64,000 nt of DNA from Terriglobia bacterium (GCA_963555775.3 CAUVWY020000001.1:69534-133533); one strand, 5' to 3'; numbered from the stretch's first letter, positions 1 through 64,000 are shown. The notes: generated from the letters alone by a model not told the origin. Made by a program: numbers and translations.

Positions 1-1
1 T

Positions 2-712
2 GTGATCACCGTCTCGGAATCGACGCGGCAGGATCTGATCAACATATTCGACATCAGCCCGGACAAGGCGTCGGTGGTTCACAACGCGCTCGACGGACGG
101 TTCACCCAGGGGCACGATTCCGTGGTACGAACGTCGATTCTGGAACGTTACCAACTGAAGAACCCATTCATTCTCTATGCGGGCCAGATCAAACCGCACA
201 AGAACATCCACCGGTTGATCGAAGCGTTCGCGGTCCTGAAGAACGAACTGGCAGAGAACAAGAAATACAGGAATATGAAGCTCATCGTCATCGGCGATGA
301 AATTGCCAGGCACCCCTACCTCAGACTGACCGTAATTCGAAGCGGCGTCCAGCAGGATGTCCGGTTTCTGGGAACGGTACCGGGCGGCGTCCTCCAGGTG
401 TTCTACGAAACGGCCGCGCTGTTCGCCTTGCCGTCGCTCTACGAAGGGTTCGGCCTGCCCCCCCTTGAAGCAATGGCGAACGGCACGCCGGTTGTCGCTT
501 CGAACACGTCGTCGCTGCCGGAAGTATTGGGAGATGCCGCCCTGCTGGTGAACCCCGAAAACGTCTTCGAGATCGCCCGCGCCATGAAACGGATCTTGAA
601 CGATCCGGCGCTACGGCAAACCCTCATCGAGAAAGGCCGGGCCCAGGTCCGCAAGTATTCGTGGAAGGACTCCGCGGAAAAGGTTCGGGCAACCTATATG
701 GCGGCTGGGTAG
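2..712 (+). CDS. Glycosyltransferase family 1 (GT4 clan), C-terminal part; 5' end outside window
   Basis: ORF is open at the window edge. '[28 protein letters not shown]' matches the conserved GT1 C-terminal sugar-nucleotide binding region. Confidence 0.85.
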
Positions 713-741
713 CCAGGGCGCATGGACTGGCGCCAGACCAA

Positions 742-1005
742 CGGCGCGTTCCTCGCGCCGGGCGCGTAGCGGCGCGTGCCTCGCGCCGGATCAAGCGCGA
801 GGACGCATATCCTTGTACCAGACCAGGCACCGATGCCCGCACCCGGGTTGCCCATATCCGGAATACCGAGCCTTCAGGGGCGTAGCCTGAAAGTCCATTC
901 AATCTCTTTGCGGGCAGGATGCTCGCGTTCTCAGGCGCGTTCCTCGCGCCGGTCGCGCGTAGCGGCGCGTTCCTCGCGCCGGATCAAGCGCGCCTTGGGA
1001 ACGGC
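742..1005. repeat. Composite hairpin-rich intergenic repeat, locus 1 of 4
   Basis: Four copies of ggcgcgttcctcgcgccgg start at 743, 771 (1 mismatch), 934 and 964. Also present: 'tctttgcgggcaggatgctcgc' and 'cccgcacccgggttgc'. The same modules recur at 44.7-45.1 kb and 57.9-58.3 kb, partly in inverted orientation. Confidence 0.75.
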
Positions 1006-1070
1006 ACGAAGAGTCGGGCTTCCGGAATTTCTGAAATCCCGGATTGAAGAGGGGACAGTGAAACGACCGC

Positions 1071-1691
1071 TCAGTCGAACGTCAGAGGCGTGCCCGCGCG
1101 GATTTCACGAAACCTGATGTTCGAAACCATCGCGATGCGCGTGCCGGGCGTGTCGATCAGCGTGGTTCTTCCCAAGCGTGTGATGTTGAGGTTCCGGCCG
1201 ACGATGCTGATGGATTGGGGGCCCGGTTGTGTGTTGATCTCAATGGTCTTGACCGCAAGCGGACTCACATAGCGATCGATCTCAGCCGTGCTGGCCCTTG
1301 CAATTTCTTCAATGGCCTGGGCATCGGGCCCAATGTCGTCGAGCAATGTATAGACGCCGAGTTGGTTGGTCCCTCCCGTCATGATCTCAATGACCGTCAT
1401 GATTTCCGCAGGCAATCCGAAGTCGTCGGACAGGCCGACGCGATGATGCACATCGAAGCTGAGCAATCCGCCCCTCTGGGTGTAAGGGAGCTTGATCAAT
1501 ACGCCCTGTGCCGGAAGCACGGTGATGGGAACATCGAAATAAGATCGGTCGGTCGACACGCCGGTACCGAAAAAGAGGTTCCGCGGCGCGCGAACCTCGA
1601 ACTGTAATTCCGCACCCACCGTCTGATCCTGCGCAAAGGCCGCGGGGATGACGAAGATACCCACGATGAAAGCCAACGCCATCTGACGCAT
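1071..1691 (-). CDS. Hypothetical secreted protein
   Basis: 206-aa ORF with a signal-peptide-like N-terminus 'MRQMALAFIVGIFVIPAAFAQDQ'. No family recognised. Confidence 0.55.
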   Translation of the reverse strand: MRQMALAFIVGIFVIPAAFAQDQTVGAELQFEVRAPRNLFFGTGVSTDRSYFDVPITVLPAQGVLIKLPYTQRGGLLSFDVHHRVGLSDDFGLPAEIMTVIEIMTGGTNQLGVYTLLDDIGPDAQAIEEIARASTAEIDRYVSPLAVKTIEINTQPGPQSISIVGRNLNITRLGRTTLIDTPGTRIAMVSNIRFREIRAGTPLTFD

Positions 1692-1715
1692 CGGAACCTC
1701 CGTTGGTTCAATTTT

Positions 1716-2117
1716 TCAAACTATAGCATGGAGCGCTATTTCGATCGCCTGGTCCCGAAGCACCCGGTAAGCGCGGATCTCGGGCCGGGGGCCGACAAGC
1801 GACACAACCACGTGGGCCGCATCCGGATAGTGCGCCCCGGCGATGTCCCGAGTCGATAGAACAGCGGGACTCGAAGGGTGGGAATGGCAGACCGCGACCA
1901 TTTCTTCGCCGGATGCGCGGAGCGATCTGAACATCCGGAACAGAAACTCCGGTTCGACGGCAAACGCCGTCCCGCTATGCAGGGCATTGACCGCCGGCAG
2001 GTAGCGGTCCGCCGAATCGCCGCGCCCCACAAAGAAGCCGCAAGCTTCCTCGGGAAAGCACTCCCGTGCGTGGGCGACGAACCGGCCCAGAACACCGTCG
2101 GCAACCCGCAGGTTCAA
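1716..2117 (-). CDS. JAB/MPN (Mov34) family metallo-isopeptidase
   Basis: JAMM motif 'HSHPSSPAVLSTRD' (HxHx7Sx2D) plus an upstream 'EEACGF' Glu. The apparent start is TTG at 2117, overlapping the upstream small-ORF stop (TTGA). Confidence 0.8.
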   Translation of the reverse strand: MNLRVADGVLGRFVAHARECFPEEACGFFVGRGDSADRYLPAVNALHSGTAFAVEPEFLFRMFRSLRASGEEMVAVCHSHPSSPAVLSTRDIAGAHYPDAAHVVVSLVGPRPEIRAYRVLRDQAIEIALHAIV

Positions 2118-2221
2118 GGAAAGATCCTTCCCGGATTGATGACGCCATGTGGATCCACGGTCCCTTTCATCGCATCGGTCGCCGCCGGCTGGAGCACACG
2201 GGAAATAATCGTAGACTTCAT
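2114..2221 (-). pseudogene. 35-codon ORF resembling the extreme C-terminus of FAD-linked (GlcD/GlcE-type) oxidases
   Basis: Manual translation gives MKSTIISRVLQPAATDAMKGTVDPHGVINPGRIFP. Compare the GlcD tail 'FNPRGLLNPGKVFP' and GlcE tail 'FDPDGRLNPGR' in this window. ATGA overlap with the upstream gene and TTGA overlap with the JAB gene. Confidence 0.3.
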
Positions 2222-2382
2222 GATGCCGATATCAAAGCGTGCTCAATCGTCATGGAGACCAGGTTTCCATTCTCGTCCAGATCCAGGTAGATGTTCTCAG
2301 ACACCTCTCGGGTCTCGGCGACCAACTTCGAGGTAAACTCAATGAGTGCCGTGTCGGTATCTTCAAAGTAGTTGATCTTCAT
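2218..2382 (-). CDS. DUF2283-like small protein (54 aa; not in the ORF track because it is under 60 aa)
   Basis: Manual translation gives MKINYFEDTDTALIEFTSKLVAETREVSENIYLDLDENGNLVSMTIEHALISAS. The Y-x-x-x-D-x-L-x-I...DLDENGNLV-x-x-EI pattern matches my recollection of DUF2283. Confidence 0.55.
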   Translation of the reverse strand: MKINYFEDTDTALIEFTSKLVAETREVSENIYLDLDENGNLVSMTIEHALISAS

Positions 2383-2421
2383 ACTTTTCCCTTTCTCGGA
2401 TACCCCCGGTCGAAAGCGATG

Positions 2422-4041
2422 CTACGGGTCCCACGCCCAGAAGGCCGTCTGGTCGCCAACAGTGGAAATCACCTCGATGAGCACGGTGTCGCTTGCGCCC
2501 AGCTCGTCCAGGAAACGATTTGCCGTGATACCGAGCGTGCGTGAATCCGAATCGGTGATCTCTGCCAGTTCTTCCTGGGACATGGCCACCCGCGATGCCG
2601 CGTTGCGGTAGTACTGAATCCCGTATTCCATCCACGGATCCGGCTTGTAAAGGATCAGTTCCTGGTCGCCGTCGATCAATTGGCTCAACTCCGCTTCCCA
2701 CGGCCTCATGCTTTCCATGCTTTGAATCCTGGGGAAGACCGCCATTGTGATCGCCAGAACCAGAACCGATATTGACACAACGTTGACGACTCCCAACGCG
2801 GCCGGCGGGAACCAAAACGCGATCGCCACCAGAATTCCCGCCAAAGCAAAGGCGGGCGCCAATGCCAACGTCCCATCGAGTTGAAGATCCACGTTGAGGG
2901 AATCGCCGAAGAAACCCAGAGTCACACCGATCGCAACCCACAGCACAGCCTGCAGGAACACACCGATCCTGAAACCGGCGGTCACTTCGCGCCTGAGGAT
3001 CTCACGGGCGGTAAGAAGAGCCAGAGGGGGCACCGCCGGCAGGATGTAGGCCGGGAGCTTGGAACCGGCCAGCGAGAAGAACACGATCGGCACCGCGGCC
3101 CAAAGCAACGTCAGTTGTTCGCTTCGCTTATATCGTTGGCGTAGTGCGGGTATCAGAACGAAGCTCCACGGGAAAAACAGCAACAGGAGGGCCGGCAGAT
3201 AAAAATAGAATGGCTGGGGATGCCCATGCACTTCGGAAGTAAAGCGCTGAAGGTTGTGGTTCAGAAAGAAAACGTCGAAAAACTCCCTGCCGTTGACCCA
3301 CGTGACGATGCCGTACCACGGCCCCGCAACGAGTGCCGTAATGGCGAGCCCTTCCGGATGCCACGTCTTCCAGTCTTGCCGGGTGCCCCTCCACAGCGTG
3401 AACAGGCCGAGCGACAATACAGGCAGGATGACGGCGACCGGGCCCTTGGCCAGGACCCCAAGGCCGATCGCCGCGTAGAATGCGTAAAAAAACCAGCGCC
3501 GGCTTTCGGTTCCGTCGTTCAGGGCGACCAGAAAGAACGCCAGAGCCGCGGTAAGCGAAGTCGTCAGCAGCATGTCCATGGACGCCGCCCGTGCCAACGC
3601 AAAAAATCCAACCGATGTCGCCATGATCGCGGCGGCGGTAAAACCCACGCCCCGGTCGAACACCCGCCGGCCGCACCAGTAGATGAGAAAGACCGACAAG
3701 GTGGCGCCAAGCGCTGATGGCAGGCGGGCGCCGGTTTCTCCGACGCCAAAGATGGCGTAGCCGAGGGCCGCAAGCCAGTACATCAGAGCGGGTTTTTCGA
3801 ACCAGTTCTCACCGGCCAGCCTCGGCGTTACGTAGTCCCCGCTCACATACATTTCGCGAGCGACATCCGCGTAACGCGGTTCATCGGGACCCATGAATCC
3901 GATTCCGCCAAGCTGGTGAAGGAACAGGATGTAGCAGAGGGCGGCGAGAACGACCACGATGAGGTAGTCGAGATGCCGGTCGCGGTTCGGTCTCATGTCA
4001 AGAAAATATGTGACAATATCATGAATGCACGTTGGGGCCAA
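2422..4041 (-). CDS. ArnT-like / PMT_2 family membrane glycosyltransferase (GT39/GT83)
   Basis: Polytopic membrane protein. 'GPDEPRYADVAREMYVSGDYVTPRLAGENWFEKPALMYW' is the typical first-loop DE motif region. The start could instead be Met16 at 3996. Confidence 0.8.
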   Translation of the reverse strand: MAPTCIHDIVTYFLDMRPNRDRHLDYLIVVVLAALCYILFLHQLGGIGFMGPDEPRYADVAREMYVSGDYVTPRLAGENWFEKPALMYWLAALGYAIFGVGETGARLPSALGATLSVFLIYWCGRRVFDRGVGFTAAAIMATSVGFFALARAASMDMLLTTSLTAALAFFLVALNDGTESRRWFFYAFYAAIGLGVLAKGPVAVILPVLSLGLFTLWRGTRQDWKTWHPEGLAITALVAGPWYGIVTWVNGREFFDVFFLNHNLQRFTSEVHGHPQPFYFYLPALLLLFFPWSFVLIPALRQRYKRSEQLTLLWAAVPIVFFSLAGSKLPAYILPAVPPLALLTAREILRREVTAGFRIGVFLQAVLWVAIGVTLGFFGDSLNVDLQLDGTLALAPAFALAGILVAIAFWFPPAALGVVNVVSISVLVLAITMAVFPRIQSMESMRPWEAELSQLIDGDQELILYKPDPWMEYGIQYYRNAASRVAMSQEELAEITDSDSRTLGITANRFLDELGASDTVLIEVISTVGDQTAFWAWDP

Positions 4042-4936
4042 AGCCCGTGTCCAGTACAGTTTAGCAAGACTCCTGCTCGGGTTTTTCAGGGTTTTGCCGC
4101 GCCGGATCGCTTATCCCGCCGGACGCGTGCTTGCCGCGGCCGGATACCGGATCGCCACCCGCCAGCGCAACGTCGCGTTCCACAACCTGGGCATGGCGTT
4201 GCCGGACCTGACCGAGGCCGAGCGCATCCGGATCGTTCACGGCGTATTCGACAACCTCGGCCGCCTTCTGGTGGAATTCAGCCACTTTCCGGAACTCAAC
4301 GCGTCCAACATTCAAAATCTGGTCGAGTACGAGGGACTGGAGCACTACCTGGACGCTCGGGCCCGGGGAAAGGGCGTGTTGTTTCTGACCGCCCATATCG
4401 GCGCATGGGAATTATCGTCCTTCTCCCATTCGGTCTACGGCCATCCGATGAAGTTTCTGACGCGCCACATCGACAACCCCCTTGTCGAAGGCCTGATCTC
4501 CGGCTATCGGACGCGGGCCGGTAACGGCGCCATCGGCCGGGCCGGCGCCGCGCGCGAGGTGCTGCGGGCCCTGCGCAACAACGAAACCGTTGGAATCCTG
4601 ATCGATCAGAACACGACCCGCAGCGATGGCGTCTTTGCGGACTTCTTCGGTATTCCGGCAGCCACCACCGACGGACTGGCCGTATTTGCCCTACGGACCG
4701 GCGCCAACGTGATTCCGGGCTTCATCCGGTGGGATCGGACCCGCGGGAAGCACGTCCTGGAGTTCCAGCCGCCGGTCGAACTGATACGGACGGGGGACCG
4801 AGACGCCGATGTCCGTGCAAATACGACACGATTCAACGGCGTGATCGAGAACTTCGTCCGCCGGTATCCGGATCAGTGGCTGTGGATTCACAAAAGATGG
4901 AAGACACGTCCCGAGGGAGAAGAGGAACTGTATTGA
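4025..4936 (+). CDS. Lipid A biosynthesis (Kdo)2-lipid IVA acyltransferase family (LpxL/HtrB/MsbB)
   Basis: 'LTAHIGAWE' H-box region and the C-terminal 'YPDQWLWIHKRWK' are typical of this family. Confidence 0.8.
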   Translation: MHVGAKARVQYSLARLLLGFFRVLPRRIAYPAGRVLAAAGYRIATRQRNVAFHNLGMALPDLTEAERIRIVHGVFDNLGRLLVEFSHFPELNASNIQNLVEYEGLEHYLDARARGKGVLFLTAHIGAWELSSFSHSVYGHPMKFLTRHIDNPLVEGLISGYRTRAGNGAIGRAGAAREVLRALRNNETVGILIDQNTTRSDGVFADFFGIPAATTDGLAVFALRTGANVIPGFIRWDRTRGKHVLEFQPPVELIRTGDRDADVRANTTRFNGVIENFVRRYPDQWLWIHKRWKTRPEGEEELY

Positions 4937-5083
4937 ACCGCCGTATCGATGGGGGCGTTCCGGGGGTGTTCCACACGTCCCGCGCACCGGCATGGGCTCG
5001 CCTGTGTGTGCGGAATGAGAGACGGGAAGAAGGCACGAATCCGATCTAATGGAACGGACCGAGTGCGCCCCTTGTGCAGGCGG

Positions 5084-5944
5084 TTATCCGATCCCGCCGT
5101 AGGCCAGCTTTTCGAGCCGCGCGATGCGGTCGTCCATCGGCGGATGCGTACTGAACAGGCTGGCCATTCCACCCCCGCGCAAGGGGTTGACGATGAACAT
5201 GTGCGCGGTCGCGGGATTTGCATCGAGTGGAATCCGCTTGGAAGCCACGTCCAGCTTCTTCAATGCGCTGGCCAGCCACAAGGGATTTCCGCAGATCTTC
5301 GCTCCGGTGGCATCGGCCTGATACTCGCGGGAACGCGAAATCGCCATCTGAATCAGCATCGCGGCAATCGGGGCCAGAATCATGACCGCCAGCATGCCGA
5401 TGATGCCGCCGCCGCGGTCGTCGCGCCGGTCGCCCCCGAAACCGCCGAAGATCATCGCAAACTGAGCCATCGTCGCCAGCATGCTGATTGCGCCCGCAAC
5501 AGCCGCGGCAATCGTTCCGATCAAAATGTCGCGGTTCTTGACGTGAGCCAGTTCATGCGCCATGACCCCAGCGAGTTCTTCGCGATTGAGAATCTTCAAG
5601 ATGCCGCGAGTCGCCGCGACGGCGGCGTGATGAGGATTGCGGCCGGTCGCGAAAGCGTTGGGGCCATCCGAAGGAATCAGATAGACCTTCGGCATGGGCA
5701 AGTTGGCCCGCGCCGCAAGATCGCGCACGACACGGTAGAACTCGGGCGAATCGCTCTCGGTGACTTCCTGCGCCTTGTACATCTTGAGGACGATCTTGTC
5801 GCTGAACCAGTACGAAAACCCGTTCATGGCGATGGCGATCGCGAACGCACCGATCATCCATGTCCGGCCACCCAGTGCGCCACCCGCCAACACGAGCAGT
5901 ACGGTGAGTCCAACCATCAACACGGCTGTCTTTGCGGTATTCAT
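5084..5944 (-). CDS. htpX: Zinc metalloprotease HtpX (peptidase M48)
   Basis: '[10 protein letters not shown]' HExxH motif, two N-terminal plus two central TM segments, and a typical HtpX C-terminus '[13 protein letters not shown]'. Confidence 0.9.
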
Positions 5945-6013
5945 CCACGAACCTCCAGCACGGCGGTCATCGACCGCGGCACAATTTCAATTCTACGATC
6001 GATCGGTCCCCTG

Positions 6014-7261
6014 TCAAATGGCACGGCGGAGGAACTCGGCGATATGAACCACTTCAAGATCCAGGCCGTGCCGGCGGGCACCGTACTGGAGCTGGAACAG
6101 GCAGCCCGGATTGCCGGTCACCAGGACATCCAGGTTGGCGGCCTTGACCCGCTCCATCTTGCGGTCCAGGATTTCGGTGGCCAGTTCCCGGTGCGTCAGG
6201 TTGTAGACACCGGCACTGCCGCAACACTCGTCCGCGCCTTCCACTTCGACGAACTCGACTCCGGGAATCGCTTTGAGGAGTTCGCGAGGTGGTTTCCGGA
6301 CGCCCTGCGCATGCAACAAGTGGCAGGGATCGTCGTATCCGACGCGGGCGGTCACCTTTCGGGACAGGCGACTCCGAACACGCGTCGACGCCAGAAAGGC
6401 CGACACGTCCAGCACCTTCGACGAAAATCCGGCGGCGCCATCGATCAACAACGGATACTCGGCCAGCATCGCTCCGCAGCCCGACGCATTGACCACTATC
6501 GCCTCGACATCCTCGGGAAACTTGTCGACGTTCACGCGTGCCATACCGCATGCGGCGTCGCGCAAGCCCGCGTGGTTGGCCAACGCTCCGCAGCAAATCT
6601 GCCCATCGGGAACGATAACGTCGAATCCCGCCGCGTTGAGAAGATCGACCGTGGCGCGGTTGACATCCCCCAAAAGCGAATTCATCACACAACCCGAGAA
6701 AAACGCGACGGTCCCCGCCGGCTGGCCGTGGGCCCGATACGTGTGCCCGATCTGGACTCCGGTCTGAAGCGCCACTTCGGGCGTCATTGCTTCAGCCGCC
6801 GCATAGGACGGCGCGATTCGAGCCAGGAGTCCCGTCGAACGAACCAGCCGTTGGAGACCGGTCTGCCGATAGAACTGCAGCAATCGAGCGGCAAGGTCGA
6901 ATCTTCTGGGATAGGGAAACACGTGCCGCATAACCAGGCTCATGATGGGATTGGCCGGACGCTCCTCGACGATTCGACCCCGCATTTCTTCCATCATGCT
7001 CCCGAACTGCACGCCCGACGGGCAGGCGGTTTCGCAGGCGCGGCAATCCAGGCATCGGAACATGTGCTCGGTGAAGGTATCGGTAATCGCGGTCCGCCCC
7101 TCATCGAAGGCCCGCATCAGGTGGATGCGCCCGCGGGGCGAGTCCATCTCGTTGCCCAGGACACGGTAGGTGGGGCACGACGAGAGGCAGAGACCGCAGT
7201 GGATGCAGTCGAGGTAGCCTTCCCGGGTCGTGCGCTCCTGTTGGTGAACGACGGTGCTCAT
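6014..7261 (-). CDS. glcF: Glycolate oxidase iron-sulfur subunit
   Basis: Two 4Fe-4S ferredoxin CxxCxxCxxxCP motifs ('CIHCGLCLSSCP', 'CLDCRACETACP') plus CCG cysteine-rich domains. ATGA overlap with the glcE stop. Confidence 0.85.
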   Translation of the reverse strand: MSTVVHQQERTTREGYLDCIHCGLCLSSCPTYRVLGNEMDSPRGRIHLMRAFDEGRTAITDTFTEHMFRCLDCRACETACPSGVQFGSMMEEMRGRIVEERPANPIMSLVMRHVFPYPRRFDLAARLLQFYRQTGLQRLVRSTGLLARIAPSYAAAEAMTPEVALQTGVQIGHTYRAHGQPAGTVAFFSGCVMNSLLGDVNRATVDLLNAAGFDVIVPDGQICCGALANHAGLRDAACGMARVNVDKFPEDVEAIVVNASGCGAMLAEYPLLIDGAAGFSSKVLDVSAFLASTRVRSRLSRKVTARVGYDDPCHLLHAQGVRKPPRELLKAIPGVEFVEVEGADECCGSAGVYNLTHRELATEILDRKMERVKAANLDVLVTGNPGCLFQLQYGARRHGLDLEVVHIAEFLRRAI

Positions 7262-8373
7262 GCGCGATTCTCTCCGTCCACGTGACGACCCGGATTCAAA
7301 CGGCCGTCCGGATCGAATGCCGTTTTGACTTTTCGCATCAGTGCATACTCGGCACCGTCGAGACCGAAAGCCGGCACCTGCTTCCGGACATCCAGAGACG
7401 CCCTTTCGATCGTTGCCGAGAACTCCCGGCGCAAGCGGGGAATATCATCGACGTCGACGGTCATCGACACGGTGCCGTTCGCGGCATGCGCCAGCCAGGA
7501 CTCCGGATGAAACCGTTCGAGAAGTCCGGGCACCTGGGCGGGCAATGCCGCGACCCTCACAAGAGGTTCGGAAAGTCGAGTGTAGCAATTCCGAACGTCA
7601 TTCCAGACCGATCCTTCGGTCTCGCGGTCGAAGTGATCCCAACCCTCGCCCGGCAACCGGTCGAGTTGCCATTCGACGGCTCTGGAATGCTCACCGAATC
7701 GAATTGTAATGGTGTTGTCCGGTCCGGTCCAGACCAGCGCGATCGGATCGAGCGGCCCCGTCCGGATCCGGCGAACAATTTCGGCCGCCTCCTGAAGACC
7801 GGCAACCCTCAGACGTGCGCTTGCCGTGGTCTGGTATGCGGCACGCAGTTTGAAACTGATCTCCGAGATGACCGCGAGCGAACCCAGAGAGCCCGTATAC
7901 AGCTTGGCCAGATCGTAACCCGAGACGTTTTTGACCACACGTCCACCGGTCTTTGATTCGCGCCCTCCCGGGTGCACAACCTTCATACCGATGATCCAGT
8001 CCCGAATCGTGCCCACTGCCCTCAGCGGGCCTTGCGCGTTGGTCGCGACGATTCCCCCGATCGTGGCATCGGGTCCATTCCATGGGTCCAGGGGCAGCAT
8101 TTGCCCGTATTCATCGAGGGTCGCCTTGAGCTGTCCGAGTCGGACGCCGGATTCCACGTGGATGGTCAGATCGGAGGGAACGTAGGCGGTGATCTTGTCA
8201 AGGCCGCTGGTTACGATAACGGTATCGACGGGTTCGAGCGGGTTCCCCGTCTCGAGCTCGGTGCCGGCGCCGACCGGGGCGACCGCGCCGGTTTCGGCAC
8301 TCATCATGTCGGAAAGTTCCGAGGCCGACGATGGGACAAGGACTCGATCGACTTCCCGGGAATCGACGATCAC
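7258..8373 (-). CDS. glcE: Glycolate oxidase FAD-binding subunit
   Basis: FAD-binding PCMH-type domain, positioned between glcD and glcF. I place the start at GTG 8373, which overlaps the glcD stop as GTGA. The longer ORF-track start lies inside glcD. Confidence 0.8.
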   Translation of the reverse strand: MIVDSREVDRVLVPSSASELSDMMSAETGAVAPVGAGTELETGNPLEPVDTVIVTSGLDKITAYVPSDLTIHVESGVRLGQLKATLDEYGQMLPLDPWNGPDATIGGIVATNAQGPLRAVGTIRDWIIGMKVVHPGGRESKTGGRVVKNVSGYDLAKLYTGSLGSLAVISEISFKLRAAYQTTASARLRVAGLQEAAEIVRRIRTGPLDPIALVWTGPDNTITIRFGEHSRAVEWQLDRLPGEGWDHFDRETEGSVWNDVRNCYTRLSEPLVRVAALPAQVPGLLERFHPESWLAHAANGTVSMTVDVDDIPRLRREFSATIERASLDVRKQVPAFGLDGAEYALMRKVKTAFDPDGRLNPGRHVDGENRA

Positions 8374-9848
8374 GACCGGACCTCGTCGACGCCCAGTACG
8401 TATTTTTCGATCCGCCGCGCCGCCTCGGCCGTACTGGTGACTCCGGGCCCCACTTCGGTGCAACTCGGCTTGGAAGGAAACACCTTCCCGGGATTGAGCA
8501 AGCCGCGGGGATTGAAGACGCCCTTGACCAGTTTCATCACGGCCAGGTCGTCATCGTTGAAGATCATGCACATGAAGTCTTTCTTCTCGACACCGATACC
8601 GTGTTCTCCGCTGAGCGCCCCGCCCACGGCGACGCAAGTCTCCATGACGGCTTCGCCCATCTTGTGGATGCGTTCCACCTGGTCGGGGTCGCGGCTGTCG
8701 AACAGGATCAGGGGGTGGAGGTTGCCGTCCCCGGCATGGAACACGTTGGCGACCGGAAGGCCGTATTGTTCGGACAGGCGTTCGATCGCCTTGAGAACCT
8801 CGGGCAGGCGGGTGCGCGGAATCACCGCATCCATCGTGATCATGTCCGGACTGATTCGCCCCATGGCCCCGAAGGCGCCTTTTCGGCCGAGCCACAAACG
8901 CGCCCGTTGTTCCTCGTCCTGCGCCACGCGCACTTCGAAGGCGTTGTTCTGATTGCAGATGTCCACGATCATCGATGCCGTCTCTTCGACGGCAACCTCG
9001 AAGCCGTCAATCTCGATCAGCAGGCTCGCCGCCGCATCCAGCGGATAACCCGCCGCGTAGACCGAGGCTTCGACGGCCTCGATGGTTCGACGATCGACGA
9101 ACTCGAGCGCGGCAGGCATGATGCCGGCGGCAATGACGTCTGAAACTGTCTGGGTGGTTTCCTCAACGGAACGAAAGGACGCGAGCAGGGTCTTGACGGC
9201 CTGGGGCTTCTTGAGAAGACGAACTGTAATCTCGGTGACGATGGCGAACGTCCCCTCGGATCCGACCAAGGCGCCCACCATGTCATAGCCGACACGTTCA
9301 CCCGTGGCGCTCCCGAGCCGGACGACCGTGCCATCGGCGAGAACCGCTTCGACCTCGAGGATGTGGTTGGTCGTCATTCCGTACTTGAGGCAGTGGGGTC
9401 CGCCGGCGTTTTCGGCAACGTTGCCGCCGATGCTGCACGCGACCTGGCTGGATGGGTCCGGAGCATAGTAGAGACCCAGGTGCGACACGGCCTGGGATAC
9501 ATGCGCGTTGACCACCCCGGGCTGGAGAACGGCAATCCGGTTCTCGGCGTCGACGGAAAGGATGCGGTTCATCTGCTGCAACTCGATGATGATTCCACCC
9601 TCGACAGCCAGCGATCCGCCGCTCAGGCCGGTTCCCGCGCCTCGTGGAACGAAGGGAACGCCGTATTCGTTGGCCACGCGTACGACCGCGGCGACCTGCT
9701 GGGTATCCGCCGGAAACACGACAACATCGGGAACGTTCTTGAACAGTGGAAGCGCGTCGCATTCGTAAACCAGCAACTCGGTTTCGTCGTCGGTCAAACG
9801 TTCCTCGCCAAGGACCGCTTTGAGCCTGTCGATGATCTGCCGATTCAT
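8370..9848 (-). CDS. glcD: Glycolate oxidase subunit GlcD (FAD-linked oxidase)
   Basis: 492 aa. FAD-binding domain 4 plus FAD-oxidase C domain ('GTGLSGG', 'SGEHGIG') and operon context glcDEF. Confidence 0.9.
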   Translation of the reverse strand: MNRQIIDRLKAVLGEERLTDDETELLVYECDALPLFKNVPDVVVFPADTQQVAAVVRVANEYGVPFVPRGAGTGLSGGSLAVEGGIIIELQQMNRILSVDAENRIAVLQPGVVNAHVSQAVSHLGLYYAPDPSSQVACSIGGNVAENAGGPHCLKYGMTTNHILEVEAVLADGTVVRLGSATGERVGYDMVGALVGSEGTFAIVTEITVRLLKKPQAVKTLLASFRSVEETTQTVSDVIAAGIMPAALEFVDRRTIEAVEASVYAAGYPLDAAASLLIEIDGFEVAVEETASMIVDICNQNNAFEVRVAQDEEQRARLWLGRKGAFGAMGRISPDMITMDAVIPRTRLPEVLKAIERLSEQYGLPVANVFHAGDGNLHPLILFDSRDPDQVERIHKMGEAVMETCVAVGGALSGEHGIGVEKKDFMCMIFNDDDLAVMKLVKGVFNPRGLLNPGKVFPSKPSCTEVGPGVTSTAEAARRIEKYVLGVDEVRS

Positions 9849-9862
9849 GGGATAAATGCTGT

Positions 9863-10459
9863 TCAGGGCGCGAGGGTGGGCAAGTCGAGACCACGGAGTT
9901 GGTCGATTTCCTGCTGTACCATGGGATTTTGAGGGTAGCCGGGATTCATTTCGATCAACCGCTCCCAGAGTTCAATTGCGCCCTCGGTATCGTTCCGGCT
10001 CTCCAGCAACACGACGCCCATGTTGAAGAGCGTCTGCGGATGGCCGGGATCGAGTTCCAGTGAACGCTCGAGCTCGGCCAGGGCTTCTGCCGGCCTGTCT
10101 GAATAGTACAGCGCCGTCCCCATGTCCGTACGGATGTTGGCGTCGTCGGGCGCGATCGCCAAGGCCCGTTCGTAGTAGCCAATGGCGCCGGCGAAATCCT
10201 GAATCTCGAAGTGCAGGTTCCCCAGATCCGACAGCAACAGGAAATCGTCGGGGTTCTCGGCAAGACGCCGCTCCAGCTCCGCAATCATGTCGCGCTGCGC
10301 CTCGGAACCGCCCGCGGGAGGGGCGCCGTCGGCGACGCCTGGAACGATCAACGGTCCCGGATCGCGGTCCCGCACGAGCAGATACGTCGCGATAAACCCA
10401 ATGAGGATACCGAAAACGACCGGGATCGCTGCCTTGGTCATCGGGGACGATGATATCAC
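9863..10459 (-). CDS. Membrane-anchored tetratricopeptide-repeat protein
   Basis: N-terminal TM segment followed by about 4 TPR units ('GNLHFEIQDFAGAIGYYERALAIAPDD', and similar). Confidence 0.75.
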   Translation of the reverse strand: MISSSPMTKAAIPVVFGILIGFIATYLLVRDRDPGPLIVPGVADGAPPAGGSEAQRDMIAELERRLAENPDDFLLLSDLGNLHFEIQDFAGAIGYYERALAIAPDDANIRTDMGTALYYSDRPAEALAELERSLELDPGHPQTLFNMGVVLLESRNDTEGAIELWERLIEMNPGYPQNPMVQQEIDQLRGLDLPTLAP

Positions 10460-10844
10460 GCGGCAGGACGCGCGGCGGGCGCCACGCGACGGCCGTCATC
10501 GGATATTGGCGAGGCCGCGCCCGTTACCCTGCGTGGCTATCGCCCGCAGGTAACGTAGAGGGTTTGCCGGCAGATGCCAATGCCGAACTCGCGGACCGCG
10601 CGAACCGCAAGACATTCGGCCGCGCCCTCCCTGTTGGTCTTACAGGCAAGCTTTTTTGTCGATGGGTGGAATGTTGTAGTCGTGTTGTTCGGTATAGAAT
10701 CTTGTTGGCCCCTTAATTTGTCTCGCATTTCGGGGAGCACTTTCACTCTCGGGTGGTCGATTTTTCGGCCAAACCTGCTCCAAGAGGAGGCAGCGATCGG
10801 TATCAAGCGGGTAGGCAATAACCGTGACAGGCAGGCGGGCAAGG

Positions 10845-11285
10845 ATGATGGATATCGTCGACAGCCAGCGGCGAAGCGAGATGATGGCCGGCATCAAGGG
10901 ACGCGATACAACGCCCGAGATCGTTGTCCGTCGAATCGCGCACGGCTTGGGTTTCCGTTTTCGTCTGTACCGCAAGGATCTTCCCGGTCGTCCCGACATA
11001 TCGTTTCCACGGCACCGGGTCGTTGTCTTCGTGCATGGCTGTTTCTGGCACAGGCACGATGGATGCAGATACGCGTACACCCCGAAAACCAGGGTTCGGT
11101 TCTGGACCGAAAAGTTCAGCCAGAACGTCGCCAGAGACCGTCGAAATGACGAATTGCTGCACAACCTCGGCTGGCGTGTCCACGTCATTTGGGAGTGCGA
11201 AACGCGGGACAAGACCGCTGTGAAAGAACGTCTTCTGGATTGCCTTCCCAGGGATGCTGCGGCGGCGAGCGAGTCATCCACATGA
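10845..11285 (+). CDS. vsr: Very short patch repair endonuclease
   Basis: 'RSEMMAGIKGRDTTPEIVVRR...GRPDISFPRHRVVVFVHGCFWHRH' is the Vsr signature. Start chosen at ATG 10845. The stop overlaps the dcm start (ATGA). Confidence 0.85.
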   Translation: MMDIVDSQRRSEMMAGIKGRDTTPEIVVRRIAHGLGFRFRLYRKDLPGRPDISFPRHRVVVFVHGCFWHRHDGCRYAYTPKTRVRFWTEKFSQNVARDRRNDELLHNLGWRVHVIWECETRDKTAVKERLLDCLPRDAAAASESST

Positions 11286-12235
11286 TACGAGGATGCGACA
11301 TCTTCTGCGGTGCCGGCGGCAGCAGCGTCGGAGCACGGGCGGCAGGAATTGAGATGGTTGCCGGTATCGACATGTGCGCAACGGCAACGGCAACGTACGC
11401 GGCTAACTTCCCTGACGCATACGTTGTGACCAACCGATTGGAAGATATCTCCATAGACGACTTCAAGGAGCAGGCGGGGTCAATCGACATTCTGCTGGCA
11501 TCGCCGGAGTGCCGGAATCATACCTGCGCCAAAGGCTCCGCGCCCAGGGATGAATCCAGCCGGGCAACCGCGATGCATGTGATTGAATATGCCCGCGTGC
11601 TGGCGCCGAGGTGGCTTGTTCTCGAAAACGTCATCTATATGCGCCCGTGGTCGCGGTATGCAGAACTGAAACACAGGCTCCAGACACTCGGATATCACCT
11701 TGACGAACGAATTTTTGACGCTTCCGATTTTGGCGTCGCGCAGAAGCGGAGGCGGTTGTTTCTGGTCGGGGATCGCGAAGGCCCGCCCAATTTGAAGCTG
11801 AGGAAATGCCCTGGGGGACGCAAATCAGCCGAGTCCATTCTCGATCCCTCCGGGACATGGAAGACATCGCCCCTGGACAAGGAGAACCGAGCCAAGGCCA
11901 CGCTTGAGAGGGCACGACGCGGATTCGAAGCTCTTGGCCACGAAGCCAGTTTCCTGCTGGTTTATTACGGCAGCGACGGAAGTGGTGGCTGGCAGCCCCT
12001 CAATCGCCCTCTTCGCACCATTACCACGGTCGACCGATTCGCGCTCGTTGAGCACGACGGGAACAGGTCGAGGATGCGCATGTTGCAGGTACCGGAACTC
12101 AAACGAGCCATGGGTTTCAGCGACGACTTCGAATTGCCGACGGGTACGCGCCGCGACCGAATCCGACTTCTCGGAAACGGGGTTTGCCCACCTGTGATGG
12201 AAAACGTTGTGCGATCTTTGGTGTCCGTTACCTGA
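11282..12235 (+). CDS. dcm: DNA (cytosine-5)-methyltransferase
   Basis: Motif I 'DIFCGAGG', motif VI 'LENV', motif VIII 'QKRRRLF', motif X 'GNGVCPPV'. Motif IV reads 'SPECRNHT' rather than the canonical PCQ. Confidence 0.85.
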   Translation: MIRGCDIFCGAGGSSVGARAAGIEMVAGIDMCATATATYAANFPDAYVVTNRLEDISIDDFKEQAGSIDILLASPECRNHTCAKGSAPRDESSRATAMHVIEYARVLAPRWLVLENVIYMRPWSRYAELKHRLQTLGYHLDERIFDASDFGVAQKRRRLFLVGDREGPPNLKLRKCPGGRKSAESILDPSGTWKTSPLDKENRAKATLERARRGFEALGHEASFLLVYYGSDGSGGWQPLNRPLRTITTVDRFALVEHDGNRSRMRMLQVPELKRAMGFSDDFELPTGTRRDRIRLLGNGVCPPVMENVVRSLVSVT

Positions 12236-12286
12236 CTGGCTGGGGCATACCCTTGCCGGACGTTGAGTAAGCAGAATGACCCATTG

Positions 12287-13570
12287 TCAGAACGAAATCT
12301 TGCCTGGCCGCGCACCGTAGCTGTGAATCTGATAAATGAGATCGTTGAGTATCTGCTCGCGAAGCCGGTAGATAGGGACAGCGTTTTGTGCGTCGGCCGA
12401 AGGTTTCGAAATCGGAAAACGAGCGCTGACACGTAACATCCGAACCTCGCCATACCACTCAAACGCCGGACTGGTCCATACCGCGGGAGACGGTTTTTTG
12501 CTCCTGTTCCTTTTGATTTCTGGAAAGTCCAGACCAAGAAAACAGGGCACTGGTCCAGGTTGCCTCTGAGCGTGGTCGCACGCAGCCTGGGCCTGCACAA
12601 GGACCCAGCGAAAGCGCTCGTCGTCGGGCGCGAAATCCTTGCATCGAAACTCGTTTGGCGCGGCGTCTCTCTCCGCAACGCCGAAAGCATTTTCGAAGTC
12701 TTCCCGATCCGTTGTCGGCAACGGGATGACGCAACCGCGCTCCGATCCCTCCAAACTTCCTGGATCTGCAATGTGAACCATCCGGTTGAGCTTGGCCGCT
12801 AATGCCGGGGAGAGCCGTTGCGTACCGGTAATCGTAAAGGCGGCCCGCCAGACATGGTCGTCACTCTCGCCGGAGCGCAGGTTGCCGATCCGATCCGCCA
12901 GAATCGGTAACAGTGCTTCGTTCACGGCCCGAAAGCGGTCGACGTCCACGTGATCCTGGCCAACCGCTTCGATCGCGAGTCTCGCAAGAATTCTCCCGAT
13001 CTCTTCCGCCTGCTTGTCTGCCTTCTCTGTCGAAACCAACTCCAATATTGAAGACACGGTGCTTCCGGTCGCTTTGACCATACGGCTCTCCCAATCGAAC
13101 AGAGCGCCGATTTGCGGTAACTTCTCAGTGATACCGATTATCGCCTTCATGAGCGCTTCTTCATCCTTGACAGTACCGTTGCTGTCCAGGTGGTCGGCCT
13201 TCGCCAGGGGGAGAACATCTAACGGTCCCGGTACACCTTTGAGACGCTCAAGAAAATGTCGGATTTCAGTTGCCTGATCCGGGTACTGGGTCCACAACAC
13301 GATGAAATACGGGCCGGACGGCTTGATGGTGCGCTCCAGAAGTCCACCGATCGTGCTGAAGTCCGTCGTATGATCGGGTGTCAGAGTACCGCCGCCGAGG
13401 TGAAGGTCGGCGAAGATGACCCGGACATCGGGGCATGGCTTGATGTTGGCTGTGTCGCCGGTGAAGTGAATCCGAAGGCATGCCACGCCGTGCCGGTTCA
13501 GGCTGTTCGCTAAACCGGCCAGATGTTCGCTCTGGTCGTCGATAGCTATGACTTTCGGTGAGGTGAACAT
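12287..13570 (-). CDS. Receiver (REC) domain protein with an unassigned ~300-aa C-terminal domain
   Basis: All canonical receiver positions are readable: 'IAIDD', 'VIFADLHL', 'IVLWTQ', 'LPLAKAD'. The remaining sequence has no motif I recognise. The ATG at 13570 overlaps the upstream stop (TGATG). Confidence 0.7.
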   Translation of the reverse strand: MFTSPKVIAIDDQSEHLAGLANSLNRHGVACLRIHFTGDTANIKPCPDVRVIFADLHLGGGTLTPDHTTDFSTIGGLLERTIKPSGPYFIVLWTQYPDQATEIRHFLERLKGVPGPLDVLPLAKADHLDSNGTVKDEEALMKAIIGITEKLPQIGALFDWESRMVKATGSTVSSILELVSTEKADKQAEEIGRILARLAIEAVGQDHVDVDRFRAVNEALLPILADRIGNLRSGESDDHVWRAAFTITGTQRLSPALAAKLNRMVHIADPGSLEGSERGCVIPLPTTDREDFENAFGVAERDAAPNEFRCKDFAPDDERFRWVLVQAQAACDHAQRQPGPVPCFLGLDFPEIKRNRSKKPSPAVWTSPAFEWYGEVRMLRVSARFPISKPSADAQNAVPIYRLREQILNDLIYQIHSYGARPGKISF

Positions 13571-15714
13571 CACTTGCCCGCCTTGAAGATCATGGCGACG
13601 ACGGCGCCATCGTACTCAACCGGGATATCGACTTCATCACGATCTGGAAATACGAGTTGGCCGCCGTTCAATTCCATCGCCAAATTCGCGTAGTATAGTC
13701 CGAGGCCCATCCCGTCAGGCTTGCGTGTAAAGAACGGGCGCACGAGATGTCCGGGAGCATCCCCTTGGAAGCCTGCCCCATTGTCCGCGACGACAATGGC
13801 CGGTCCTTTCTCGAAATCGTCCGACGTTCCCACAAAAAGACGCCGTTCGGAAGTCACGCCATCTTCCGACAACACCGGCCATCTGACCCGCATCCAGTAG
13901 AGCGAGTTGTCGATCAGGTTGTTCAGTGCCCCCAACACCAGTCCGAATGAAAAGCTGGACTCGAAACCGACGACGCCCTTTAGCAATGGGGAGGCAAATT
14001 GGATTTGGTGGTGGCGAAAACGCAGAAGATTGAACTGACGCGCCCGTTCGACGAGTTGGCGTGCGCTATGCTGTTTCTTGCTGTCTCGGCGCAATAGTGT
14101 GGAAAAGCCGTCAAGAACTCTCGTGAGTTCCTGTGCTTGATTGGCCGCGCCCTTGATGTCTCGGCCTTGGACGATAACCTGATGCAACGCTCGGACCCCT
14201 CTCTCCACCTCATGAAATACGACAGCAAGGTTTAGGCCGGACATCCCAGCCGCAAGCAGCGTCTCCTGCATGTTTACGTAATCCTGCTCGATCTTCGCCA
14301 CATAGGGTTCGAAGGTCTCCGAAACATCATGCTTTGCGAGTTCTCGCCTCAGTTGCTGAATGGGTTTCTCGATACGCGACACGGTTGGGTCACTCGGCTT
14401 TTCCGTTAGCCGCCTGATTCGCTCCTTGTCGAACTGCCGTTCCTCCTCAAGCGCTCCAAGCGCCCCTAACACAATCTTCCGCAGTCGATCGCACGCGTCG
14501 TTCTCAACGAAACCTTCCCGGTTGGTCTTCTCTAAGAGTCGGCCCGACGATTCCAAAGACAGATGTACCGCTCCCAGAACGATGTTCCGGCTGATTCGGC
14601 GAGTCGGGATGTTCACGCGCCGGAGATCGAGGCCAAGCCAGTCATCACCACTTTCTCCGTAGTTGTAAACCCGAATGCCGTCACGGTAGACGCGAATCCC
14701 ACCGTTTTCATCGAGATAGCTGGTCAACAAACGGGTATCGCCCAGTCGTCGAAGCACTTCCCTGTCACGGTCAAACACGTGAAACTCGCCAGAGATGGGA
14801 CCGATGCCCCGTGTCGTCGTCTCATCGGCAACAACCTTTTTATCCATTCGTCTACTACCCGAGTCTGGCGGGAGCTTCAGCCTGTCACCGCTTCGCGACA
14901 CCGTCCTTGGGTCAAGCTTGAATCCGGGAACCTGTCTGAACTCATACGTATAGTAAAATCGTCCCTCTTCCAGTCGGAAAGCGAATTTCCAGATCGCTCG
15001 ATCAACTATTTCTGCAAAGTCGGGCAGGTCTTCGATCCAACCCTCGTTTCCCGGAACCTGCAAAGTTGCCTGGAATTCCCCAGGTCCCTCGAATGGCGAG
15101 CAGATCGACGTAATCTGAGCGTGAAGACGCCGGACATCCCTTCGAGACCAAACCGGTGGACGCAATTCGCGGATCTCGATCCGCGTGCCAGTTTTCTCTT
15201 CGGTGAATACTTCCGCGGGACGAACGCGAATCCTGACTGGCGCTTCGTCCAAGTACGGTTTGTCAATCAGTTCGTTCCAATCGATATCCACGACACATTC
15301 ATTGGAGTCGCGCGCACGCGTGGTCAAACGGATGCGGTTTCCAAGTTTGTGAACGGCGAATCGCCCAAGCCCCTTTTCTCCAAGGGGGAGTCGATGATGT
15401 ATGGGGGAACGCTCACTATTTTCCCGTTGCTTCCGGCGGTGATCGTCCCCCGGGACAAGCCAGACCGACCGCAGCAGGTCCAGCGACATACCCTCGCCGT
15501 CGTCGGTCACTGTAATCGAGGGTTCCTCCTCCGGAGCCAAGTCGATCTGAACGACAGCTTCATTGGCATCGGCGTCGTAGGCGTTCTTGACCAATTCAAA
15601 GACCGCCAGGCGCGGACTCCCGATCAATTCATCGCCAAGCAACTGCAACACTCTGGCCCGGGGCCGGAACGGCTGGTTGATTTCTCTTGGCGTCACTGGG
15701 TCACGCTCGTTCAT
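13570..15714 (-). CDS. Dual-GHKL protein: N-terminal MORC/MutL/Hsp90-like ATPase fused to a histidine-kinase-like C-terminus
   Basis: N-terminal set: 'ELVKNAYDAD', 'DDGEGM', 'GEKGLGRF'. C-terminal set: 'VVFHEVERGV' (H-box-like), 'LNNLIDNSLYW', 'VADNGAGF', 'GMGLGLYYA'. No TM segments. ATGA overlap with the upstream gene. Confidence 0.75.
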   Translation of the reverse strand: MNERDPVTPREINQPFRPRARVLQLLGDELIGSPRLAVFELVKNAYDADANEAVVQIDLAPEEEPSITVTDDGEGMSLDLLRSVWLVPGDDHRRKQRENSERSPIHHRLPLGEKGLGRFAVHKLGNRIRLTTRARDSNECVVDIDWNELIDKPYLDEAPVRIRVRPAEVFTEEKTGTRIEIRELRPPVWSRRDVRRLHAQITSICSPFEGPGEFQATLQVPGNEGWIEDLPDFAEIVDRAIWKFAFRLEEGRFYYTYEFRQVPGFKLDPRTVSRSGDRLKLPPDSGSRRMDKKVVADETTTRGIGPISGEFHVFDRDREVLRRLGDTRLLTSYLDENGGIRVYRDGIRVYNYGESGDDWLGLDLRRVNIPTRRISRNIVLGAVHLSLESSGRLLEKTNREGFVENDACDRLRKIVLGALGALEEERQFDKERIRRLTEKPSDPTVSRIEKPIQQLRRELAKHDVSETFEPYVAKIEQDYVNMQETLLAAGMSGLNLAVVFHEVERGVRALHQVIVQGRDIKGAANQAQELTRVLDGFSTLLRRDSKKQHSARQLVERARQFNLLRFRHHQIQFASPLLKGVVGFESSFSFGLVLGALNNLIDNSLYWMRVRWPVLSEDGVTSERRLFVGTSDDFEKGPAIVVADNGAGFQGDAPGHLVRPFFTRKPDGMGLGLYYANLAMELNGGQLVFPDRDEVDIPVEYDGAVVAMIFKAGK

Positions 15715-16493
15715 CCGTGATTTTCCCCAAGCACTTCGATCAGTTCAGCGACCACCCGAAGCTCGCCTTCGTCCTCGCCGGTCAGGACGATGGGCTCGAA
15801 AGCGGGGTTGTTTGGTTTCAGGGTGATGCGGGTGTGGCGCCAAGCGCCGTCTGGAATGGCAGGCTCCATGGACTTGCCGACGACCTGGGCGACGAACATG
15901 CCCGGGCGCAAATGGTGGCGCGTGTCGATGGCGGCCCATTCGAAGTCATCCGTTTCGTCGATAGTTTGCGGGTCGCCGAAGGCGCCGGCTGCGGCCTGGA
16001 ACGGGATGAGCGGAACGCAGGTGACGTATCGGTCCGCTGGTTCCGTCTCGACAATGCGCGGGCGGAACGGAACGATCTCGGCCATCGCGCGTTTGGCCTT
16101 GTCGTAAACGCGGCATTCGATCTGACCGCTGCTCAGAGCTTCGAGAACGGCTGGCACTCCGTGCAGGAAGGGATTGTCCTGCTTTTCGGACTCGATGCTC
16201 CGATCAAGGGCTTCTGGTGCCCTGGCGCGTACGGAGTCGAGCAGCGCCTTGCGCGTGCGGTGAGTTGTTTCGGCACCCATCAGCACGCGGATCTTCTTGA
16301 GGCCTTGCCATTTTCCGTCCAGCGCAAGCAACGCGCCGATCTCGAAAAATCCCGTCGCGACATCGAAGGCACTGGCGATCCCCGCCCATTCTTCCAGGTA
16401 GGGCAGCCCGGTCCAGCCAGAGACGCTGTTGTCGACGATAAAGAGGCCGCGACCTCTGGATTCAGCGCTCACTCGGTCCTCCCGGCTGAGCAC
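15711..16493 (-). CDS. Chimeric mini-protein: PLD-like N-terminal segment joined to a partial S24/LexA-like peptidase C-terminus
   Basis: 'AFDVATGFFEIGALLALDGKWQGLKKIRVLMG' resembles the N-terminus of large PLD-helicase proteins, but no HxK motif follows. The C-terminal 'AAGAFGD...FVAQVVGKSMEPAIPDGAW' is an S24 Ser-box with the Lys region missing. Start is ambiguous (GTG 16493 or GTG 16472). Confidence 0.5.
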   Translation of the reverse strand: MLSREDRVSAESRGRGLFIVDNSVSGWTGLPYLEEWAGIASAFDVATGFFEIGALLALDGKWQGLKKIRVLMGAETTHRTRKALLDSVRARAPEALDRSIESEKQDNPFLHGVPAVLEALSSGQIECRVYDKAKRAMAEIVPFRPRIVETEPADRYVTCVPLIPFQAAAGAFGDPQTIDETDDFEWAAIDTRHHLRPGMFVAQVVGKSMEPAIPDGAWRHTRITLKPNNPAFEPIVLTGEDEGELRVVAELIEVLGENHG

Positions 16494-16707
16494 GACCGTT
16501 TCGCTTTGTCATTGGCCGGTTGGCTCCAGCAGCCCGGGTTTTTACCTCGATCCAGGAATCGATAGCCGTTCGAAGGAACCGCCACTGACCGCCGACCTTG
16601 AAGGCGGGCAGGTCGCCCTTCTGGACAAGACCGTACACCGTCTTCTCTGCCACCTTGAGGAGGTGAGCCACATCGGAGATGGTGAGGATGTCGTCTTGGC
16701 TTGTCAT
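16462..16707 (-). CDS. Excisionase/MerR-like helix-turn-helix DNA-binding protein
   Basis: 'LTISDVAHLLKVAEKTVYGLVQKGDLPAFKVGGQWRFLRTAIDSWI' is the HTH_17/Xis-type signature. It is the first gene of the minus-strand operon. Confidence 0.7.
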   Translation of the reverse strand: MTSQDDILTISDVAHLLKVAEKTVYGLVQKGDLPAFKVGGQWRFLRTAIDSWIEVKTRAAGANRPMTKRNGRAQPGGPSER

Positions 16708-16782
16708 AGCTACCCATCCGGGAAAACTTCGGGTAAATCTACCAGAACTTTCCAAAATAAGTTAAATGTCGGAAGAACTGAT

Positions 16783-16989
16783 CGCATGACATCATTAGCT
16801 GATCAAGCGGGCAGCTTCGATATTAGTTGTGTTGTTCCTGGTGTATATCGTCTACACGCTTGGCGTGATCTGGCCGGTGCCGAATTTCGTAACGCCGAGT
16901 TCATCCGATTCATACAAAAACTCGCTCACCCATTAAGTCTGCCTGCCGCCGAGAACAAAGCCATTAGAATGACGGTACCGGAGGTGTGA
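16783..16989 (+). pseudogene. 3' remnant of a carboxypeptidase-regulatory-like-domain gene, paralog of the next gene
   Basis: 'ADQAGSFDISCVVPGVYRLHAWRDLAGAEFRNAEF' aligns by eye with the C-terminus of the 555-aa neighbour, 'TDQTGTFSIGGVPPGEHRILAWEFSLPNAFKNTAF'. No matching upstream coding sequence. Confidence 0.55.
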
Positions 16990-17018
16990 ACAACTCAACC
17001 GAACAACCGGGGCCCATC

Positions 17019-18653
17019 ATGAGCAGAAAGAATCGTCTTGCTGTTGTTTTCGTCCTTGTCTCGTCGGTGATTGTCCCTTTCCGGACATTCGCCGAGACCG
17101 CGCCGGTGTTTGGCGCAATCACGCAAGGCGGAGCTGTCATCGAAGGCACAGTTATCGATACCAGAACCGGTAAGGGACTTCCTGGGGTTAGCGTGGAACT
17201 GACGCTGACACCCAGGCCTCAATGGGACGTGACCCGCGCTGTAACCGATGCGGCAGGAAAATTCATGCTGATCGGCCTTTCTCCTGGACGATATCATCTC
17301 ACTGCATCCAAGACTGGCTATGCGAATGGGGAGATCGAGGATCCGTTAAGAAGTACGGGTGCGATCATCGCGGTCGCCCCAGACCAACAAATTGAGGACG
17401 TCCGAGTTCCCTTGGTTCCAACTTCCGCGCTTTCCGGCCGAGTAATTGACGCGCAAGGGCAGCCGAGGAGCGGGGTCCGGGTCACTCTCCTTCAATCCGG
17501 TTACTACCTGAATGGGGCGGTCATACTTCAACCAATCGGTAGGGCACTCACCGATGACAGCGGAAACTATCTATTGTCAGACTTGGCGCCCGGCCGATAT
17601 CACTTGCTGGCAACTGGTACAACCGGACTTTCAATAGTCCCCACTTACTACCCTGGCGTATCGGCGACGGACGCTTCGGTGCCCCTGACCATGCTTCCAG
17701 GAATCCATGTCAGCAACCTCGAAGCTCGGTTATTCGGTGGCGAGCAATACTCGATTGGCATGAGGTTGGTGAGTGCTGCTCCGGTCCCAGACGATCTACG
17801 ATTTAACCTACGGGAACGTAGTGATGTAATCACAACGACCCTCTTTGGCTCACGAACAGATACTTCCCAAGATGGCCACTACGTCGTGAGCGGAATACCA
17901 CCAGGTCGCTATACGCTTGAAATCGTGTCGAGCAGCGCTTCGCAAGCGATACGTAAGGTCATCGACATCGATATATTCAACCAGGATATCGATCTCGGAA
18001 CGATTACAATCGACACTCCAACATCGATCGCAGGTCGCGTCATTTTGGAAGTGGACGCACCCCTGCCTGCTGCCATTTCGTTATTTCCCCTACCGATATT
18101 TAATGGACGACTCGCGACCTCAAGGATTCAGGAAGATGGCACGTTCACACTGGATCGAGTATCGGATGGCCGGTACTCGGTACAACTTCCGACTTTGCCA
18201 TCTACCAGTTACATCAGGTCAATTCGCCTTGATGGGACCGAATCACTGTGGACGGGAGTAGTCGTTGGGGGAGAGCCTCAGGGAACGCTGGAAGTTTTCG
18301 GCGGCGGTCCGGCGGGAATAGTAGAGGGAAGAGTCGTTGACTCCGAACGCCAACCCGCTGCCAATGCACGCGTCGTTCTAATCCCTGGCACGGACAAACC
18401 TGAAAACACCGATCTACTTCTAACCACGGTCACCGATCAGACGGGTACGTTCTCCATAGGCGGCGTTCCTCCAGGTGAGCATCGAATTCTGGCGTGGGAA
18501 TTTAGTTTGCCAAACGCCTTCAAGAACACCGCATTCCTGGAAGAATTCGAGATTGGGAGTGTTCCTGTGACTGTGGACGGGGGCTTGAGGAGCGTCGTGT
18601 ACATCGAGGCAATCCCTGCTGCCAGAACTAAAGCTTTTTCGTCAATAAACTAA
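17019..18653 (+). CDS. Secreted protein with repeated carboxypeptidase-regulatory-like (CarboxypepD_reg) domains
   Basis: Signal peptide after Met at 17019. Repeated pattern 'G.V.D..G.P..GV.V.L......TD..G.F.L..L.PG.Y.L'. Confidence 0.8.
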   Translation: MSRKNRLAVVFVLVSSVIVPFRTFAETAPVFGAITQGGAVIEGTVIDTRTGKGLPGVSVELTLTPRPQWDVTRAVTDAAGKFMLIGLSPGRYHLTASKTGYANGEIEDPLRSTGAIIAVAPDQQIEDVRVPLVPTSALSGRVIDAQGQPRSGVRVTLLQSGYYLNGAVILQPIGRALTDDSGNYLLSDLAPGRYHLLATGTTGLSIVPTYYPGVSATDASVPLTMLPGIHVSNLEARLFGGEQYSIGMRLVSAAPVPDDLRFNLRERSDVITTTLFGSRTDTSQDGHYVVSGIPPGRYTLEIVSSSASQAIRKVIDIDIFNQDIDLGTITIDTPTSIAGRVILEVDAPLPAAISLFPLPIFNGRLATSRIQEDGTFTLDRVSDGRYSVQLPTLPSTSYIRSIRLDGTESLWTGVVVGGEPQGTLEVFGGGPAGIVEGRVVDSERQPAANARVVLIPGTDKPENTDLLLTTVTDQTGTFSIGGVPPGEHRILAWEFSLPNAFKNTAFLEEFEIGSVPVTVDGGLRSVVYIEAIPAARTKAFSSIN

Positions 18654-18718
18654 GAAGTCACAAGGCCGATTGGGTTTGCCGTTCGAAGGCGAAACCCGAG
18701 GCGCTCAGGCATGTACTA

Positions 18719-19558
18719 ATGTTCAAGCCAGGTATAGGCACCGCGGTCATGCTCGCTGTGACAGCCACGTTGTTCGCAAGCACGACGGGCACGGCGTTCT
18801 CCCAGCAGAGGTTGATGCCCGAAACCGCGGCGGCGTTCGACCGGTTTATCGAGCAAGTCGAGCGGTCGATGGCCCGGCGCCACGATGGCGATGACGTTTT
18901 CTTGTGGCTGGCGGAGGATCGAACCCGTCTGGACGCCGCCGAGGCTGGAGATCTGGTTATCAGGAGGCTCGATGGCGATGCCGGCCTGGACGATGCCATG
19001 ATCCACAACTGGATCGGCGGGACGTTCATTCCCGGCGTGGAGATCGACGACGTTCTGACCGTCTTCCTGGACTACGACAAATATCCCGACATGTATCCCG
19101 GAGTCATCGACAGCAGGCTGCTTGGAAGCGACGGCAATTCGAACAGCATCTACCAACGGTTGCGCCGCGACGATGTGGTGCTGGACACGTGGCACGAGGC
19201 AGGCTACCGGACGCTCGATCGAAGACGGGCCATCGCCTGGTCCAGGTCCACCGAGATCCGGGAAGTCCGGAACGCGGGCGAGCCCAATGAAGAGCTTCTT
19301 CCGGAGGGAGAAGACCGGGGGTACATGTGGCGGATTTACGTGTACTGGCGCCTGGAGCAGCGTGAGGACGGAGTTTTCGCCGAATGCCACACCATCTCGC
19401 TGAGCCGCGATATCCCGTTCCTGCTACGATGGATCGTGACGCCTTTCGCTCGCAGGATCCCGCGGCAGGGATTGGAACAGTCTCTGGAAGCCACAAGAGT
19501 CGAGGCGCGAAAAGTCGCGGCAGCCTCTTCCGCCGTCGCGGCCCCGGCGGTGAATTGA
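18719..19558 (+). CDS. Hypothetical secreted protein (possibly START/SRPBCC-like; unverified)
   Basis: Signal peptide 'MFKPGIGTAVMLAVTATLFASTTGTAFSQQ'. First gene of the plus-strand lipid operon. The fold assignment is a guess. Confidence 0.45.
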   Translation: MFKPGIGTAVMLAVTATLFASTTGTAFSQQRLMPETAAAFDRFIEQVERSMARRHDGDDVFLWLAEDRTRLDAAEAGDLVIRRLDGDAGLDDAMIHNWIGGTFIPGVEIDDVLTVFLDYDKYPDMYPGVIDSRLLGSDGNSNSIYQRLRRDDVVLDTWHEAGYRTLDRRRAIAWSRSTEIREVRNAGEPNEELLPEGEDRGYMWRIYVYWRLEQREDGVFAECHTISLSRDIPFLLRWIVTPFARRIPRQGLEQSLEATRVEARKVAAASSAVAAPAVN

Positions 19559-19560
19559 AT

Positions 19561-20481
19561 ATGCCGGGACTCACCGTTCAGGACTCCGTCGCGCATCCCA
19601 TGGCCGGCGCGCCGGCCGCGAGCGGACGCCGGCCGGACCGCAACCATTCCGGCGAAGAGCTTCCGAGACTGGTCGAACGCTGGCCTCTCAAGCGCGTTCA
19701 TTGGCTGAGCCGGGCCGTGACATGCGCGGTCGTCGCAAGCTCGCTGGGCAGTCTTCTTTACACACCCCAGGGTGTGTGGGCCTGGACGCTGGACGTGCTT
19801 TTCCGCACGTACCTGGTGTTCGCCGGCACGGTGATGGCTCACGAAGGCACTCACGGACTGTTGGGCCGAACAGTGGCGGCCAATCTCTGGTGGGCGCGGC
19901 TTGCCCTGCTCCCCAGCATGGTCCCCTACACAAACTTTCGCAGAACGCACCTGCTGCATCATCGCTTTACCAATCTGGAGGACAAGGACCCCGATTATTA
20001 CGTCAAACCCCGGCGCGACTGGGAGCTGCCTCTGCGGGCGCTCGGAATGCCGCACCACTGGTTCTTCTGGTTGTTCAAACGCGGTGCGATCGATCGATCC
20101 CACGTCGTGAACCTGCTTCTGAACTACGTTGGCATCGCTCTCGTTTTCGCTGTCATTCTGGCTGTCGTCGGCCCCGCGCGGCTCTTCTGGGGAATGTTTC
20201 CGACATTGATTCTGGTGTCTCTGCTGCTCTGGTATCCATTCGCATACAAGACCCACGAGGGATTCTCGACGGGCCCCGCACGTACGCGTTCGCACGACTA
20301 TTACGGGCATTTCATGTTCTGGTTCTCGCTGGGACTGTCCCTGCATCGCGTTCATCACATGCGTCCACATCTTGCCTGGATCGAGTTGAGACAGTTCGTT
20401 CGGAAGGATCCGGTTCGCGGTTTTCGATTATTTCCCCGGCGCAATATCGAAACCCCGACGAATACCCGCGCCGCCTGTTGA
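19561..20481 (+). CDS. Membrane fatty-acid desaturase family protein
   Basis: Three His boxes: 'HEGTHG', 'HLLHHRF', 'HRVHHM'. ATG at 19561 is 2 nt after the upstream stop. Confidence 0.8.
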   Translation: MPGLTVQDSVAHPMAGAPAASGRRPDRNHSGEELPRLVERWPLKRVHWLSRAVTCAVVASSLGSLLYTPQGVWAWTLDVLFRTYLVFAGTVMAHEGTHGLLGRTVAANLWWARLALLPSMVPYTNFRRTHLLHHRFTNLEDKDPDYYVKPRRDWELPLRALGMPHHWFFWLFKRGAIDRSHVVNLLLNYVGIALVFAVILAVVGPARLFWGMFPTLILVSLLLWYPFAYKTHEGFSTGPARTRSHDYYGHFMFWFSLGLSLHRVHHMRPHLAWIELRQFVRKDPVRGFRLFPRRNIETPTNTRAAC

Positions 20482-21713
20482 TGTCCGGCATCGATCTGGG
20501 CACGCTCGATCTGGTATGCCGCGCGATGGACAGCCCGCTGCGCCCGTTGGACTACGCCCTGCTTCTTCATTTCAAACAACCGCCCGACGGCGCAGGGTTG
20601 CGGAAAGGCGCGCTCAGCGCCCGCAACCTGTATCCCTCGACCGGTTCCACTATCGAGGGAAGGAAATGGCGTCCGCTGGAAGCGCCCGAACACGGTCTGA
20701 GGGTCGCCAAAGCTGAAGGCGGCCAGACGGCCGGCGCCATCCGAGAATTCCTTCGGGTTCCCTTTCGCCTGGACCGGGAGCCGCCGCTTCGCCAGTTATT
20801 GATCGAGAGCATGAACGGTCCCGCCTGTCTCGTCACTCGCGTCCATCACGCCGCGGGGGATCTGCTGAGCACGCTGATGTGGATCCGCCACCAGTTGCGC
20901 GTCGCTTCGGGCCGCGACCTGTTCGTGGAAAACATGGCTCCTTTCGAGCCCCTCAGGTTGCGCCAATCCGCAGTCCGCGCATCGAAGAGCGCTTCGGCGT
21001 ACCGGGGACGATGCCACCCGATCTGGACGCGCAATGCGGCGCCCTCCCCCGAACGCGATTGGACGACATTCGAGATCCGGGCATCGGAGCTTTTGGGACT
21101 GTCACACGACAAGGAAGGGTTTACATACAACGATGTCCTGATCGCCTGTGCCCTCGATACGCTGCACTGGTGGAACAGCCGGCACGGCGCGACCGGAAGG
21201 AAAACAGGCGTGTGGTTGCCGATGAACATTCGCGAAGACCCGTTCAGGGGATTCGGTAACGGGACGAGCCGGATTCGCGTGTATCGCCGTTTCTCCGGCG
21301 GCGACACCCTTCAATCGAAATGCCGCCTGATCCGAAGCCAGATCGACTGGTCCCGCCGGCACGGGGAGTGGGCCGTTCCCGAAAGGCACCCGCTGACCCG
21401 CTGGCCTTTCGCGGGTTCGGTCCCCCTGTTGAGGGGATATCTGAACCGCCCCTGGGCCGACACGGGGAGCGCCGCGCTGACCCACGTCCAACAATGGCCC
21501 GGACAGAACGACGATGAATTCGCCGACGTCGTGGGCATGGAGACGATCGGGGCGTTGCACGCGCGCCACGCCCTGACGATGGCCGCGGTGACGCATTCCC
21601 GACAGTCCTGGATGACGCTGACCCACGACCCGGCTCTGCTCGGGGAGAACGACGTGACGGGCATTGCCCAACGGTTGGAGCACGCGCTACGGGTCGCCGC
21701 ACGGGATCTGTAA
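20481..21713 (+). CDS. HHxxxD-motif acyltransferase (condensation / WS-DGAT / PapA5-like superfamily)
   Basis: 'VHHAAGDLLS' catalytic motif. The start overlaps the desaturase stop by 1 nt (TGATG). Confidence 0.55.
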   Translation: MSGIDLGTLDLVCRAMDSPLRPLDYALLLHFKQPPDGAGLRKGALSARNLYPSTGSTIEGRKWRPLEAPEHGLRVAKAEGGQTAGAIREFLRVPFRLDREPPLRQLLIESMNGPACLVTRVHHAAGDLLSTLMWIRHQLRVASGRDLFVENMAPFEPLRLRQSAVRASKSASAYRGRCHPIWTRNAAPSPERDWTTFEIRASELLGLSHDKEGFTYNDVLIACALDTLHWWNSRHGATGRKTGVWLPMNIREDPFRGFGNGTSRIRVYRRFSGGDTLQSKCRLIRSQIDWSRRHGEWAVPERHPLTRWPFAGSVPLLRGYLNRPWADTGSAALTHVQQWPGQNDDEFADVVGMETIGALHARHALTMAAVTHSRQSWMTLTHDPALLGENDVTGIAQRLEHALRVAARDL

Positions 21714-23296
21714 TGCGCGCCTGGATCAACGACGCGCTTCGGGCCGCCATCGGCATCTGGCTGCGTATCGCCGGGGCTCTTTTCGAACTTCGACACCGCT
21801 GGCGAATCCGTTGTTTCGGGTGGTCCCAGGCGCGGCTTCGGCGACGATACCGCATCGGGCTGGATACGCCGATTTCCGATAATATCGGCTTTCCCGCCGG
21901 AGAGCGGGCCAACGCCCGGCATGGACCTCGCAGTCCCCGGATGGCGAAAACCTCGGGGTCGACGGGTCGGCCCAAGGCGGTTCCTTATACGAACGCGCGG
22001 ATTCGTGCAGTCCGATTCACGTTCATCGACGTATTCCTTCGCTGTTTCTGGAACCTGGACATCGCCCGCACGAGCCTCTATGTCTTCGGTTCGCTGGACA
22101 ATGACGAAACCCTGACCGCCCTGCTTCTGGAGGAAAGGCGAAACCCTTCCCGGCTTGCGGTCTTGCAGGCCCCATATCGCGTCGAACGGCATCCCGCACT
22201 TCAGGATTTGAGGGACCGCTACGGGACCGGCGCGCTTCGCTTGTGGATTGTGAGTTTGTCCAACCCGGGAGTCCTCTACAGCACCAATCCGTCGACGCTC
22301 TCGACGTTTTTTGACGAACTGAGCCATAACTGGCACGAAAGTTCGGCGCTGGTCCGGGACTATGTGCAGAAGCCGGAGACGTTTCGGGCTCCGGTCCATC
22401 GGATCGTCCGGCGGTTGGTTTCGCGGGGCGGCCGGGAACGCCTCGAACGGGTCGCGGCCAGCCCGACGTTCATGCCCATTCAAGAGTGGGCGCCGGGTCT
22501 GGACACGTACGTCTGCTGGATGGGCGGCTATGTCGCACCGTTTCTGGAACGTGTGCGGACCTATCTTCCGGCGCCTCGCTATCGTCTGGTCCCCATGTAT
22601 TCGATGTCGACGGAAACCGTCGAAACGATTACCCACCTCGGTCGCGATGGAATCGCCTTTCTTCCATTGGCCCCCGGCGTGTTCTATGAATTTCTGCAGG
22701 ACGACGCATCGCAAAAGCCGGAGAACCTGCAACCCTCCAGCCGCCTGCGGACAGGAAAGGCATACCGGATGGTCGTCAGCCACCCCTACGGCGCGCGCCG
22801 TTACGGGACCGGAGACGTCTTTCTGGTGAAGGAATGGGTAGGAGGATTGCCGGATCTTCGCTTTCTGCGGCGATCGGGGCTGGGGTACTCCTTCACCGGC
22901 GAGAAACTGACGGGCGAACAGTTGTCCGAAGCATTCGGAAAAATCCGCGGCGACTACCCCGCAATGGAAGACGCGGACTTCCTGACCTGCTTTCCGTCCC
23001 AGCCCGATACCGATCCCATTCCCCACTACAAACTGACGCTCATTCGCGGCGACGGGTTGCCGGAATGCGTGCTGCCGGGAATCGCGGAAGGGTGCGACCG
23101 GTTGCTCTCCGAGTTGAACCCGGAGTACCGGAACAAGCGCGAAAGCCGGCGTCTGGGACCGGTCCGGTTTCAACAGATGAACGCGAGCGAATTCCGCCGG
23201 CGGATGGGCGCCGGCCCGGCGCCGCCCGGCCTTGGGGCACAGTTCAAATTTTTGCCGCTGTATCCCCGCCTGTGGGAGTCGCTCGATCGACCTTGA
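21713..23296 (+). CDS. GH3-family adenylate-forming (acyl-acid amido synthetase-like) enzyme
   Basis: 'KTSGSTGRPKAVPYT' P-loop-like AMP motif and 'YGTGDVFLV...PDLRFLRRSG...FTGEKLTGEQL', typical of GH3 proteins. TAATG overlap with the upstream gene. Confidence 0.65.
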   Translation: MRAWINDALRAAIGIWLRIAGALFELRHRWRIRCFGWSQARLRRRYRIGLDTPISDNIGFPAGERANARHGPRSPRMAKTSGSTGRPKAVPYTNARIRAVRFTFIDVFLRCFWNLDIARTSLYVFGSLDNDETLTALLLEERRNPSRLAVLQAPYRVERHPALQDLRDRYGTGALRLWIVSLSNPGVLYSTNPSTLSTFFDELSHNWHESSALVRDYVQKPETFRAPVHRIVRRLVSRGGRERLERVAASPTFMPIQEWAPGLDTYVCWMGGYVAPFLERVRTYLPAPRYRLVPMYSMSTETVETITHLGRDGIAFLPLAPGVFYEFLQDDASQKPENLQPSSRLRTGKAYRMVVSHPYGARRYGTGDVFLVKEWVGGLPDLRFLRRSGLGYSFTGEKLTGEQLSEAFGKIRGDYPAMEDADFLTCFPSQPDTDPIPHYKLTLIRGDGLPECVLPGIAEGCDRLLSELNPEYRNKRESRRLGPVRFQQMNASEFRRRMGAGPAPPGLGAQFKFLPLYPRLWESLDRP

Positions 23297-23338
23297 ACGG
23301 GATGCCGGAAGGATCGCAAGGGGACGACAACGCCGGCG

Positions 23339-24460
23339 TCAGACTCCCCTGGCCGAATCCAGGATGAAATATCCCTTGTCCTCGACCGGTTCGAGAAAGG
23401 GCGTTTGCCAAAAGAACTTGAGGTGTTCCACCCCGAACCGACTTTCCATGTACCTGCCGGGCAGGGCCGCAGACAGAATGCGCGCGGATTCGGGCAGGTG
23501 GTACCAGGGAATCTCGGGCGCCACGTGGTGCGGGATGTGAATGTTGATATTGCACCAGAGGTACTCCACCCACTTCGGAAATCGAACGTCGAAGGTTGAA
23601 GCCATCTGGCTGCGCGCCGGATCCCATCCGTCGGCGGTGTAAATCAGACTCCGGGAATTCGCATGCTGGATCGTGATGATAAACGATCCGGTCACCATCG
23701 CGATGGCCGCCGGCACGCCGTGATACTTGAGCATGTTCCAGAACCCGGCCGACAGCCACAGTCCGCCATAGATCAGGACAACCGACAAGTACATCGACAG
23801 GTTGGACCGCCGCAACGGTTTCTTCCATGCCTGCCACTGTGCGGAGGTCAGCATGGATCGCAGATTGAAGGCGCGGCGCAACGTGTTCCTCGCGATCCAG
23901 ATGACCATGCCGAACGGCAGCCGGTACCCCAACCGCACCAGAGGCGTGTGCCGGGCGGACGGCGACCGGAACTGGGCACGCGTTCTCAGGTTGGCGGCCC
24001 AGTCGACCTCCTGGCCTTGAAGCTGCGTATGGCGATGGTGATGGTTGTGGGCGATTTGCCATGCGACCAGGCTGTTCCCCAGGGGGGACATGCAGAGATG
24101 TCCGATCAGGGTATTGACCCACTTCCGGTTCGAGAAGGACCCGTGGCCGCAATCGTGGCCCAGCGAAAACAGTCCCACCAGGACCCAGCCGTAAAAGATC
24201 CATACCGCGGCGAGAGCGGGCGCCTGCCATAGCACGGCCGCGCCACCCTGCACGTCGATGAGGCCGAGAAGCCCGAGGCAGATCCCGGCCATGGCGAGGA
24301 CACGGCCCAAGGCCCGCCAGGACCCGGTCACGTTGGGCGTCCGCAGCCGAAGGGGGACCATTCGCCGGAGTTCGGCCAGGGAGAGCGGCGCCTCGCGCAA
24401 CCGGGCGTCGACCAGACACGGCGTTGGCCCCCGACTGTTCGCGGACGCTTCGAACGTCAC
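23339..24460 (-). CDS. Membrane fatty-acid desaturase (DesA/acyl-lipid type)
   Basis: His boxes 'HDCGHGSF', 'HNHHHRHT', 'HIPHHV'. I place the start at GTG 24460, overlapping the upstream stop (GTGA). Alternative start: ATG 24361. Confidence 0.85.
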   Translation of the reverse strand: MTFEASANSRGPTPCLVDARLREAPLSLAELRRMVPLRLRTPNVTGSWRALGRVLAMAGICLGLLGLIDVQGGAAVLWQAPALAAVWIFYGWVLVGLFSLGHDCGHGSFSNRKWVNTLIGHLCMSPLGNSLVAWQIAHNHHHRHTQLQGQEVDWAANLRTRAQFRSPSARHTPLVRLGYRLPFGMVIWIARNTLRRAFNLRSMLTSAQWQAWKKPLRRSNLSMYLSVVLIYGGLWLSAGFWNMLKYHGVPAAIAMVTGSFIITIQHANSRSLIYTADGWDPARSQMASTFDVRFPKWVEYLWCNINIHIPHHVAPEIPWYHLPESARILSAALPGRYMESRFGVEHLKFFWQTPFLEPVEDKGYFILDSARGV

Positions 24461-25227
24461 GATTCGACGGGAACCTCGACCTTCTTTCGCCAGGCGACGT
24501 ACCACTGTGCCATCCTGACCCAATCGATCACACCGCCCGCGCTCATGGCCTTGAAGAGCTGTTTCTGGAGTTCCAGGGCATCGTCGACGGACAGGTGGAA
24601 CGCGCGCTGCGCCGTCCCGTGGAAGCCCGGCACGACGACCCACGCCCCGCCCACGTAGAACCAACTGAAGCGGGCGTCTCCTTCCTCTTCGGGATCTGGG
24701 GATTTGAGAAGGACGTGAATGATGTCCTTCCCCGAAACGATCTTTCGGAGCTTGCCGTTCGACATCAACGGATTTCGCAGCAGGCTGTTCGCCCCCGTCT
24801 GGCGCGCCCCAATCAGGGACCGTGCAATCCGGAAGCGTTCGACGGGATCGATGGTTCCCCGGGCAACCCGATCGGCCAACCGTTGGGCCTGGTACGCGTG
24901 GATATCGACGGCGAGCCTGGCGGACTCGTCCGCGGCGGCCGCGACGAATTCGATACGGTCCCCGTGGTGGACGCACGCGATACGTTCGCCGGTATCGATG
25001 ACGTGGACGATAACGCGATCGAAGAGCCCATCGAACAATCGTACGATTTTCGCGTCCGGATCGAGGCCTTTCCAGAGATCGAGCACGGATCCGGCGCCTC
25101 TGGCCGATAGCCAGGTGCCGTCATCCTTCAACGCGATGGGTTCCCCTTCGGGAGTGACGATGACTTTCATGAATACCTCGAATTCGGACTGGCCCATGTG
25201 TCCGTCAACCGCCGCAACAGAATTCAC
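24457..25227 (-). CDS. Hypothetical protein
   Basis: 256-aa ORF coupled by GTGA overlaps to both the HAD gene and the desaturase. No motif recognised. Confidence 0.5.
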   Translation of the reverse strand: MNSVAAVDGHMGQSEFEVFMKVIVTPEGEPIALKDDGTWLSARGAGSVLDLWKGLDPDAKIVRLFDGLFDRVIVHVIDTGERIACVHHGDRIEFVAAAADESARLAVDIHAYQAQRLADRVARGTIDPVERFRIARSLIGARQTGANSLLRNPLMSNGKLRKIVSGKDIIHVLLKSPDPEEEGDARFSWFYVGGAWVVVPGFHGTAQRAFHLSVDDALELQKQLFKAMSAGGVIDWVRMAQWYVAWRKKVEVPVES

Positions 25228-25895
25228 GGGGCCTCAGAACGGTTGGTGTGTCTCGCGAGCATCGTATAGAGTTCCCCAAAGGAACGAAAGTCCTTTCGAA
25301 GTATGAGTGACCGACAGCCGGCGGCGGCCGCACCGGCGCCGTCCGTGTCCACCCTGTCGCCGATGTGGAGCATGCACTCGGGTGTCAGTCCGAAGTCTTC
25401 GAGTATCCTCTCGAACCCCGCCGGATTTGGCTTGAAGAATCCCATCCGCTCGCCAACGTACACGGCGCTGAAGTATTCCTGGAGGCCCAGACCCCGCAGC
25501 TTTTCGTCCGCCTCGTAGTCGGTGAGGATGACCTGTGCCCGAACCCGTCCCTGAAAGTGGCCGAGCAGTGCCTCCACCCCCGGCCTCGGGCCCGACGCCG
25601 CGATCGCGGGCACCCACCATCTGCTCTCGAGTTCCCGCCGGCGGCGGGAACCGCCATTGACACGAACCGGATTTCCCGCATCGAACCGAACCCGTTCGAC
25701 GCGCCGCCAGAGTTCCCGCAGTTCGGCAAGTTCCCGAATCGGGGCCGGACGACGCCTTCGAATCGCGGAACCCATTGCGCGCATCCCGGCACGCCACGCG
25801 GCGCTCCGGGTCGAATACAGCGTCCCGTCGACGTCCCAGCTGACGACCTGGATCGAATCCATATCGGGAAGGTTCGAAGTGGCGTCGGGGATCAT
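25224..25895 (-). CDS. HAD-superfamily hydrolase
   Basis: Motif I 'VSWDVDGTLY' (DxDxT) and motif IV 'HIGDRVDTD'. Confidence 0.8.
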   Translation of the reverse strand: MIPDATSNLPDMDSIQVVSWDVDGTLYSTRSAAWRAGMRAMGSAIRRRRPAPIRELAELRELWRRVERVRFDAGNPVRVNGGSRRRRELESRWWVPAIAASGPRPGVEALLGHFQGRVRAQVILTDYEADEKLRGLGLQEYFSAVYVGERMGFFKPNPAGFERILEDFGLTPECMLHIGDRVDTDGAGAAAAGCRSLILRKDFRSFGELYTMLARHTNRSEAP

Positions 25896-25916
25896 CGGTG
25901 TTAACTTGTTGGAATC

Positions 25917-26738
25917 ATGCGGCGAACGCTGCCACTCGCAAGCGAGTTCGATCCCCGAAACGTTTCCGAACCGGCAAGGAACGGAGCGATGGACTGGACC
26001 GCGTTCAACGAACGCTTCGACCAGCTTCTCTCATCGGACTGGCGGCGCGTCAACGACGGGACCTCCTGCGGATTGCCGCGCCGGCTTCTGCGGCTTGTCT
26101 TGGCCTGCGTCCAACAAAAGCGTAACTCCATTCTGGACTTCAGGGGCAAGATCCGCGCTTTCTCGCAAATGAACATTCCGGCGAACCCCAACATCGTGTA
26201 CTTCGGTGCCGAAGCCGGTTGGGAAGCGGCCATGATCCAGGCCTTGTTCGGCAACGGCGGAAAGGTCCTTCTGATCGACAGGGATCCCGCGGCGTACGAA
26301 CGTTTTCTGAAGGCCCCCGTCGAGGTTCGGGTGCCGGCGCCCCGAGGATGGAAGGAACCATGGATCGTCGTGCGCCGCGACCTGTCCGGGATCGAATACA
26401 TCCGGCAGGATTTCTTCGAGGTTGAAAGGCCCAGAGGTTTCGATGTGGGAATCGACTGGGGCCTGATCGAGCACTACGAAGACGCCTGGAAACGAGCCGT
26501 GCTGGACCGTTTCAGGGATTTTCTTAAGCCGGGGGGCCTTCAGATCAGCAGCTGTCCCCGCGACTGCCTGGCCGTGCGCCTCTTCTATCGCGCGTTTTCA
26601 GACGAACTGAACTGGGGCTACCGGGAACTGATGACTCTGGACGAACTGAGCGCCCATCTGACGACTGCCGGCTACCGGATCGAGGCCGGCTTCACGCTCA
26701 CCGCCCACAACGTGGCGGCGTCGAGGAGCAGGCTGTGA
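25917..26738 (+). CDS. Probable class I SAM-dependent methyltransferase
   Basis: 'VYFGAEAGWEAAMI...KVLLIDRD' glycine-rich loop plus acidic residue, and 'DWGLIEHYED...FLKPGGL'. A moderate match to the Rossmann MTase pattern. Confidence 0.5.
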   Translation: MRRTLPLASEFDPRNVSEPARNGAMDWTAFNERFDQLLSSDWRRVNDGTSCGLPRRLLRLVLACVQQKRNSILDFRGKIRAFSQMNIPANPNIVYFGAEAGWEAAMIQALFGNGGKVLLIDRDPAAYERFLKAPVEVRVPAPRGWKEPWIVVRRDLSGIEYIRQDFFEVERPRGFDVGIDWGLIEHYEDAWKRAVLDRFRDFLKPGGLQISSCPRDCLAVRLFYRAFSDELNWGYRELMTLDELSAHLTTAGYRIEAGFTLTAHNVAASRSRL

Positions 26739-26935
26739 TGGGGAGCATTACGAACCTGTTAAAGCTGCAAGAGGCGACTCATCCCGGCAGCGCGGACGCG
26801 CCCGGATTCCGGCTGCATCCATTGATGGGGGACCGGGCGGGCGAGTGGAGCGTGCGCGTATCCGGCAACTGGCGTGTCGTGTTCCATTTCGAGGACGGCG
26901 AAGCCGTGGACGTGGACTTGGTCGATTATCACTGA
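26735..26935 (+). CDS. higB: HigB-family (killer protein, RelE/ParE superfamily) toxin, N-terminally truncated
   Basis: 'PGFRLHPLMGDRAGEWSVRVSGNWRVVFHFEDGEAVDVDLVDYH' is the family C-terminus. About 25-30 N-terminal residues expected from typical ~92-aa members are absent. The ORF abuts the methyltransferase stop. Confidence 0.7.
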   Translation: MMGSITNLLKLQEATHPGSADAPGFRLHPLMGDRAGEWSVRVSGNWRVVFHFEDGEAVDVDLVDYH

Positions 26936-26955
26936 CTGGAAGGGAGCATCGAACC

Positions 26956-27285
26956 ATGAACAACAATAATGGTGAACGGGTAGGCCCCATGCTGAACCCG
27001 CCGCACTTGGGCGAACTGATCCGCGAGAGCATGGAAGAGACCGGCTGGAATGTCACTGAGACGGCGGCGCGCCTGAACTGCGAGCGCCCGACGTTGTCGC
27101 GTCTGCTGAACGGCAAGGCGGGCGTATCGGCCACCATGGCTCTGTCGCTGGAAAACATCGGCTGGGGCACCGCCGAGCATTGGATGCGCATGCAGGCGAG
27201 CTACGAACTGGCACAGGCGCGTCTGCAGCGGGCGAACAGGGAACAGCCGACGAAGGCCGAGACCGTCGGCTCCGCACCGGCGTAA
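26956..27285 (+). CDS. higA: HigA-family antitoxin (XRE-type HTH)
   Basis: 'HLGELIRESMEETGWNVTETAARLNCERPTLSRLLNGKAGVSATMALSLE' is a typical HigA HTH. ATG at 26956. Confidence 0.8.
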   Translation: MNNNNGERVGPMLNPPHLGELIRESMEETGWNVTETAARLNCERPTLSRLLNGKAGVSATMALSLENIGWGTAEHWMRMQASYELAQARLQRANREQPTKAETVGSAPA

Positions 27286-27513
27286 GCGGCAACCATGCCA
27301 ACCCATGGCACAACGTTGAGGTTTGATAGCATTCATGGGTCTCCTCACGGAGACGATCCGTCACGCGGAGAAGTGGACCCCATTAGTTGGACAGCGCGGC
27401 AACCAAATTGAGGTGGATTCCGCGGTTCATGTTCAGGCTACTGAAGTCAGTGGTCGGTTTCCGGCATAGGCTTCGCTCGGCGTGAGGACACGCGCCTGGA
27501 ACGCGGGCCCGGA

Positions 27514-27543
27514 AGGTTTCTGACTGAAATGAAGGAAGGCGCG
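27514..27543. repeat. Isolated fragment of the composite repeat family (locus 2 of 4)
   Basis: 'aggtttctgactgaaatgaaggaaggcgcg' matches 'aggtttctgactgaattggaataaggcgc' near 58.05 kb and 'gatttctgactgaagtggaagaaggcg' near 45.05 kb. Confidence 0.6.
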
Positions 27544-27813
27544 CTGACGCCAACCACAGCCCCTCCCCTCGGATGGCCCCATCCCCCAGTCTTGGCGGGT
27601 CGCATCACGCAAGTTTCGGCGATATCCTGCTTTTCAAAAACGATGGCCGCACCCTGTCCGTCCTCGGTTCCTCGCGAGTCTGGGAGAGCTTGACTTGCCG
27701 CGGAGGGGCATCCAAAATATGCTCCAAGAGTACCCATTCAGCCGTTGATAGACGTAATGCGGTAGCGCGTTCCGGGGATCTCCCTCACGCGGAAGGCGTC
27801 AAGGAGGGTTCGA

Positions 27814-28230
27814 ATGAGAAGGAGAGTTCCAATGAGAATGTCTGATTCGATGCTGTGCGTCGTGTGTCTCGCGGTACTCGCCGCGGTTTTGCCGCTCGGC
27901 GCCCACCACTCGGTCGCGACGATGTTTGACCGCAACAGTCCGGTGACGATCACGGGGGTGGTGACGAAGGTTGAATGGCTTAATCCCCATATCTGGATCT
28001 ACGTCGACCAAACCGACGACCAGGACGGCGTCACCCACTGGGAGCTCGAAGGCGGCCAACCGAACGGATTGTCTCGGCGGGGCTGGAGACGGGATTCGCT
28101 GAAGCAGGGTGACCAGGTGACCATCGAAGCGGACATGTCCCGTTGCTGCGACAACGTGGCGAAGCTGGGATCGGTCCAGCTGGCCGATGGCACGCCGATC
28201 TGGCAAGGGTCGGCACAGGATCCGAATTAA
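27814..28230 (+). CDS. Small secreted protein, DUF6152-like (family name from memory, unverified)
   Basis: The signal peptide ends 'LPLGA|HHSVATMFD'. 'KVEWLNPHIWIYV' is conserved with the paralog at 63518-63910. SD 'aaggagg' lies upstream. Confidence 0.7.
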   Translation: MRRRVPMRMSDSMLCVVCLAVLAAVLPLGAHHSVATMFDRNSPVTITGVVTKVEWLNPHIWIYVDQTDDQDGVTHWELEGGQPNGLSRRGWRRDSLKQGDQVTIEADMSRCCDNVAKLGSVQLADGTPIWQGSAQDPN

Positions 28231-28293
28231 CTGCCTGACATTGGTGTGACGGCTCGGGACCGTTCCGGTCGGGCGAGTTCGAGGAGGTTCACG

Positions 28294-29109
28294 ATGGAGA
28301 GGTGTTTGTCCGCTCGCGCGGCGACAGTGGTGGCTGCTCTTATCGCACTTGCCTGGACGCCGACGTTCGCCGCCCAGGACCCGTTCGCCCCCACGCCGCT
28401 GGTTGGCCCGGCGCCGGCAGAAGGTCTCCCGAATCTGAACGGAGTCTGGGACAACACCGAGTCCCCCGCCTATTCCAACGAGAGTTCCGTACGGGCGGCC
28501 TTCGACGGAGAACTGCCGCCGTTCACGCCGTATGGACTGGAGCAGTGGCTCATCCGGGATCTGTCGCAGGATCCCACGGGCTTGTGCCAACCGAGCGGGT
28601 TGGGCCGCATCCTGCGCGCGCCAAACCGGATACAAATCCTCCAAACGCACGGAATGGTCGTGATCCTCTCGGAGCTGTATTGGCAGTTTCATCGAATATT
28701 CACCGACGGGCGCGGCCATCCCGAGGAGATCGACCCCACGTGGTGGGGCCATTCGATCGGCCGATATGAGGACGGCAAACTCATGGTCGACACTGTTGGG
28801 GTGAATGACCGGAGTTGGCTGGCCACCGCCGGTCTCGAACATAGCGATCAGCTGCACCTGGTTCAGACGTTCGAACAGACCGGGCCGGACACGCTTCACA
28901 TCACCGAGAAATATGAGGATCCGATCTATTTCACCGAGCCCTGGACCATCGGTTACGACATGGAGCGCCAGGAATACGATCTGATGGAATATATCTGTCT
29001 GGACAACATGAACAAGGGCGTGGAGTACTACGTTCCCACGCCAGCCGAGGATAATCCGAATATAACGGGTGTCCCCTCTGAGGTCGATGTCAGTACGCCG
29101 CCTCAATGA
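28294..29109 (+). CDS. Hypothetical secreted protein, partner of the DUF6152-like gene
   Basis: SD 'gaggagg' precedes ATG 28294, followed by a signal peptide. Paralog of 62476-63432: 'GHSIGRYEDGKLMVDTVGVNDRSW' against 'GHSIGHWEGDTLVVDTVGFNERAW'. Confidence 0.65.
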   Translation: MERCLSARAATVVAALIALAWTPTFAAQDPFAPTPLVGPAPAEGLPNLNGVWDNTESPAYSNESSVRAAFDGELPPFTPYGLEQWLIRDLSQDPTGLCQPSGLGRILRAPNRIQILQTHGMVVILSELYWQFHRIFTDGRGHPEEIDPTWWGHSIGRYEDGKLMVDTVGVNDRSWLATAGLEHSDQLHLVQTFEQTGPDTLHITEKYEDPIYFTEPWTIGYDMERQEYDLMEYICLDNMNKGVEYYVPTPAEDNPNITGVPSEVDVSTPPQ

Positions 29110-29277
29110 GAACAGAACGCACCGAGCTTTCGAGATTCGGGTGGCCTTCTTCCGGACGGCTGGTCAATCCGTAAATATCAACGGACCGCGGCTGGCAACC
29201 CGGGCCGTGTCCAGTGTCTGGTCGAGCCCGAAATCAAGAGCAAGCCGATGCTCACCATCAACCTGAGGGCGTCCGCC

Positions 29278-30024
29278 ATGAAGTGGGTCATCACCTGTTG
29301 CGCGACGATTGCCTTTCTCGCCCAGTCGCCACAACCCCTGTTTCCGCAGGGCCGGCTCAGCGTCGTCTATCCCGAAGACAGTCGTCCTCCTCTCGCCTTT
29401 CGAGAGGACTGGCAGGACGACTGGAACGACGGTGAACCGTTGGCGAGGCTGAACGACTATCACGACACGGATTTGGACGCGCACTTGCAGAATCGCGGCT
29501 TGAGGCATGCCTGGTACGGACCCGGGGCGGGCGCGCCGGACATCCGTGTCGCCTACCCCCATAGTGACAGCGAACACGCGGCCGAGTACCGAGAAGGATG
29601 GGAGTACATTCGCCATATTGCCCCGAAGGACGACCCGGGCTATCTCTGGGCGGGGCAGTGCAGCGGGCCCTGCGCGATCACGCTGCGGGACAACAATAAC
29701 GACTTCGATATGACGGGACTGGCCAAAGTTCGGTGGCGCACCAAAATGGACGGCTTCCGTCAACTTCGCCTCATTCTGAAGCTTGCCGACGGAACCTTCC
29801 TGGTGAGCGATCGGTACGCGGGGCCGACCGGCGACTGGAACGTGTCGGAAATCTCTATCCCTGACGTTAGCTGGCACGCGCTCAACATCGAGACACTGAA
29901 CGAAGGTCGCGCCGTCGCCAACCCCGACCTCAGCCGGGTGGAGGAGATCGGCCTTACCCACCAGAGGACCGGTGCGGCTCGTGTCGACTGGATTGAACTT
30001 TACGCCGCTTCGGTTGGGCGTTAG
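29278..30024 (+). CDS. Hypothetical secreted protein
   Basis: ORF with a signal-like N-terminus 'MKWVITCCATIAFLAQS'. No family recognised. Confidence 0.5.
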   Translation: MKWVITCCATIAFLAQSPQPLFPQGRLSVVYPEDSRPPLAFREDWQDDWNDGEPLARLNDYHDTDLDAHLQNRGLRHAWYGPGAGAPDIRVAYPHSDSEHAAEYREGWEYIRHIAPKDDPGYLWAGQCSGPCAITLRDNNNDFDMTGLAKVRWRTKMDGFRQLRLILKLADGTFLVSDRYAGPTGDWNVSEISIPDVSWHALNIETLNEGRAVANPDLSRVEEIGLTHQRTGAARVDWIELYAASVGR

Positions 30025-30057
30025 GCGGTTTCCGGTGAGTTGCGAAAGGAGGACACC

Positions 30058-30930
30058 ATGAACTCGCGAAAGTGGACATATCATTCGAGGCTGGTTGTCG
30101 CGGTGTTCGCCGCTCTCGCATGGGGAAGCACCGCCCTGGAGGGTCAGCAGGTTGAGTCGGCGCTTCCAGCAGACTCCCGAGTCCAGACCCGCACCTATGT
30201 ATTCCCTGAAACGGGTGAAACGATCCCTTACTCCCTGTTTGTACCCTCAAACTATGACGAGGGCAGCGAGTGGCCGCTCATTGTTGGCCTGCATCGCGCG
30301 GGTCAGTCCCATGAGTCGTGGCTGGTGGATTACGCGGGCATGCTCGACCTCGCCGAGCAATACGGTTACGTCGTTGTTTCCCCCCTCGGATATCATACGC
30401 GCGGATACTACGGGAGTTTTGGCCCCGGGATGGCAACGGAATCGCTTGAGAGTTCGGGCCAGTTGACGGACGACCTGCCGCAGAACCTGGGCGAGCTGAG
30501 CGAGAAAGACGTGATGAACGTCTTCGAGATCGTTCAGGGCGAATTCAACATCGACGACGATCGGAACTATCTGTTGGGCCACTCGATGGGGGGAGTCGGA
30601 GCCCTTCACTTGGCAGCGAAGTATCCGGACATATGGGCCGCGATCGCCGTGGTGGCGCCGGGCAGTGTTCCCATGAAGACGGATTGGAGCGAACAGATCG
30701 AGAAGTTCACGCACATACCCACTTTCCTGATCCAGGGCGACCAAGACCGCTACATGCCCTTGAGCCGCGGGGTGGCTTCCACGATGAAGCGGCTCGGCAT
30801 GGCGCACGTGTATCTCGTTATCGAGGGCGGCGATCACACCCGATTCATCGCGGAGAATCCGGAGATGCTGTCGAAGGTCTACTCGTTCTTCAATGTCATT
30901 CGCAAGGATCAGCGTCCGGTGGTGCCTTGA
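30058..30930 (+). CDS. Alpha/beta-hydrolase esterase
   Basis: SD 'aggagg' precedes ATG 30058, followed by a signal peptide. 'GHSMGG' nucleophile elbow. 'GDQD' and 'GGDH' fit the Asp/His positions of the triad. Confidence 0.8.
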   Translation: MNSRKWTYHSRLVVAVFAALAWGSTALEGQQVESALPADSRVQTRTYVFPETGETIPYSLFVPSNYDEGSEWPLIVGLHRAGQSHESWLVDYAGMLDLAEQYGYVVVSPLGYHTRGYYGSFGPGMATESLESSGQLTDDLPQNLGELSEKDVMNVFEIVQGEFNIDDDRNYLLGHSMGGVGALHLAAKYPDIWAAIAVVAPGSVPMKTDWSEQIEKFTHIPTFLIQGDQDRYMPLSRGVASTMKRLGMAHVYLVIEGGDHTRFIAENPEMLSKVYSFFNVIRKDQRPVVP

Positions 30931-31531
30931 AGCGCCGATCCGGGTAGTTGTCTCATCGCAAGCGTCGAACGTAAACACGCATTCGAACCGTAGCCCGTCA
31001 GAGCATTCCGGACAGAAATCCCTGAAAAACCAGGAGACACTTTTCTGATCGAATCGATCTGAAGGAGGATCGATGAAGGAGAAAGTGTCCGCGGAAGATC
31101 GGGGGCTGGAACTCCGTCGGAAGACGAAGAAGAAGTACTCGGCGGAGCAGGAGGTTCGGGTCGTGTTGGAAAGGGACCCCCGTCCATGTCGTCATCGGCA
31201 CCGCCGAACCGGCAACTCACCGAACGAATCCGCAGCCACAGTCCTGCCATCGCCCAACCGGACGACTCTATTATCGACGCCTATGGCGGACGTAACCCGG
31301 CGTTCCAGCGCATCCGGAACCTGCGAGAGCAGTTCAGACCCCCGACCGAAATCCGGCGCCCCATCGAAAGCCATGACACCTGGAAACCTCAATCCATCCG
31401 TCTTTCCCGACCCGAGAATCGAATCGGGGATCCTGACTGAATCGACTGTCAAGAAACGGTCTCCGTTTTGCATCATCGTTTTTGCAGGAGCAGCCTGCAA
31501 TACCAACCCATAACTACTCGATCGGTTTTGT

Positions 31532-34500
31532 TCAGCGACTGCCCCGATCACACGTGGATCCGCTGAAATCGATAGATCTCAACCACTCCTGAAACGCGCT
31601 GTCCGCGGGCACACACAACCCCGTATTCTTGATATTCAGCCGCCGGAGTCGACGTAGTTGGGTCAACTCGGATGGAAGCGGTCCGGTCAGGTCGTTCCCG
31701 GAGAGATCCAGCCATTCGAGGTCGGACAGGTTCCCCACTGACTCCGGGATCGGCCCGGTCAACTTGTTGTTACGAAGACCGAGCCATTCGAGGTCGGACA
31801 GACGCCCCAGTGATTCCGGGATCGGCCCGGTCAACCCGTTCTCTGCGAGATACAGCGAGCCGAGTTTGGTCAGGTTGCCCAACTCGGCGGGAATCGGTCC
31901 GGTCAACCCGTTGTAGCCGAGCCACAGCGCTCGGAGGTTGGACAACCGCCCCAGCGACTCCGGGATCGGCCCGGTCAACCCGTTTTCATGAAGATCGAGC
32001 ACTTCGAGGTTGGACAGGCTCCCCACCAACTCCGGGATCGGCCCGGTCAACCCGTTTTCATGGAGATCCAGCGTCGTGACCCGTCCGTCAATACCGGCGA
32101 TATCGGTCTTCACCCCGATCCACGTGTATAGCGGCGCTCTCGTCTTCCAGTTCCTGCTGACCGTCCAGGCCGGGCCACCCGTCGTGTCGTACAACGTCAC
32201 CAGCGCTGGCCGATCCGTCGCAACCCTGCCCTTTGAGATAGTCAGATCCAGCGGTTGCCCGAACGCGTCGATGAAACGCAATGTGCCGGACGAGGCTTGC
32301 CCAGCTGTTCCGCTGAACAGGATGAACTGTGTAGACCATCCTCCCGAGTCCACGATATGGGGGAAGAACACATCCGCCGCGGTCGTTGGGCCCGTTTCGT
32401 TGGATGGCGGGGTCGTCGTCATCTTGATCTCCCCCTTTTCGTTGACGCGCAATCTCATCCCAACGATGGCGACATCGCCCGTGGAGGTGACCCGGAGCAC
32501 CCCCGAAAAGTTTTCCGGCAGTGCCGATATCTCGTCGAGAAAACGGGCAATCTGGCCCGAGGGCGGTAGCGTCAGTGTGGCCGAGGGCGCCGCCGGCGAT
32601 CCATCCAGATGTGTCACCTCCAGAGTCACCGTATTGGCCGTCGCTTCCGCGTTCGCGATGGCCAGTCCGGTTCGGATCGAGCCCGCCTGGCCGGGCATCC
32701 CGGACGCTTCGACATAGACACGGAATGCCGATCCTTTGGGCAGGGCGGGCACACCGGCTTCGGAAAGCGTCTTGTCCCCAGGAGCAAAAGAAAAGACGAC
32801 CAGACCCGCCGGGGCGGCGTTTCCGCGCTCGGGTGTCGCTCTCACCGAACCCGTGGCCGGTCCACGCGGGGGATTCGAGGTGGTGAATCTCTGAGCGCTG
32901 CGTGGACCTATCGAATAATCGAAGGTCGATCCCGTTGAACCATCGTCCAGCGTCAGGACCACGGGCGCCACCGCCGCCGTATCGCTCCCGGGTCCCAGAA
33001 ACCGGACCGTTCCCTTGATAGTCCGATCCGTTGGGTTCACCAGAATGACCTGGGTGGCCCACCCGTTGCCGTCCGCGAAATGGGGGAAATAGACCGTACC
33101 CGTAGGGGTGGTAGAGAACGGCGACGGAGGGGCGAATAGGGGCGCGACCGGGAGCGTCGTCATCAGAAACTCGCCGGATTCGTTGGTGAATCCCCGGAGG
33201 GCGATGACAGCGACCGGCACCGATGCGATAAAGGTAAAGGTTCCCAATACGGACCCGCTACCGGTGAATGGCGCCTGATCCAGGAATCTCGAAATATGCT
33301 GGCGCGCGCCGAGTTCGAAGACGCCGCTACCGGAACGGGTGCCGCGGGTGTCGGTGAAATAGAAGCTGATGTTTGCCGGTACGTCGTTCGGATTGGCGAT
33401 CGCCAGCCCGGTATTGACCGGCCCGTTCACTTCGGCAAATATCCGCCCTCTCCGGACCGGCTCGGCGGCCGGAACACCCGCTTCGGAAATCAGCACGCCG
33501 TTACTGTCCGTGAATTGAAAGATCGCAATCCCGGAAGGCGCGGTTGAACCCGCGGCCGCACCGATCCCTCCATAGCCAACGTTCAGTGTTTCCCCCGTCC
33601 CACCGCTGGTAATGGATCGGCCCCCACGATCCGGAACGGAGAACGATACGGGACACGTGGGTCCCCTGAAGTCTTCAATCGTTGCCAACCACTCCTGAAA
33701 CGCGCCATCGGAAGGCCCACACAAGCCTGTATTCTGGATATTCAGCCACCGGAGTAGTGACAATTGGGCCAGCCATGATGGAAGCGGCCCGGACAGGTCG
33801 TTCCCGGCGAGATCCAGCAGTTCGAGGAGGTCCAAGCCGCTCAGAGCGTCCGGAATCGGCCCGGTCAACTCGTTCCCGTTGAGATGCAGATATCTGAGGT
33901 AGCGCAGGCCCACCAGCGCGTCCGGAATCGGCCCGGACAGGTCGTTCTCGGCGAGATCCAGCAGTTCGAGGAGGTCCAAGCCGCTCAGGGCATCCGGGAT
34001 CGGTCCCGTCAACTCGTTCCCGTTGAGACGCAACCGTCTGAGGTTGGGCAGGACCCCCAGCGACTCCGGGATCGGTCCCGTCAACTCGTTCCCGTAGAGA
34101 TATAGATATTCAAGATTGGACAGGTTCCCCAGCGACTCCGGGATCGGTCCCGTCAACCCATTCCCGTTGAGACGCAGAAATCTGAGGTTAAGCAGGCCCC
34201 CCAGCGACTCCGGAATCGGCCCCGTCAATCCGTTCCGGTCGAGATCCAGCTGTCTGAGGTTGGGCAGGACCCCCAGCGACTCCGGGATCGGTCCCGTCAA
34301 CTCGTTCCCGTAGAGAGATAGATATTCAAGATTGGACAGGTTCCCCAGCGACTCCGGAATCGGCCCCGTCAATCCGTTCCCGTAGAGAAATAGCCTTTCG
34401 AGTTTGGACAGGCCTCCCAGCGACTCCGGAATCGGCCCCGTCAATCCGTTCCGGCCGAGATCCAGCCAATGGAGGTTGGGCAGGCGCCCCAGCGACTCCG

Positions 34501-35008
34501 GAATCGGCCCCGTCAACCCGTTCCCGTACAGATACAGATTTTCAAGGTTGGACAGGCTTCCCAGCGACTCGGGGATCGGCCCCGTTAACCCGTTGTCGGC
34601 GAGAGACAGCCATCGGACGCTGGACAGGCTTCCCAGCGACTCGGGGATCGGCCCCGTTAACCCGTTGTCGGCGAGAGACAGCCGGTCGAGTTTGGTCAGG
34701 TTGCCCAACTCGGCGGGAATCGTCCCCGTCAACCCGTTATCGGTAAGCTCCAACGCCGTGACCCGGCCCGCGTCGTCGGTCTTCACCCTCCGCCACTCCC
34801 CCAGCGGCGCGGCCGTGTTCCAGTTCCTGGTGTACCACCAGGTGGTCTCACCGCCGGTCGCGTCGTACAACGCCTCAAGCGCCGCCCGATCTGCCGCAAC
34901 GCTGCCCTGCGCAACGGCGTCGGCCCCAAGACTCGCGTAGACGGCCGCAGCCGCCAGCACCGGCCACGCCCGACGGCAGCATCGATATCCCGTCAACGCT
35001 GACACCAT
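31532..35008 (-). CDS. Large secreted leucine-rich-repeat protein with plant-specific-type 24-residue LRRs
   Basis: Signal peptide and an LRRNT-like cap 'DRAALEALYDATGG...W.....PLGEWRRVKTD..GRVTALEL'. By hand count, about 14 N-terminal and about 6 C-terminal repeats of 'L.L..N.LTGPIPESLG.L.NL..'. They flank a duplicated ~170-aa non-LRR module. Confidence 0.9.
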   Translation of the reverse strand: MVSALTGYRCCRRAWPVLAAAAVYASLGADAVAQGSVAADRAALEALYDATGGETTWWYTRNWNTAAPLGEWRRVKTDDAGRVTALELTDNGLTGTIPAELGNLTKLDRLSLADNGLTGPIPESLGSLSSVRWLSLADNGLTGPIPESLGSLSNLENLYLYGNGLTGPIPESLGRLPNLHWLDLGRNGLTGPIPESLGGLSKLERLFLYGNGLTGPIPESLGNLSNLEYLSLYGNELTGPIPESLGVLPNLRQLDLDRNGLTGPIPESLGGLLNLRFLRLNGNGLTGPIPESLGNLSNLEYLYLYGNELTGPIPESLGVLPNLRRLRLNGNELTGPIPDALSGLDLLELLDLAENDLSGPIPDALVGLRYLRYLHLNGNELTGPIPDALSGLDLLELLDLAGNDLSGPLPSWLAQLSLLRWLNIQNTGLCGPSDGAFQEWLATIEDFRGPTCPVSFSVPDRGGRSITSGGTGETLNVGYGGIGAAAGSTAPSGIAIFQFTDSNGVLISEAGVPAAEPVRRGRIFAEVNGPVNTGLAIANPNDVPANISFYFTDTRGTRSGSGVFELGARQHISRFLDQAPFTGSGSVLGTFTFIASVPVAVIALRGFTNESGEFLMTTLPVAPLFAPPSPFSTTPTGTVYFPHFADGNGWATQVILVNPTDRTIKGTVRFLGPGSDTAAVAPVVLTLDDGSTGSTFDYSIGPRSAQRFTTSNPPRGPATGSVRATPERGNAAPAGLVVFSFAPGDKTLSEAGVPALPKGSAFRVYVEASGMPGQAGSIRTGLAIANAEATANTVTLEVTHLDGSPAAPSATLTLPPSGQIARFLDEISALPENFSGVLRVTSTGDVAIVGMRLRVNEKGEIKMTTTPPSNETGPTTAADVFFPHIVDSGGWSTQFILFSGTAGQASSGTLRFIDAFGQPLDLTISKGRVATDRPALVTLYDTTGGPAWTVSRNWKTRAPLYTWIGVKTDIAGIDGRVTTLDLHENGLTGPIPELVGSLSNLEVLDLHENGLTGPIPESLGRLSNLRALWLGYNGLTGPIPAELGNLTKLGSLYLAENGLTGPIPESLGRLSDLEWLGLRNNKLTGPIPESVGNLSDLEWLDLSGNDLTGPLPSELTQLRRLRRLNIKNTGLCVPADSAFQEWLRSIDFSGSTCDRGSR

Positions 35009-35615
35009 CGCACACTCCCATCCGCGGGCCGGGCACGCTGGGCCCGCACATCGGTACTCAGCCGCATCATCGCAACATGTTCCCCCATGGCCGTCCCCGA
35101 TTCACCGTCCCGACGGGAGCTGCCGCTCGATGCTTGTCTCCCAATTCGGGTCAGGGAGAATAGGCATGGGCCTTCAGGGACCGACTGCCAGCCATCGGCA
35201 GCAGGCGTGCAGCGGAAGCTCCAAACCGCCATGGTAGCGAGAGGAAGGGCGCGCGCTCGTAAAGACACCGTTTTTCTCATTGTGGACTACCTTACAGGAA
35301 CACAGGAGGGGTGGGGTGAAGCCTCACCGGAATGTCAGAATAACTGGCTCGAAAGTCAAGCTGCCGGAACAGCGAGAAAATCAGCCCACTCCGAGTAAGT
35401 GCTCACGAACCGTATTGGCAGCGATTTAGGCCGGGACGAAGGTGAAAATGATCTTGCAGTCTGCTGAAAAACGATTTGTGATACCGGCCGAGCAACGACC
35501 CGCGCCTATAATTTGTTGATTCGTTGGTCGGCCGACGCCCACTCCCGGTCGGCCCTCGGCATAGAGGAGCCGCGAGCGGACGGACGCCGGATGCACGTAG
35601 CGCTGGGGGACTATT

Positions 35616-36458
35616 TTGGCCGGAACCCGCATACACGAGGGCGAACTCGTTTCGCCGGTTGAGTCGCTGGGACGCTATTTCGAGCGCGGCGGCACAACAG
35701 TGCTCCAGGCCGCATTTGAGCACTCCTACTTTGTCCACCCCGACAGGGTCCGGCAAAACACGCCCCTCTACCCGGACCGGGCTCGCTACAGCCGCAAGCA
35801 CTATCCGAAACTCCACAAGGGCGATCGCGCCACGTGGCAGGGGCGGGAAGTCAGGCTGGATGACAACTCCGCAGCCCAACGGGCCTGGGCGAGCTATTCC
35901 GGACGCCCCATCGAACGTGCTTCCGGCTATGGCGTTCGCCACGTTTGGGGACATCCCTGGGATCCGGACGCCTTCACGGCTGGATGGAATCTCTGCTACA
36001 TGCCCTTCTGGGCGGGCATGCTGACGGAACGGCAGCACCCTCACCCGGAACTGGAAATCGCGGTTCGCCAGACAGCGTGGGATCTTTACTTCCGCCAGGA
36101 CCCGGTGTGCGCTCCGCCGGACTTCGTCGCCGACCCCGGTATCGACCTCGATGCGATTCTTGGCGGAAAACCCGTCCTGATACTGGATGGGAGAACGGAC
36201 CCCGCCAACCGCCCGGAGCTGCCATCCGGGGTCTCCTGCGAAGAGATCGACGCGCATATTCGCGAAGTCAGGAAAATCACCAGGCAGAGTTGGTCGAACC
36301 TCCTGAAAGCCGCGCTGTCGCTCCAGGGAAAACCGCACGAGCCGTTCGGAACGCCCAATGTGCAGGCAACCGCGCAGAGCGTACTTCGACGCATTGGACG
36401 CGAGACGGGACTGGATCCGGCCGCACTTGAGCGGCGTTTGACGGCGATACGGCTCTAG
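35616..36458 (+). CDS. Hypothetical protein
   Basis: 280-aa ORF. Contains 'GYGVRHVWGHPWDPDAFTAGWNLCYMPFW', which I cannot assign. A long antisense ORF (35403-36338) is judged a shadow. Confidence 0.45.
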   Translation: MAGTRIHEGELVSPVESLGRYFERGGTTVLQAAFEHSYFVHPDRVRQNTPLYPDRARYSRKHYPKLHKGDRATWQGREVRLDDNSAAQRAWASYSGRPIERASGYGVRHVWGHPWDPDAFTAGWNLCYMPFWAGMLTERQHPHPELEIAVRQTAWDLYFRQDPVCAPPDFVADPGIDLDAILGGKPVLILDGRTDPANRPELPSGVSCEEIDAHIREVRKITRQSWSNLLKAALSLQGKPHEPFGTPNVQATAQSVLRRIGRETGLDPAALERRLTAIRL

Positions 36459-36641
36459 AAAGCCCGCTTGTTTTCACAAAGATATCGCCAATCAAATCAA
36501 CACCACAACACCGTTTCGCAATGCTTGGCCACTTGAAAAGCCGCTGGGTGCCGGATCGTTGCGTAAGCGCTTTTTCGTGCAACCAGAATACCGCCCTCCC
36601 AACCCTCTTGACGCATGGTGCCATATTTGCCACCATACCCC

Positions 36642-36995
36642 ATGAGAAGTAGAGATACTCGTCCTATCTCATGGATCAGTGCGGCGCGTAAGGCTTTCGA
36701 TGGCTTTCCAGAAGGGGCGCAGGACGCGATCATGCGGGCGCTGACGGTCGCAGCCGAAGGCCGTAAGGCCGACATTGCCAAGCCGCTGAAGGGTTTCGGT
36801 TCCGGCATATTCGAGGTGGCGCTCAGGTATCGTACCGATGCGTATCGGACAGTCTACGCCGTGCCGCTTGAGGAGCGTGTTTGGGTTTTGCACGCCTTCC
36901 AGAAGAAGGCGAAGCAGGGCATCAAGGCCCCGAAGCAGGAAATCGATCTGATCCGCGAGCGGCTCAAACGATTGAAGAAGGAGTTACAGCAATGA
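36642..36995 (+). CDS. Gp49-like (DUF891/HigB-2-type, RelE/ParE superfamily) toxin
   Basis: 'KPLKGFGSGIFEVALRYRTDAYRTVYAVPLEERVWVLHAFQKKAKQGIKAPKQEIDLIRERLK' is the family signature. ATGA overlap with the antitoxin. Confidence 0.8.
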   Translation: MRSRDTRPISWISAARKAFDGFPEGAQDAIMRALTVAAEGRKADIAKPLKGFGSGIFEVALRYRTDAYRTVYAVPLEERVWVLHAFQKKAKQGIKAPKQEIDLIRERLKRLKKELQQ

Positions 36996-37324
36996 GCAAA
37001 TCAGACGACGATTTTGAGTTGGTGCGCGGCAGCGGCAATGTCTTCCGTGATTTCGGGCGCGCTGACGCCGACGTGCAGCAAACCAAGGCACTTCTCGCCG
37101 CCCGCATCATCGGTATTCTCGACGATGAAGGGCTGTCGACGCGCAAGGCCGAGGGCCGCACCGGTGTCAGCCATGCGGACTTTACCCGCATCCGCAACGT
37201 GCAGCTTGACCGCTTCACTATTGACCGTCTGATGACCGTACTCAACAAGCTCGGCCAGCAGGTGGATGTGCAGATCGACGTTCACCCCCGCGTGGTTGCT
37301 GGAGAAGCGCCGATGCATTCGTGA
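36992..37324 (+). CDS. XRE-family HTH antitoxin (HTH_37-like)
   Basis: 'FELVRGSGNVFRDFG..DA...Q.KALLAARIIGILDDEGLSTRKAEGRTGVSHADFTRIRN..LDRFTIDRLM' is typical of partners of Gp49-like toxins. Confidence 0.8.
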   Translation: MSKSDDDFELVRGSGNVFRDFGRADADVQQTKALLAARIIGILDDEGLSTRKAEGRTGVSHADFTRIRNVQLDRFTIDRLMTVLNKLGQQVDVQIDVHPRVVAGEAPMHS

Positions 37325-37683
37325 GTTGTTTGCCCATTTGAACAGCCAATCCAGAGAGTCTTTTCTCTGTAAAAAGCAGCAGTCCAGCGTCGATCGGCTT
37401 TCGGCCCGATTCTCTACGAAACACTTGAAGAGATCGCGCATTGACAGAAAGTGTCGTTGGCCTGGGTAGTCCGCGCCGCGGCCGAGAAGTAAATCATGAG
37501 CGAAGCGAAAGAGGGTAGGTAGACCGGCTAGGCGATACCCAGGGGATTCGAATGTCGGCCCCCATGAGCAATTCGGAGCGAATTGGTTTTTGCCGGGCGG
37601 TACGTTGGAATTCAGACTCGAAGGGCGGAAGGCGATGAAGACGGCTGGCAGGACGAGTTGCCCTCCCGATGCGATAGGCGATA

Positions 37684-38322
37684 ATGAGCACGATGCTGCC
37701 GAAACGCACGCGGTCCGCCAAGACCGCCACCCCTTTGCCGATCAAGCGCGCAGACATGTACTTTTCCGCGGATGTCGAGACGGACGGCCCGATCCCAGGC
37801 CCGTTCTCGATGCTTTCATTCGCCCTGGTCTATGCGGGACGCTTTGACGGGCAATCCTTTGAGCCTCCAACAGACTTCCAATTGAGCACCTACCACGAAT
37901 TGAAGCCGATTTCTGAAGAGTTTCAGGAGGAAGCGCTCAGCGTGAATCGATTGGAACGGCGCCGTCTTCGCGAAGAAGGTAAAGATCCTGTGGACGCAAT
38001 GACGGAGGCGAGCAGTTGGGTCAAAAAGATCGCAGGTGGCGCCAGCCCCGTGCTCGTCGCATACCCGCTCAGCTTTGACTGGACCTGGCTCTACTGGTAT
38101 TTCATGTCATTCTCGAAAGACGGTTCTCCCTTCAATCACTCGAGTTGCTTCGACCTTAAGACCGCCTACGCCGTCAAGGCCGGCATTCCGATAGCGGAGG
38201 CAGGACGGTCGAATCTCGATGAAAGGCTCCGGCCTGGGGGAAAGCACACCCATCACGCCCTCGACGATGCAAGAGAACAAGCTCAGGTCTTCGTCAACTT
38301 GTTCGAGTGGGACAATAGTTGA
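37684..38322 (+). CDS. DEDDh 3'-5' exonuclease (DnaQ/RNase T-like fold)
   Basis: Exo I 'SADVETDG' and Exo III 'HHALDDAREQA'. The start could be the internal Met at 37756. Confidence 0.7.
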   Translation: MSTMLPKRTRSAKTATPLPIKRADMYFSADVETDGPIPGPFSMLSFALVYAGRFDGQSFEPPTDFQLSTYHELKPISEEFQEEALSVNRLERRRLREEGKDPVDAMTEASSWVKKIAGGASPVLVAYPLSFDWTWLYWYFMSFSKDGSPFNHSSCFDLKTAYAVKAGIPIAEAGRSNLDERLRPGGKHTHHALDDAREQAQVFVNLFEWDNS

Positions 38323-38574
38323 AGTGGAACTTCTCTCCGGCCCACGCAAAAGCGCTGAATCTCGCCTGATAGCGCTTCTAATCGAGGGCATCGGTAAGAA
38401 ATCCCAGTTCCACAGACTCCTACTGGTATGACATCTGAGGTCCGAAACCTGTAGCCACCCGCCCTTGATTTTCACGCCGGTATCGCCGCCCCCGTCACCC
38501 CCGCCGGCCCTGCCGACACCAAATCTGGCAGCTTGTGCGGGTTGGTGTTAACATTTTGCCCCTGACGGAGAAAA

Positions 38575-40296
38575 ATGTCCGAATCCGGGAGAATATCGAT
38601 GGCCAAGATTGAGAACGGCAGCGATCCTCTGAGTCGGGCCGCCGTCCGGCAGATTGTCTCGCTGACGATCATTTGTATCGTTGGTTTTGTCCTGTTGATG
38701 GTTGGATTGTCGTGGGCGTCGGAACTTACCGGTTCCGACTCCGCTATCCTCGGCGGGGTCGATTTCGAGACGCGGTCCATCACGCTCGCCCTTTCTCAGG
38801 AACCTCCTCAACTGGACAGCACACGGTCTACCGATCAGGTCAGCTTCTTTGTTCTGGGTCACGTGATGGAGGGCCTGCTCCGATACGACGCGAACAACCG
38901 GCTGGTGCCCGGTGTCGCCGAGCGTTGGGAGATCGGCCCCGACGGGGCAAGGTTCTGGTTGCGCGAGGATGCGACCTGGAGCGACGGGCAGCCGGTCACG
39001 GCTCATGACTTCGTGTTTGCCTGGCAGACTGTCGTCGATCCCGCAAACGCTTCCGAGTACGCCTTCATCATGTATCCGGTCAAAAACGGGGAAGCCATCA
39101 ATACCGGCCAGATGCCGCGCGAGGCGCTCGGTGTCCGGGCATCCGGGGACCGGGTTCTCGACGTGGAGTTCGAACAACCCGTCGCGTTCTTCGACAAGCT
39201 TGCCGCCTTTGGAATCTACTTCCCCGTCCGCAAGGATTTTTACGAAAGCCGCGAGGGGCGATACGCGGCCGATGCCGAAGATCTTCTCTACAACGGCCCG
39301 TTCGTGATGACGCAATGGGTGCACGGGGCGCACGTGCGATTGGAGAAGAACCCCGCGTACTGGAATCGCGAAACCGTCCAGTTGAACGTGATCGACATGC
39401 CCTACATCACGTCGGACTCCAACGCGGTAGTGAACCTGTACAAGGCGGGCGCGATCGCCAGGGCCACGCTCGGTACCGAGCAGCTCGAGGACGCAATGCG
39501 ATTGCGATGGAACCTGGGCCGCTACATCGATGGTTCCGTCTTCTACATCGACTTCAACTTTCGGCCGGACAGGATGACGAGCAACTATAACCTGCGCAAA
39601 GCCCTGCAACTGGTCTCCGACCCGAACGAACTGGTCAACAAGGTCATCGCCCTACCCGGCTACCAGCCGGCGCTGTCCCTGTTTCCAACGTGGTTGAGGG
39701 GCGTCAATGGCGCCTTCAGGCTGGAATACCCGCCCCAACGGATATTCCCGGATCACGAGGAGGCCCGGCGGCACCTGGAATTGGCAAAACAGGAACTCGG
39801 TATCGAAACGATCCCGCCGCTCGTGCTCTTGTCTGACGACTCGCCGCTGTCGAACAAGCAGGCCGAATACTTTCAGAACCTGTTCATGCGCGCGCTTGGT
39901 CTGGAGATCGTGATCGACAAGCAAATCTTCAAGCAGCGGCTCGCCAAGATGACTTCGGGAGATTTCGACATGGTGGCCGCGGGCTGGGGGCCGGACTTCG
40001 ACGATCCGCTGACGTTCGGAGACCTTTATGCGTCCTGGAATCTCAACAACCGCGGCATGTACAACAATCCCGAACTCGACCGCCAGGTTCGGATCGCTCA
40101 GGGATCGCTCGATCAGCAAATCCGAATGGATGCGTTCGGCGAAATCCAGAGGATGTTGATCGAAGACGCCGTGCTGCTGCCCAACTATGAACGGGGGCTC
40201 GTTTATGTCGAGGACCCGGGCCTTCGGGGCGTGGTCTACCGGTCGGTCGGGACCGATCCCGACTACAGCAACGCCTACTTGGTCGAAAGTCCATAA
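38575..40296 (+). CDS. Peptide/nickel ABC transporter substrate-binding protein (SBP family 5)
   Basis: N-terminal membrane anchor. 'GLLRYD.NNRLVPGVAERWE...DG..F.L.....WSDG.PVTA.DFVF' is the family 5 signature region. Confidence 0.85.
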   Translation: MSESGRISMAKIENGSDPLSRAAVRQIVSLTIICIVGFVLLMVGLSWASELTGSDSAILGGVDFETRSITLALSQEPPQLDSTRSTDQVSFFVLGHVMEGLLRYDANNRLVPGVAERWEIGPDGARFWLREDATWSDGQPVTAHDFVFAWQTVVDPANASEYAFIMYPVKNGEAINTGQMPREALGVRASGDRVLDVEFEQPVAFFDKLAAFGIYFPVRKDFYESREGRYAADAEDLLYNGPFVMTQWVHGAHVRLEKNPAYWNRETVQLNVIDMPYITSDSNAVVNLYKAGAIARATLGTEQLEDAMRLRWNLGRYIDGSVFYIDFNFRPDRMTSNYNLRKALQLVSDPNELVNKVIALPGYQPALSLFPTWLRGVNGAFRLEYPPQRIFPDHEEARRHLELAKQELGIETIPPLVLLSDDSPLSNKQAEYFQNLFMRALGLEIVIDKQIFKQRLAKMTSGDFDMVAAGWGPDFDDPLTFGDLYASWNLNNRGMYNNPELDRQVRIAQGSLDQQIRMDAFGEIQRMLIEDAVLLPNYERGLVYVEDPGLRGVVYRSVGTDPDYSNAYLVESP

Positions 40297-40308
40297 CCGA
40301 ACGGCATC

Positions 40309-41241
40309 GTGTTCGCCTACACCGTCAAACGACTTCTCCAGGGCGTCGTTACCATCTGGTTCATCGCCACGGCTACCTTCGCCGCCATGCATGCGGTTCC
40401 GGGCGATCCCCTGACCGGCGAGCGGGCAACAACTGAAGAAATCCGCAGAAATCTGGAAGCCCGCTACGGCCTGGACAGGCCCGTGCTGGATCAATACTTC
40501 ATCTACATGGGCAATCTGCTGAAGGGCGATTTCGGAATTTCATTCACGCAGCAGAACCGTAGCGTCAACGACATCATTCGCGAGCATTTCCCCGTTTCGG
40601 CAACGCTCGGCATTCTGTCGATCGTATTTGCCGGTCTGGGCGGCATTCTGTGGGGAGCGCTAACCGCCCTGTATCGACAGCGTCTGCCCGACTTGGCCAT
40701 CATGTTCCTGGTGATACTTGCCATCTCGGTGCCGAGTTTCGTCGTGGCCGCGCTCGGACAACTGGCTCTGGTCATAATGAACACGACTCTGGGATTCTCT
40801 GTGCTCCCGATCGCCGGCTGGGGGACGCTGTCCCACATGCTGGTGCCCTCAATCGTGCTCGGACTCGGCACGATGGCGTTTCTGACCCGGTTGATGCGTT
40901 CATCGATGCTCGAGATCGTCAATTCAGACTTCATACGCACGGCGCGGGCCAAGGGCCTGCCCCCGGCTCGCGTTTTCCTGCGGCATGAACTGAGGAACGC
41001 GATCCTGCCCGTCGTCACCGTTTTGGGACCGGCAATCGCCGCGATCACGACAGGCGGTTTCGTTGTGGAGCTGGTTTTTGCGATTCCCGGTCTGGGACGT
41101 TATTTTGTCGAAGCCGTACAGCAACTCGACTACACGGTAATCATGGGCACGACCGTATTCTATGGCGGTTTCCTGGTGTTCATGGTCATCGCCGTCGATC
41201 TCGTCTACGGCCTGATCGATCCAAGGGTGACGCTGGAATGA
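40309..41241 (+). CDS. ABC transporter permease (OppB/DppB type)
   Basis: Typical N-terminus 'YTVKRLLQGVVTIWFIATATF' and EAA loop 'DFIRTARAKGL'. Confidence 0.9.
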   Translation: MFAYTVKRLLQGVVTIWFIATATFAAMHAVPGDPLTGERATTEEIRRNLEARYGLDRPVLDQYFIYMGNLLKGDFGISFTQQNRSVNDIIREHFPVSATLGILSIVFAGLGGILWGALTALYRQRLPDLAIMFLVILAISVPSFVVAALGQLALVIMNTTLGFSVLPIAGWGTLSHMLVPSIVLGLGTMAFLTRLMRSSMLEIVNSDFIRTARAKGLPPARVFLRHELRNAILPVVTVLGPAIAAITTGGFVVELVFAIPGLGRYFVEAVQQLDYTVIMGTTVFYGGFLVFMVIAVDLVYGLIDPRVTLE

Positions 41242-42647
41242 GTTCCGGCGATCCCAGGTTCGGACCGACCGACTTCGAGCCGGTCACCGCCGCTCGCTCC
41301 GCCGAAACGATTCCGCGCCCTTCGCTTTCGTATTGGCAAGACGCGTGGCGCCGCCTGAAGGAAAACAGGCGGGCGCTCATCTCCCTTTACATCGTCATTG
41401 CGCTGGGCCTGTTCACTGTGCCCGGGCCGTGGTTTTGGCGCGTCGACCCGGCGGCGCAGGACGTGGACCAGATCAGCCAGCCGCCGGCGCTACCCGAGGT
41501 GGCCACGATCATCGGTCCGTATGTCCCGTGGGCGGGAGTGCTGGCCACCCCGGCCGCGGACAGCGACGCGGCAGTTCCACTCGTGACGGACAACCTGCGC
41601 CTCTTCGAACCGGCAACGACTCAGGCGGTTCGCCTCGTTTGGGACCCCGCCGCCGAAGCCACCGGGTACGCCGTATACCGGAGTGTCTACGACCCTGATC
41701 CGGACCGGGCGCTGGGGCTCCCGCTCACCAGAATCTCCGGAGCGGAAGCGGTCAGTTTCGAAGACCGTCTGGGCCTCGAACCCAAGCCGTATTGGTATTC
41801 GATTGTTGTCCTGGACCAGGACGGAATTGAAGTCGAGGAATACCGAACGCTCGAAGTGCAACCGCTCCGCGCTGTGAGCCCGGAGGAGGCCGAGGGGCGC
41901 GGCTGGGTGGATGACGCCGCCAACTTGCAACTCGGCAACCAAATCCGGCTACCGTACCATCCCCTGGGTACGGACTACCTCGGACGCGATATGCTCGCCC
42001 GCCTCATGTACGGGGCCCGTGTCTCGTTATTCATCGGCATATTCGCTCCCCTTCTGTTCGTCCTTGTCGGTATCGTCTACGGGAGCGCCGCGGGCTTCAT
42101 CGGCGGCCGTTTCGATCAAATGTTGATGCGCTTCGCCGATTTTGTGGTGGCGCTGCCATTTTTGCTGTTCATGATTCTCTTCAAGATCGGGTTTGGCATC
42201 GGTCCGGGGGAAAGCGGGGTTTTTCCGATGCTGGTCGCACTGGTGCTGCTGGCCTGGCCCGCGTCGGCCCGCCTGGTCCGCGGGCAAATCCTGCAAATCC
42301 GGGAAGAGGGCTATATCGGCGCATCGAGACTTCTAGGCGCGGGAACCGGATATCTTGTTTTTCGCCACATGCTTCCGAATACGATAGGCGTAATCCTGGT
42401 GACGCTGACGTTTGCCGTCCCCAGCGTGATTTTTACCGAGGCGTTTCTGTCCTTTATAGGGATGGGTGTCGCGCCTCCCACGCCCTCGTGGGGCAGCATG
42501 TCCAATGAAGGTATCCGGACGATGCTGTCGCATCCGCACGAACTGATTTTTCCGGCCATGTTGATCAGCGTCACCGTCCTGGCATTCAATCTCTTGGGGG
42601 ATGGACTCCGTGACGCGCTCGACGTCAGGATGCGGGGGCGCGAATGA
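41238..42647 (+). CDS. ABC transporter permease (OppC/DppC type) with a ~190-aa insertion in the first periplasmic loop
   Basis: The C-terminal 270 aa is a standard OppC core ('YIGASRLLGAG'). The insert contains 'VRLVWDPAAEATGYAVYRS...YWYSIVVLD'. Confidence 0.85.
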   Translation: MSSGDPRFGPTDFEPVTAARSAETIPRPSLSYWQDAWRRLKENRRALISLYIVIALGLFTVPGPWFWRVDPAAQDVDQISQPPALPEVATIIGPYVPWAGVLATPAADSDAAVPLVTDNLRLFEPATTQAVRLVWDPAAEATGYAVYRSVYDPDPDRALGLPLTRISGAEAVSFEDRLGLEPKPYWYSIVVLDQDGIEVEEYRTLEVQPLRAVSPEEAEGRGWVDDAANLQLGNQIRLPYHPLGTDYLGRDMLARLMYGARVSLFIGIFAPLLFVLVGIVYGSAAGFIGGRFDQMLMRFADFVVALPFLLFMILFKIGFGIGPGESGVFPMLVALVLLAWPASARLVRGQILQIREEGYIGASRLLGAGTGYLVFRHMLPNTIGVILVTLTFAVPSVIFTEAFLSFIGMGVAPPTPSWGSMSNEGIRTMLSHPHELIFPAMLISVTVLAFNLLGDGLRDALDVRMRGRE

Positions 42648-43687
42648 TGGAGACCGTGTCAACAGAGACCCGGACCGCGCTTCTTAAGGTCGATGATCTG
42701 CATGTGGAATTCGACACCTACGGAGGCATCGTCAAAGCCGTGCGGAACGTTGGATTCAAGGTCGATGAAGGCAGGACGCTTGCGATCGTCGGCGAATCCG
42801 GATGCGGAAAATCCGTCACTGTCCAGAGCATCATGGGACTGACGCCCACGCCGCCGGGCCGGATCACGAAGGGAACGGCCATGTTCGACGGCGTCGATAT
42901 TCTCGGACAAAAGGTGATCGACGGCGAAGACATTCGCGGTGCGCGGATCGGAATGATCTTTCAGGACCCCATGAGTTCGCTGAATCCAACCATGACCGTG
43001 GGCGATCAGGTCGCCGAAACCCTCATCGTCCATCGCGGATTCAGCCGCAAGCAAGCCTTCAACCGCGCCGTCGAGTTGTTGCAAATGACGCACATTCCGG
43101 AACCGGAAAAGCGCGCCAGGCAGTATCCATTCACTTTCTCCGGCGGCATGTTGCAACGTGCAATGATTGCCATGGCGATTGCGTGCGAGCCGTCCATTCT
43201 GATCGCCGACGAACCGACGACGGCGCTCGACGTGACGATCCAGGCACAGATCCTGGATCTGCTTCGAGAACTTCAGGGCAGTACGGGCATGGCAATCATC
43301 CTGATTACGCACAATCTAGGCGTCGTTGCTCACCTGGCGGACGACGTGGCCGTCATGTACGCGGGAGAAATCGTGGAGCAGGGCACCGCGGAAGACGTCT
43401 TCTACCGTTCGGCGCATCCGTACACGCTCGGTCTGCGGGCCGCGATGCCGCTGAACGACCCTGCCAGGAAGCACGGGTTGAAGCCGATTGAGGGCACGCC
43501 ACCCGACATGTTCGATCCACCTCGGGGCTGCGCCTACTTTGCGCGCTGCCCCTATGCCATGAGTGTCTGCGAGAAGAACGCGCCCCCACGCTTCGAGATC
43601 GGTCCGCATCACCATTCACACTGCTGGGTCCACCACTCCGACGCGCCTCCGGGTGCGCGCGAACAATTGCGCGTGGAGGCGACGTGA
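42644..43687 (+). CDS. Oligopeptide/dipeptide ABC transporter ATP-binding protein (OppD/DppD type)
   Basis: Walker A 'GESGCGKS', signature 'FSGGMLQR', Walker B 'ILIADEPT', and a C-terminal oligo_HPY region 'HPYT'. Confidence 0.9.
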   Translation: MMETVSTETRTALLKVDDLHVEFDTYGGIVKAVRNVGFKVDEGRTLAIVGESGCGKSVTVQSIMGLTPTPPGRITKGTAMFDGVDILGQKVIDGEDIRGARIGMIFQDPMSSLNPTMTVGDQVAETLIVHRGFSRKQAFNRAVELLQMTHIPEPEKRARQYPFTFSGGMLQRAMIAMAIACEPSILIADEPTTALDVTIQAQILDLLRELQGSTGMAIILITHNLGVVAHLADDVAVMYAGEIVEQGTAEDVFYRSAHPYTLGLRAAMPLNDPARKHGLKPIEGTPPDMFDPPRGCAYFARCPYAMSVCEKNAPPRFEIGPHHHSHCWVHHSDAPPGAREQLRVEAT

Positions 43688-44685
43688 AACCCCTGATCGA
43701 AGCGAAAGGCGTCACGAAACACTTCAAGATCGGCCGCAACCGAATCGTGCATGCGGTCGACGATGTGAGTCTGGACGTGTATCCGCGAGAGATCGTCGGA
43801 CTGGTCGGCGAGAGCGGATCGGGGAAGTCGACGTTCGGAAAGACGCTTGTCGGGTTGCACCAGAAAACCTCCGGGGAGGTGTACTTCAAGGGTGAACAAC
43901 TCCCGGGGCGCTACACGCCAGCCGACTTCGAGCGGTACGCGCCTCACATCCAGATGATCTTTCAGGATCCCTATTCCAGCCTGAATCCGCGCATGACCGT
44001 CGGAGAAATAATTGGAGAAGGTCTGCGGTTGCGGGGCGGCGGGTCAAGAAGCGGTATCCGCGATCAAGTGACCGTTTCGCTTCGGAAGGTGGGCCTGGAG
44101 CCGGAGCACGCTTCGCGGTACCCGCACGAGTTTTCAGGCGGACAACGGCAACGCGTCGGTATCGCCCGAGCCCTGGTGATGGAGCCCGAGTTTATCGTGT
44201 GCGACGAACCGATCTCGGCGCTCGACGTTTCCGTTCAGGCACAGGTGGTCCGGTTGCTCGGAGAACTCAAGGCGTCCCTGGGATTGACGATGCTCTTTAT
44301 TGCCCATGATCTGTCGATGGTGCGGTACGTTTCGAATCGGATGGCAGTCATGTACCTGGGCTCGCTTGTCGAGATTGGCGCGGCCGATGACGTGTTCTTT
44401 CGCCCCAAGCACCCCTATACCGAGATCCTGGTGGGTTCGAATCCGGCGCCCGACCCCAAGACCGAGCGAAGTCGCAGCGCCGTCGTGATCAAGGGAGAGA
44501 TTCCGTCCCCAATCAACGTCGGGGCTGGATGCCGGTTTGCGAGTCGTTGTCCCAAGGTGTTCGATGCCTGCGGATCGGTGACGCCAAAGTTGTTGCCCGT
44601 GACCGACGACGGCGGCGAACAACGCTTCGTTGCCTGCCATCTTTACGACATCGAGTTGAGTTCTCCCCAGAGCACGCCGGCGTAA
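43684..44685 (+). CDS. Oligopeptide/dipeptide ABC transporter ATP-binding protein (OppF/DppF type)
   Basis: Walker A 'GESGSGKS', signature 'FSGGQRQR', Walker B 'FIVCDEPIS', 'HPYT'. Confidence 0.9.
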   Translation: MKPLIEAKGVTKHFKIGRNRIVHAVDDVSLDVYPREIVGLVGESGSGKSTFGKTLVGLHQKTSGEVYFKGEQLPGRYTPADFERYAPHIQMIFQDPYSSLNPRMTVGEIIGEGLRLRGGGSRSGIRDQVTVSLRKVGLEPEHASRYPHEFSGGQRQRVGIARALVMEPEFIVCDEPISALDVSVQAQVVRLLGELKASLGLTMLFIAHDLSMVRYVSNRMAVMYLGSLVEIGAADDVFFRPKHPYTEILVGSNPAPDPKTERSRSAVVIKGEIPSPINVGAGCRFASRCPKVFDACGSVTPKLLPVTDDGGEQRFVACHLYDIELSSPQSTPA

Positions 44686-44689
44686 TCCG

Positions 44690-45080
44690 CCTTAATATTG
44701 AGTCCTCAAGGCCCGTAGTCTGGAAGTTCACGCGATCTCTTTGCGGGCATCCTGCTCGCACCCGGGTTGCGTAATCCCGAATAATCCGTCCTTATCTTGC
44801 GCGCGACAGCGCGCCCTGGCGCTTGATCCGGCGCGAGGAACGCGCCGCTACGCGCGTTTTTTTATCGGCGCGACGAACGCGCCTGAGAACGCGGGGCATC
44901 TCTTCTTTGGCGCGTGGATACGCGCCACGCCCGCAAGGGTCAGTCCGCATCCTGAATATTGAGCCCCCGCCCGCGGACCGGCTCCTGTCGTGAATTACGG
45001 GGGGAAGACGAGCGGGCAAGATGCCCGCCTTCCCAAGCTAAGGCCTGTAGATTTCTGACTGAAGTGGAAGAAGGCGGGGG
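44690..45080. repeat. Composite hairpin-rich intergenic repeat, locus 3 of 4 (modules A-C-B)
   Basis: Module A is 'gtagtctggaagttcacgcgatctctttgcgggcatcctgctcgcacccgggttgcg'. Module C is 'cttgatccggcgcgaggaacgcgcc'. Module B is 'gagaacgcgg...atcctgaatattgagcc...gagcgggcaagatgcccgc...tttctgactgaagtggaagaaggcg'. All recur at the other loci. Confidence 0.8.
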
Positions 45081-45131
45081 AGCCCGCATCCCCGCGGCCC
45101 GGATGAGCGGCCCTCTCTAGATGCGGTACAC

Positions 45132-46025
45132 TTGCCGAAGCAACTCGCTATGCCAAAGAAAATTTCTAACGCGCTCGTAAATATAGATCTGGGAGAATTG
45201 TCGAAGCCCGCGAACACTTTGATCGAGAAGATATCGGATGCGGGCGTCGGTCTCTTTGCACCTTGGCAGATCAAGAGAGTCGCAAAGGCCGAGGCAGCGG
45301 CAGCGGCAGCGGCAGCGATGATAAGGGCAGAATCTGAAATTCAGATAACCGACCTGCAAAGACGAGCCGTGCATCGACTGGTTGAGGAGGAATCTCAGTA
45401 CCAGAAGAACATGGAAGGCGTTACCGCCAAAGCGTTGCCGCAGTTGAACGAAAATGCGGACCCCGATTCCATCGAGAACGATTGGATCGTCAACTTCTTC
45501 CAGAAATCCCGGATCGTGTCTGACAATGAGATGCAGGATCTCTGGTCCCGAATCCTGGCTGGCGAGGCGAACGCTCCCGGGACCTATTCGAAGAGGACCG
45601 TCAATTTCCTTTCGGATCTCGATAAGACCGAAGCCGAACTGTTCACAAAACTCTGTGGATTCATTTGGAATATAGGAGAGTTAAAGCCGTTAGTGTTCAA
45701 TTTCGAGGCGGAGATCTACAACAGACACGGAATTAATTTCGACAGCCTAATTCACCTTGACAGTATTGGTCTTATTCAATTCAACGGAGCGACAGACTTC
45801 TTAACGACAAATCTCCCAAAGAGATTCGTCGTGCATTACTATGGTAGGCCGCTTACCTTGGAGATGCCCAAAGATGCTGGCAACAATCTCTCCATTGGCA
45901 AGACGCTGCTTACACGCGTCGGGAAGGAACTTGCAGTGATAAGCGGAAGCAAGCCGGTGCAGGGATTCTGGGAGTATGTGAAGGACCAATGGAATCAGTA
46001 CTTGCCGAAGCCGAAGACGGAATAG
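45132..46025 (+). CDS. DUF2806 domain protein
   Basis: 'DWIVNFFQKSRIVSDNEMQDLWSRILAGEANAPGTYSKRTVNFLSDLDKTEAELFTKLCGF' matches my recollection of DUF2806. Visibly lower GC than the flanks. Confidence 0.65.
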   Translation: MPKQLAMPKKISNALVNIDLGELSKPANTLIEKISDAGVGLFAPWQIKRVAKAEAAAAAAAAMIRAESEIQITDLQRRAVHRLVEEESQYQKNMEGVTAKALPQLNENADPDSIENDWIVNFFQKSRIVSDNEMQDLWSRILAGEANAPGTYSKRTVNFLSDLDKTEAELFTKLCGFIWNIGELKPLVFNFEAEIYNRHGINFDSLIHLDSIGLIQFNGATDFLTTNLPKRFVVHYYGRPLTLEMPKDAGNNLSIGKTLLTRVGKELAVISGSKPVQGFWEYVKDQWNQYLPKPKTE

Positions 46026-46088
46026 GAGGTGCGTCCGAGCCGCTCTTTTCAATGCGGTATAGAAACTGACGATGTCTTCCGGGTCGGC

Positions 46089-46332
46089 ATGTCGGCGAAA
46101 GACAATTCCGGAGACAACGCTTTCGTCGAATCGTTCTTCAAGACCCTAAAGTATGAGGAGGTCTCTCTGGAATTACGACACTTCCGAGGACCTGATCGAA
46201 CGCGTCCCGTACTTCATCGAGGAGATTTATAATCGCAAGCGGCTGCACTCCTCGATCGGCTATCGTCCGCCGATCGAGTTCGAGCAGTTCGGTAACTTGA
46301 AACGCGCCGATCAGCCTATTTTCAATCTATGA
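46089..46332 (+). pseudogene. IS3-family transposase (OrfB/rve) C-terminal remnant with a frameshift
   Basis: 'DNAFVESFFKTLKYEEV' in one frame continues as 'WNYDTSEDLIERVPYFIEEIYNRKRLHSSIGYRPPIEFE' in another. No upstream catalytic core. Confidence 0.75.
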
Positions 46333-46386
46333 TGGAATCTGTCCAGTTTTGGGAGTCCACTCCAATCGATCGCCAGTAATCTTGTT

Positions 46387-47229
46387 CTAATCCGAGAGAT
46401 TCTGGCCGTTTAGAGTTGGATTAACCTGAGTGAACCCAAAGACCGCCCAAGGCGCGTTTTCTGGATCGTTGTGTGCGGCCCGCGAAACGAAGATCAGAAA
46501 GTGCCGGTCTTCATGTTCGAAGAACTGGAAGTTCCTTGTCCTAAGTAAGCCCTCGCTGAGAACCAGCGCGTTGTTCTCATCCAATACAGAGAAACCGTTG
46601 TAACTGTCAGTGAATTGGGTAGTTCGGATCTTATAGGGGTAGATCGGACTCAAGTCTTCTTCCGACCCTGCGGTCAACTCTCCTGTAAATCGTATACCTC
46701 TTCCTGGACTCATCTCCATCCCGTCGAAAAGCCCCAATCGACCGAGCGACAATAGATCGATCTTCCCTAAGTCATGTTCTTGCTCTGTTACTCTGATCGT
46801 TCCAGACTCAAGCTCGGCGTCCCAGTCCACATCGTTCAAGAATGTAGACACGTCTTGGCTATACGTCTCCCCGCCGATCGTGACTGCGCTCGGTGTGCCG
46901 TTCCTATCGATCGCAACCCAGGACGAGGGAGCCGGATCAATGATCGGATTCTGTTCCACAAGTCTGTTATTCAAAAACCATGTCAAAAATACAAACACGG
47001 CAACACTTCCACTAGCCTTAAACGTCGCCAACTTCAAAGTGCTTCCTTCGATACCGCCCAAAAAACGATACAGGAAAGCCGTCGCCGTCAGGCCCATGCA
47101 AAATGCCGTGACTATAGGGCTACCATCCGCAGAATATGAGGCGGCCGCGCTAAGGAAAAACACGCCGGTCAAGACGAGCATAATGACCGTCTCAGTATCC
47201 AGTTTTCGACCCTTTCGTTGATTCGACAT
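46387..47229 (-). CDS. Hypothetical membrane protein (3 predicted N-terminal TM segments plus a soluble domain)
   Basis: 280-aa ORF with hydrophobic stretches in the first ~95 residues. Low GC. No family recognised. Confidence 0.5.
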   Translation of the reverse strand: MSNQRKGRKLDTETVIMLVLTGVFFLSAAASYSADGSPIVTAFCMGLTATAFLYRFLGGIEGSTLKLATFKASGSVAVFVFLTWFLNNRLVEQNPIIDPAPSSWVAIDRNGTPSAVTIGGETYSQDVSTFLNDVDWDAELESGTIRVTEQEHDLGKIDLLSLGRLGLFDGMEMSPGRGIRFTGELTAGSEEDLSPIYPYKIRTTQFTDSYNGFSVLDENNALVLSEGLLRTRNFQFFEHEDRHFLIFVSRAAHNDPENAPWAVFGFTQVNPTLNGQNLSD

Positions 47230-47309
47230 GGTTGCCTCCGTCTATCTCCAATGTCCGGAAGGTCCGAAATCGAGCGCGGCAGAAACACGTATCCGCGCCA
47301 CTCTCGTCC

Positions 47310-47804
47310 TTAGTTGGCTGCGGTCCTGCGCGTTATCTCTTTAGCCAAGCGCATCCGGAGTCTGGAAACTCTCGTCCGGACGCCGCCTGCGGAGACGCCT
47401 TGGCTGGCGGCTATTTCGTGATAAGTGGTTCCCGCTGCTACGGCGTTAAGAAGCGCCCACTCTGCTGCGCTGACAGCACTACGGATCTCTGCGAGACTGA
47501 TGCGCGCCAGCATGCGCTGTTCTTCTAGGCACTCAGGATCTTGACTGAGGAATTCGCGGCGCAGCCTAGCGCGGTTTCGCTCCAGACGGGAGCCGGTGGC
47601 AATCGCCCTGTCTATGCTGTTCTGGAACTCTTGTGGATCAATTGTGACGCTGGGTTCGAGAGCGATCAGAAAGTTGTTTAGACCGTTCTCGATGCCCCAA
47701 AACCCGTCTGTTAAACGACCGCAACGGGCGGCCTTCGATTGATAATTTTGGGGATTACATCTAATAGTGACGTAATCCAATCTTTGCGGGTCGTACCACA
47801 TCAA
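47310..47804 (-). CDS. Hypothetical protein with a C-terminal sigma-70 region-4 / LuxR-like HTH
   Basis: 'AEWALLNAVAAGTTYHEIAASQGVSAGGVRTRVSRLRMRLAKE' has an HTH pattern. The N-terminal 100 aa are unassigned. Confidence 0.5.
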   Translation of the reverse strand: MMWYDPQRLDYVTIRCNPQNYQSKAARCGRLTDGFWGIENGLNNFLIALEPSVTIDPQEFQNSIDRAIATGSRLERNRARLRREFLSQDPECLEEQRMLARISLAEIRSAVSAAEWALLNAVAAGTTYHEIAASQGVSAGGVRTRVSRLRMRLAKEITRRTAAN

Positions 47805-48085
47805 CCATGAGGTAAGCCACCGGTGGAGATTTTATCAGAGACTCTCTTATTCCGAATTGCAGCCGTGCTTTTAAGCCGGTTGCGGAAACGGAATGAGGGA
47901 CAGAATTCGTCGGGACGGGTTGATTTTCCATGATCATTCCTCACTGTTCTGGCGATAGGCGGGTGAGGGTGCTACCTCGCCCGCCATACATATTATAGTG
48001 ATAAAAACAGGCAATGAATTGTTAAAAACACCTTGCAAACTACGTCACTACCCTGTAATATTGTATTGTAAGTAGGAGATACGCA

Positions 48086-49042
48086 ATGGCTAACAAGGCA
48101 CCTGGCAAACACTTCCGACAGGGACTTTCAACTAAGGAATTCTACCGCCTGTTCCCCGACAACGCATCCGCTGAAGAATGGTTCATCCAGAACCGCTGGT
48201 TCGACGGCATCACCTGCCCGCGTTGTGGATCGGACAACGTGCAGACTGGAACGGCCCACAAGACCATGCCGTTTCGGTGCCGCAAGAGCAAGAAGCGTGA
48301 AACCTGCGGGAAACCGTTCAGCGTCAAGACCGGGACGTTCATGGAAGCATCCAACCTCGGCTATCAGGATTGGCTCTACGCCATGTATCTGGTCGTTACC
48401 AACCTGAAGAGCGTGGCATCCATGAAGATGCACCGCGAGTTGGGAATCACCCAGAAATCCGCATGGCATCTTGTTCACAGAATCCGCAAGGTTTGGGACG
48501 TTTCTGATCATGAACCATTCAAAGGTCCTGTTGAGGCGGATGAGGTCTACATCGGCGGACTGGAAAAGAACAAGCACCAGTCCAAGAAGTTGAAGTCCGG
48601 TCGTGGATCGGTTGGAAAAACCGCTGTTGTAGGTGTCAAGGATCGTGACACGAACGAGGTCCGAGCTACAGTGGTCGAGCGCACAAATGCAGAAACCCTT
48701 CAAGGTTTCGTTCGTGCCAATACAGACCCCGAATCAACGGTTTACACTGACGAAGCAACCGCATATCAAGGCGTTGCCAAGTCGCATGAATCGGTCAAGC
48801 ACTCGGTTGGTGAGTACGTCCGGGGTCAGGCCCACACCAACGGCATTGAATCCTTTTGGTCCATGCTGAAACGCGCTCACAAGGGGACGTTCCACAAGCT
48901 GTCAGCCAAACACCTTCACCGCTACGTCTGCGAGTTCGCAGGACGCCACAACATCCGCAGCATGGGCACTCTCGATCAAATGCGTTTCGTCGTTTTGAGC
49001 ATGGATGGGGCACAACTTCGTTACAAGGACTTGGTAGCGTGA
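48086..49042 (+). CDS. IS1595-family transposase
   Basis: N-terminal zinc ribbon 'CPRCGS....CRKSKKRETCGKPFS' and a DDE_Tnp_IS1595-like core ('EVYIGG...DE...Y....H..V.H...EYVRG..HTN.IESFWS.LKR'). Element ends not determined. Confidence 0.85.
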   Translation: MANKAPGKHFRQGLSTKEFYRLFPDNASAEEWFIQNRWFDGITCPRCGSDNVQTGTAHKTMPFRCRKSKKRETCGKPFSVKTGTFMEASNLGYQDWLYAMYLVVTNLKSVASMKMHRELGITQKSAWHLVHRIRKVWDVSDHEPFKGPVEADEVYIGGLEKNKHQSKKLKSGRGSVGKTAVVGVKDRDTNEVRATVVERTNAETLQGFVRANTDPESTVYTDEATAYQGVAKSHESVKHSVGEYVRGQAHTNGIESFWSMLKRAHKGTFHKLSAKHLHRYVCEFAGRHNIRSMGTLDQMRFVVLSMDGAQLRYKDLVA

Positions 49043-49128
49043 GCACTGCGGGCATATTCCAACAGATAGGATTGACCCCACCACCTCGCCGGGTTACCGT
49101 TCTGACTCAACCACCGGAACCCAACCCT

Positions 49129-49356
49129 ATGGCAGAACGCAACTTTGAAAACCGGACCCTCTTTCACAGTGACAACCTGCCGATCCTCCGTGCCATGAAC
49201 AGTGAATCGGTGGACCTGATTGCCACTGATCCGCCGTTCAACAAATCGAAGGACTTCCACGCCACTCCGGACAGTCTCGCAGCAGGAGCGTCCTTTCAGG
49301 ATCGATGGTCATGGGAGCGTGACGTACATGAGGACTGGACCGACCAGATCACCGAT
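49129..49356 (+). pseudogene. Amino-methyltransferase-HNH fusion gene, 5' part (interrupted by IS21)
   Basis: 'LFHSDNLPILRAMNSESVDLIATDPPFNKSKDF' carries motif IV (DPPF) of a beta-class N6A/N4C MTase. The reading frame runs into the IS at 49357. Confidence 0.8.
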
Positions 49357-49557
49357 CGCTTTGACAACGTAAAAAGGACCCACCCCGATCGAGTAAAAGG
49401 GACCCACCCCCGGGTTAATGGTTTGTAAGTGATTCCGCCGTCGAGGCCGTGGGAAGTGTGGGAGCCGAAGGCTTCCAAGCCACTGTGGGAACGCGCTGGC
49501 TTTGCAGCGGGTTTCCATGGGGGCGGCACTTTCCACAGCCCGCTGCGCCCGCGGTTT

Positions 49558-50349
49558 TCACGCGGATCCTCCGGCGGACCGGGGTTTGTTCTTCCGTTTG
49601 CCGGCGGCGCCTAGACTTTGGGTGAACCGGATACTTTCCCAATCGAACTGGTGAATGGCGCAGTGATGGGTCAGCCGGTCCAGCAGGGCTGCGGTCAGTG
49701 CGGCGTCACCGAAGACGCTGGTCCACTGTGCAAACGGCAGGTTCGATGTGACGATCAGCGAACCCTTTTCGTAGCGGTCCGAGAAGACCTGAAACAGCAA
49801 CTGCGCCCCCTCGGCCGAGAACGGGATATAGCCGACTTCGTCCACGATGAGCAGCTCGAAGCGGGCCAGCTTGGCCAGGCGCCGGTTCAGTTGCCGTTCC
49901 TCGCGCGACTCGATCAAGGTGTTGACCAGCCCGGCGGCCGTGGTGAACCCGACGCGGTAGCCCCTCCGGCAGGCTTCCACACCCAGAGCCGTGGCGGCAT
50001 GGGTTTTACCGGTTCCGTGCTTGCCCAACAGGACGACGTTCTCGTGCCGGGTAATGTAGCCGCACTCGGCATAGTCGCGAACCTGGATCGCATCCAGCAC
50101 CGGCCACTTCTTCAGGTCCGTGGTCTCCAGAGTCTTGAGCAGTGGGAACCGGGCCTCCCGTAGTCGACGCTGGACCTGATTGGCTTGCCGCTGTTCCAGC
50201 TCGCGGCTGGCCAGAGCCAATAGAAAGCCGGTGTACCCCTCGCCGGCCTCTTTGGCCTGTCGGGCGTGTTCCCGCCACTCCCGCACCATGGCCGGGAGCC
50301 GGAGTTGCCGCAGTGCGTCGTCGAGAACGATCTCCTGACCCGGACTCAT
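49558..50349 (-). CDS. istB: IS21 helper ATPase IstB
   Basis: Walker A 'GKHGTGKTH', Walker B 'LLIVDEVG', and the typical 'LRLPAM...' N-terminus. ATGA overlap with istA. Confidence 0.9.
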   Translation of the reverse strand: MSPGQEIVLDDALRQLRLPAMVREWREHARQAKEAGEGYTGFLLALASRELEQRQANQVQRRLREARFPLLKTLETTDLKKWPVLDAIQVRDYAECGYITRHENVVLLGKHGTGKTHAATALGVEACRRGYRVGFTTAAGLVNTLIESREERQLNRRLAKLARFELLIVDEVGYIPFSAEGAQLLFQVFSDRYEKGSLIVTSNLPFAQWTSVFGDAALTAALLDRLTHHCAIHQFDWESIRFTQSLGAAGKRKNKPRSAGGSA

Positions 50350-51869
50350 CGCGCACCCCCGGCCAGGAGACGGTCATATTGATCCAGATCGGCCCCAGCG
50401 ATCGTCAGGTCGGTGATACCGGGCATCAACCCGGACTCCAGCGGCGCATGGGATCGAGTCGGCGTGTCCTCCCGCATCAGAATGTGCCGCACCGCTTCCA
50501 ACTCGATACAGTGGGCATCGAGCGCTTCCTGGATGGCCGAGGACACCCGTTCCAGATCCCAGTCCTGGTGGAGTTGCAGGATGCCGATGAACTCCCGGGT
50601 GCCCCGGCTGTACCCATGCCGATCCCGCAACCGCTCCAGCGCGGTCTCATATTGGGTCGGCCATTGATCCCGCCACTGCCGGATCGGCCGGGCGCTCTCA
50701 AACGAGGCCACCTTCCGGCGGATCAACTCCAGGTAGTGCAACGGATCGATCCGCCAGTCGCTATGACCGAAGGCGCGGTCATGTTCGGCCACCTTCTTCT
50801 GGTCCGCGTAAAAGCTCACCCGGTCACAGCCGATATGGGCCCAGAGCCGGCGTCCCACATAGGCGGTCGGCACCGAATGCCGGTTCTGATCCACCTGGGC
50901 GGTCTGATACGGGCTGATCCGGACTCCCACCACCTTCGTGTTCTCGAACCGCGTGTCGGGCAGTGCCAGGAGGCGTTCTTGCTCCACCGCGTGCCGCTCC
51001 CCAATCGTGCGATCGTCGGACCGGCCGCCGATCCGGCGCTGGTCGTCAGCCGCGCAGCGTTCCAGCAGTTGCGCGTTCAGATCCTCGAAGTCGGTCACCT
51101 CGGGAACCGGCACCAGGAAGTTCCGGCGTGCAAAGCCGACCAGGCCCTCGACACCGCCTTTTTCCTGGCCCCGGGCCGGATTACAGAATCGCGCTTCAAA
51201 CGTGTAGTGCGCCCGAAACGCCGTGAACCGGGCCTGCTCGACCCGAGCCTTCCCCTTCAGAATCCGCTTCACGGCCGTCTTCAGGTTGTCGAAAACCAGG
51301 GTCGGGAATACGCCGCCGTACCAATCGAACGCCCGAATGTGACCGTCCAGGAACATCTCCTGCCGTTCCCACGGATAGGCCCGCACGAACGCCTTGCCCG
51401 AGTACCGGGACCGCATACAGAACAACTTGACCTGACGGTCTTCACCGTTCATCCGGACCCAGGCCGTGCCCCAGTCCACTTCTGCTTCACGGGCGTGTTC
51501 CGGGTCCAGCGGCACCACAGCGCCGGTCTGGTTCCAGCCCAACCGTGTCTTCCGTTCCCGAACCCAGCGGCGTACCGTCGCCTCGGCTCCGGTAAATTCA
51601 TGCTCCTCCACCAGACGTTGCCACACCCGGTGCGCGGTGTGGCGTTGCTTGACGGGCTGGTCCCGGTCCGCCTGGAGCCAGGCATCTACGATCCCGGCGA
51701 CCGGGTCCATCACCGGACAGGCGGGCTCCTTCTCTCGCCGATACCTGGGCTCCTGTCCGGCCAATACTTTCCGGACCGTCCGTCGCGTGTGCCCGGTCTC
51801 CCGGGCGATCTGTCGAATGCTTTTCTTGTAAACCCGATCTGCGGTTCTGATCAACTCGTACTGATCCAT
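50346..51869 (-). CDS. istA: IS21 transposase IstA
   Basis: N-terminal HTH 'MDQYELIRTADRVYKKSIRQIARETGHTRRTVRKVL' and a DDE integrase core. Start chosen at ATG 51869; the ORF-track start is 51917. Confidence 0.9.
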   Translation of the reverse strand: MDQYELIRTADRVYKKSIRQIARETGHTRRTVRKVLAGQEPRYRREKEPACPVMDPVAGIVDAWLQADRDQPVKQRHTAHRVWQRLVEEHEFTGAEATVRRWVRERKTRLGWNQTGAVVPLDPEHAREAEVDWGTAWVRMNGEDRQVKLFCMRSRYSGKAFVRAYPWERQEMFLDGHIRAFDWYGGVFPTLVFDNLKTAVKRILKGKARVEQARFTAFRAHYTFEARFCNPARGQEKGGVEGLVGFARRNFLVPVPEVTDFEDLNAQLLERCAADDQRRIGGRSDDRTIGERHAVEQERLLALPDTRFENTKVVGVRISPYQTAQVDQNRHSVPTAYVGRRLWAHIGCDRVSFYADQKKVAEHDRAFGHSDWRIDPLHYLELIRRKVASFESARPIRQWRDQWPTQYETALERLRDRHGYSRGTREFIGILQLHQDWDLERVSSAIQEALDAHCIELEAVRHILMREDTPTRSHAPLESGLMPGITDLTIAGADLDQYDRLLAGGAR

Positions 51870-52008
51870 CCCTATCAATCCTCGCCTCCCACCCGCGTGC
51901 CTGTTCTTCCAGTTCACGCTTCCGGGGAGGCTATCAGGGGTGGGTCCCTTTTCCTCGATCAGAGCCCCGTTTGGTGGGTCCCTTTTACGTTATCGAAATC
52001 ACACCGAT

Positions 52009-53103
52009 GACCATCCGCGTCTCATGGAAGCGATTGAAAGTGCCCGTTACGCCCACTCGGATGGCATGGGTGCGTTTATGTGTTTCATGGCCGTCCGTTT
52101 GTTGGAGATGAGGCGTGTTCTGAAGTCAACCGGATCGATCTACCTGCACTGCGACCCAACTGCTTCACATTATTTGAAGGCGGTCATGGACGCGGTATTT
52201 GGGTGGAAAAAGTTTCGTAACGAGGTGGTGTGGGGGTATAGGACTGGCGGTGTGGGCAAGCGTTGGTTCGCAAGAAAACACGATGTGATTCTTTGCTACT
52301 CCAAGTCAACTTTCTGGACATTTAATGTCCAGCATTACCGTTCTTACCAGCAGAAAAAGTACAACTACAACAAGAAGTACCCCGAACTATGGGACAAGGA
52401 AAAGAAGAAGTGGTACCACAATTCAGTTTGCAGGGATGTATGGGAGGATATCAAATCTATAGGAACCGAAAAAGGCCAGAAAGAGGTTACTGGCTATGCA
52501 ACCCAAAAACCATTAGCCCTGTACGAACGTATCATCAAGGCATCCAGCAATGAAGATGACACGGTATTGGACCCGTTCTGCGGTTGTGCCACAACCTGCG
52601 TTGCCGCTGAAAAGCTAAATCGTCAGTGGGTAGGCATCGACATATGGGATAACGCGAGGGATGTTGTTTTGAAAAGGCTTGAATTGGAAGGATTGATCGT
52701 GCAGGACTCAACCGACAAACTACACGGTCATCTGTTCCCATATGACGTAATCAAGATGGATGTCCCGCCGATTCGCACGGATGACACCAAAACAGCCGCA
52801 CCTAACCTCAGAACCAAAGTCATCGTCTTCGAACCAGTAGGGAAGAAGATGACCCGTGCAGATATGTATACCCATCTTCTGGACCAACACGGCCGCAAGT
52901 GCCGTGGTTGTGAAAGAACGTTCGATGATTCTCGTTACCTCCAGTTGGACCATAACACTCCACGGGCTGATGGTGGATTGAACCACATATCCAACCGGGT
53001 CTTGTTATGTGGTCCATGCAACCAACTCAAGAGTCACATTTACACGTTGTCGGGCTTAAGACGTGAGAACAAGAAACGAGGGTTCATGCGTAATGGAAAT
53101 TAG
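52009..53103 (+). pseudogene. Amino-methyltransferase-HNH fusion gene, 3' part
   Basis: 'MRRVLKSTGSIYLHCDP' and motif I 'LDPFCGCATTCVAAEKLNRQWVGIDI'. C-terminal HNH 'CRGCERTF......LQLDHNTPRADGGLNHISNRVLLCGPCNQLKS'. In frame with 49129-49356 once the IS and one TSD copy are removed. Confidence 0.8.
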
Positions 53104-53281
53104 CTGCCAACCTCGGCCCAAGGATTGGACGTGCGCCTGTAAACATGAGGACATACCTGTAGGTTGGGGCTCCGGTGGGTTCCAGTGCGACGTATGTAAT
53201 GGCATTTACTACGCTCCTATCAACCCGTCCGACAGCGATCTTTTCGACAGCTTTGCCATAATGAGGAGTGAGAATGACTAA
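53093..53281 (+). CDS. Small Cys-rich hypothetical protein (62 aa)
   Basis: ATG 53093 overlaps the MTase-HNH 3' end by 11 nt. 'CACKH...CDVCNG' suggests a Zn-ribbon-like motif. No family recognised. Confidence 0.35.
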   Translation: MEISCQPRPKDWTCACKHEDIPVGWGSGGFQCDVCNGIYYAPINPSDSDLFDSFAIMRSEND

Positions 53282-53471
53282 GACTCCGAAACCAAAAACA
53301 GTTGAGATAGTGAAGTCCGACTACCAGCCGACCAAGGGCGAGTTGGAGCAGGAATTGGAACCTCTCGACATTCCTGGACCGACCGTGGATCAGCGCATCA
53401 AGAATCTGGCGCGGGCGTTGTTTCAGCCGGTCAAGTTGCGCAGGATCGACCTGCCACGGAAACGACGCTGA
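53274..53471 (+). CDS. Small hypothetical protein (65 aa)
   Basis: SD 'aggag' lies 5 nt before ATG 53274. It overlaps the preceding small ORF by 8 nt. Charged and lysine-rich. Confidence 0.35.
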   Translation: MTKTPKPKTVEIVKSDYQPTKGELEQELEPLDIPGPTVDQRIKNLARALFQPVKLRRIDLPRKRR

Positions 53472-53765
53472 TTCATAATGCGTCACTATTCGATATAATC
53501 CCCTTAATTTTCGTAAATCCACCAAGGAATTGGCTGATCGGACATTGTTCATCTCCTTCTGTGGGGATCGAAGCGATGTCGTCCCCGCGATGACCACGGT
53601 GCAGATCAGACGCCCCATCGGGTTGCCGAACTCCGAACCGGAAACGCTATGCCCGGATGCGAAGCCTGTGCCGGCCGCCGATGGAGAGCCATCTCGACGC
53701 CAGTGCATTATACAAAACTTACGAAGCGGACCCAAGCGCGACCGGCTGGGCCCGCCAGAAAACAC

Positions 53766-55661
53766 TCAAGCGGATGATCCTAATTGCGTTCCGTAGGTAT
53801 CGGACCACTCCTTTCGGAAAAGATCGAATGTCTGCTTCCGATCCGGGTCCTGCAGCGCCATCGAGCTTTGCGCTCGCGCAAGCGACAAGAGCATGAGTTG
53901 AAGCGCCACCAAAGCCTCTTGGGCACCCTTGAAAGTCTGCGGTTCGGCAGCAGTGTCTTCTTCAACTTGGGGCGCACCCTCGGCGACTATGGCATCCAAA
54001 GCCAAAGCTGCTTTGCTCAGTGGTTCGTAAAGGCGTTCGTAAAAGGGATGCGCCGTGTTAATCGTCAGGATGATCCTCCCGAACCGTTGATCCACGTGAT
54101 AGAACGGCCAGTATTCATCATGCTTGTAGTGCATGATGTGCTTTGAGGTTTTGATACGATCGAATGCCTCCTCGTCGGTTTCATTCTCGCGTTTGAGCAG
54201 CATCGCCAGTGTGCGAAGATTTTCATCGAACTGGTGTTGCTCCTCCGGAGTCGTCGGCGCGGGTTCCACAAGGGGCTTGGCCTGCAGCCGCTCAGCCTCG
54301 TCTGCCTTCATTTCGCCGGCGCTTGGTTTGCTGCCGTTGCGTATGACCGTCTGTGCGCGCTGATGCTTTTTGATCTGATCGCGAAGCGTAGCGATTTCGC
54401 CATCCAACAAGCGAGAAATTTCCCGCAAGACGTAGTCTTTAGGGCGGATGCCCTGTTTATTTGCGGCGACACCGAAGGCCTCGTCCAATTCGCCCGGAAA
54501 GTCAATCTGAATGCGGAACCAATTAGCGTCGCTGTGGCGTCTCATTAATTGCGGGATGGTTCCGACAAAAACTTCCCGGTCGTTGCGCAGGACCGAGATC
54601 GTGTTGTCGTCATACAGGTGCAGGTCATTTTTGCGTATCTTCATCGGCAGCGATCCCCAATCCTCGATCGGGAGGGCGTAGAGGCGCACCGTGACGGGCG
54701 CAGTCTCGATATCTTCCGGATCCTGCCGGTAGTTTTCGCTGCGCTTCACTTGGGTGACCTTGGAAAAAACCAACCGGCTTTCCTTCACCGTGATCTCGGC
54801 GATTCTTGTATGTCGGGCGGCAGCCATGGAATAAGTGGGGTCGAACGGTTCCACTAGACGATTGTTGACGTAAAGCTTTGTGCCTTTTGCCAAAGCCCGG
54901 CGATAGACGCGGGACATTTCTTTGATGGCGTGTTCGCACAGGGTCCGCGCTTTTGCGTAGGTAAGCCGGTCGCAGCCGGGCAAATAGACGATCGTGCCCG
55001 ACTTCCCGAGTCGATCCCATAGACCGTCGGCATTTTGTGACAACAGCGTCTGCTCGTCTCGATTCGGGAACGAGAGTGGTTTCGTCAGGGTATCCGAGAC
55101 TTCGCTTGGCAGTTGATCCATCAGGGTTGGGACCGGCAGTTCAACAAGGTTTGATTTTTCCTTTCCGATCGCCTCGACGTCGAGAGTGATGTTGTAATAG
55201 GCTCCCGGCTCCTGCCAAGAGTAAAGGTCCAGGACTGGACACATGCTGAGCGCCGCGGTTTTCATACCCATTCCATAACGCCCGATGCCCGAGCGGTTGT
55301 CGAAAACCATGGAGCCGCCGAACGACGTAGCAAATCTGAGGATATTTGGCGACATGCCGCTCCCGTTATCGAGCACTAGAATATCGGTCTCATAACCACC
55401 TCTCTTGCCACTCTGGCGAAAGTACACTCGAATCTCGGTTGCGCCCCACTGGATAGCGTTGTCAACATGCTCGCAAAGCGCCGACGTGGTGGTGTTATAA
55501 CCCACGTCCCGCAAAGAACTGATCAGTGTTTGACCAAAAAAGAGAGGGACTGTCGCCTTTTCCTTGATGATCCGGTTCAGTACCGTTCTGCCCCCACGCG
55601 GGGCATCGTCACCCCATTCTGGGCTTTGAAAATCAACTTCCTGAGTAATTTGTTCTCGCAT
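53766..55661 (-). CDS. MORC-like GHKL ATPase (HATPase_c_3-type)
   Basis: N-box 'CEHVDNAIQWGA', G1 'LDNGSGM', G2 'GRYGMGMKTA'. Start placed at ATG 55661, preceded by 'aaggag' with a 6-nt spacer. The ORF-track start at 55730 abuts the IS end. Confidence 0.8.
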   Translation of the reverse strand: MREQITQEVDFQSPEWGDDAPRGGRTVLNRIIKEKATVPLFFGQTLISSLRDVGYNTTTSALCEHVDNAIQWGATEIRVYFRQSGKRGGYETDILVLDNGSGMSPNILRFATSFGGSMVFDNRSGIGRYGMGMKTAALSMCPVLDLYSWQEPGAYYNITLDVEAIGKEKSNLVELPVPTLMDQLPSEVSDTLTKPLSFPNRDEQTLLSQNADGLWDRLGKSGTIVYLPGCDRLTYAKARTLCEHAIKEMSRVYRRALAKGTKLYVNNRLVEPFDPTYSMAAARHTRIAEITVKESRLVFSKVTQVKRSENYRQDPEDIETAPVTVRLYALPIEDWGSLPMKIRKNDLHLYDDNTISVLRNDREVFVGTIPQLMRRHSDANWFRIQIDFPGELDEAFGVAANKQGIRPKDYVLREISRLLDGEIATLRDQIKKHQRAQTVIRNGSKPSAGEMKADEAERLQAKPLVEPAPTTPEEQHQFDENLRTLAMLLKRENETDEEAFDRIKTSKHIMHYKHDEYWPFYHVDQRFGRIILTINTAHPFYERLYEPLSKAALALDAIVAEGAPQVEEDTAAEPQTFKGAQEALVALQLMLLSLARAQSSMALQDPDRKQTFDLFRKEWSDTYGTQLGSSA

Positions 55662-55729
55662 CTCGTTCTCCTTAGTTTTGTGACCGCCGGCTATTCGGTG
55701 TCTGAGTCGAGAGAGCATATTGGCTCTCA

Positions 55730-57526
55730 CTAATTAGTGTCCGCCAGAAAACCCCTCTCGCGGATGGAGATTTGGGAGCGACCGGGGGTGCAAGTGACGT
55801 TCATTCACTATAAATCGAACCGCAACGGGAGCGGTTGACGACTCGTGGGGAGTGATCGGCAAGAAATCGGCCCGAATGTCGGGCGTCCGGGCATGGGGCG
55901 GCTTGCCGTCTTGCGACGGCCCCGAATCGGGCATGTTCCGGGAGGACCGGTGGGTCAGGCGACGCGTGGTCGTTTGCGCTCGCGCTTCTGCAGGATCGAT
56001 CCGATGCGATGCAGGTTGGCGGCCAGTACCGACAGGGCGACGGCGCGGGCGAAGCCGTCGGCGCCGTGAGTGCGGACACGGTTGAGCCCTCGATGCTCCA
56101 ATCCATTGATGGCCGATTCAATCGCAGGATGCGCGCGCCGCGCGGCGGCGAAGGATTCCTCCGCTTCGCGTTCCCGGTCGACTCGGGACCGATACCCCTT
56201 TCCCGGCAGCGCGTTGAGGTCGAGGAGCGCGTCGAGATTGATCCGGTTCTCAGGACTGTGAAAGCCCCGGTCGAAGCTGCACGCCCGCAGATCGGGATAC
56301 CGCGCCTGGGTTTCCCTGACCATCGGCGCCGCCACGTCCACGTCCTCGCCCTCCCACAGGATCCGGTGGTGCAGGATGAATTGATGCTGGTCCTCGATGA
56401 GAGCGACCGGCACTCCCAGTTCCACCGGCGTGCCCGCCTTGCCCTTCGAAATCCAGCGCGTGTGCTCCTGGAAGATCGAGAACACCTTCTCCGCGTGAGG
56501 AATCGTCTCGCCTCGCAGGAGCCGGCGTTCAACCTGGCCGATTTGGCGCCGGGCATGAGCGATAAAGCCTTCGATTGATTGACAGGTGGTTTCCTCGACG
56601 CCGTTGTCCCGCAGCTCGTCGAGGGTCTCCGCGATCCGGGCGACCAGTGCGCGGCAGCGCTCCAGGTACGCCTCCACCCGCTCCGGACGGCGCTTCGCCC
56701 GCCGGGTCGAGCGCACCGTGTTGAACAGCTTCCTGACCTTCCTGGATAGATGCCGCCACTGACGCCATCCGCCCACGGCGTGTTGCCCGGCCACCTCCCC
56801 AGTCTCCCGTAGCACGCACCGCATCGCGTCCCACAACAGGCTTACATCCGTCGGGTAATGCACGTCCGTTTCGACCACGAACGAGTCACACCGCCCGCGC
56901 AATGGCTCGCCAGGCTTTTTTTTCGGGCGACCTTGTGGCCACTCTCCACCACCAGTTGTCCGACCGCCGACAACAACTCCGGCGTCAACAACGACACGTT
57001 GTCGACCACCGTCTGGTACTCGTAGCGCGTCTTGTCGACGAAATCGCCGTGACCCAGGAACGCGCGTATCGTCGCGTGATGGTTCGCCAGGTCGTGAAGG
57101 CGGTCGAAGTCGCAGCCCAGACCCTGCTTCAGAACCCCCAGCACCAGGATCTGCCACAATTCCATCCCCGGACGCCCGACCGTGCGGTCGGCCTCCGGCA
57201 GAATATGCTCATCCAGCAGCGCAAACAGCCGGACGCGCAGCGCCTCCTCGCCCCAGATCTGCTGCAGCCCCTTCAATACCGCCGGGATGTCGTCCCGCGA
57301 CTTCGGGTCGATCCAGATCTGCTCGATCGGCGCCTGACCGATCTGGAACTGCCGTCTCTGCACTTCTCTCATCGTGTCCCCGCTTCGCGAAGATTCTCCA
57401 TTCAGCGGTCAAAACCCAGAACTTCACCCCCAATAATACGACATCTGAACGATCTTCACCACTCGAAGTCCACTATATGTACTGCATTATCAACTAGTTA
57501 TGAGTTTTCTGGCGGACACTAATTAG
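55730..57526 (-). mobile_element. IS5/IS1182-superfamily insertion sequence (~1.8 kb)
   Basis: Perfect 23-bp terminal inverted repeats 'ctaattagtgtccgccagaaaac' at 55730-55752 and 57504-57526. The outer CTAATTAG is itself palindromic, so part of it could be target duplication. Confidence 0.85.
55955..57372 (-). CDS. DDE transposase in two overlapping frames joined at an A8 run
   Basis: The N-terminal frame (57372-56842) has the InsH/DUF772-like 'GRPGMELWQILVLGVLKQGLGCDFDRL'. The C-terminal frame (57157-55955) has 'DSFVVETDVHYPTDVSLLWDA' and 'ISKGKAGTPVELG'. The frames differ by -1 at a T8 run on the plus strand, 56916-56923. Confidence 0.75.
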
Positions 57527-57910
57527 GAGTCGAGAACGGCCAAACGTTACAGAATTCCAGCGCGCATCAGAATGTCAATAGATCTGAATGAATAGTCGCA
57601 CCACTTGGATTTGCCATCGTTCCCCCGCCCCACGATTTCTTTGGACAGTGAGATGAGAGAATACCGAATAGGAGGATCACGATGTCCAGAGGAAGAAATA
57701 CAGAATCCGGGTCCGCTTCGGTCGCCCTACGGGCTTCCTGCGCGGCCCCGGATTCCGCGCGACGCGGGAAGCGCCGTTGGTCGGCCCGGCGGAAGGGAAC
57801 GGTGGCGGCCGCGGCTATCCAGACCCCTCCCTCCCCTGAGTTCCTCGGCCCCAGGGCCGAGGAATACTAGCGTATTCTGGTTTCGGGCGACCGCGCCGGC
57901 TCACGCCCAT

Positions 57911-58260
57911 GAGAACGCGGGCATCCTGCCCGCAAGAGTCAGTCACTATCCTGAATATTGAGCCGCTTGAGCTTGGCCTGCTCCTGTCGCGCATTACGCG
58001 AGAAGAAGAGCGGGCAAGATGCCCGCGTTCCTAGGGGGCGGACATGAAGGTTTCTGACTGAATTGGAATAAGGCGCAGACGACGTGGGGGTGCCAGGGGC
58101 GCAGACCTCAAAGGTTTTTGATCGATGTGGAAGATGTCACGGACGCCGACAATCTCAGGGCGCGTAGCCTGGAAGTTCACGCAAATTCTTTGCGGGCATC
58201 TTGCCCGCACCCGGGTTGCGCAGTCCCGAATAACGCGTCTTTTCCTTGCGCGCGGCAGCG
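57911..58260. repeat. Composite hairpin-rich intergenic repeat, locus 4 of 4 (modules B then A)
   Basis: 'gagaacgcgggcatcctgcccgcaagagtcagtcactatcctgaatattgagcc...gagcgggcaagatgcccgc...aggtttctgactgaattggaataaggcg', then 'gcgtagcctggaagttcacgcaaattctttgcgggcatcttgcccgcacccgggttgcg'. Confidence 0.8.
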
Positions 58261-58282
58261 GACAACCCGTAATAAATGCGGG

Positions 58283-58873
58283 TCAGTCGAGCAGGAACGG
58301 CTCGAACAGCTGGCGAACCTCCGGCGTCGGGAAGTCGGCACCATGGGAGCGTGCCTGGAGCAGGTCGATTACGATCAAGGGATGACTCGATGACTCGAGC
58401 GACCCCATCCGGTCGGCGACGAAAACGCGGTAAGCCATGCACACGGCACTGTCCGCCACGTTGCGAGTCAATAATGGGTCGAGCTCGCGGGTCCATTCCT
58501 CCAGTTCCACATGGCCCAACAATCCCGTCAGGCGCACTGCGACCCGTCCCGAACCCGTGTCTATAATCGGATCGCCGACACCGGTATCGCACCACCGGCC
58601 TCCGGCCGTTCGAAGTTGCTCCCGTGCCGCGTCCAGCACCGCGGTCTGTAGTTCCGGTGGCTCGGCGGCCACAAATTTCTGATCGTAGGCGGACCGGCGG
58701 GAAGGGTCGCCAAGCCACGAATAGGCTTCGTTGATTTGGATCATCTGTGCGGCCGCCTCCGGGTCGGGGTTGCGGTCCGGATGAAAACGGCGGGCAAGTG
58801 ACCGGTAGGCAGTGTGCACTTCCTCGACTGTGGCCGTATGCCTGAGGTTCAGGACGCGGTAGTGATCCCTCAT
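58283..58873 (-). CDS. J-domain (DnaJ-like) protein with an unassigned C-terminal domain
   Basis: 'DHYRVLNLRHTATVEEVHTAYRSLARRFHPDRNPD..AAAQMIQINEAYSWLGDPSRRSAYD' contains the HPD motif. ATG 58873 overlaps the GspE stop (ATGA). Confidence 0.8.
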   Translation of the reverse strand: MRDHYRVLNLRHTATVEEVHTAYRSLARRFHPDRNPDPEAAAQMIQINEAYSWLGDPSRRSAYDQKFVAAEPPELQTAVLDAAREQLRTAGGRWCDTGVGDPIIDTGSGRVAVRLTGLLGHVELEEWTRELDPLLTRNVADSAVCMAYRVFVADRMGSLESSSHPLIVIDLLQARSHGADFPTPEVRQLFEPFLLD

Positions 58874-60327
58874 TCTCCACCTCCGAAGTAGCAGGTGCGG
58901 TAGGCTTCTTCGGCGGACACCTCCGCCCGCCGAACCCGTTCGAGAACCTGATCCAGAATCGCCGTGAATCCGAGGCGCGATGACGCCTTCCTGAGCGCGG
59001 CGTGGTCCCCGGCAATCACCGCCGGACGCGTGCCTGTATCCAGTTCCAGAATCTCGAACAGGGGTTGCCGCCCCGAAACGCCGGTGAACCCGCATTCGGC
59101 GCAACCCGAGCCCCGACCCAACAACGATCGCTCTGTTTCGGCAATGCCGAGTCGATCGAGCAGAAAGTCCGGTGGAGTGTCGGGACGCAGACAAGCCGGA
59201 CAATTCATGCGGATCAGCCGCTGCGCCACGACGCCGATCAGGGACGTGGCGATCACGTGCCGGTCGACGCCCAGTTCCAGCAGGCGAACCAGAACCGACG
59301 TCGTGTCCGTGGCATGCAGGGTCGACAACACCAGATGCCCGGTCAGCGCCGCTTCGAAGGCGATCCGTGCGGTCTCGCCGTCGCGGATTTCGCCGACAAG
59401 AATCACATCGGGGTCCTGGCGCAGTATCGAACGCAGCGCGGCCTGAAACGTCAAGTTGGATCGGGTATCGACCTGCACCTGCCGGACCCCGTCCACGCGA
59501 TACTCCACCGGATCTTCTATCGTGACAATGTTGAGCGATCTTCGGCAAAGCTCGTCGACGACCGCATAAAGCGTGGTCGTCTTGCCGCTGCCCGTCGGAC
59601 CCGCGACCACCAACATTCCCTGGGGCCTGTAACAGATCGCTTTCAGGCGAGTCTCGACATCGTCGTCGCCGCCGAGGCCGGCCAGCGTGGGGGGCGTCTT
59701 GTGGTCGCGGAACAGCCGGATCACGGCGGCTTCGCCGCGATGAGTCGGAATGGTCGACAGCCGGGCTTCGAATCCCTCCCCCCGATCGACAAGGAGTCCA
59801 TCCTGAGGCAGCCGGCGCTCACTGATGTCCAGACGGCCCATGACCTTGATTCGCGCAATCAGGCGCTGGTGCAGCCAATGGGGGATATCGAAACGGTCCT
59901 GAAGCGCCCCGTCGATCCGGTAACGGATGCGGCTCCAACGGGCGCCGGGATCGATGTGGACGTCACTCGCGCCCAGTTGTTTCGCCTCGCTGAAGAGCAA
60001 TCTCTGGATGCGCACAACCGGTGGATCCGCCGCGGCTTGGGCCCGCTGCCGCGGCATCGAGGCGGGCTGTAGCGAGTTGTTGTAGTAACGGTCGATCGCG
60101 CGTTCGATCTCGACGGCGCTCGACGGCACCGGTTCGACGCGAAGTCCGGTCATGAACTGGATTTCCTCAACCGTCGCCAGGTCCGACGGGTTTGCCATCG
60201 CCACGACAACCGATGACAGTGCCCGTCGTAACGGGATGGATCGATATCGCCGGGCGCGATCTTCGGGAATCAAACCCAGCGCGTCGGCCTCGGGTTGAAG
60301 CGAGGGAACAAGTGCGGTGTTGGACAT
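58870..60327 (-). CDS. GspE/PilB-family type II/IV secretion ATPase
   Basis: N-terminal T2SSE_N-like 'VVAMANPSDLATVEEIQFMTG', Walker A 'GPTGSGKTTT', Asp/His boxes, and a tetracysteine 'CPAC...CAEC'. Confidence 0.85.
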   Translation of the reverse strand: MSNTALVPSLQPEADALGLIPEDRARRYRSIPLRRALSSVVVAMANPSDLATVEEIQFMTGLRVEPVPSSAVEIERAIDRYYNNSLQPASMPRQRAQAAADPPVVRIQRLLFSEAKQLGASDVHIDPGARWSRIRYRIDGALQDRFDIPHWLHQRLIARIKVMGRLDISERRLPQDGLLVDRGEGFEARLSTIPTHRGEAAVIRLFRDHKTPPTLAGLGGDDDVETRLKAICYRPQGMLVVAGPTGSGKTTTLYAVVDELCRRSLNIVTIEDPVEYRVDGVRQVQVDTRSNLTFQAALRSILRQDPDVILVGEIRDGETARIAFEAALTGHLVLSTLHATDTTSVLVRLLELGVDRHVIATSLIGVVAQRLIRMNCPACLRPDTPPDFLLDRLGIAETERSLLGRGSGCAECGFTGVSGRQPLFEILELDTGTRPAVIAGDHAALRKASSRLGFTAILDQVLERVRRAEVSAEEAYRTCYFGGGE

Positions 60328-60402
60328 GAACGGAACGTGGACGAAGGGACCCGGCAGGCAGCTTCATCATACCAGAGATCCCGGCAACGGTAATGTTGTA
60401 AA

Positions 60403-62345
<1,943 letters not shown>

Positions 62346-62475
62346 GATCCGGTGTATTCGGGACCTCAGTCCGGACACGTGCCCGAAACCGGAGAATTCG
62401 GCCTCTCCACGGGATCTCTTGACCGGAATTTCCGCTGTAGTTAGAGTTTCCGACAACACCGAAAAGGACGCCTGA

Positions 62476-63432
62476 ATGCGATACGGAACGGTTTTGCTGT
62501 TGGTGCTGATGGGAACGGCCGGGATTGGAACGGCTCAGGAGAGCGAAGACCAGCCCGAAGCCGGGCAGGCCCGGCCGGCGCCGCGTTGGCCCGACGGCAG
62601 AATCAACATGGGTGCGCTGCCTGGCGAGGTGGGCGTCTGGAGCGGCAGTTTCCGCCTGGCCATCAATCCGAACGCAGACGATGCCGGAGCAACTTTGTCG
62701 GCGCCAATCCACGTCGACGATGTCCCGCTGCAGCCGTGGGCACGGGCCCTCCAGCAATATCGCCACGATCACTTCATGCGGGACGAACCGCACGCGCGCT
62801 GCAAGCCGTCCCCGTCGCCACGGCAATACACGGCGCCCTATGGCGTCGAGATCCTCCACATGCCCGAACTCGAACGCGTTTACGTCTTCAAGATCGGCGG
62901 ACCGCACACCTATCAGATCATTTATACCGATGGACGCTCCCATCCCGGCAACCTGACTCCAAGCTACTACGGACACTCGATCGGCCATTGGGAAGGCGAC
63001 ACGCTGGTCGTGGATACGGTGGGCTTCAACGAACGGGCATGGATGAGCCGGGACGCACTGCCCCACACCGACCGATTGCATCTGATTGAACGCCTGACTC
63101 GCATCGACTTCGACACGTTGGAATACGAGGTCACGATCGACGATCCAGGCGCGTATGACGCTCCATGGACAAGCGGGTTCACCATGAGTTGGAGCGGAGG
63201 CCTAGCAGCCTGTCGGACTTTCGGCGTAAGTCCTTTGTTTTCAACAACGGCCCTTTTTAGCCCGAAACGGTAAACACAGTCATATGAATGACTTAGGTTT
63301 TTGATTCGGTGTTAGTCCGACAGGCTGCTAGAGATGTTCGAATACGTCTGCCAGGACAACAATCGATCTCCCGATGCCATGGTCGGCGCCGGAGGCGAAG
63401 AGATGGCCCGGACAAGCCGGTTTGTTCCGTAG
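62476..63432 (+). pseudogene. Secreted hypothetical protein (paralog of 28294-29109) interrupted by a MITE
   Basis: The ORF runs into the insertion at 63206 and ends in element sequence at 63273. Downstream, 63334-63432 encodes 'MFEYVCQDNN...', which aligns with 'LMEYICLDNM' of the paralog. Removing 126 bp restores one frame. Confidence 0.8.
63206..63327. mobile_element. 122-bp MITE-like element with 14-bp perfect terminal inverted repeats and flanking CTAG
   Basis: 'cagcctgtcggact' at 63206-63219 and its exact reverse complement at 63314-63327. CTAG lies on both sides (63202-63205 and 63328-63331). No coding capacity. Confidence 0.8.
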
Positions 63433-63517
63433 CCTCGAATTGCAAGATTTACTTGACCCAGATCGAAATCAATCCAATAATTCCCGATTAACCTGAAGTG
63501 TCACTGAGGAGGCCTTG

Positions 63518-63910
63518 ATGATACGGAATACGATGATTTCCGTCTTGGGTGTGAGTTTGTTGGTGGCCGCAGCCGGACCGCTGGTTGCTCACCATTCGAT
63601 TTCGGCGGAATTCGACGTCAACAAGCCGATTGAATTCACCGGGACGGTGGCCAAGATCGACTGGTTGAACCCCCACATTTACACCCACATCGCCGTGGAA
63701 CGAAGCGACGGATCGACGGTTACGTACAAGGTCGAAGGCAGCCCGCCGAACTCGCTCTTTCGACGAGGCTGGAGGCCTGACTCGCTAGTCCCGGGAGAGA
63801 CCGTCACTGTCGAAGGTATTCAGGCCAAGAGCGCCGAATCGACGAATGTCGGCCAGGCGACGATCCTGACCGAAGACGGAACGCGGGTCTTTTCGGGCAA
63901 CGCGAATTAG
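63518..63910 (+). CDS. Small secreted protein, DUF6152-like (paralog of 27814-28230)
   Basis: SD 'gaggagg'. The signal peptide ends 'GPLVA|HHSISAEFD'. 'KIDWLNPHIYTHI' and 'RRGWRPDSLVPGETVTVEG' parallel the first copy. Confidence 0.7.
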   Translation: MIRNTMISVLGVSLLVAAAGPLVAHHSISAEFDVNKPIEFTGTVAKIDWLNPHIYTHIAVERSDGSTVTYKVEGSPPNSLFRRGWRPDSLVPGETVTVEGIQAKSAESTNVGQATILTEDGTRVFSGNAN

Positions 63911-64000
63911 TTACCGGCGCCGGGTTCGATAAACGGCTCCAGCGGCCACCGCTGTCGGTGGTGGCCACCACACCTGCAGTTCATTCGAGGCCAGGCCGGT

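Follow-up and report, generated by a model that had tools for sequence, protein, structure and literature searches.

The closest described relatives of the locus analysed here are the HEF_HK (PF19191) and Response_reg_2 (PF19192) proteins, a "two-component-like" pair described by comparative genomics (Bellieny-Rabelo, Pretorius & Moleleki 2021, Genome Biol Evol 13:evab024; PMC8011034). That study tied the pair to C5 methylases, Vsr and type II restriction-modification (R-M), with R-M linkage of 91.6% across 644 regions, derived it from paraMORCs, and speculated that it acts as a regulator. ParaMORCs are GHKL ATPases of R-M systems (Iyer, Abhiman & Aravind 2008; PMC2292703), and the effectors at their C terminus or on partner proteins differ (RE-fold nuclease, TIR, others). 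VcSduA (paraMORC3/GHKL-Shedu) has been validated experimentally as a GHKL-regulated defence nuclease (PMC12137116).

We analysed a kinase-receiver gene pair within a 64-kb window (the whole 64,000-nucleotide stretch of Terriglobia bacterium DNA, GCA_963555775.3 CAUVWY020000001.1:69534-133533), from whose first letter all coordinates are counted. The two genes are well supported as an intact HEF_HK / Response_reg_2 pair. The kinase is soluble and combines HATPase_c_3, a DHp segment with His-Glu, and HATPase_c, while its partner carries a receiver with the DD/D/T/K residues and no further known domain. The two genes are tightly adjacent, with C5 methylase, Vsr and type II/I R-M genes as neighbours, and homologs occur in genera listed in PMC8011034 (Rhizobium, Agrobacterium). 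Nothing essential differs from the published pair, the present instance coming from an uncultured lineage; the initial annotation's proposal of a distinct two-gene architecture is therefore anticipated by PMC8011034. Neither PF19191 nor PF19192 was returned as a match to the two window proteins, to the homologs on Rhizobium and Burkholderia plasmids, or to P0467 (named 'Response receiver domain-containing protein' in UniRef), and the models are probably missing from the Pfam copy or too narrow. To the published description we add structural confirmation, gene order with C5 methylase and Vsr counts over 43 loci, an accessory Type ISP-like neighbour with its deletion, and MbcA/RES output variants.

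Gene organization of the module

The pair lies next to a methylase gene and a repair endonuclease gene, as follows:

10824..11285, plus strand: Vsr very-short-patch repair endonuclease (Pfam Vsr 3e-30; NCBIfam vsr 143 bits, above cutoff)
11279..12235, plus strand: Dcm, C5 cytosine DNA methyltransferase (Pfam DNA_methylase 1.5e-36; PADLOC DrmMII model 4e-90)
12287..13570, minus strand: receiver gene, 427 aa (alignments, AF2 model, Foldseek to receiver domains)
13570..15714, minus strand: kinase gene, 714 aa (ORF translation, Pfam, NCBIfam, AF2 model, Foldseek)

The Vsr gene overlaps the start of the Dcm gene, which is convergent with the kinase-receiver pair. At the kinase/receiver junction (GGC AAG TGA TG), the stop codon TGA and the start codon ATG have one base in common; the receiver ORF spans 12287-13573 if counted from GTG and gives 427 aa when translation begins with the ATG at 13570. 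Upstream of the pair, a 260-aa ORF ends in ATGA, forming a 4-base overlap with the start of the 714-aa ORF, and is itself overlapped by an HTH ORF. The ORFs and the one-base overlap lie exactly where the initial annotation had placed them, and each motif that it quoted was found in the translations. The lower-GC islet that it described is present but mild, with a GC content of 0.55-0.59 over 11-19 kb versus approximately 0.61-0.63 in the flanks. No integrase or tRNA gene flanking the module was found in the window, and this, like the shallowness of the GC dip, counts against the mechanism favoured below. The PADLOC scan returned no match for the pair and assigned Dcm to the DrmMII model; DISARM class 2 was rejected despite this match, as there is no DrmA, DrmB or DrmE at the locus.

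The kinase: a MORC-like GHKL module joined to a soluble histidine-kinase core

The AF2 model of the 714-aa protein (pLDDT 71) was divided into the following regions, all on the minus strand:

15085-15714, minus strand: residues ~1-210, MORC/Hsp90-like GHKL domain (AF2 model)
14515-15084, minus strand: residues ~211-400, beta-rich transducer-like middle domain (AF2 model)
14089-14499, minus strand: residues ~406-542, long helices and DHp (AF2 model)
14212-14214, minus strand: codon of H501, phospho-acceptor candidate (invariant H-box His)
13570-14076, minus strand: residues ~547-714, histidine-kinase catalytic (CA) domain (AF2 model)

In this model, helices 494-515 and 520-542 stand ahead of the CA domain. 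Pfam assigned HATPase_c_3 to residues 35-151 and HATPase_c to two stretches, and NCBIfam histidine-kinase models match residues ~600-711. Foldseek comparison of the AlphaFold model revealed that the C-terminal half aligns to the DHp+CA cores of HK853, LvrB, YF1 and ZraS, and that the N-terminal half aligns over 450-500 columns to the ATPase modules of SMCHD1, MORC2/3 and the Hsp90 family, with E-values of 1e-8 to 1e-10. Among 36 homologs with 70-83% identity, the N-terminal Bergerat fold has E40, N44, D71, G73, G75, G112, G115 and G117 as invariant residues; the H-box adds H501 and E502, the N-box N599, D602 and N603, the G1 box D644 and G648, and the G2 box G668, G670 and G672. Pfam, NCBIfam, Foldseek and the invariant motifs thus agree on the two Bergerat ATP-binding folds first read from the sequence, and the phospho-acceptor candidate and the Asn residues of both N-boxes are conserved throughout. 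The maximum 19-residue Kyte-Doolittle mean (KD19) of 1.34 indicates a soluble protein with no TM helix, as had also been noted.

These results support the anatomy of a soluble histidine kinase whose sensor position is taken by a MORC-like GHKL module. The protein has the residues and folds that His autophosphorylation would require, and phosphotransfer is predicted. The invariant motifs I-IV, the 450-500-column Foldseek alignments of the N-terminal half and the Dcm/Vsr context support a MORC/paraMORC-type module with a probable S5/transducer-type domain, and paraMORCs likewise place an N-terminal GHKL and transducer-like module near Dcm and Vsr. In contrast to paraMORCs, the GHKL module here is fused to a complete histidine-kinase core, a combination absent from paraMORC1-5 as described in PMC2292703, and the effector resides on a separate receiver protein, so that control would be exerted by phosphotransfer rather than by direct fusion. 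The BbrUII/HgiDII type II R-M enzymes (NF050001) also have a GHKL ATPase domain beside a C5 methylase and Vsr; membership was rejected, as the match covers residues 22-189 only (79.3 bits vs a cutoff of 550) and the remainder differs. No sequence-recognition domain was identified in the kinase, which counts against a methylation-sensing reading.

The receiver protein and its conserved C-terminal domain

The 427-aa protein consists of the following regions:

13121-13570, minus strand: residues 1-150, receiver domain (AF2 model, alignments)
13406-13408, minus strand: codon of D55, predicted phospho-acceptor (invariant)
12767-13120, minus strand: residues 151-268, helical region of lower model confidence (AF2 model)
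12287-12766, minus strand: residues 269-427, conserved alpha/beta C-terminal domain (AF2 model, alignments)

In the AF2 model (pLDDT 77), the strands end at D11/D12, D55, T94 and K124 on a (beta-alpha)5 fold, and every canonical position of a CheY-type receiver is therefore occupied, in agreement with the initial annotation. D11, D55 and K124 are invariant in 37 homologs with identity as low as 27%, and position 94 is Thr or Ser. The best PDB and BFVD matches in Foldseek are response-regulator receiver domains (probability ~0.99, E-values 1e-2 to 2e-4, target-normalised TM ~0.55). Full-length homologs are abundant far beyond chance, with more than 580 word-indexed and 965 clusters at 50% identity.

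Within the C-terminal domain, C331, D332, R402 and R421 are invariant. Pfam, PADLOC and NCBIfam scans of the whole protein gave no match, an HMM search against PDB sequences gave no relative of residues 150-427, and none of these searches, nor Foldseek against PDB and BFVD, returned a nuclease, toxin or DNA-binding relative of this part. Of the ~300 aa past the receiver that had initially been left without assignment, ~275 residues are still without a detectable relative after structure and profile searches, and the toxicity of the output domain is for this reason a guess.

The anatomy of the receiver protein bears on the regulatory reading put forward in PMC8011034, according to which the pair would work in the cytoplasm as a two-component sensor of DNA or nucleotide state, adjusting the expression or the activity of the adjacent methylase, of Vsr or of R-M genes nearby. 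The R-M association and the two-component anatomy match that study, and the helical region 151-268 could bind DNA, but no HTH or other DNA-binding family was found in the receiver protein by Pfam, PADLOC, NCBIfam or PDB-sequence HMM searches.

Linkage, spread and neighbours of the module

The genome survey covered 43 loci, which represent 12 or more phylum-level lineages. The kinase gene lies immediately upstream of the receiver gene in all 43, a C5 methylase is adjacent to the pair in 38, and Vsr is present in approximately 31, which bears out the tie to Vsr-Dcm noted at the outset. The Dcm ortholog is convergent and downstream of the pair in most loci. Identity to the window's kinase is 63-82% across bacterial phyla and 52% in the Bacillota locus L050, while that to the receiver protein is 42-63% and 30%, respectively. 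All four genes also occur together on Burkholderia, Rhizobium and Agrobacterium plasmids. Type I R-M genes adjoin the module in 8-13 of the 43 loci, and AspBHI-type Mrr, Phd/VapB and HicB antitoxin genes and IS elements were found as further neighbours, so that homologous pairs often lie among R-M, toxin-antitoxin or IS genes. The module is transferred horizontally under strong constraint, and the pair with the convergent Dcm and Vsr is well supported as a horizontally mobile four-gene module.

Dcm is likely the self-marking partner of the pair. In three loci (L029, L046, L039), quite different C5 methylases stand in for the Dcm ortholog, and two others (L025, L027) have an N6 methylase and no C5 methylase, which together argue against one fixed recognition site. 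Most loci have no cognate endonuclease alongside Dcm, which would leave little for a regulator to control. In Rhizobium gallicum, a type II endonuclease is annotated as belonging to the dcm-vsr beside the pair; restriction there need not fall to the pair, which could instead be the controller.

The frequency of Vsr, together with the resemblance of the GHKL module to MutL and MORC, is compatible with a repair accessory, in which a MutL-like GHKL module works with Vsr in very-short-patch repair of 5-methylcytosine deamination and the kinase-receiver pair reports or couples repair. E. coli MutL stimulates Vsr, and PMC2292703 cites a functional interaction between the two proteins. This role is nevertheless very improbable, because approximately 12 of the 43 loci keep the pair and the methylase without Vsr, the genes show extreme horizontal mobility with plasmid carriage and R-M, toxin-antitoxin and IS neighbours, and the RES-toxin variants described below are hard to reconcile with it. 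That an ordinary housekeeping two-component regulator lies near Dcm by chance would account for the histidine-kinase core and the receiver domain, but it is extremely improbable given the invariant gene order beside C5 methylases across phyla, the patchy phyletic pattern, the plasmid carriage and the failure to find a DNA-binding output.

Exchange of the output domain for toxin-antitoxin modules

In two sister loci (L008, L049), an orthologous kinase with 75-79% identity is accompanied by a receiver fused to two Xre_MbcA_ParS_C modules, and a RES toxin gene comes next; P0334 and P0386 are additional receiver-MbcA proteins. Singly, the MbcA matches are at or under the Pfam cutoff (17-24 bits vs 24.5). 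The modules and the following RES gene resemble MbcTA / ParST, except that the N-terminal HTH of the antitoxin is replaced by the receiver domain of the pair; the window has a different output domain and no RES gene. The receiver thus appears to control interchangeable toxic outputs, and the earlier proposal that it switches an effector gains support; a role in defence is putative. This exchange points to killing rather than to a transcriptional output, and we consider the regulatory reading of PMC8011034 unlikely.

Phosphorelay logic and replaceable effector domains are shared with Detocs (DtcA kinase, DtcB buffer receiver, DtcC receiver-PNP effector), which had been cited as a precedent. The precedent holds by analogy only: the two proteins matched none of the PADLOC or NCBIfam models for Detocs or MADS, and no third receiver gene is present at the locus. 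Compared with Detocs, the pair has no buffer receiver and no PNP effector, its sensor is a GHKL module, and it is linked to a DNA methylase, whereas Detocs is without such linkage.

Proposed mechanism

We favour, with modest confidence, a methylation-gated restriction or abortive-infection module that would signal by His-Asp phosphotransfer. The N-terminal MORC/MutL-like GHKL and transducer module may form an ATP-driven dimer that clamps DNA. Dcm marks on the host's own sites would keep the module silent, and unmarked DNA, whether from a phage, a plasmid or a host that has lost dcm, would turn it on. The long helices could then relay a conformational change to the DHp/CA core, where H501 would be autophosphorylated and would donate its phosphoryl group to D55 of the receiver. 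Phosphorylation of D55 is predicted to release the C-terminal output domain, which may be toxic or degradative; in the sister loci, the output would be the MbcA/ParS antitoxin, freeing the RES NAD+-targeting toxin. Restriction or abortive infection would result, and Vsr would repair T:G mismatches arising from 5-methylcytosine deamination.

An accessory upstream unit removed by deletion

The region upstream of the kinase gene contains the following features:

15711..16493, minus strand: 260-aa chimeric ORF, deletion scar (BLASTP vs L004 2346-aa fusion and L003 1319-aa methylase)
16091..16103, minus strand: deletion junction, 13-bp GACAAGGCCAAAC (DNA alignment of window, L006 and L005)
16462..16755, minus strand: HTH_17/excisionase-type DNA-binding protein (Pfam HTH_17 1.4e-16; NCBIfam MAD1 79.2 bits vs cutoff 80)

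The initial annotation had placed the 260-aa ORF, as a "PLD/S24 mini-protein", and the HTH gene in one translationally coupled operon with the pair. BLASTP and the alignment with L005 and L006 revealed instead that the ORF is what an in-frame deletion of ~2,000 codons left of a PLD-helicase/N6-methylase/S24 gene or genes. Its residues 8-134 match the first 127 residues of the PLD-helicase, ending just before the first HKD motif, and its residues 132-260 match the last ~177 residues (the S24-like end) of an N6-methylase/Type_ISP_C/S24 protein, minus a 48-residue gap. Relatives with the full upstream set match REase_MTase_IIG (1e-211) and HKD+Snf2 (3e-59), while of the nuclease, helicase, N6 methylase and Type_ISP_C set, the window retains the first ~127 and last ~130 residues only. 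The HTH gene, found by tblastn in the window and L006 only, is the head of the decayed PLD-helicase/methylase unit and lies outside the conserved core. The HTH gene and the 260-aa ORF are therefore well supported as remains of a separate accessory Type ISP/IIG-like system deleted here.

That the pair is instead a dependent subunit of an HTH, PLD-helicase and N6-methylase/S24 system (Hma/MADS- or Type ISP-like), and thus a functionless leftover in the window, is improbable. In the window's closest relatives, these genes form one co-directional, overlapping array, the HTH protein narrowly misses the MAD1 cutoff, and the helicase weakly matches the HmaA and DrmD models. However, a PLD-helicase/methylase neighbour is present in only 4 of the 43 loci, and the pair, Dcm and Vsr have stayed 100% identical in the window, L005, L006 and L007 even as the upstream unit first acquires a frameshift and is then lost by deletion. 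Of the MAD1-MAD8 set, no model matches the kinase or the receiver protein, and none besides MAD1 and MAD2 (weakly) matches anything, the relatives' methylase reaching MAD2 at 20-30 bits vs a cutoff of 720. The core pair is independent of the PLD-helicase/methylase unit.

A conspecific contig still has most of the PLD-helicase-methylase unit; in L005, which shares the flanks of the window, the methylase gene is still there. The scar in L006 is identical to that in the window, where the 260-aa ORF is still translationally coupled to the kinase gene. The junction sequence GACAAGGCCAAAC recurs at the right-hand breakpoint in the undeleted L005 as microhomology.

Architecture of the kinase-receiver locus

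The window carries four overlapping ORFs on the minus strand between 12.3 and 16.8 kb, and two plus-strand genes converge on them.

Features of the locus (minus-strand ORFs from the ORF map; plus-strand genes from domain matches)
16462-16755, minus strand: HTH gene
15711-16493, minus strand: 260-aa ORF
13570-15714, minus strand: 714-aa ORF (the kinase)
12287-13570, minus strand: 427-aa ORF (the receiver protein)
10824-11285, plus strand: Vsr (Pfam/NCBIfam)
11279-12235, plus strand: C5 methylase (Dcm; Pfam)

The 260-aa and 714-aa ORFs join at ATGA, and the 714-aa and 427-aa ORFs at TGATG. All motifs quoted in the initial annotation were found in the translations. The lower-GC islet reported there exists as a dip (0.55–0.59 versus ~0.61–0.63 in the flanks), although only a mild one. 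The tRNA scan of the window found no tRNA genes, and the promoter and terminator scan gave signals at or below shuffle expectation and was uninformative.

The kinase matches HATPase_c_3 at residues 35–151 and HATPase_c as two stretches in Pfam. In NCBIfam, its N-terminus matches MutL and HgiDII-type models, while residues ~600–711 match histidine-kinase models (PrsK, RegB, AtoS, FixL, and ZraS). No TM segment was found in the sequence. Alignment of 36 homologs (70–83% identity) revealed that E40, N44, D71, G73, G75, G112, G115, and G117 of the N-terminal Bergerat fold are invariant, as are H501 and E502, followed by N599, D602, and N603, D644 and G648, and G668, G670, and G672 toward the C-terminus. 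The AlphaFold model (pLDDT 71) consists of a GHKL domain, a beta-rich middle domain, long helices (406–488), a helix pair (494–515 and 520–542) whose first helix has the candidate phospho-acceptor H501 near its start, and a CA domain. Foldseek matched the N-terminal half to the ATPase modules of SMCHD1, MORC2/3, and Hsp90/GRP94/TRAP1 over 450–500 columns, and the C-terminal half to the DHp+CA cores of HK853, LvrB, YF1, HprS, and ZraS, both with E values of 1e-8 to 1e-10. These two families of structural matches, together with the Pfam and NCBIfam matches and the motif conservation, bear out the initial observation of a dual GHKL protein: the kinase has a MORC/paraMORC-type ATPase module at the usual place of the sensor domain in a class I histidine kinase. 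Searches with the kinase returned thousands of proteins. Its identity across bacterial phyla is 63–82%, and 52% in one Bacillota locus.

The receiver protein has no match in Pfam, PADLOC, or NCBIfam. The searches gave more than 580 close homologs, with 965 clusters at 50% identity, nearly all of them ~430 aa long and aligning end to end. In its predicted model (pLDDT 77), the N-terminal (beta-alpha)5 domain has strands ending at D11/D12, D55, T94, and K124. In PDB and BFVD, the best Foldseek matches are to the receiver domains of response regulators such as FixJ, StyR, PhoB, and PmrA (probability ~0.99, target-normalised TM ~0.55). Homologs as distant as 27% identity all keep D11, the candidate phospho-acceptor D55, and K124, with Thr or Ser at position 94. 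The two-component reading is sound; the pair combines a histidine-kinase core and a receiver fold with conserved His and Asp residues. Beyond the receiver domain lie a helical region of lower confidence (151–268) and a well-predicted alpha/beta domain (269–427), and E161, D226, C331, D332, R402, and R421 are invariant in the protein. For this output domain, a whole-model Foldseek search against PDB and BFVD gave receiver domains alone, and a profile of residues 150–427 against all PDB sequences gave a single chance-level match (E = 0.55). In the phage collection, the receiver protein has a single match, at 35% identity over its full length, in MT838277.1 (H8), a 5.5-kb unannotated "Bacteriophage sp." record from human faeces of putative viral origin.

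The pair very probably belongs to a described family

Iyer, Abhiman and Aravind (2008) defined paraMORC GHKL families in R-M neighbourhoods containing Dcm and Vsr (PMC2292703); unlike in the pair studied here, a kinase core and a receiver partner are absent from all of those families. Exactly this kinase-receiver pair was described by Bellieny-Rabelo, Pretorius and Moleleki in 2021 (PMC8011034), so the architecture, presented as new in the initial annotation, is of an already known kind. The kinases in that study are soluble and comprise HATPase_c_3, a "HEF_HK" DHp domain (His followed by an acidic residue), and HATPase_c. Their "Response_reg_2" neighbours contain DD/D/T/K and lack further domains, and the two are adjacent in 91.6% of 644 regions. 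The same study found C5 methylases, Vsr, and type II and type I R-M genes over-represented nearby, and proposed a paraMORC origin; it was purely computational and speculated that the pair regulates R-M systems. The window pair shows every descriptive feature of this family and is very probably a member. Neither PF19191 nor PF19192 was returned by the Pfam copy used here for the window proteins, their plasmid homologs, or a homolog named "Response receiver domain-containing protein" in UniRef. Our literature search found no experimental follow-up on the HEF_HK/Response_reg_2 pair.

The initial annotation had seen a candidate defence module here. In PADLOC and NCBIfam scans, neither protein matched a named defence system: PADLOC-DB 2.0.0 and NCBIfam release 20 hold no model for the kinase or the receiver protein, and the scans gave just a partial GHKL match of the kinase to REase_II/HgiDII-type models and generic histidine-kinase matches. 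Three candidate systems were rejected: MADS/Hma, for which the HTH gene alone came near its cutoff; DISARM, whose match was limited to the methylase; and Detocs, which gave no match and has a different gene set.

Kinase, receiver, and Dcm form a conserved mobile unit

When one genome per species was scanned by pattern, 43 loci emerged, belonging to Binatia, Spirochaetia, Opitutales, Dehalococcoidia, Acidobacteriota, Gemmatimonadota, Gammaproteobacteria, Entotheonella, Nitrospinota, Rhodothermales, Syntrophobacterales, and Bacillota; reference proteins were mapped onto these loci and all their ORFs clustered. In every one (43/43), the receiver gene directly follows the kinase gene. In most loci the window-type Dcm is convergent and just downstream of the pair; in L029, L046, and L039 it is replaced by unrelated C5 methylases, bringing the loci with a C5 methylase to 38. 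Vsr is present in ~31 of the 43, and the region upstream of the kinase gene contains no gene conserved among them. The conserved unit is thus kinase, receiver, and Dcm, often with Vsr. That the pair is an accessory of Vsr repair, a reading to which the shared neighbourhood is relevant, seems very improbable; the pair is present in all 43 loci and Vsr is not.

Kinase, receiver, vsr, and dcm also occur together on plasmids of Burkholderia glumae, Rhizobium gallicum, and Agrobacterium, annotated merely as "ATP-binding protein", "hypothetical protein", vsr, and dcm. The window kinase is 51–54% identical to these copies, which keep the H-box VFHE(V/I)(E/D)(R/Q)G. The pair-Dcm module is large, mobile, and strongly conserved. 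Housekeeping signalling by the pair, for which its histidine-kinase core and receiver domain might speak, is hardly credible beside its plasmid carriage and its constant gene order next to C5 methylases. Type I R-M genes adjoin the pair in 8–13 of the 43 loci, and other neighbours include Phd/VapB and HicB antitoxin genes, IS elements, and AspBHI-type Mrr enzymes. The latter are 5mC-dependent type IV restriction enzymes, and their position beside a C5 methylase is odd unless the specificities differ.

AspBHI-type Mrr genes beside the pair
L009 845-2020: beside the pair, with an IS element replacing the upstream region
L031 11319-12269: beside the pair

Other observations at homologous loci
L029 13012-14487: second, shorter HATPase_c_3 protein (491 aa) after a co-directional C5 methylase, downstream of the pair
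L016 11173-13079: receiver-protein gene interrupted by a ~1.9 kb insertion
L051 9300-11986: receiver-protein gene interrupted by a ~1.4 kb insertion
L003 6877-7854: pentapeptide-repeat protein between methylase and kinase
L008 4963-5958: DUF932 protein between helicase and methylase
L008 13988-14788: DUF5677 protein between receiver gene and Dcm
L001 195-3829: HSP70-like and UvrD-like pair, upstream

The 260-aa ORF is a deletion scar

In the nearest relatives of the window, two genes precede the kinase: one for a PLDc_2 + ResIII + Helicase_C protein of ~1,045 aa, and one for an N6_Mtase/Eco57I + Type_ISP_C + Peptidase_S24 protein of ~1,315 aa, the two being fused into one 2,346-aa protein in locus L004. 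Matches to PADLOC "HKD+Snf2" (3e-59) and the REBASE-derived "REase_MTase_IIG" (1e-211) point to a Type ISP/IIG-like R-M enzyme. Residues 8–134 of the 260-aa ORF are 69% identical to residues 1–127 of the L004 fusion, the similarity ending one residue short of the first HKD motif, and residues 132–260 correspond to the last 177 residues of the fusion minus a 48-residue gap within the S24 domain. In locus L005, a conspecific contig, the kinase, receiver, and Dcm are 100% identical to those of the window and the chromosomal flanks are alike; the methylase gene is still there, split into two ORFs and with the S24 gap. Since the gene was already damaged in this undeleted locus, its decay came before the large deletion. 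Locus L006 carries a scar identical to that of the window. The deletion junction (window 16091-16103) coincides with the 13-mer GACAAGGCCAAAC, which recurs at the right-hand breakpoint in L005 (~4000), and this fits a microhomology-mediated deletion.

The "PLD/S24 mini-protein" of the initial annotation is accordingly a deletion scar and not a designed gene. The PLD-helicase/methylase occurs in only 4 of the 43 loci, which makes it an accessory neighbour of the core. The HTH gene, which scores 79.2 bits on the MAD1 model (cutoff 80), is part of this neighbour and not of the core, and the proposed four-gene operon thus dissolves into a pair and the debris of an adjacent R-M enzyme. Because the PLD-helicase/methylase is found in so few loci, we rejected the reading of the pair as one of its subunits; that the pair depends on the deleted enzyme, which precedes the kinase in the nearest relatives, is quite unlikely.

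In some loci the receiver output is exchanged for an MbcA-RES module

Two loci have a different protein downstream of an orthologous kinase (79% identical to that of the window in L008 and 75% in L049).

Receiver-MbcA variants
L008 12145-13784: receiver plus two MbcA/ParS C-terminal modules, then RES toxin gene
L049 10001-11574: receiver plus two MbcA/ParS C-terminal modules, then RES toxin gene

The first ~165 residues of these proteins are a pair-family receiver, 48–61% identical to that of the window. The remainder contains two Xre_MbcA_ParS_C-like modules, each weakly matched (17–24 bits versus a cutoff of 24.5), and a RES-domain toxin gene follows immediately (1.5e-14). Further receiver-MbcA proteins are P0334 and P0386. 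Comparison by hhalign of the profile of residues 150–427 with the receiver-MbcA variants revealed no relationship, and the outputs are therefore genuinely swapped. The canonical MbcTA/ParST layout is an antitoxin followed by RES; the order in L008 and L049 is alike, with the usual HTH replaced by the pair-family receiver domain. Of all these data, the RES variants indicate most strongly that a toxic output is under receiver control. The output domain of the window receiver is, by extension, probably an effector and not a promoter-binding domain. Regulation of R-M genes by the pair, which the recurrent R-M neighbours would suit and a toxic output would not, we consider unlikely.

A possible mechanism

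By analogy with MutL, MORC, and Hsp90-type GHKL proteins, the GHKL-plus-transducer module may dimerise with ATP and clamp DNA, the evidence for this step being fold similarity. The partner C5 methylase, linked to the pair in the genomes, would mark host DNA and so might gate the response. Unmarked DNA would activate the DHp/CA core, leading to phosphorylation of H501 and then D55, as the conserved residues and folds suggest. The phosphorylated receiver would free its own output domain or, in the variants, the RES toxin from its antitoxin, with restriction or abortive infection as the outcome, and Vsr would keep the mutagenic cost of 5mC down. This methylation-gated phosphotransfer mechanism is the favoured reading, although we give it as a whole slightly less than an even chance. 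Four observations count against it: the output domain matched no known fold, no DNA sequence-reading domain was identified in the kinase, dcm-vsr in R. gallicum is accompanied by a type II endonuclease of its own, and some loci have different methylases or N6 methylases alone. GHKL gating of a defence nuclease has been validated experimentally for VcSduA (paraMORC3/Shedu; PMC12137116).

More tentatively, the module could represent a new class of methylation-gated immunity, an R-M system in which a two-component pathway serves as the "R" arm and abortive infection is the output. A MORC-like ATP-driven DNA clamp would detect that the 5mC mark of the partner methylase is missing and, without cutting DNA itself, would pass the signal on by genuine His-Asp phosphotransfer to exchangeable killers fused to the receiver, namely the window's own output domain here and the MbcA-RES NAD+ toxin elsewhere. 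If the mechanism is true, the module would be the first R-M-type system to couple methylation-based self/non-self discrimination to a phosphorelay with swappable toxic outputs. It would join the fields of MORC/GHKL DNA clamps, two-component signalling, and toxin-antitoxin/abortive infection, and offer a bacterial model for MORC-type ATPases reading DNA methylation state. Plasmids of culturable Burkholderia, Rhizobium, and Agrobacterium carry the kinase family, so that direct testing is possible. For annotation, the value lies in recognising the "mini-protein" as a scar and the core as kinase, receiver, and Dcm (plus Vsr), which together may link the reading of DNA methylation to killing under phosphorelay control.

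Other low-GC stretches in the window

A second low-GC islet (GC 0.49–0.56) lies at 51940-56556 and looks like another paraMORC-type R-M-like module; the best NCBIfam match of its GHKL protein is MzaB (54.5 bits versus a cutoff of 850). A further low-GC stretch (0.51–0.54) spans 45132-49042.

Features of the other low-GC stretches
51940-53103, plus strand: N6_N4 DNA methylase fused to HNH nuclease
53766-55730, minus strand: second HATPase_c_3 GHKL protein, 654 aa
55801-56556, minus strand: 251-aa ORF, no matches
45132-46025: DUF2806 protein
46387-47229, minus strand: 280-aa ORF, no matches
48086-49042: IS1595-family transposase
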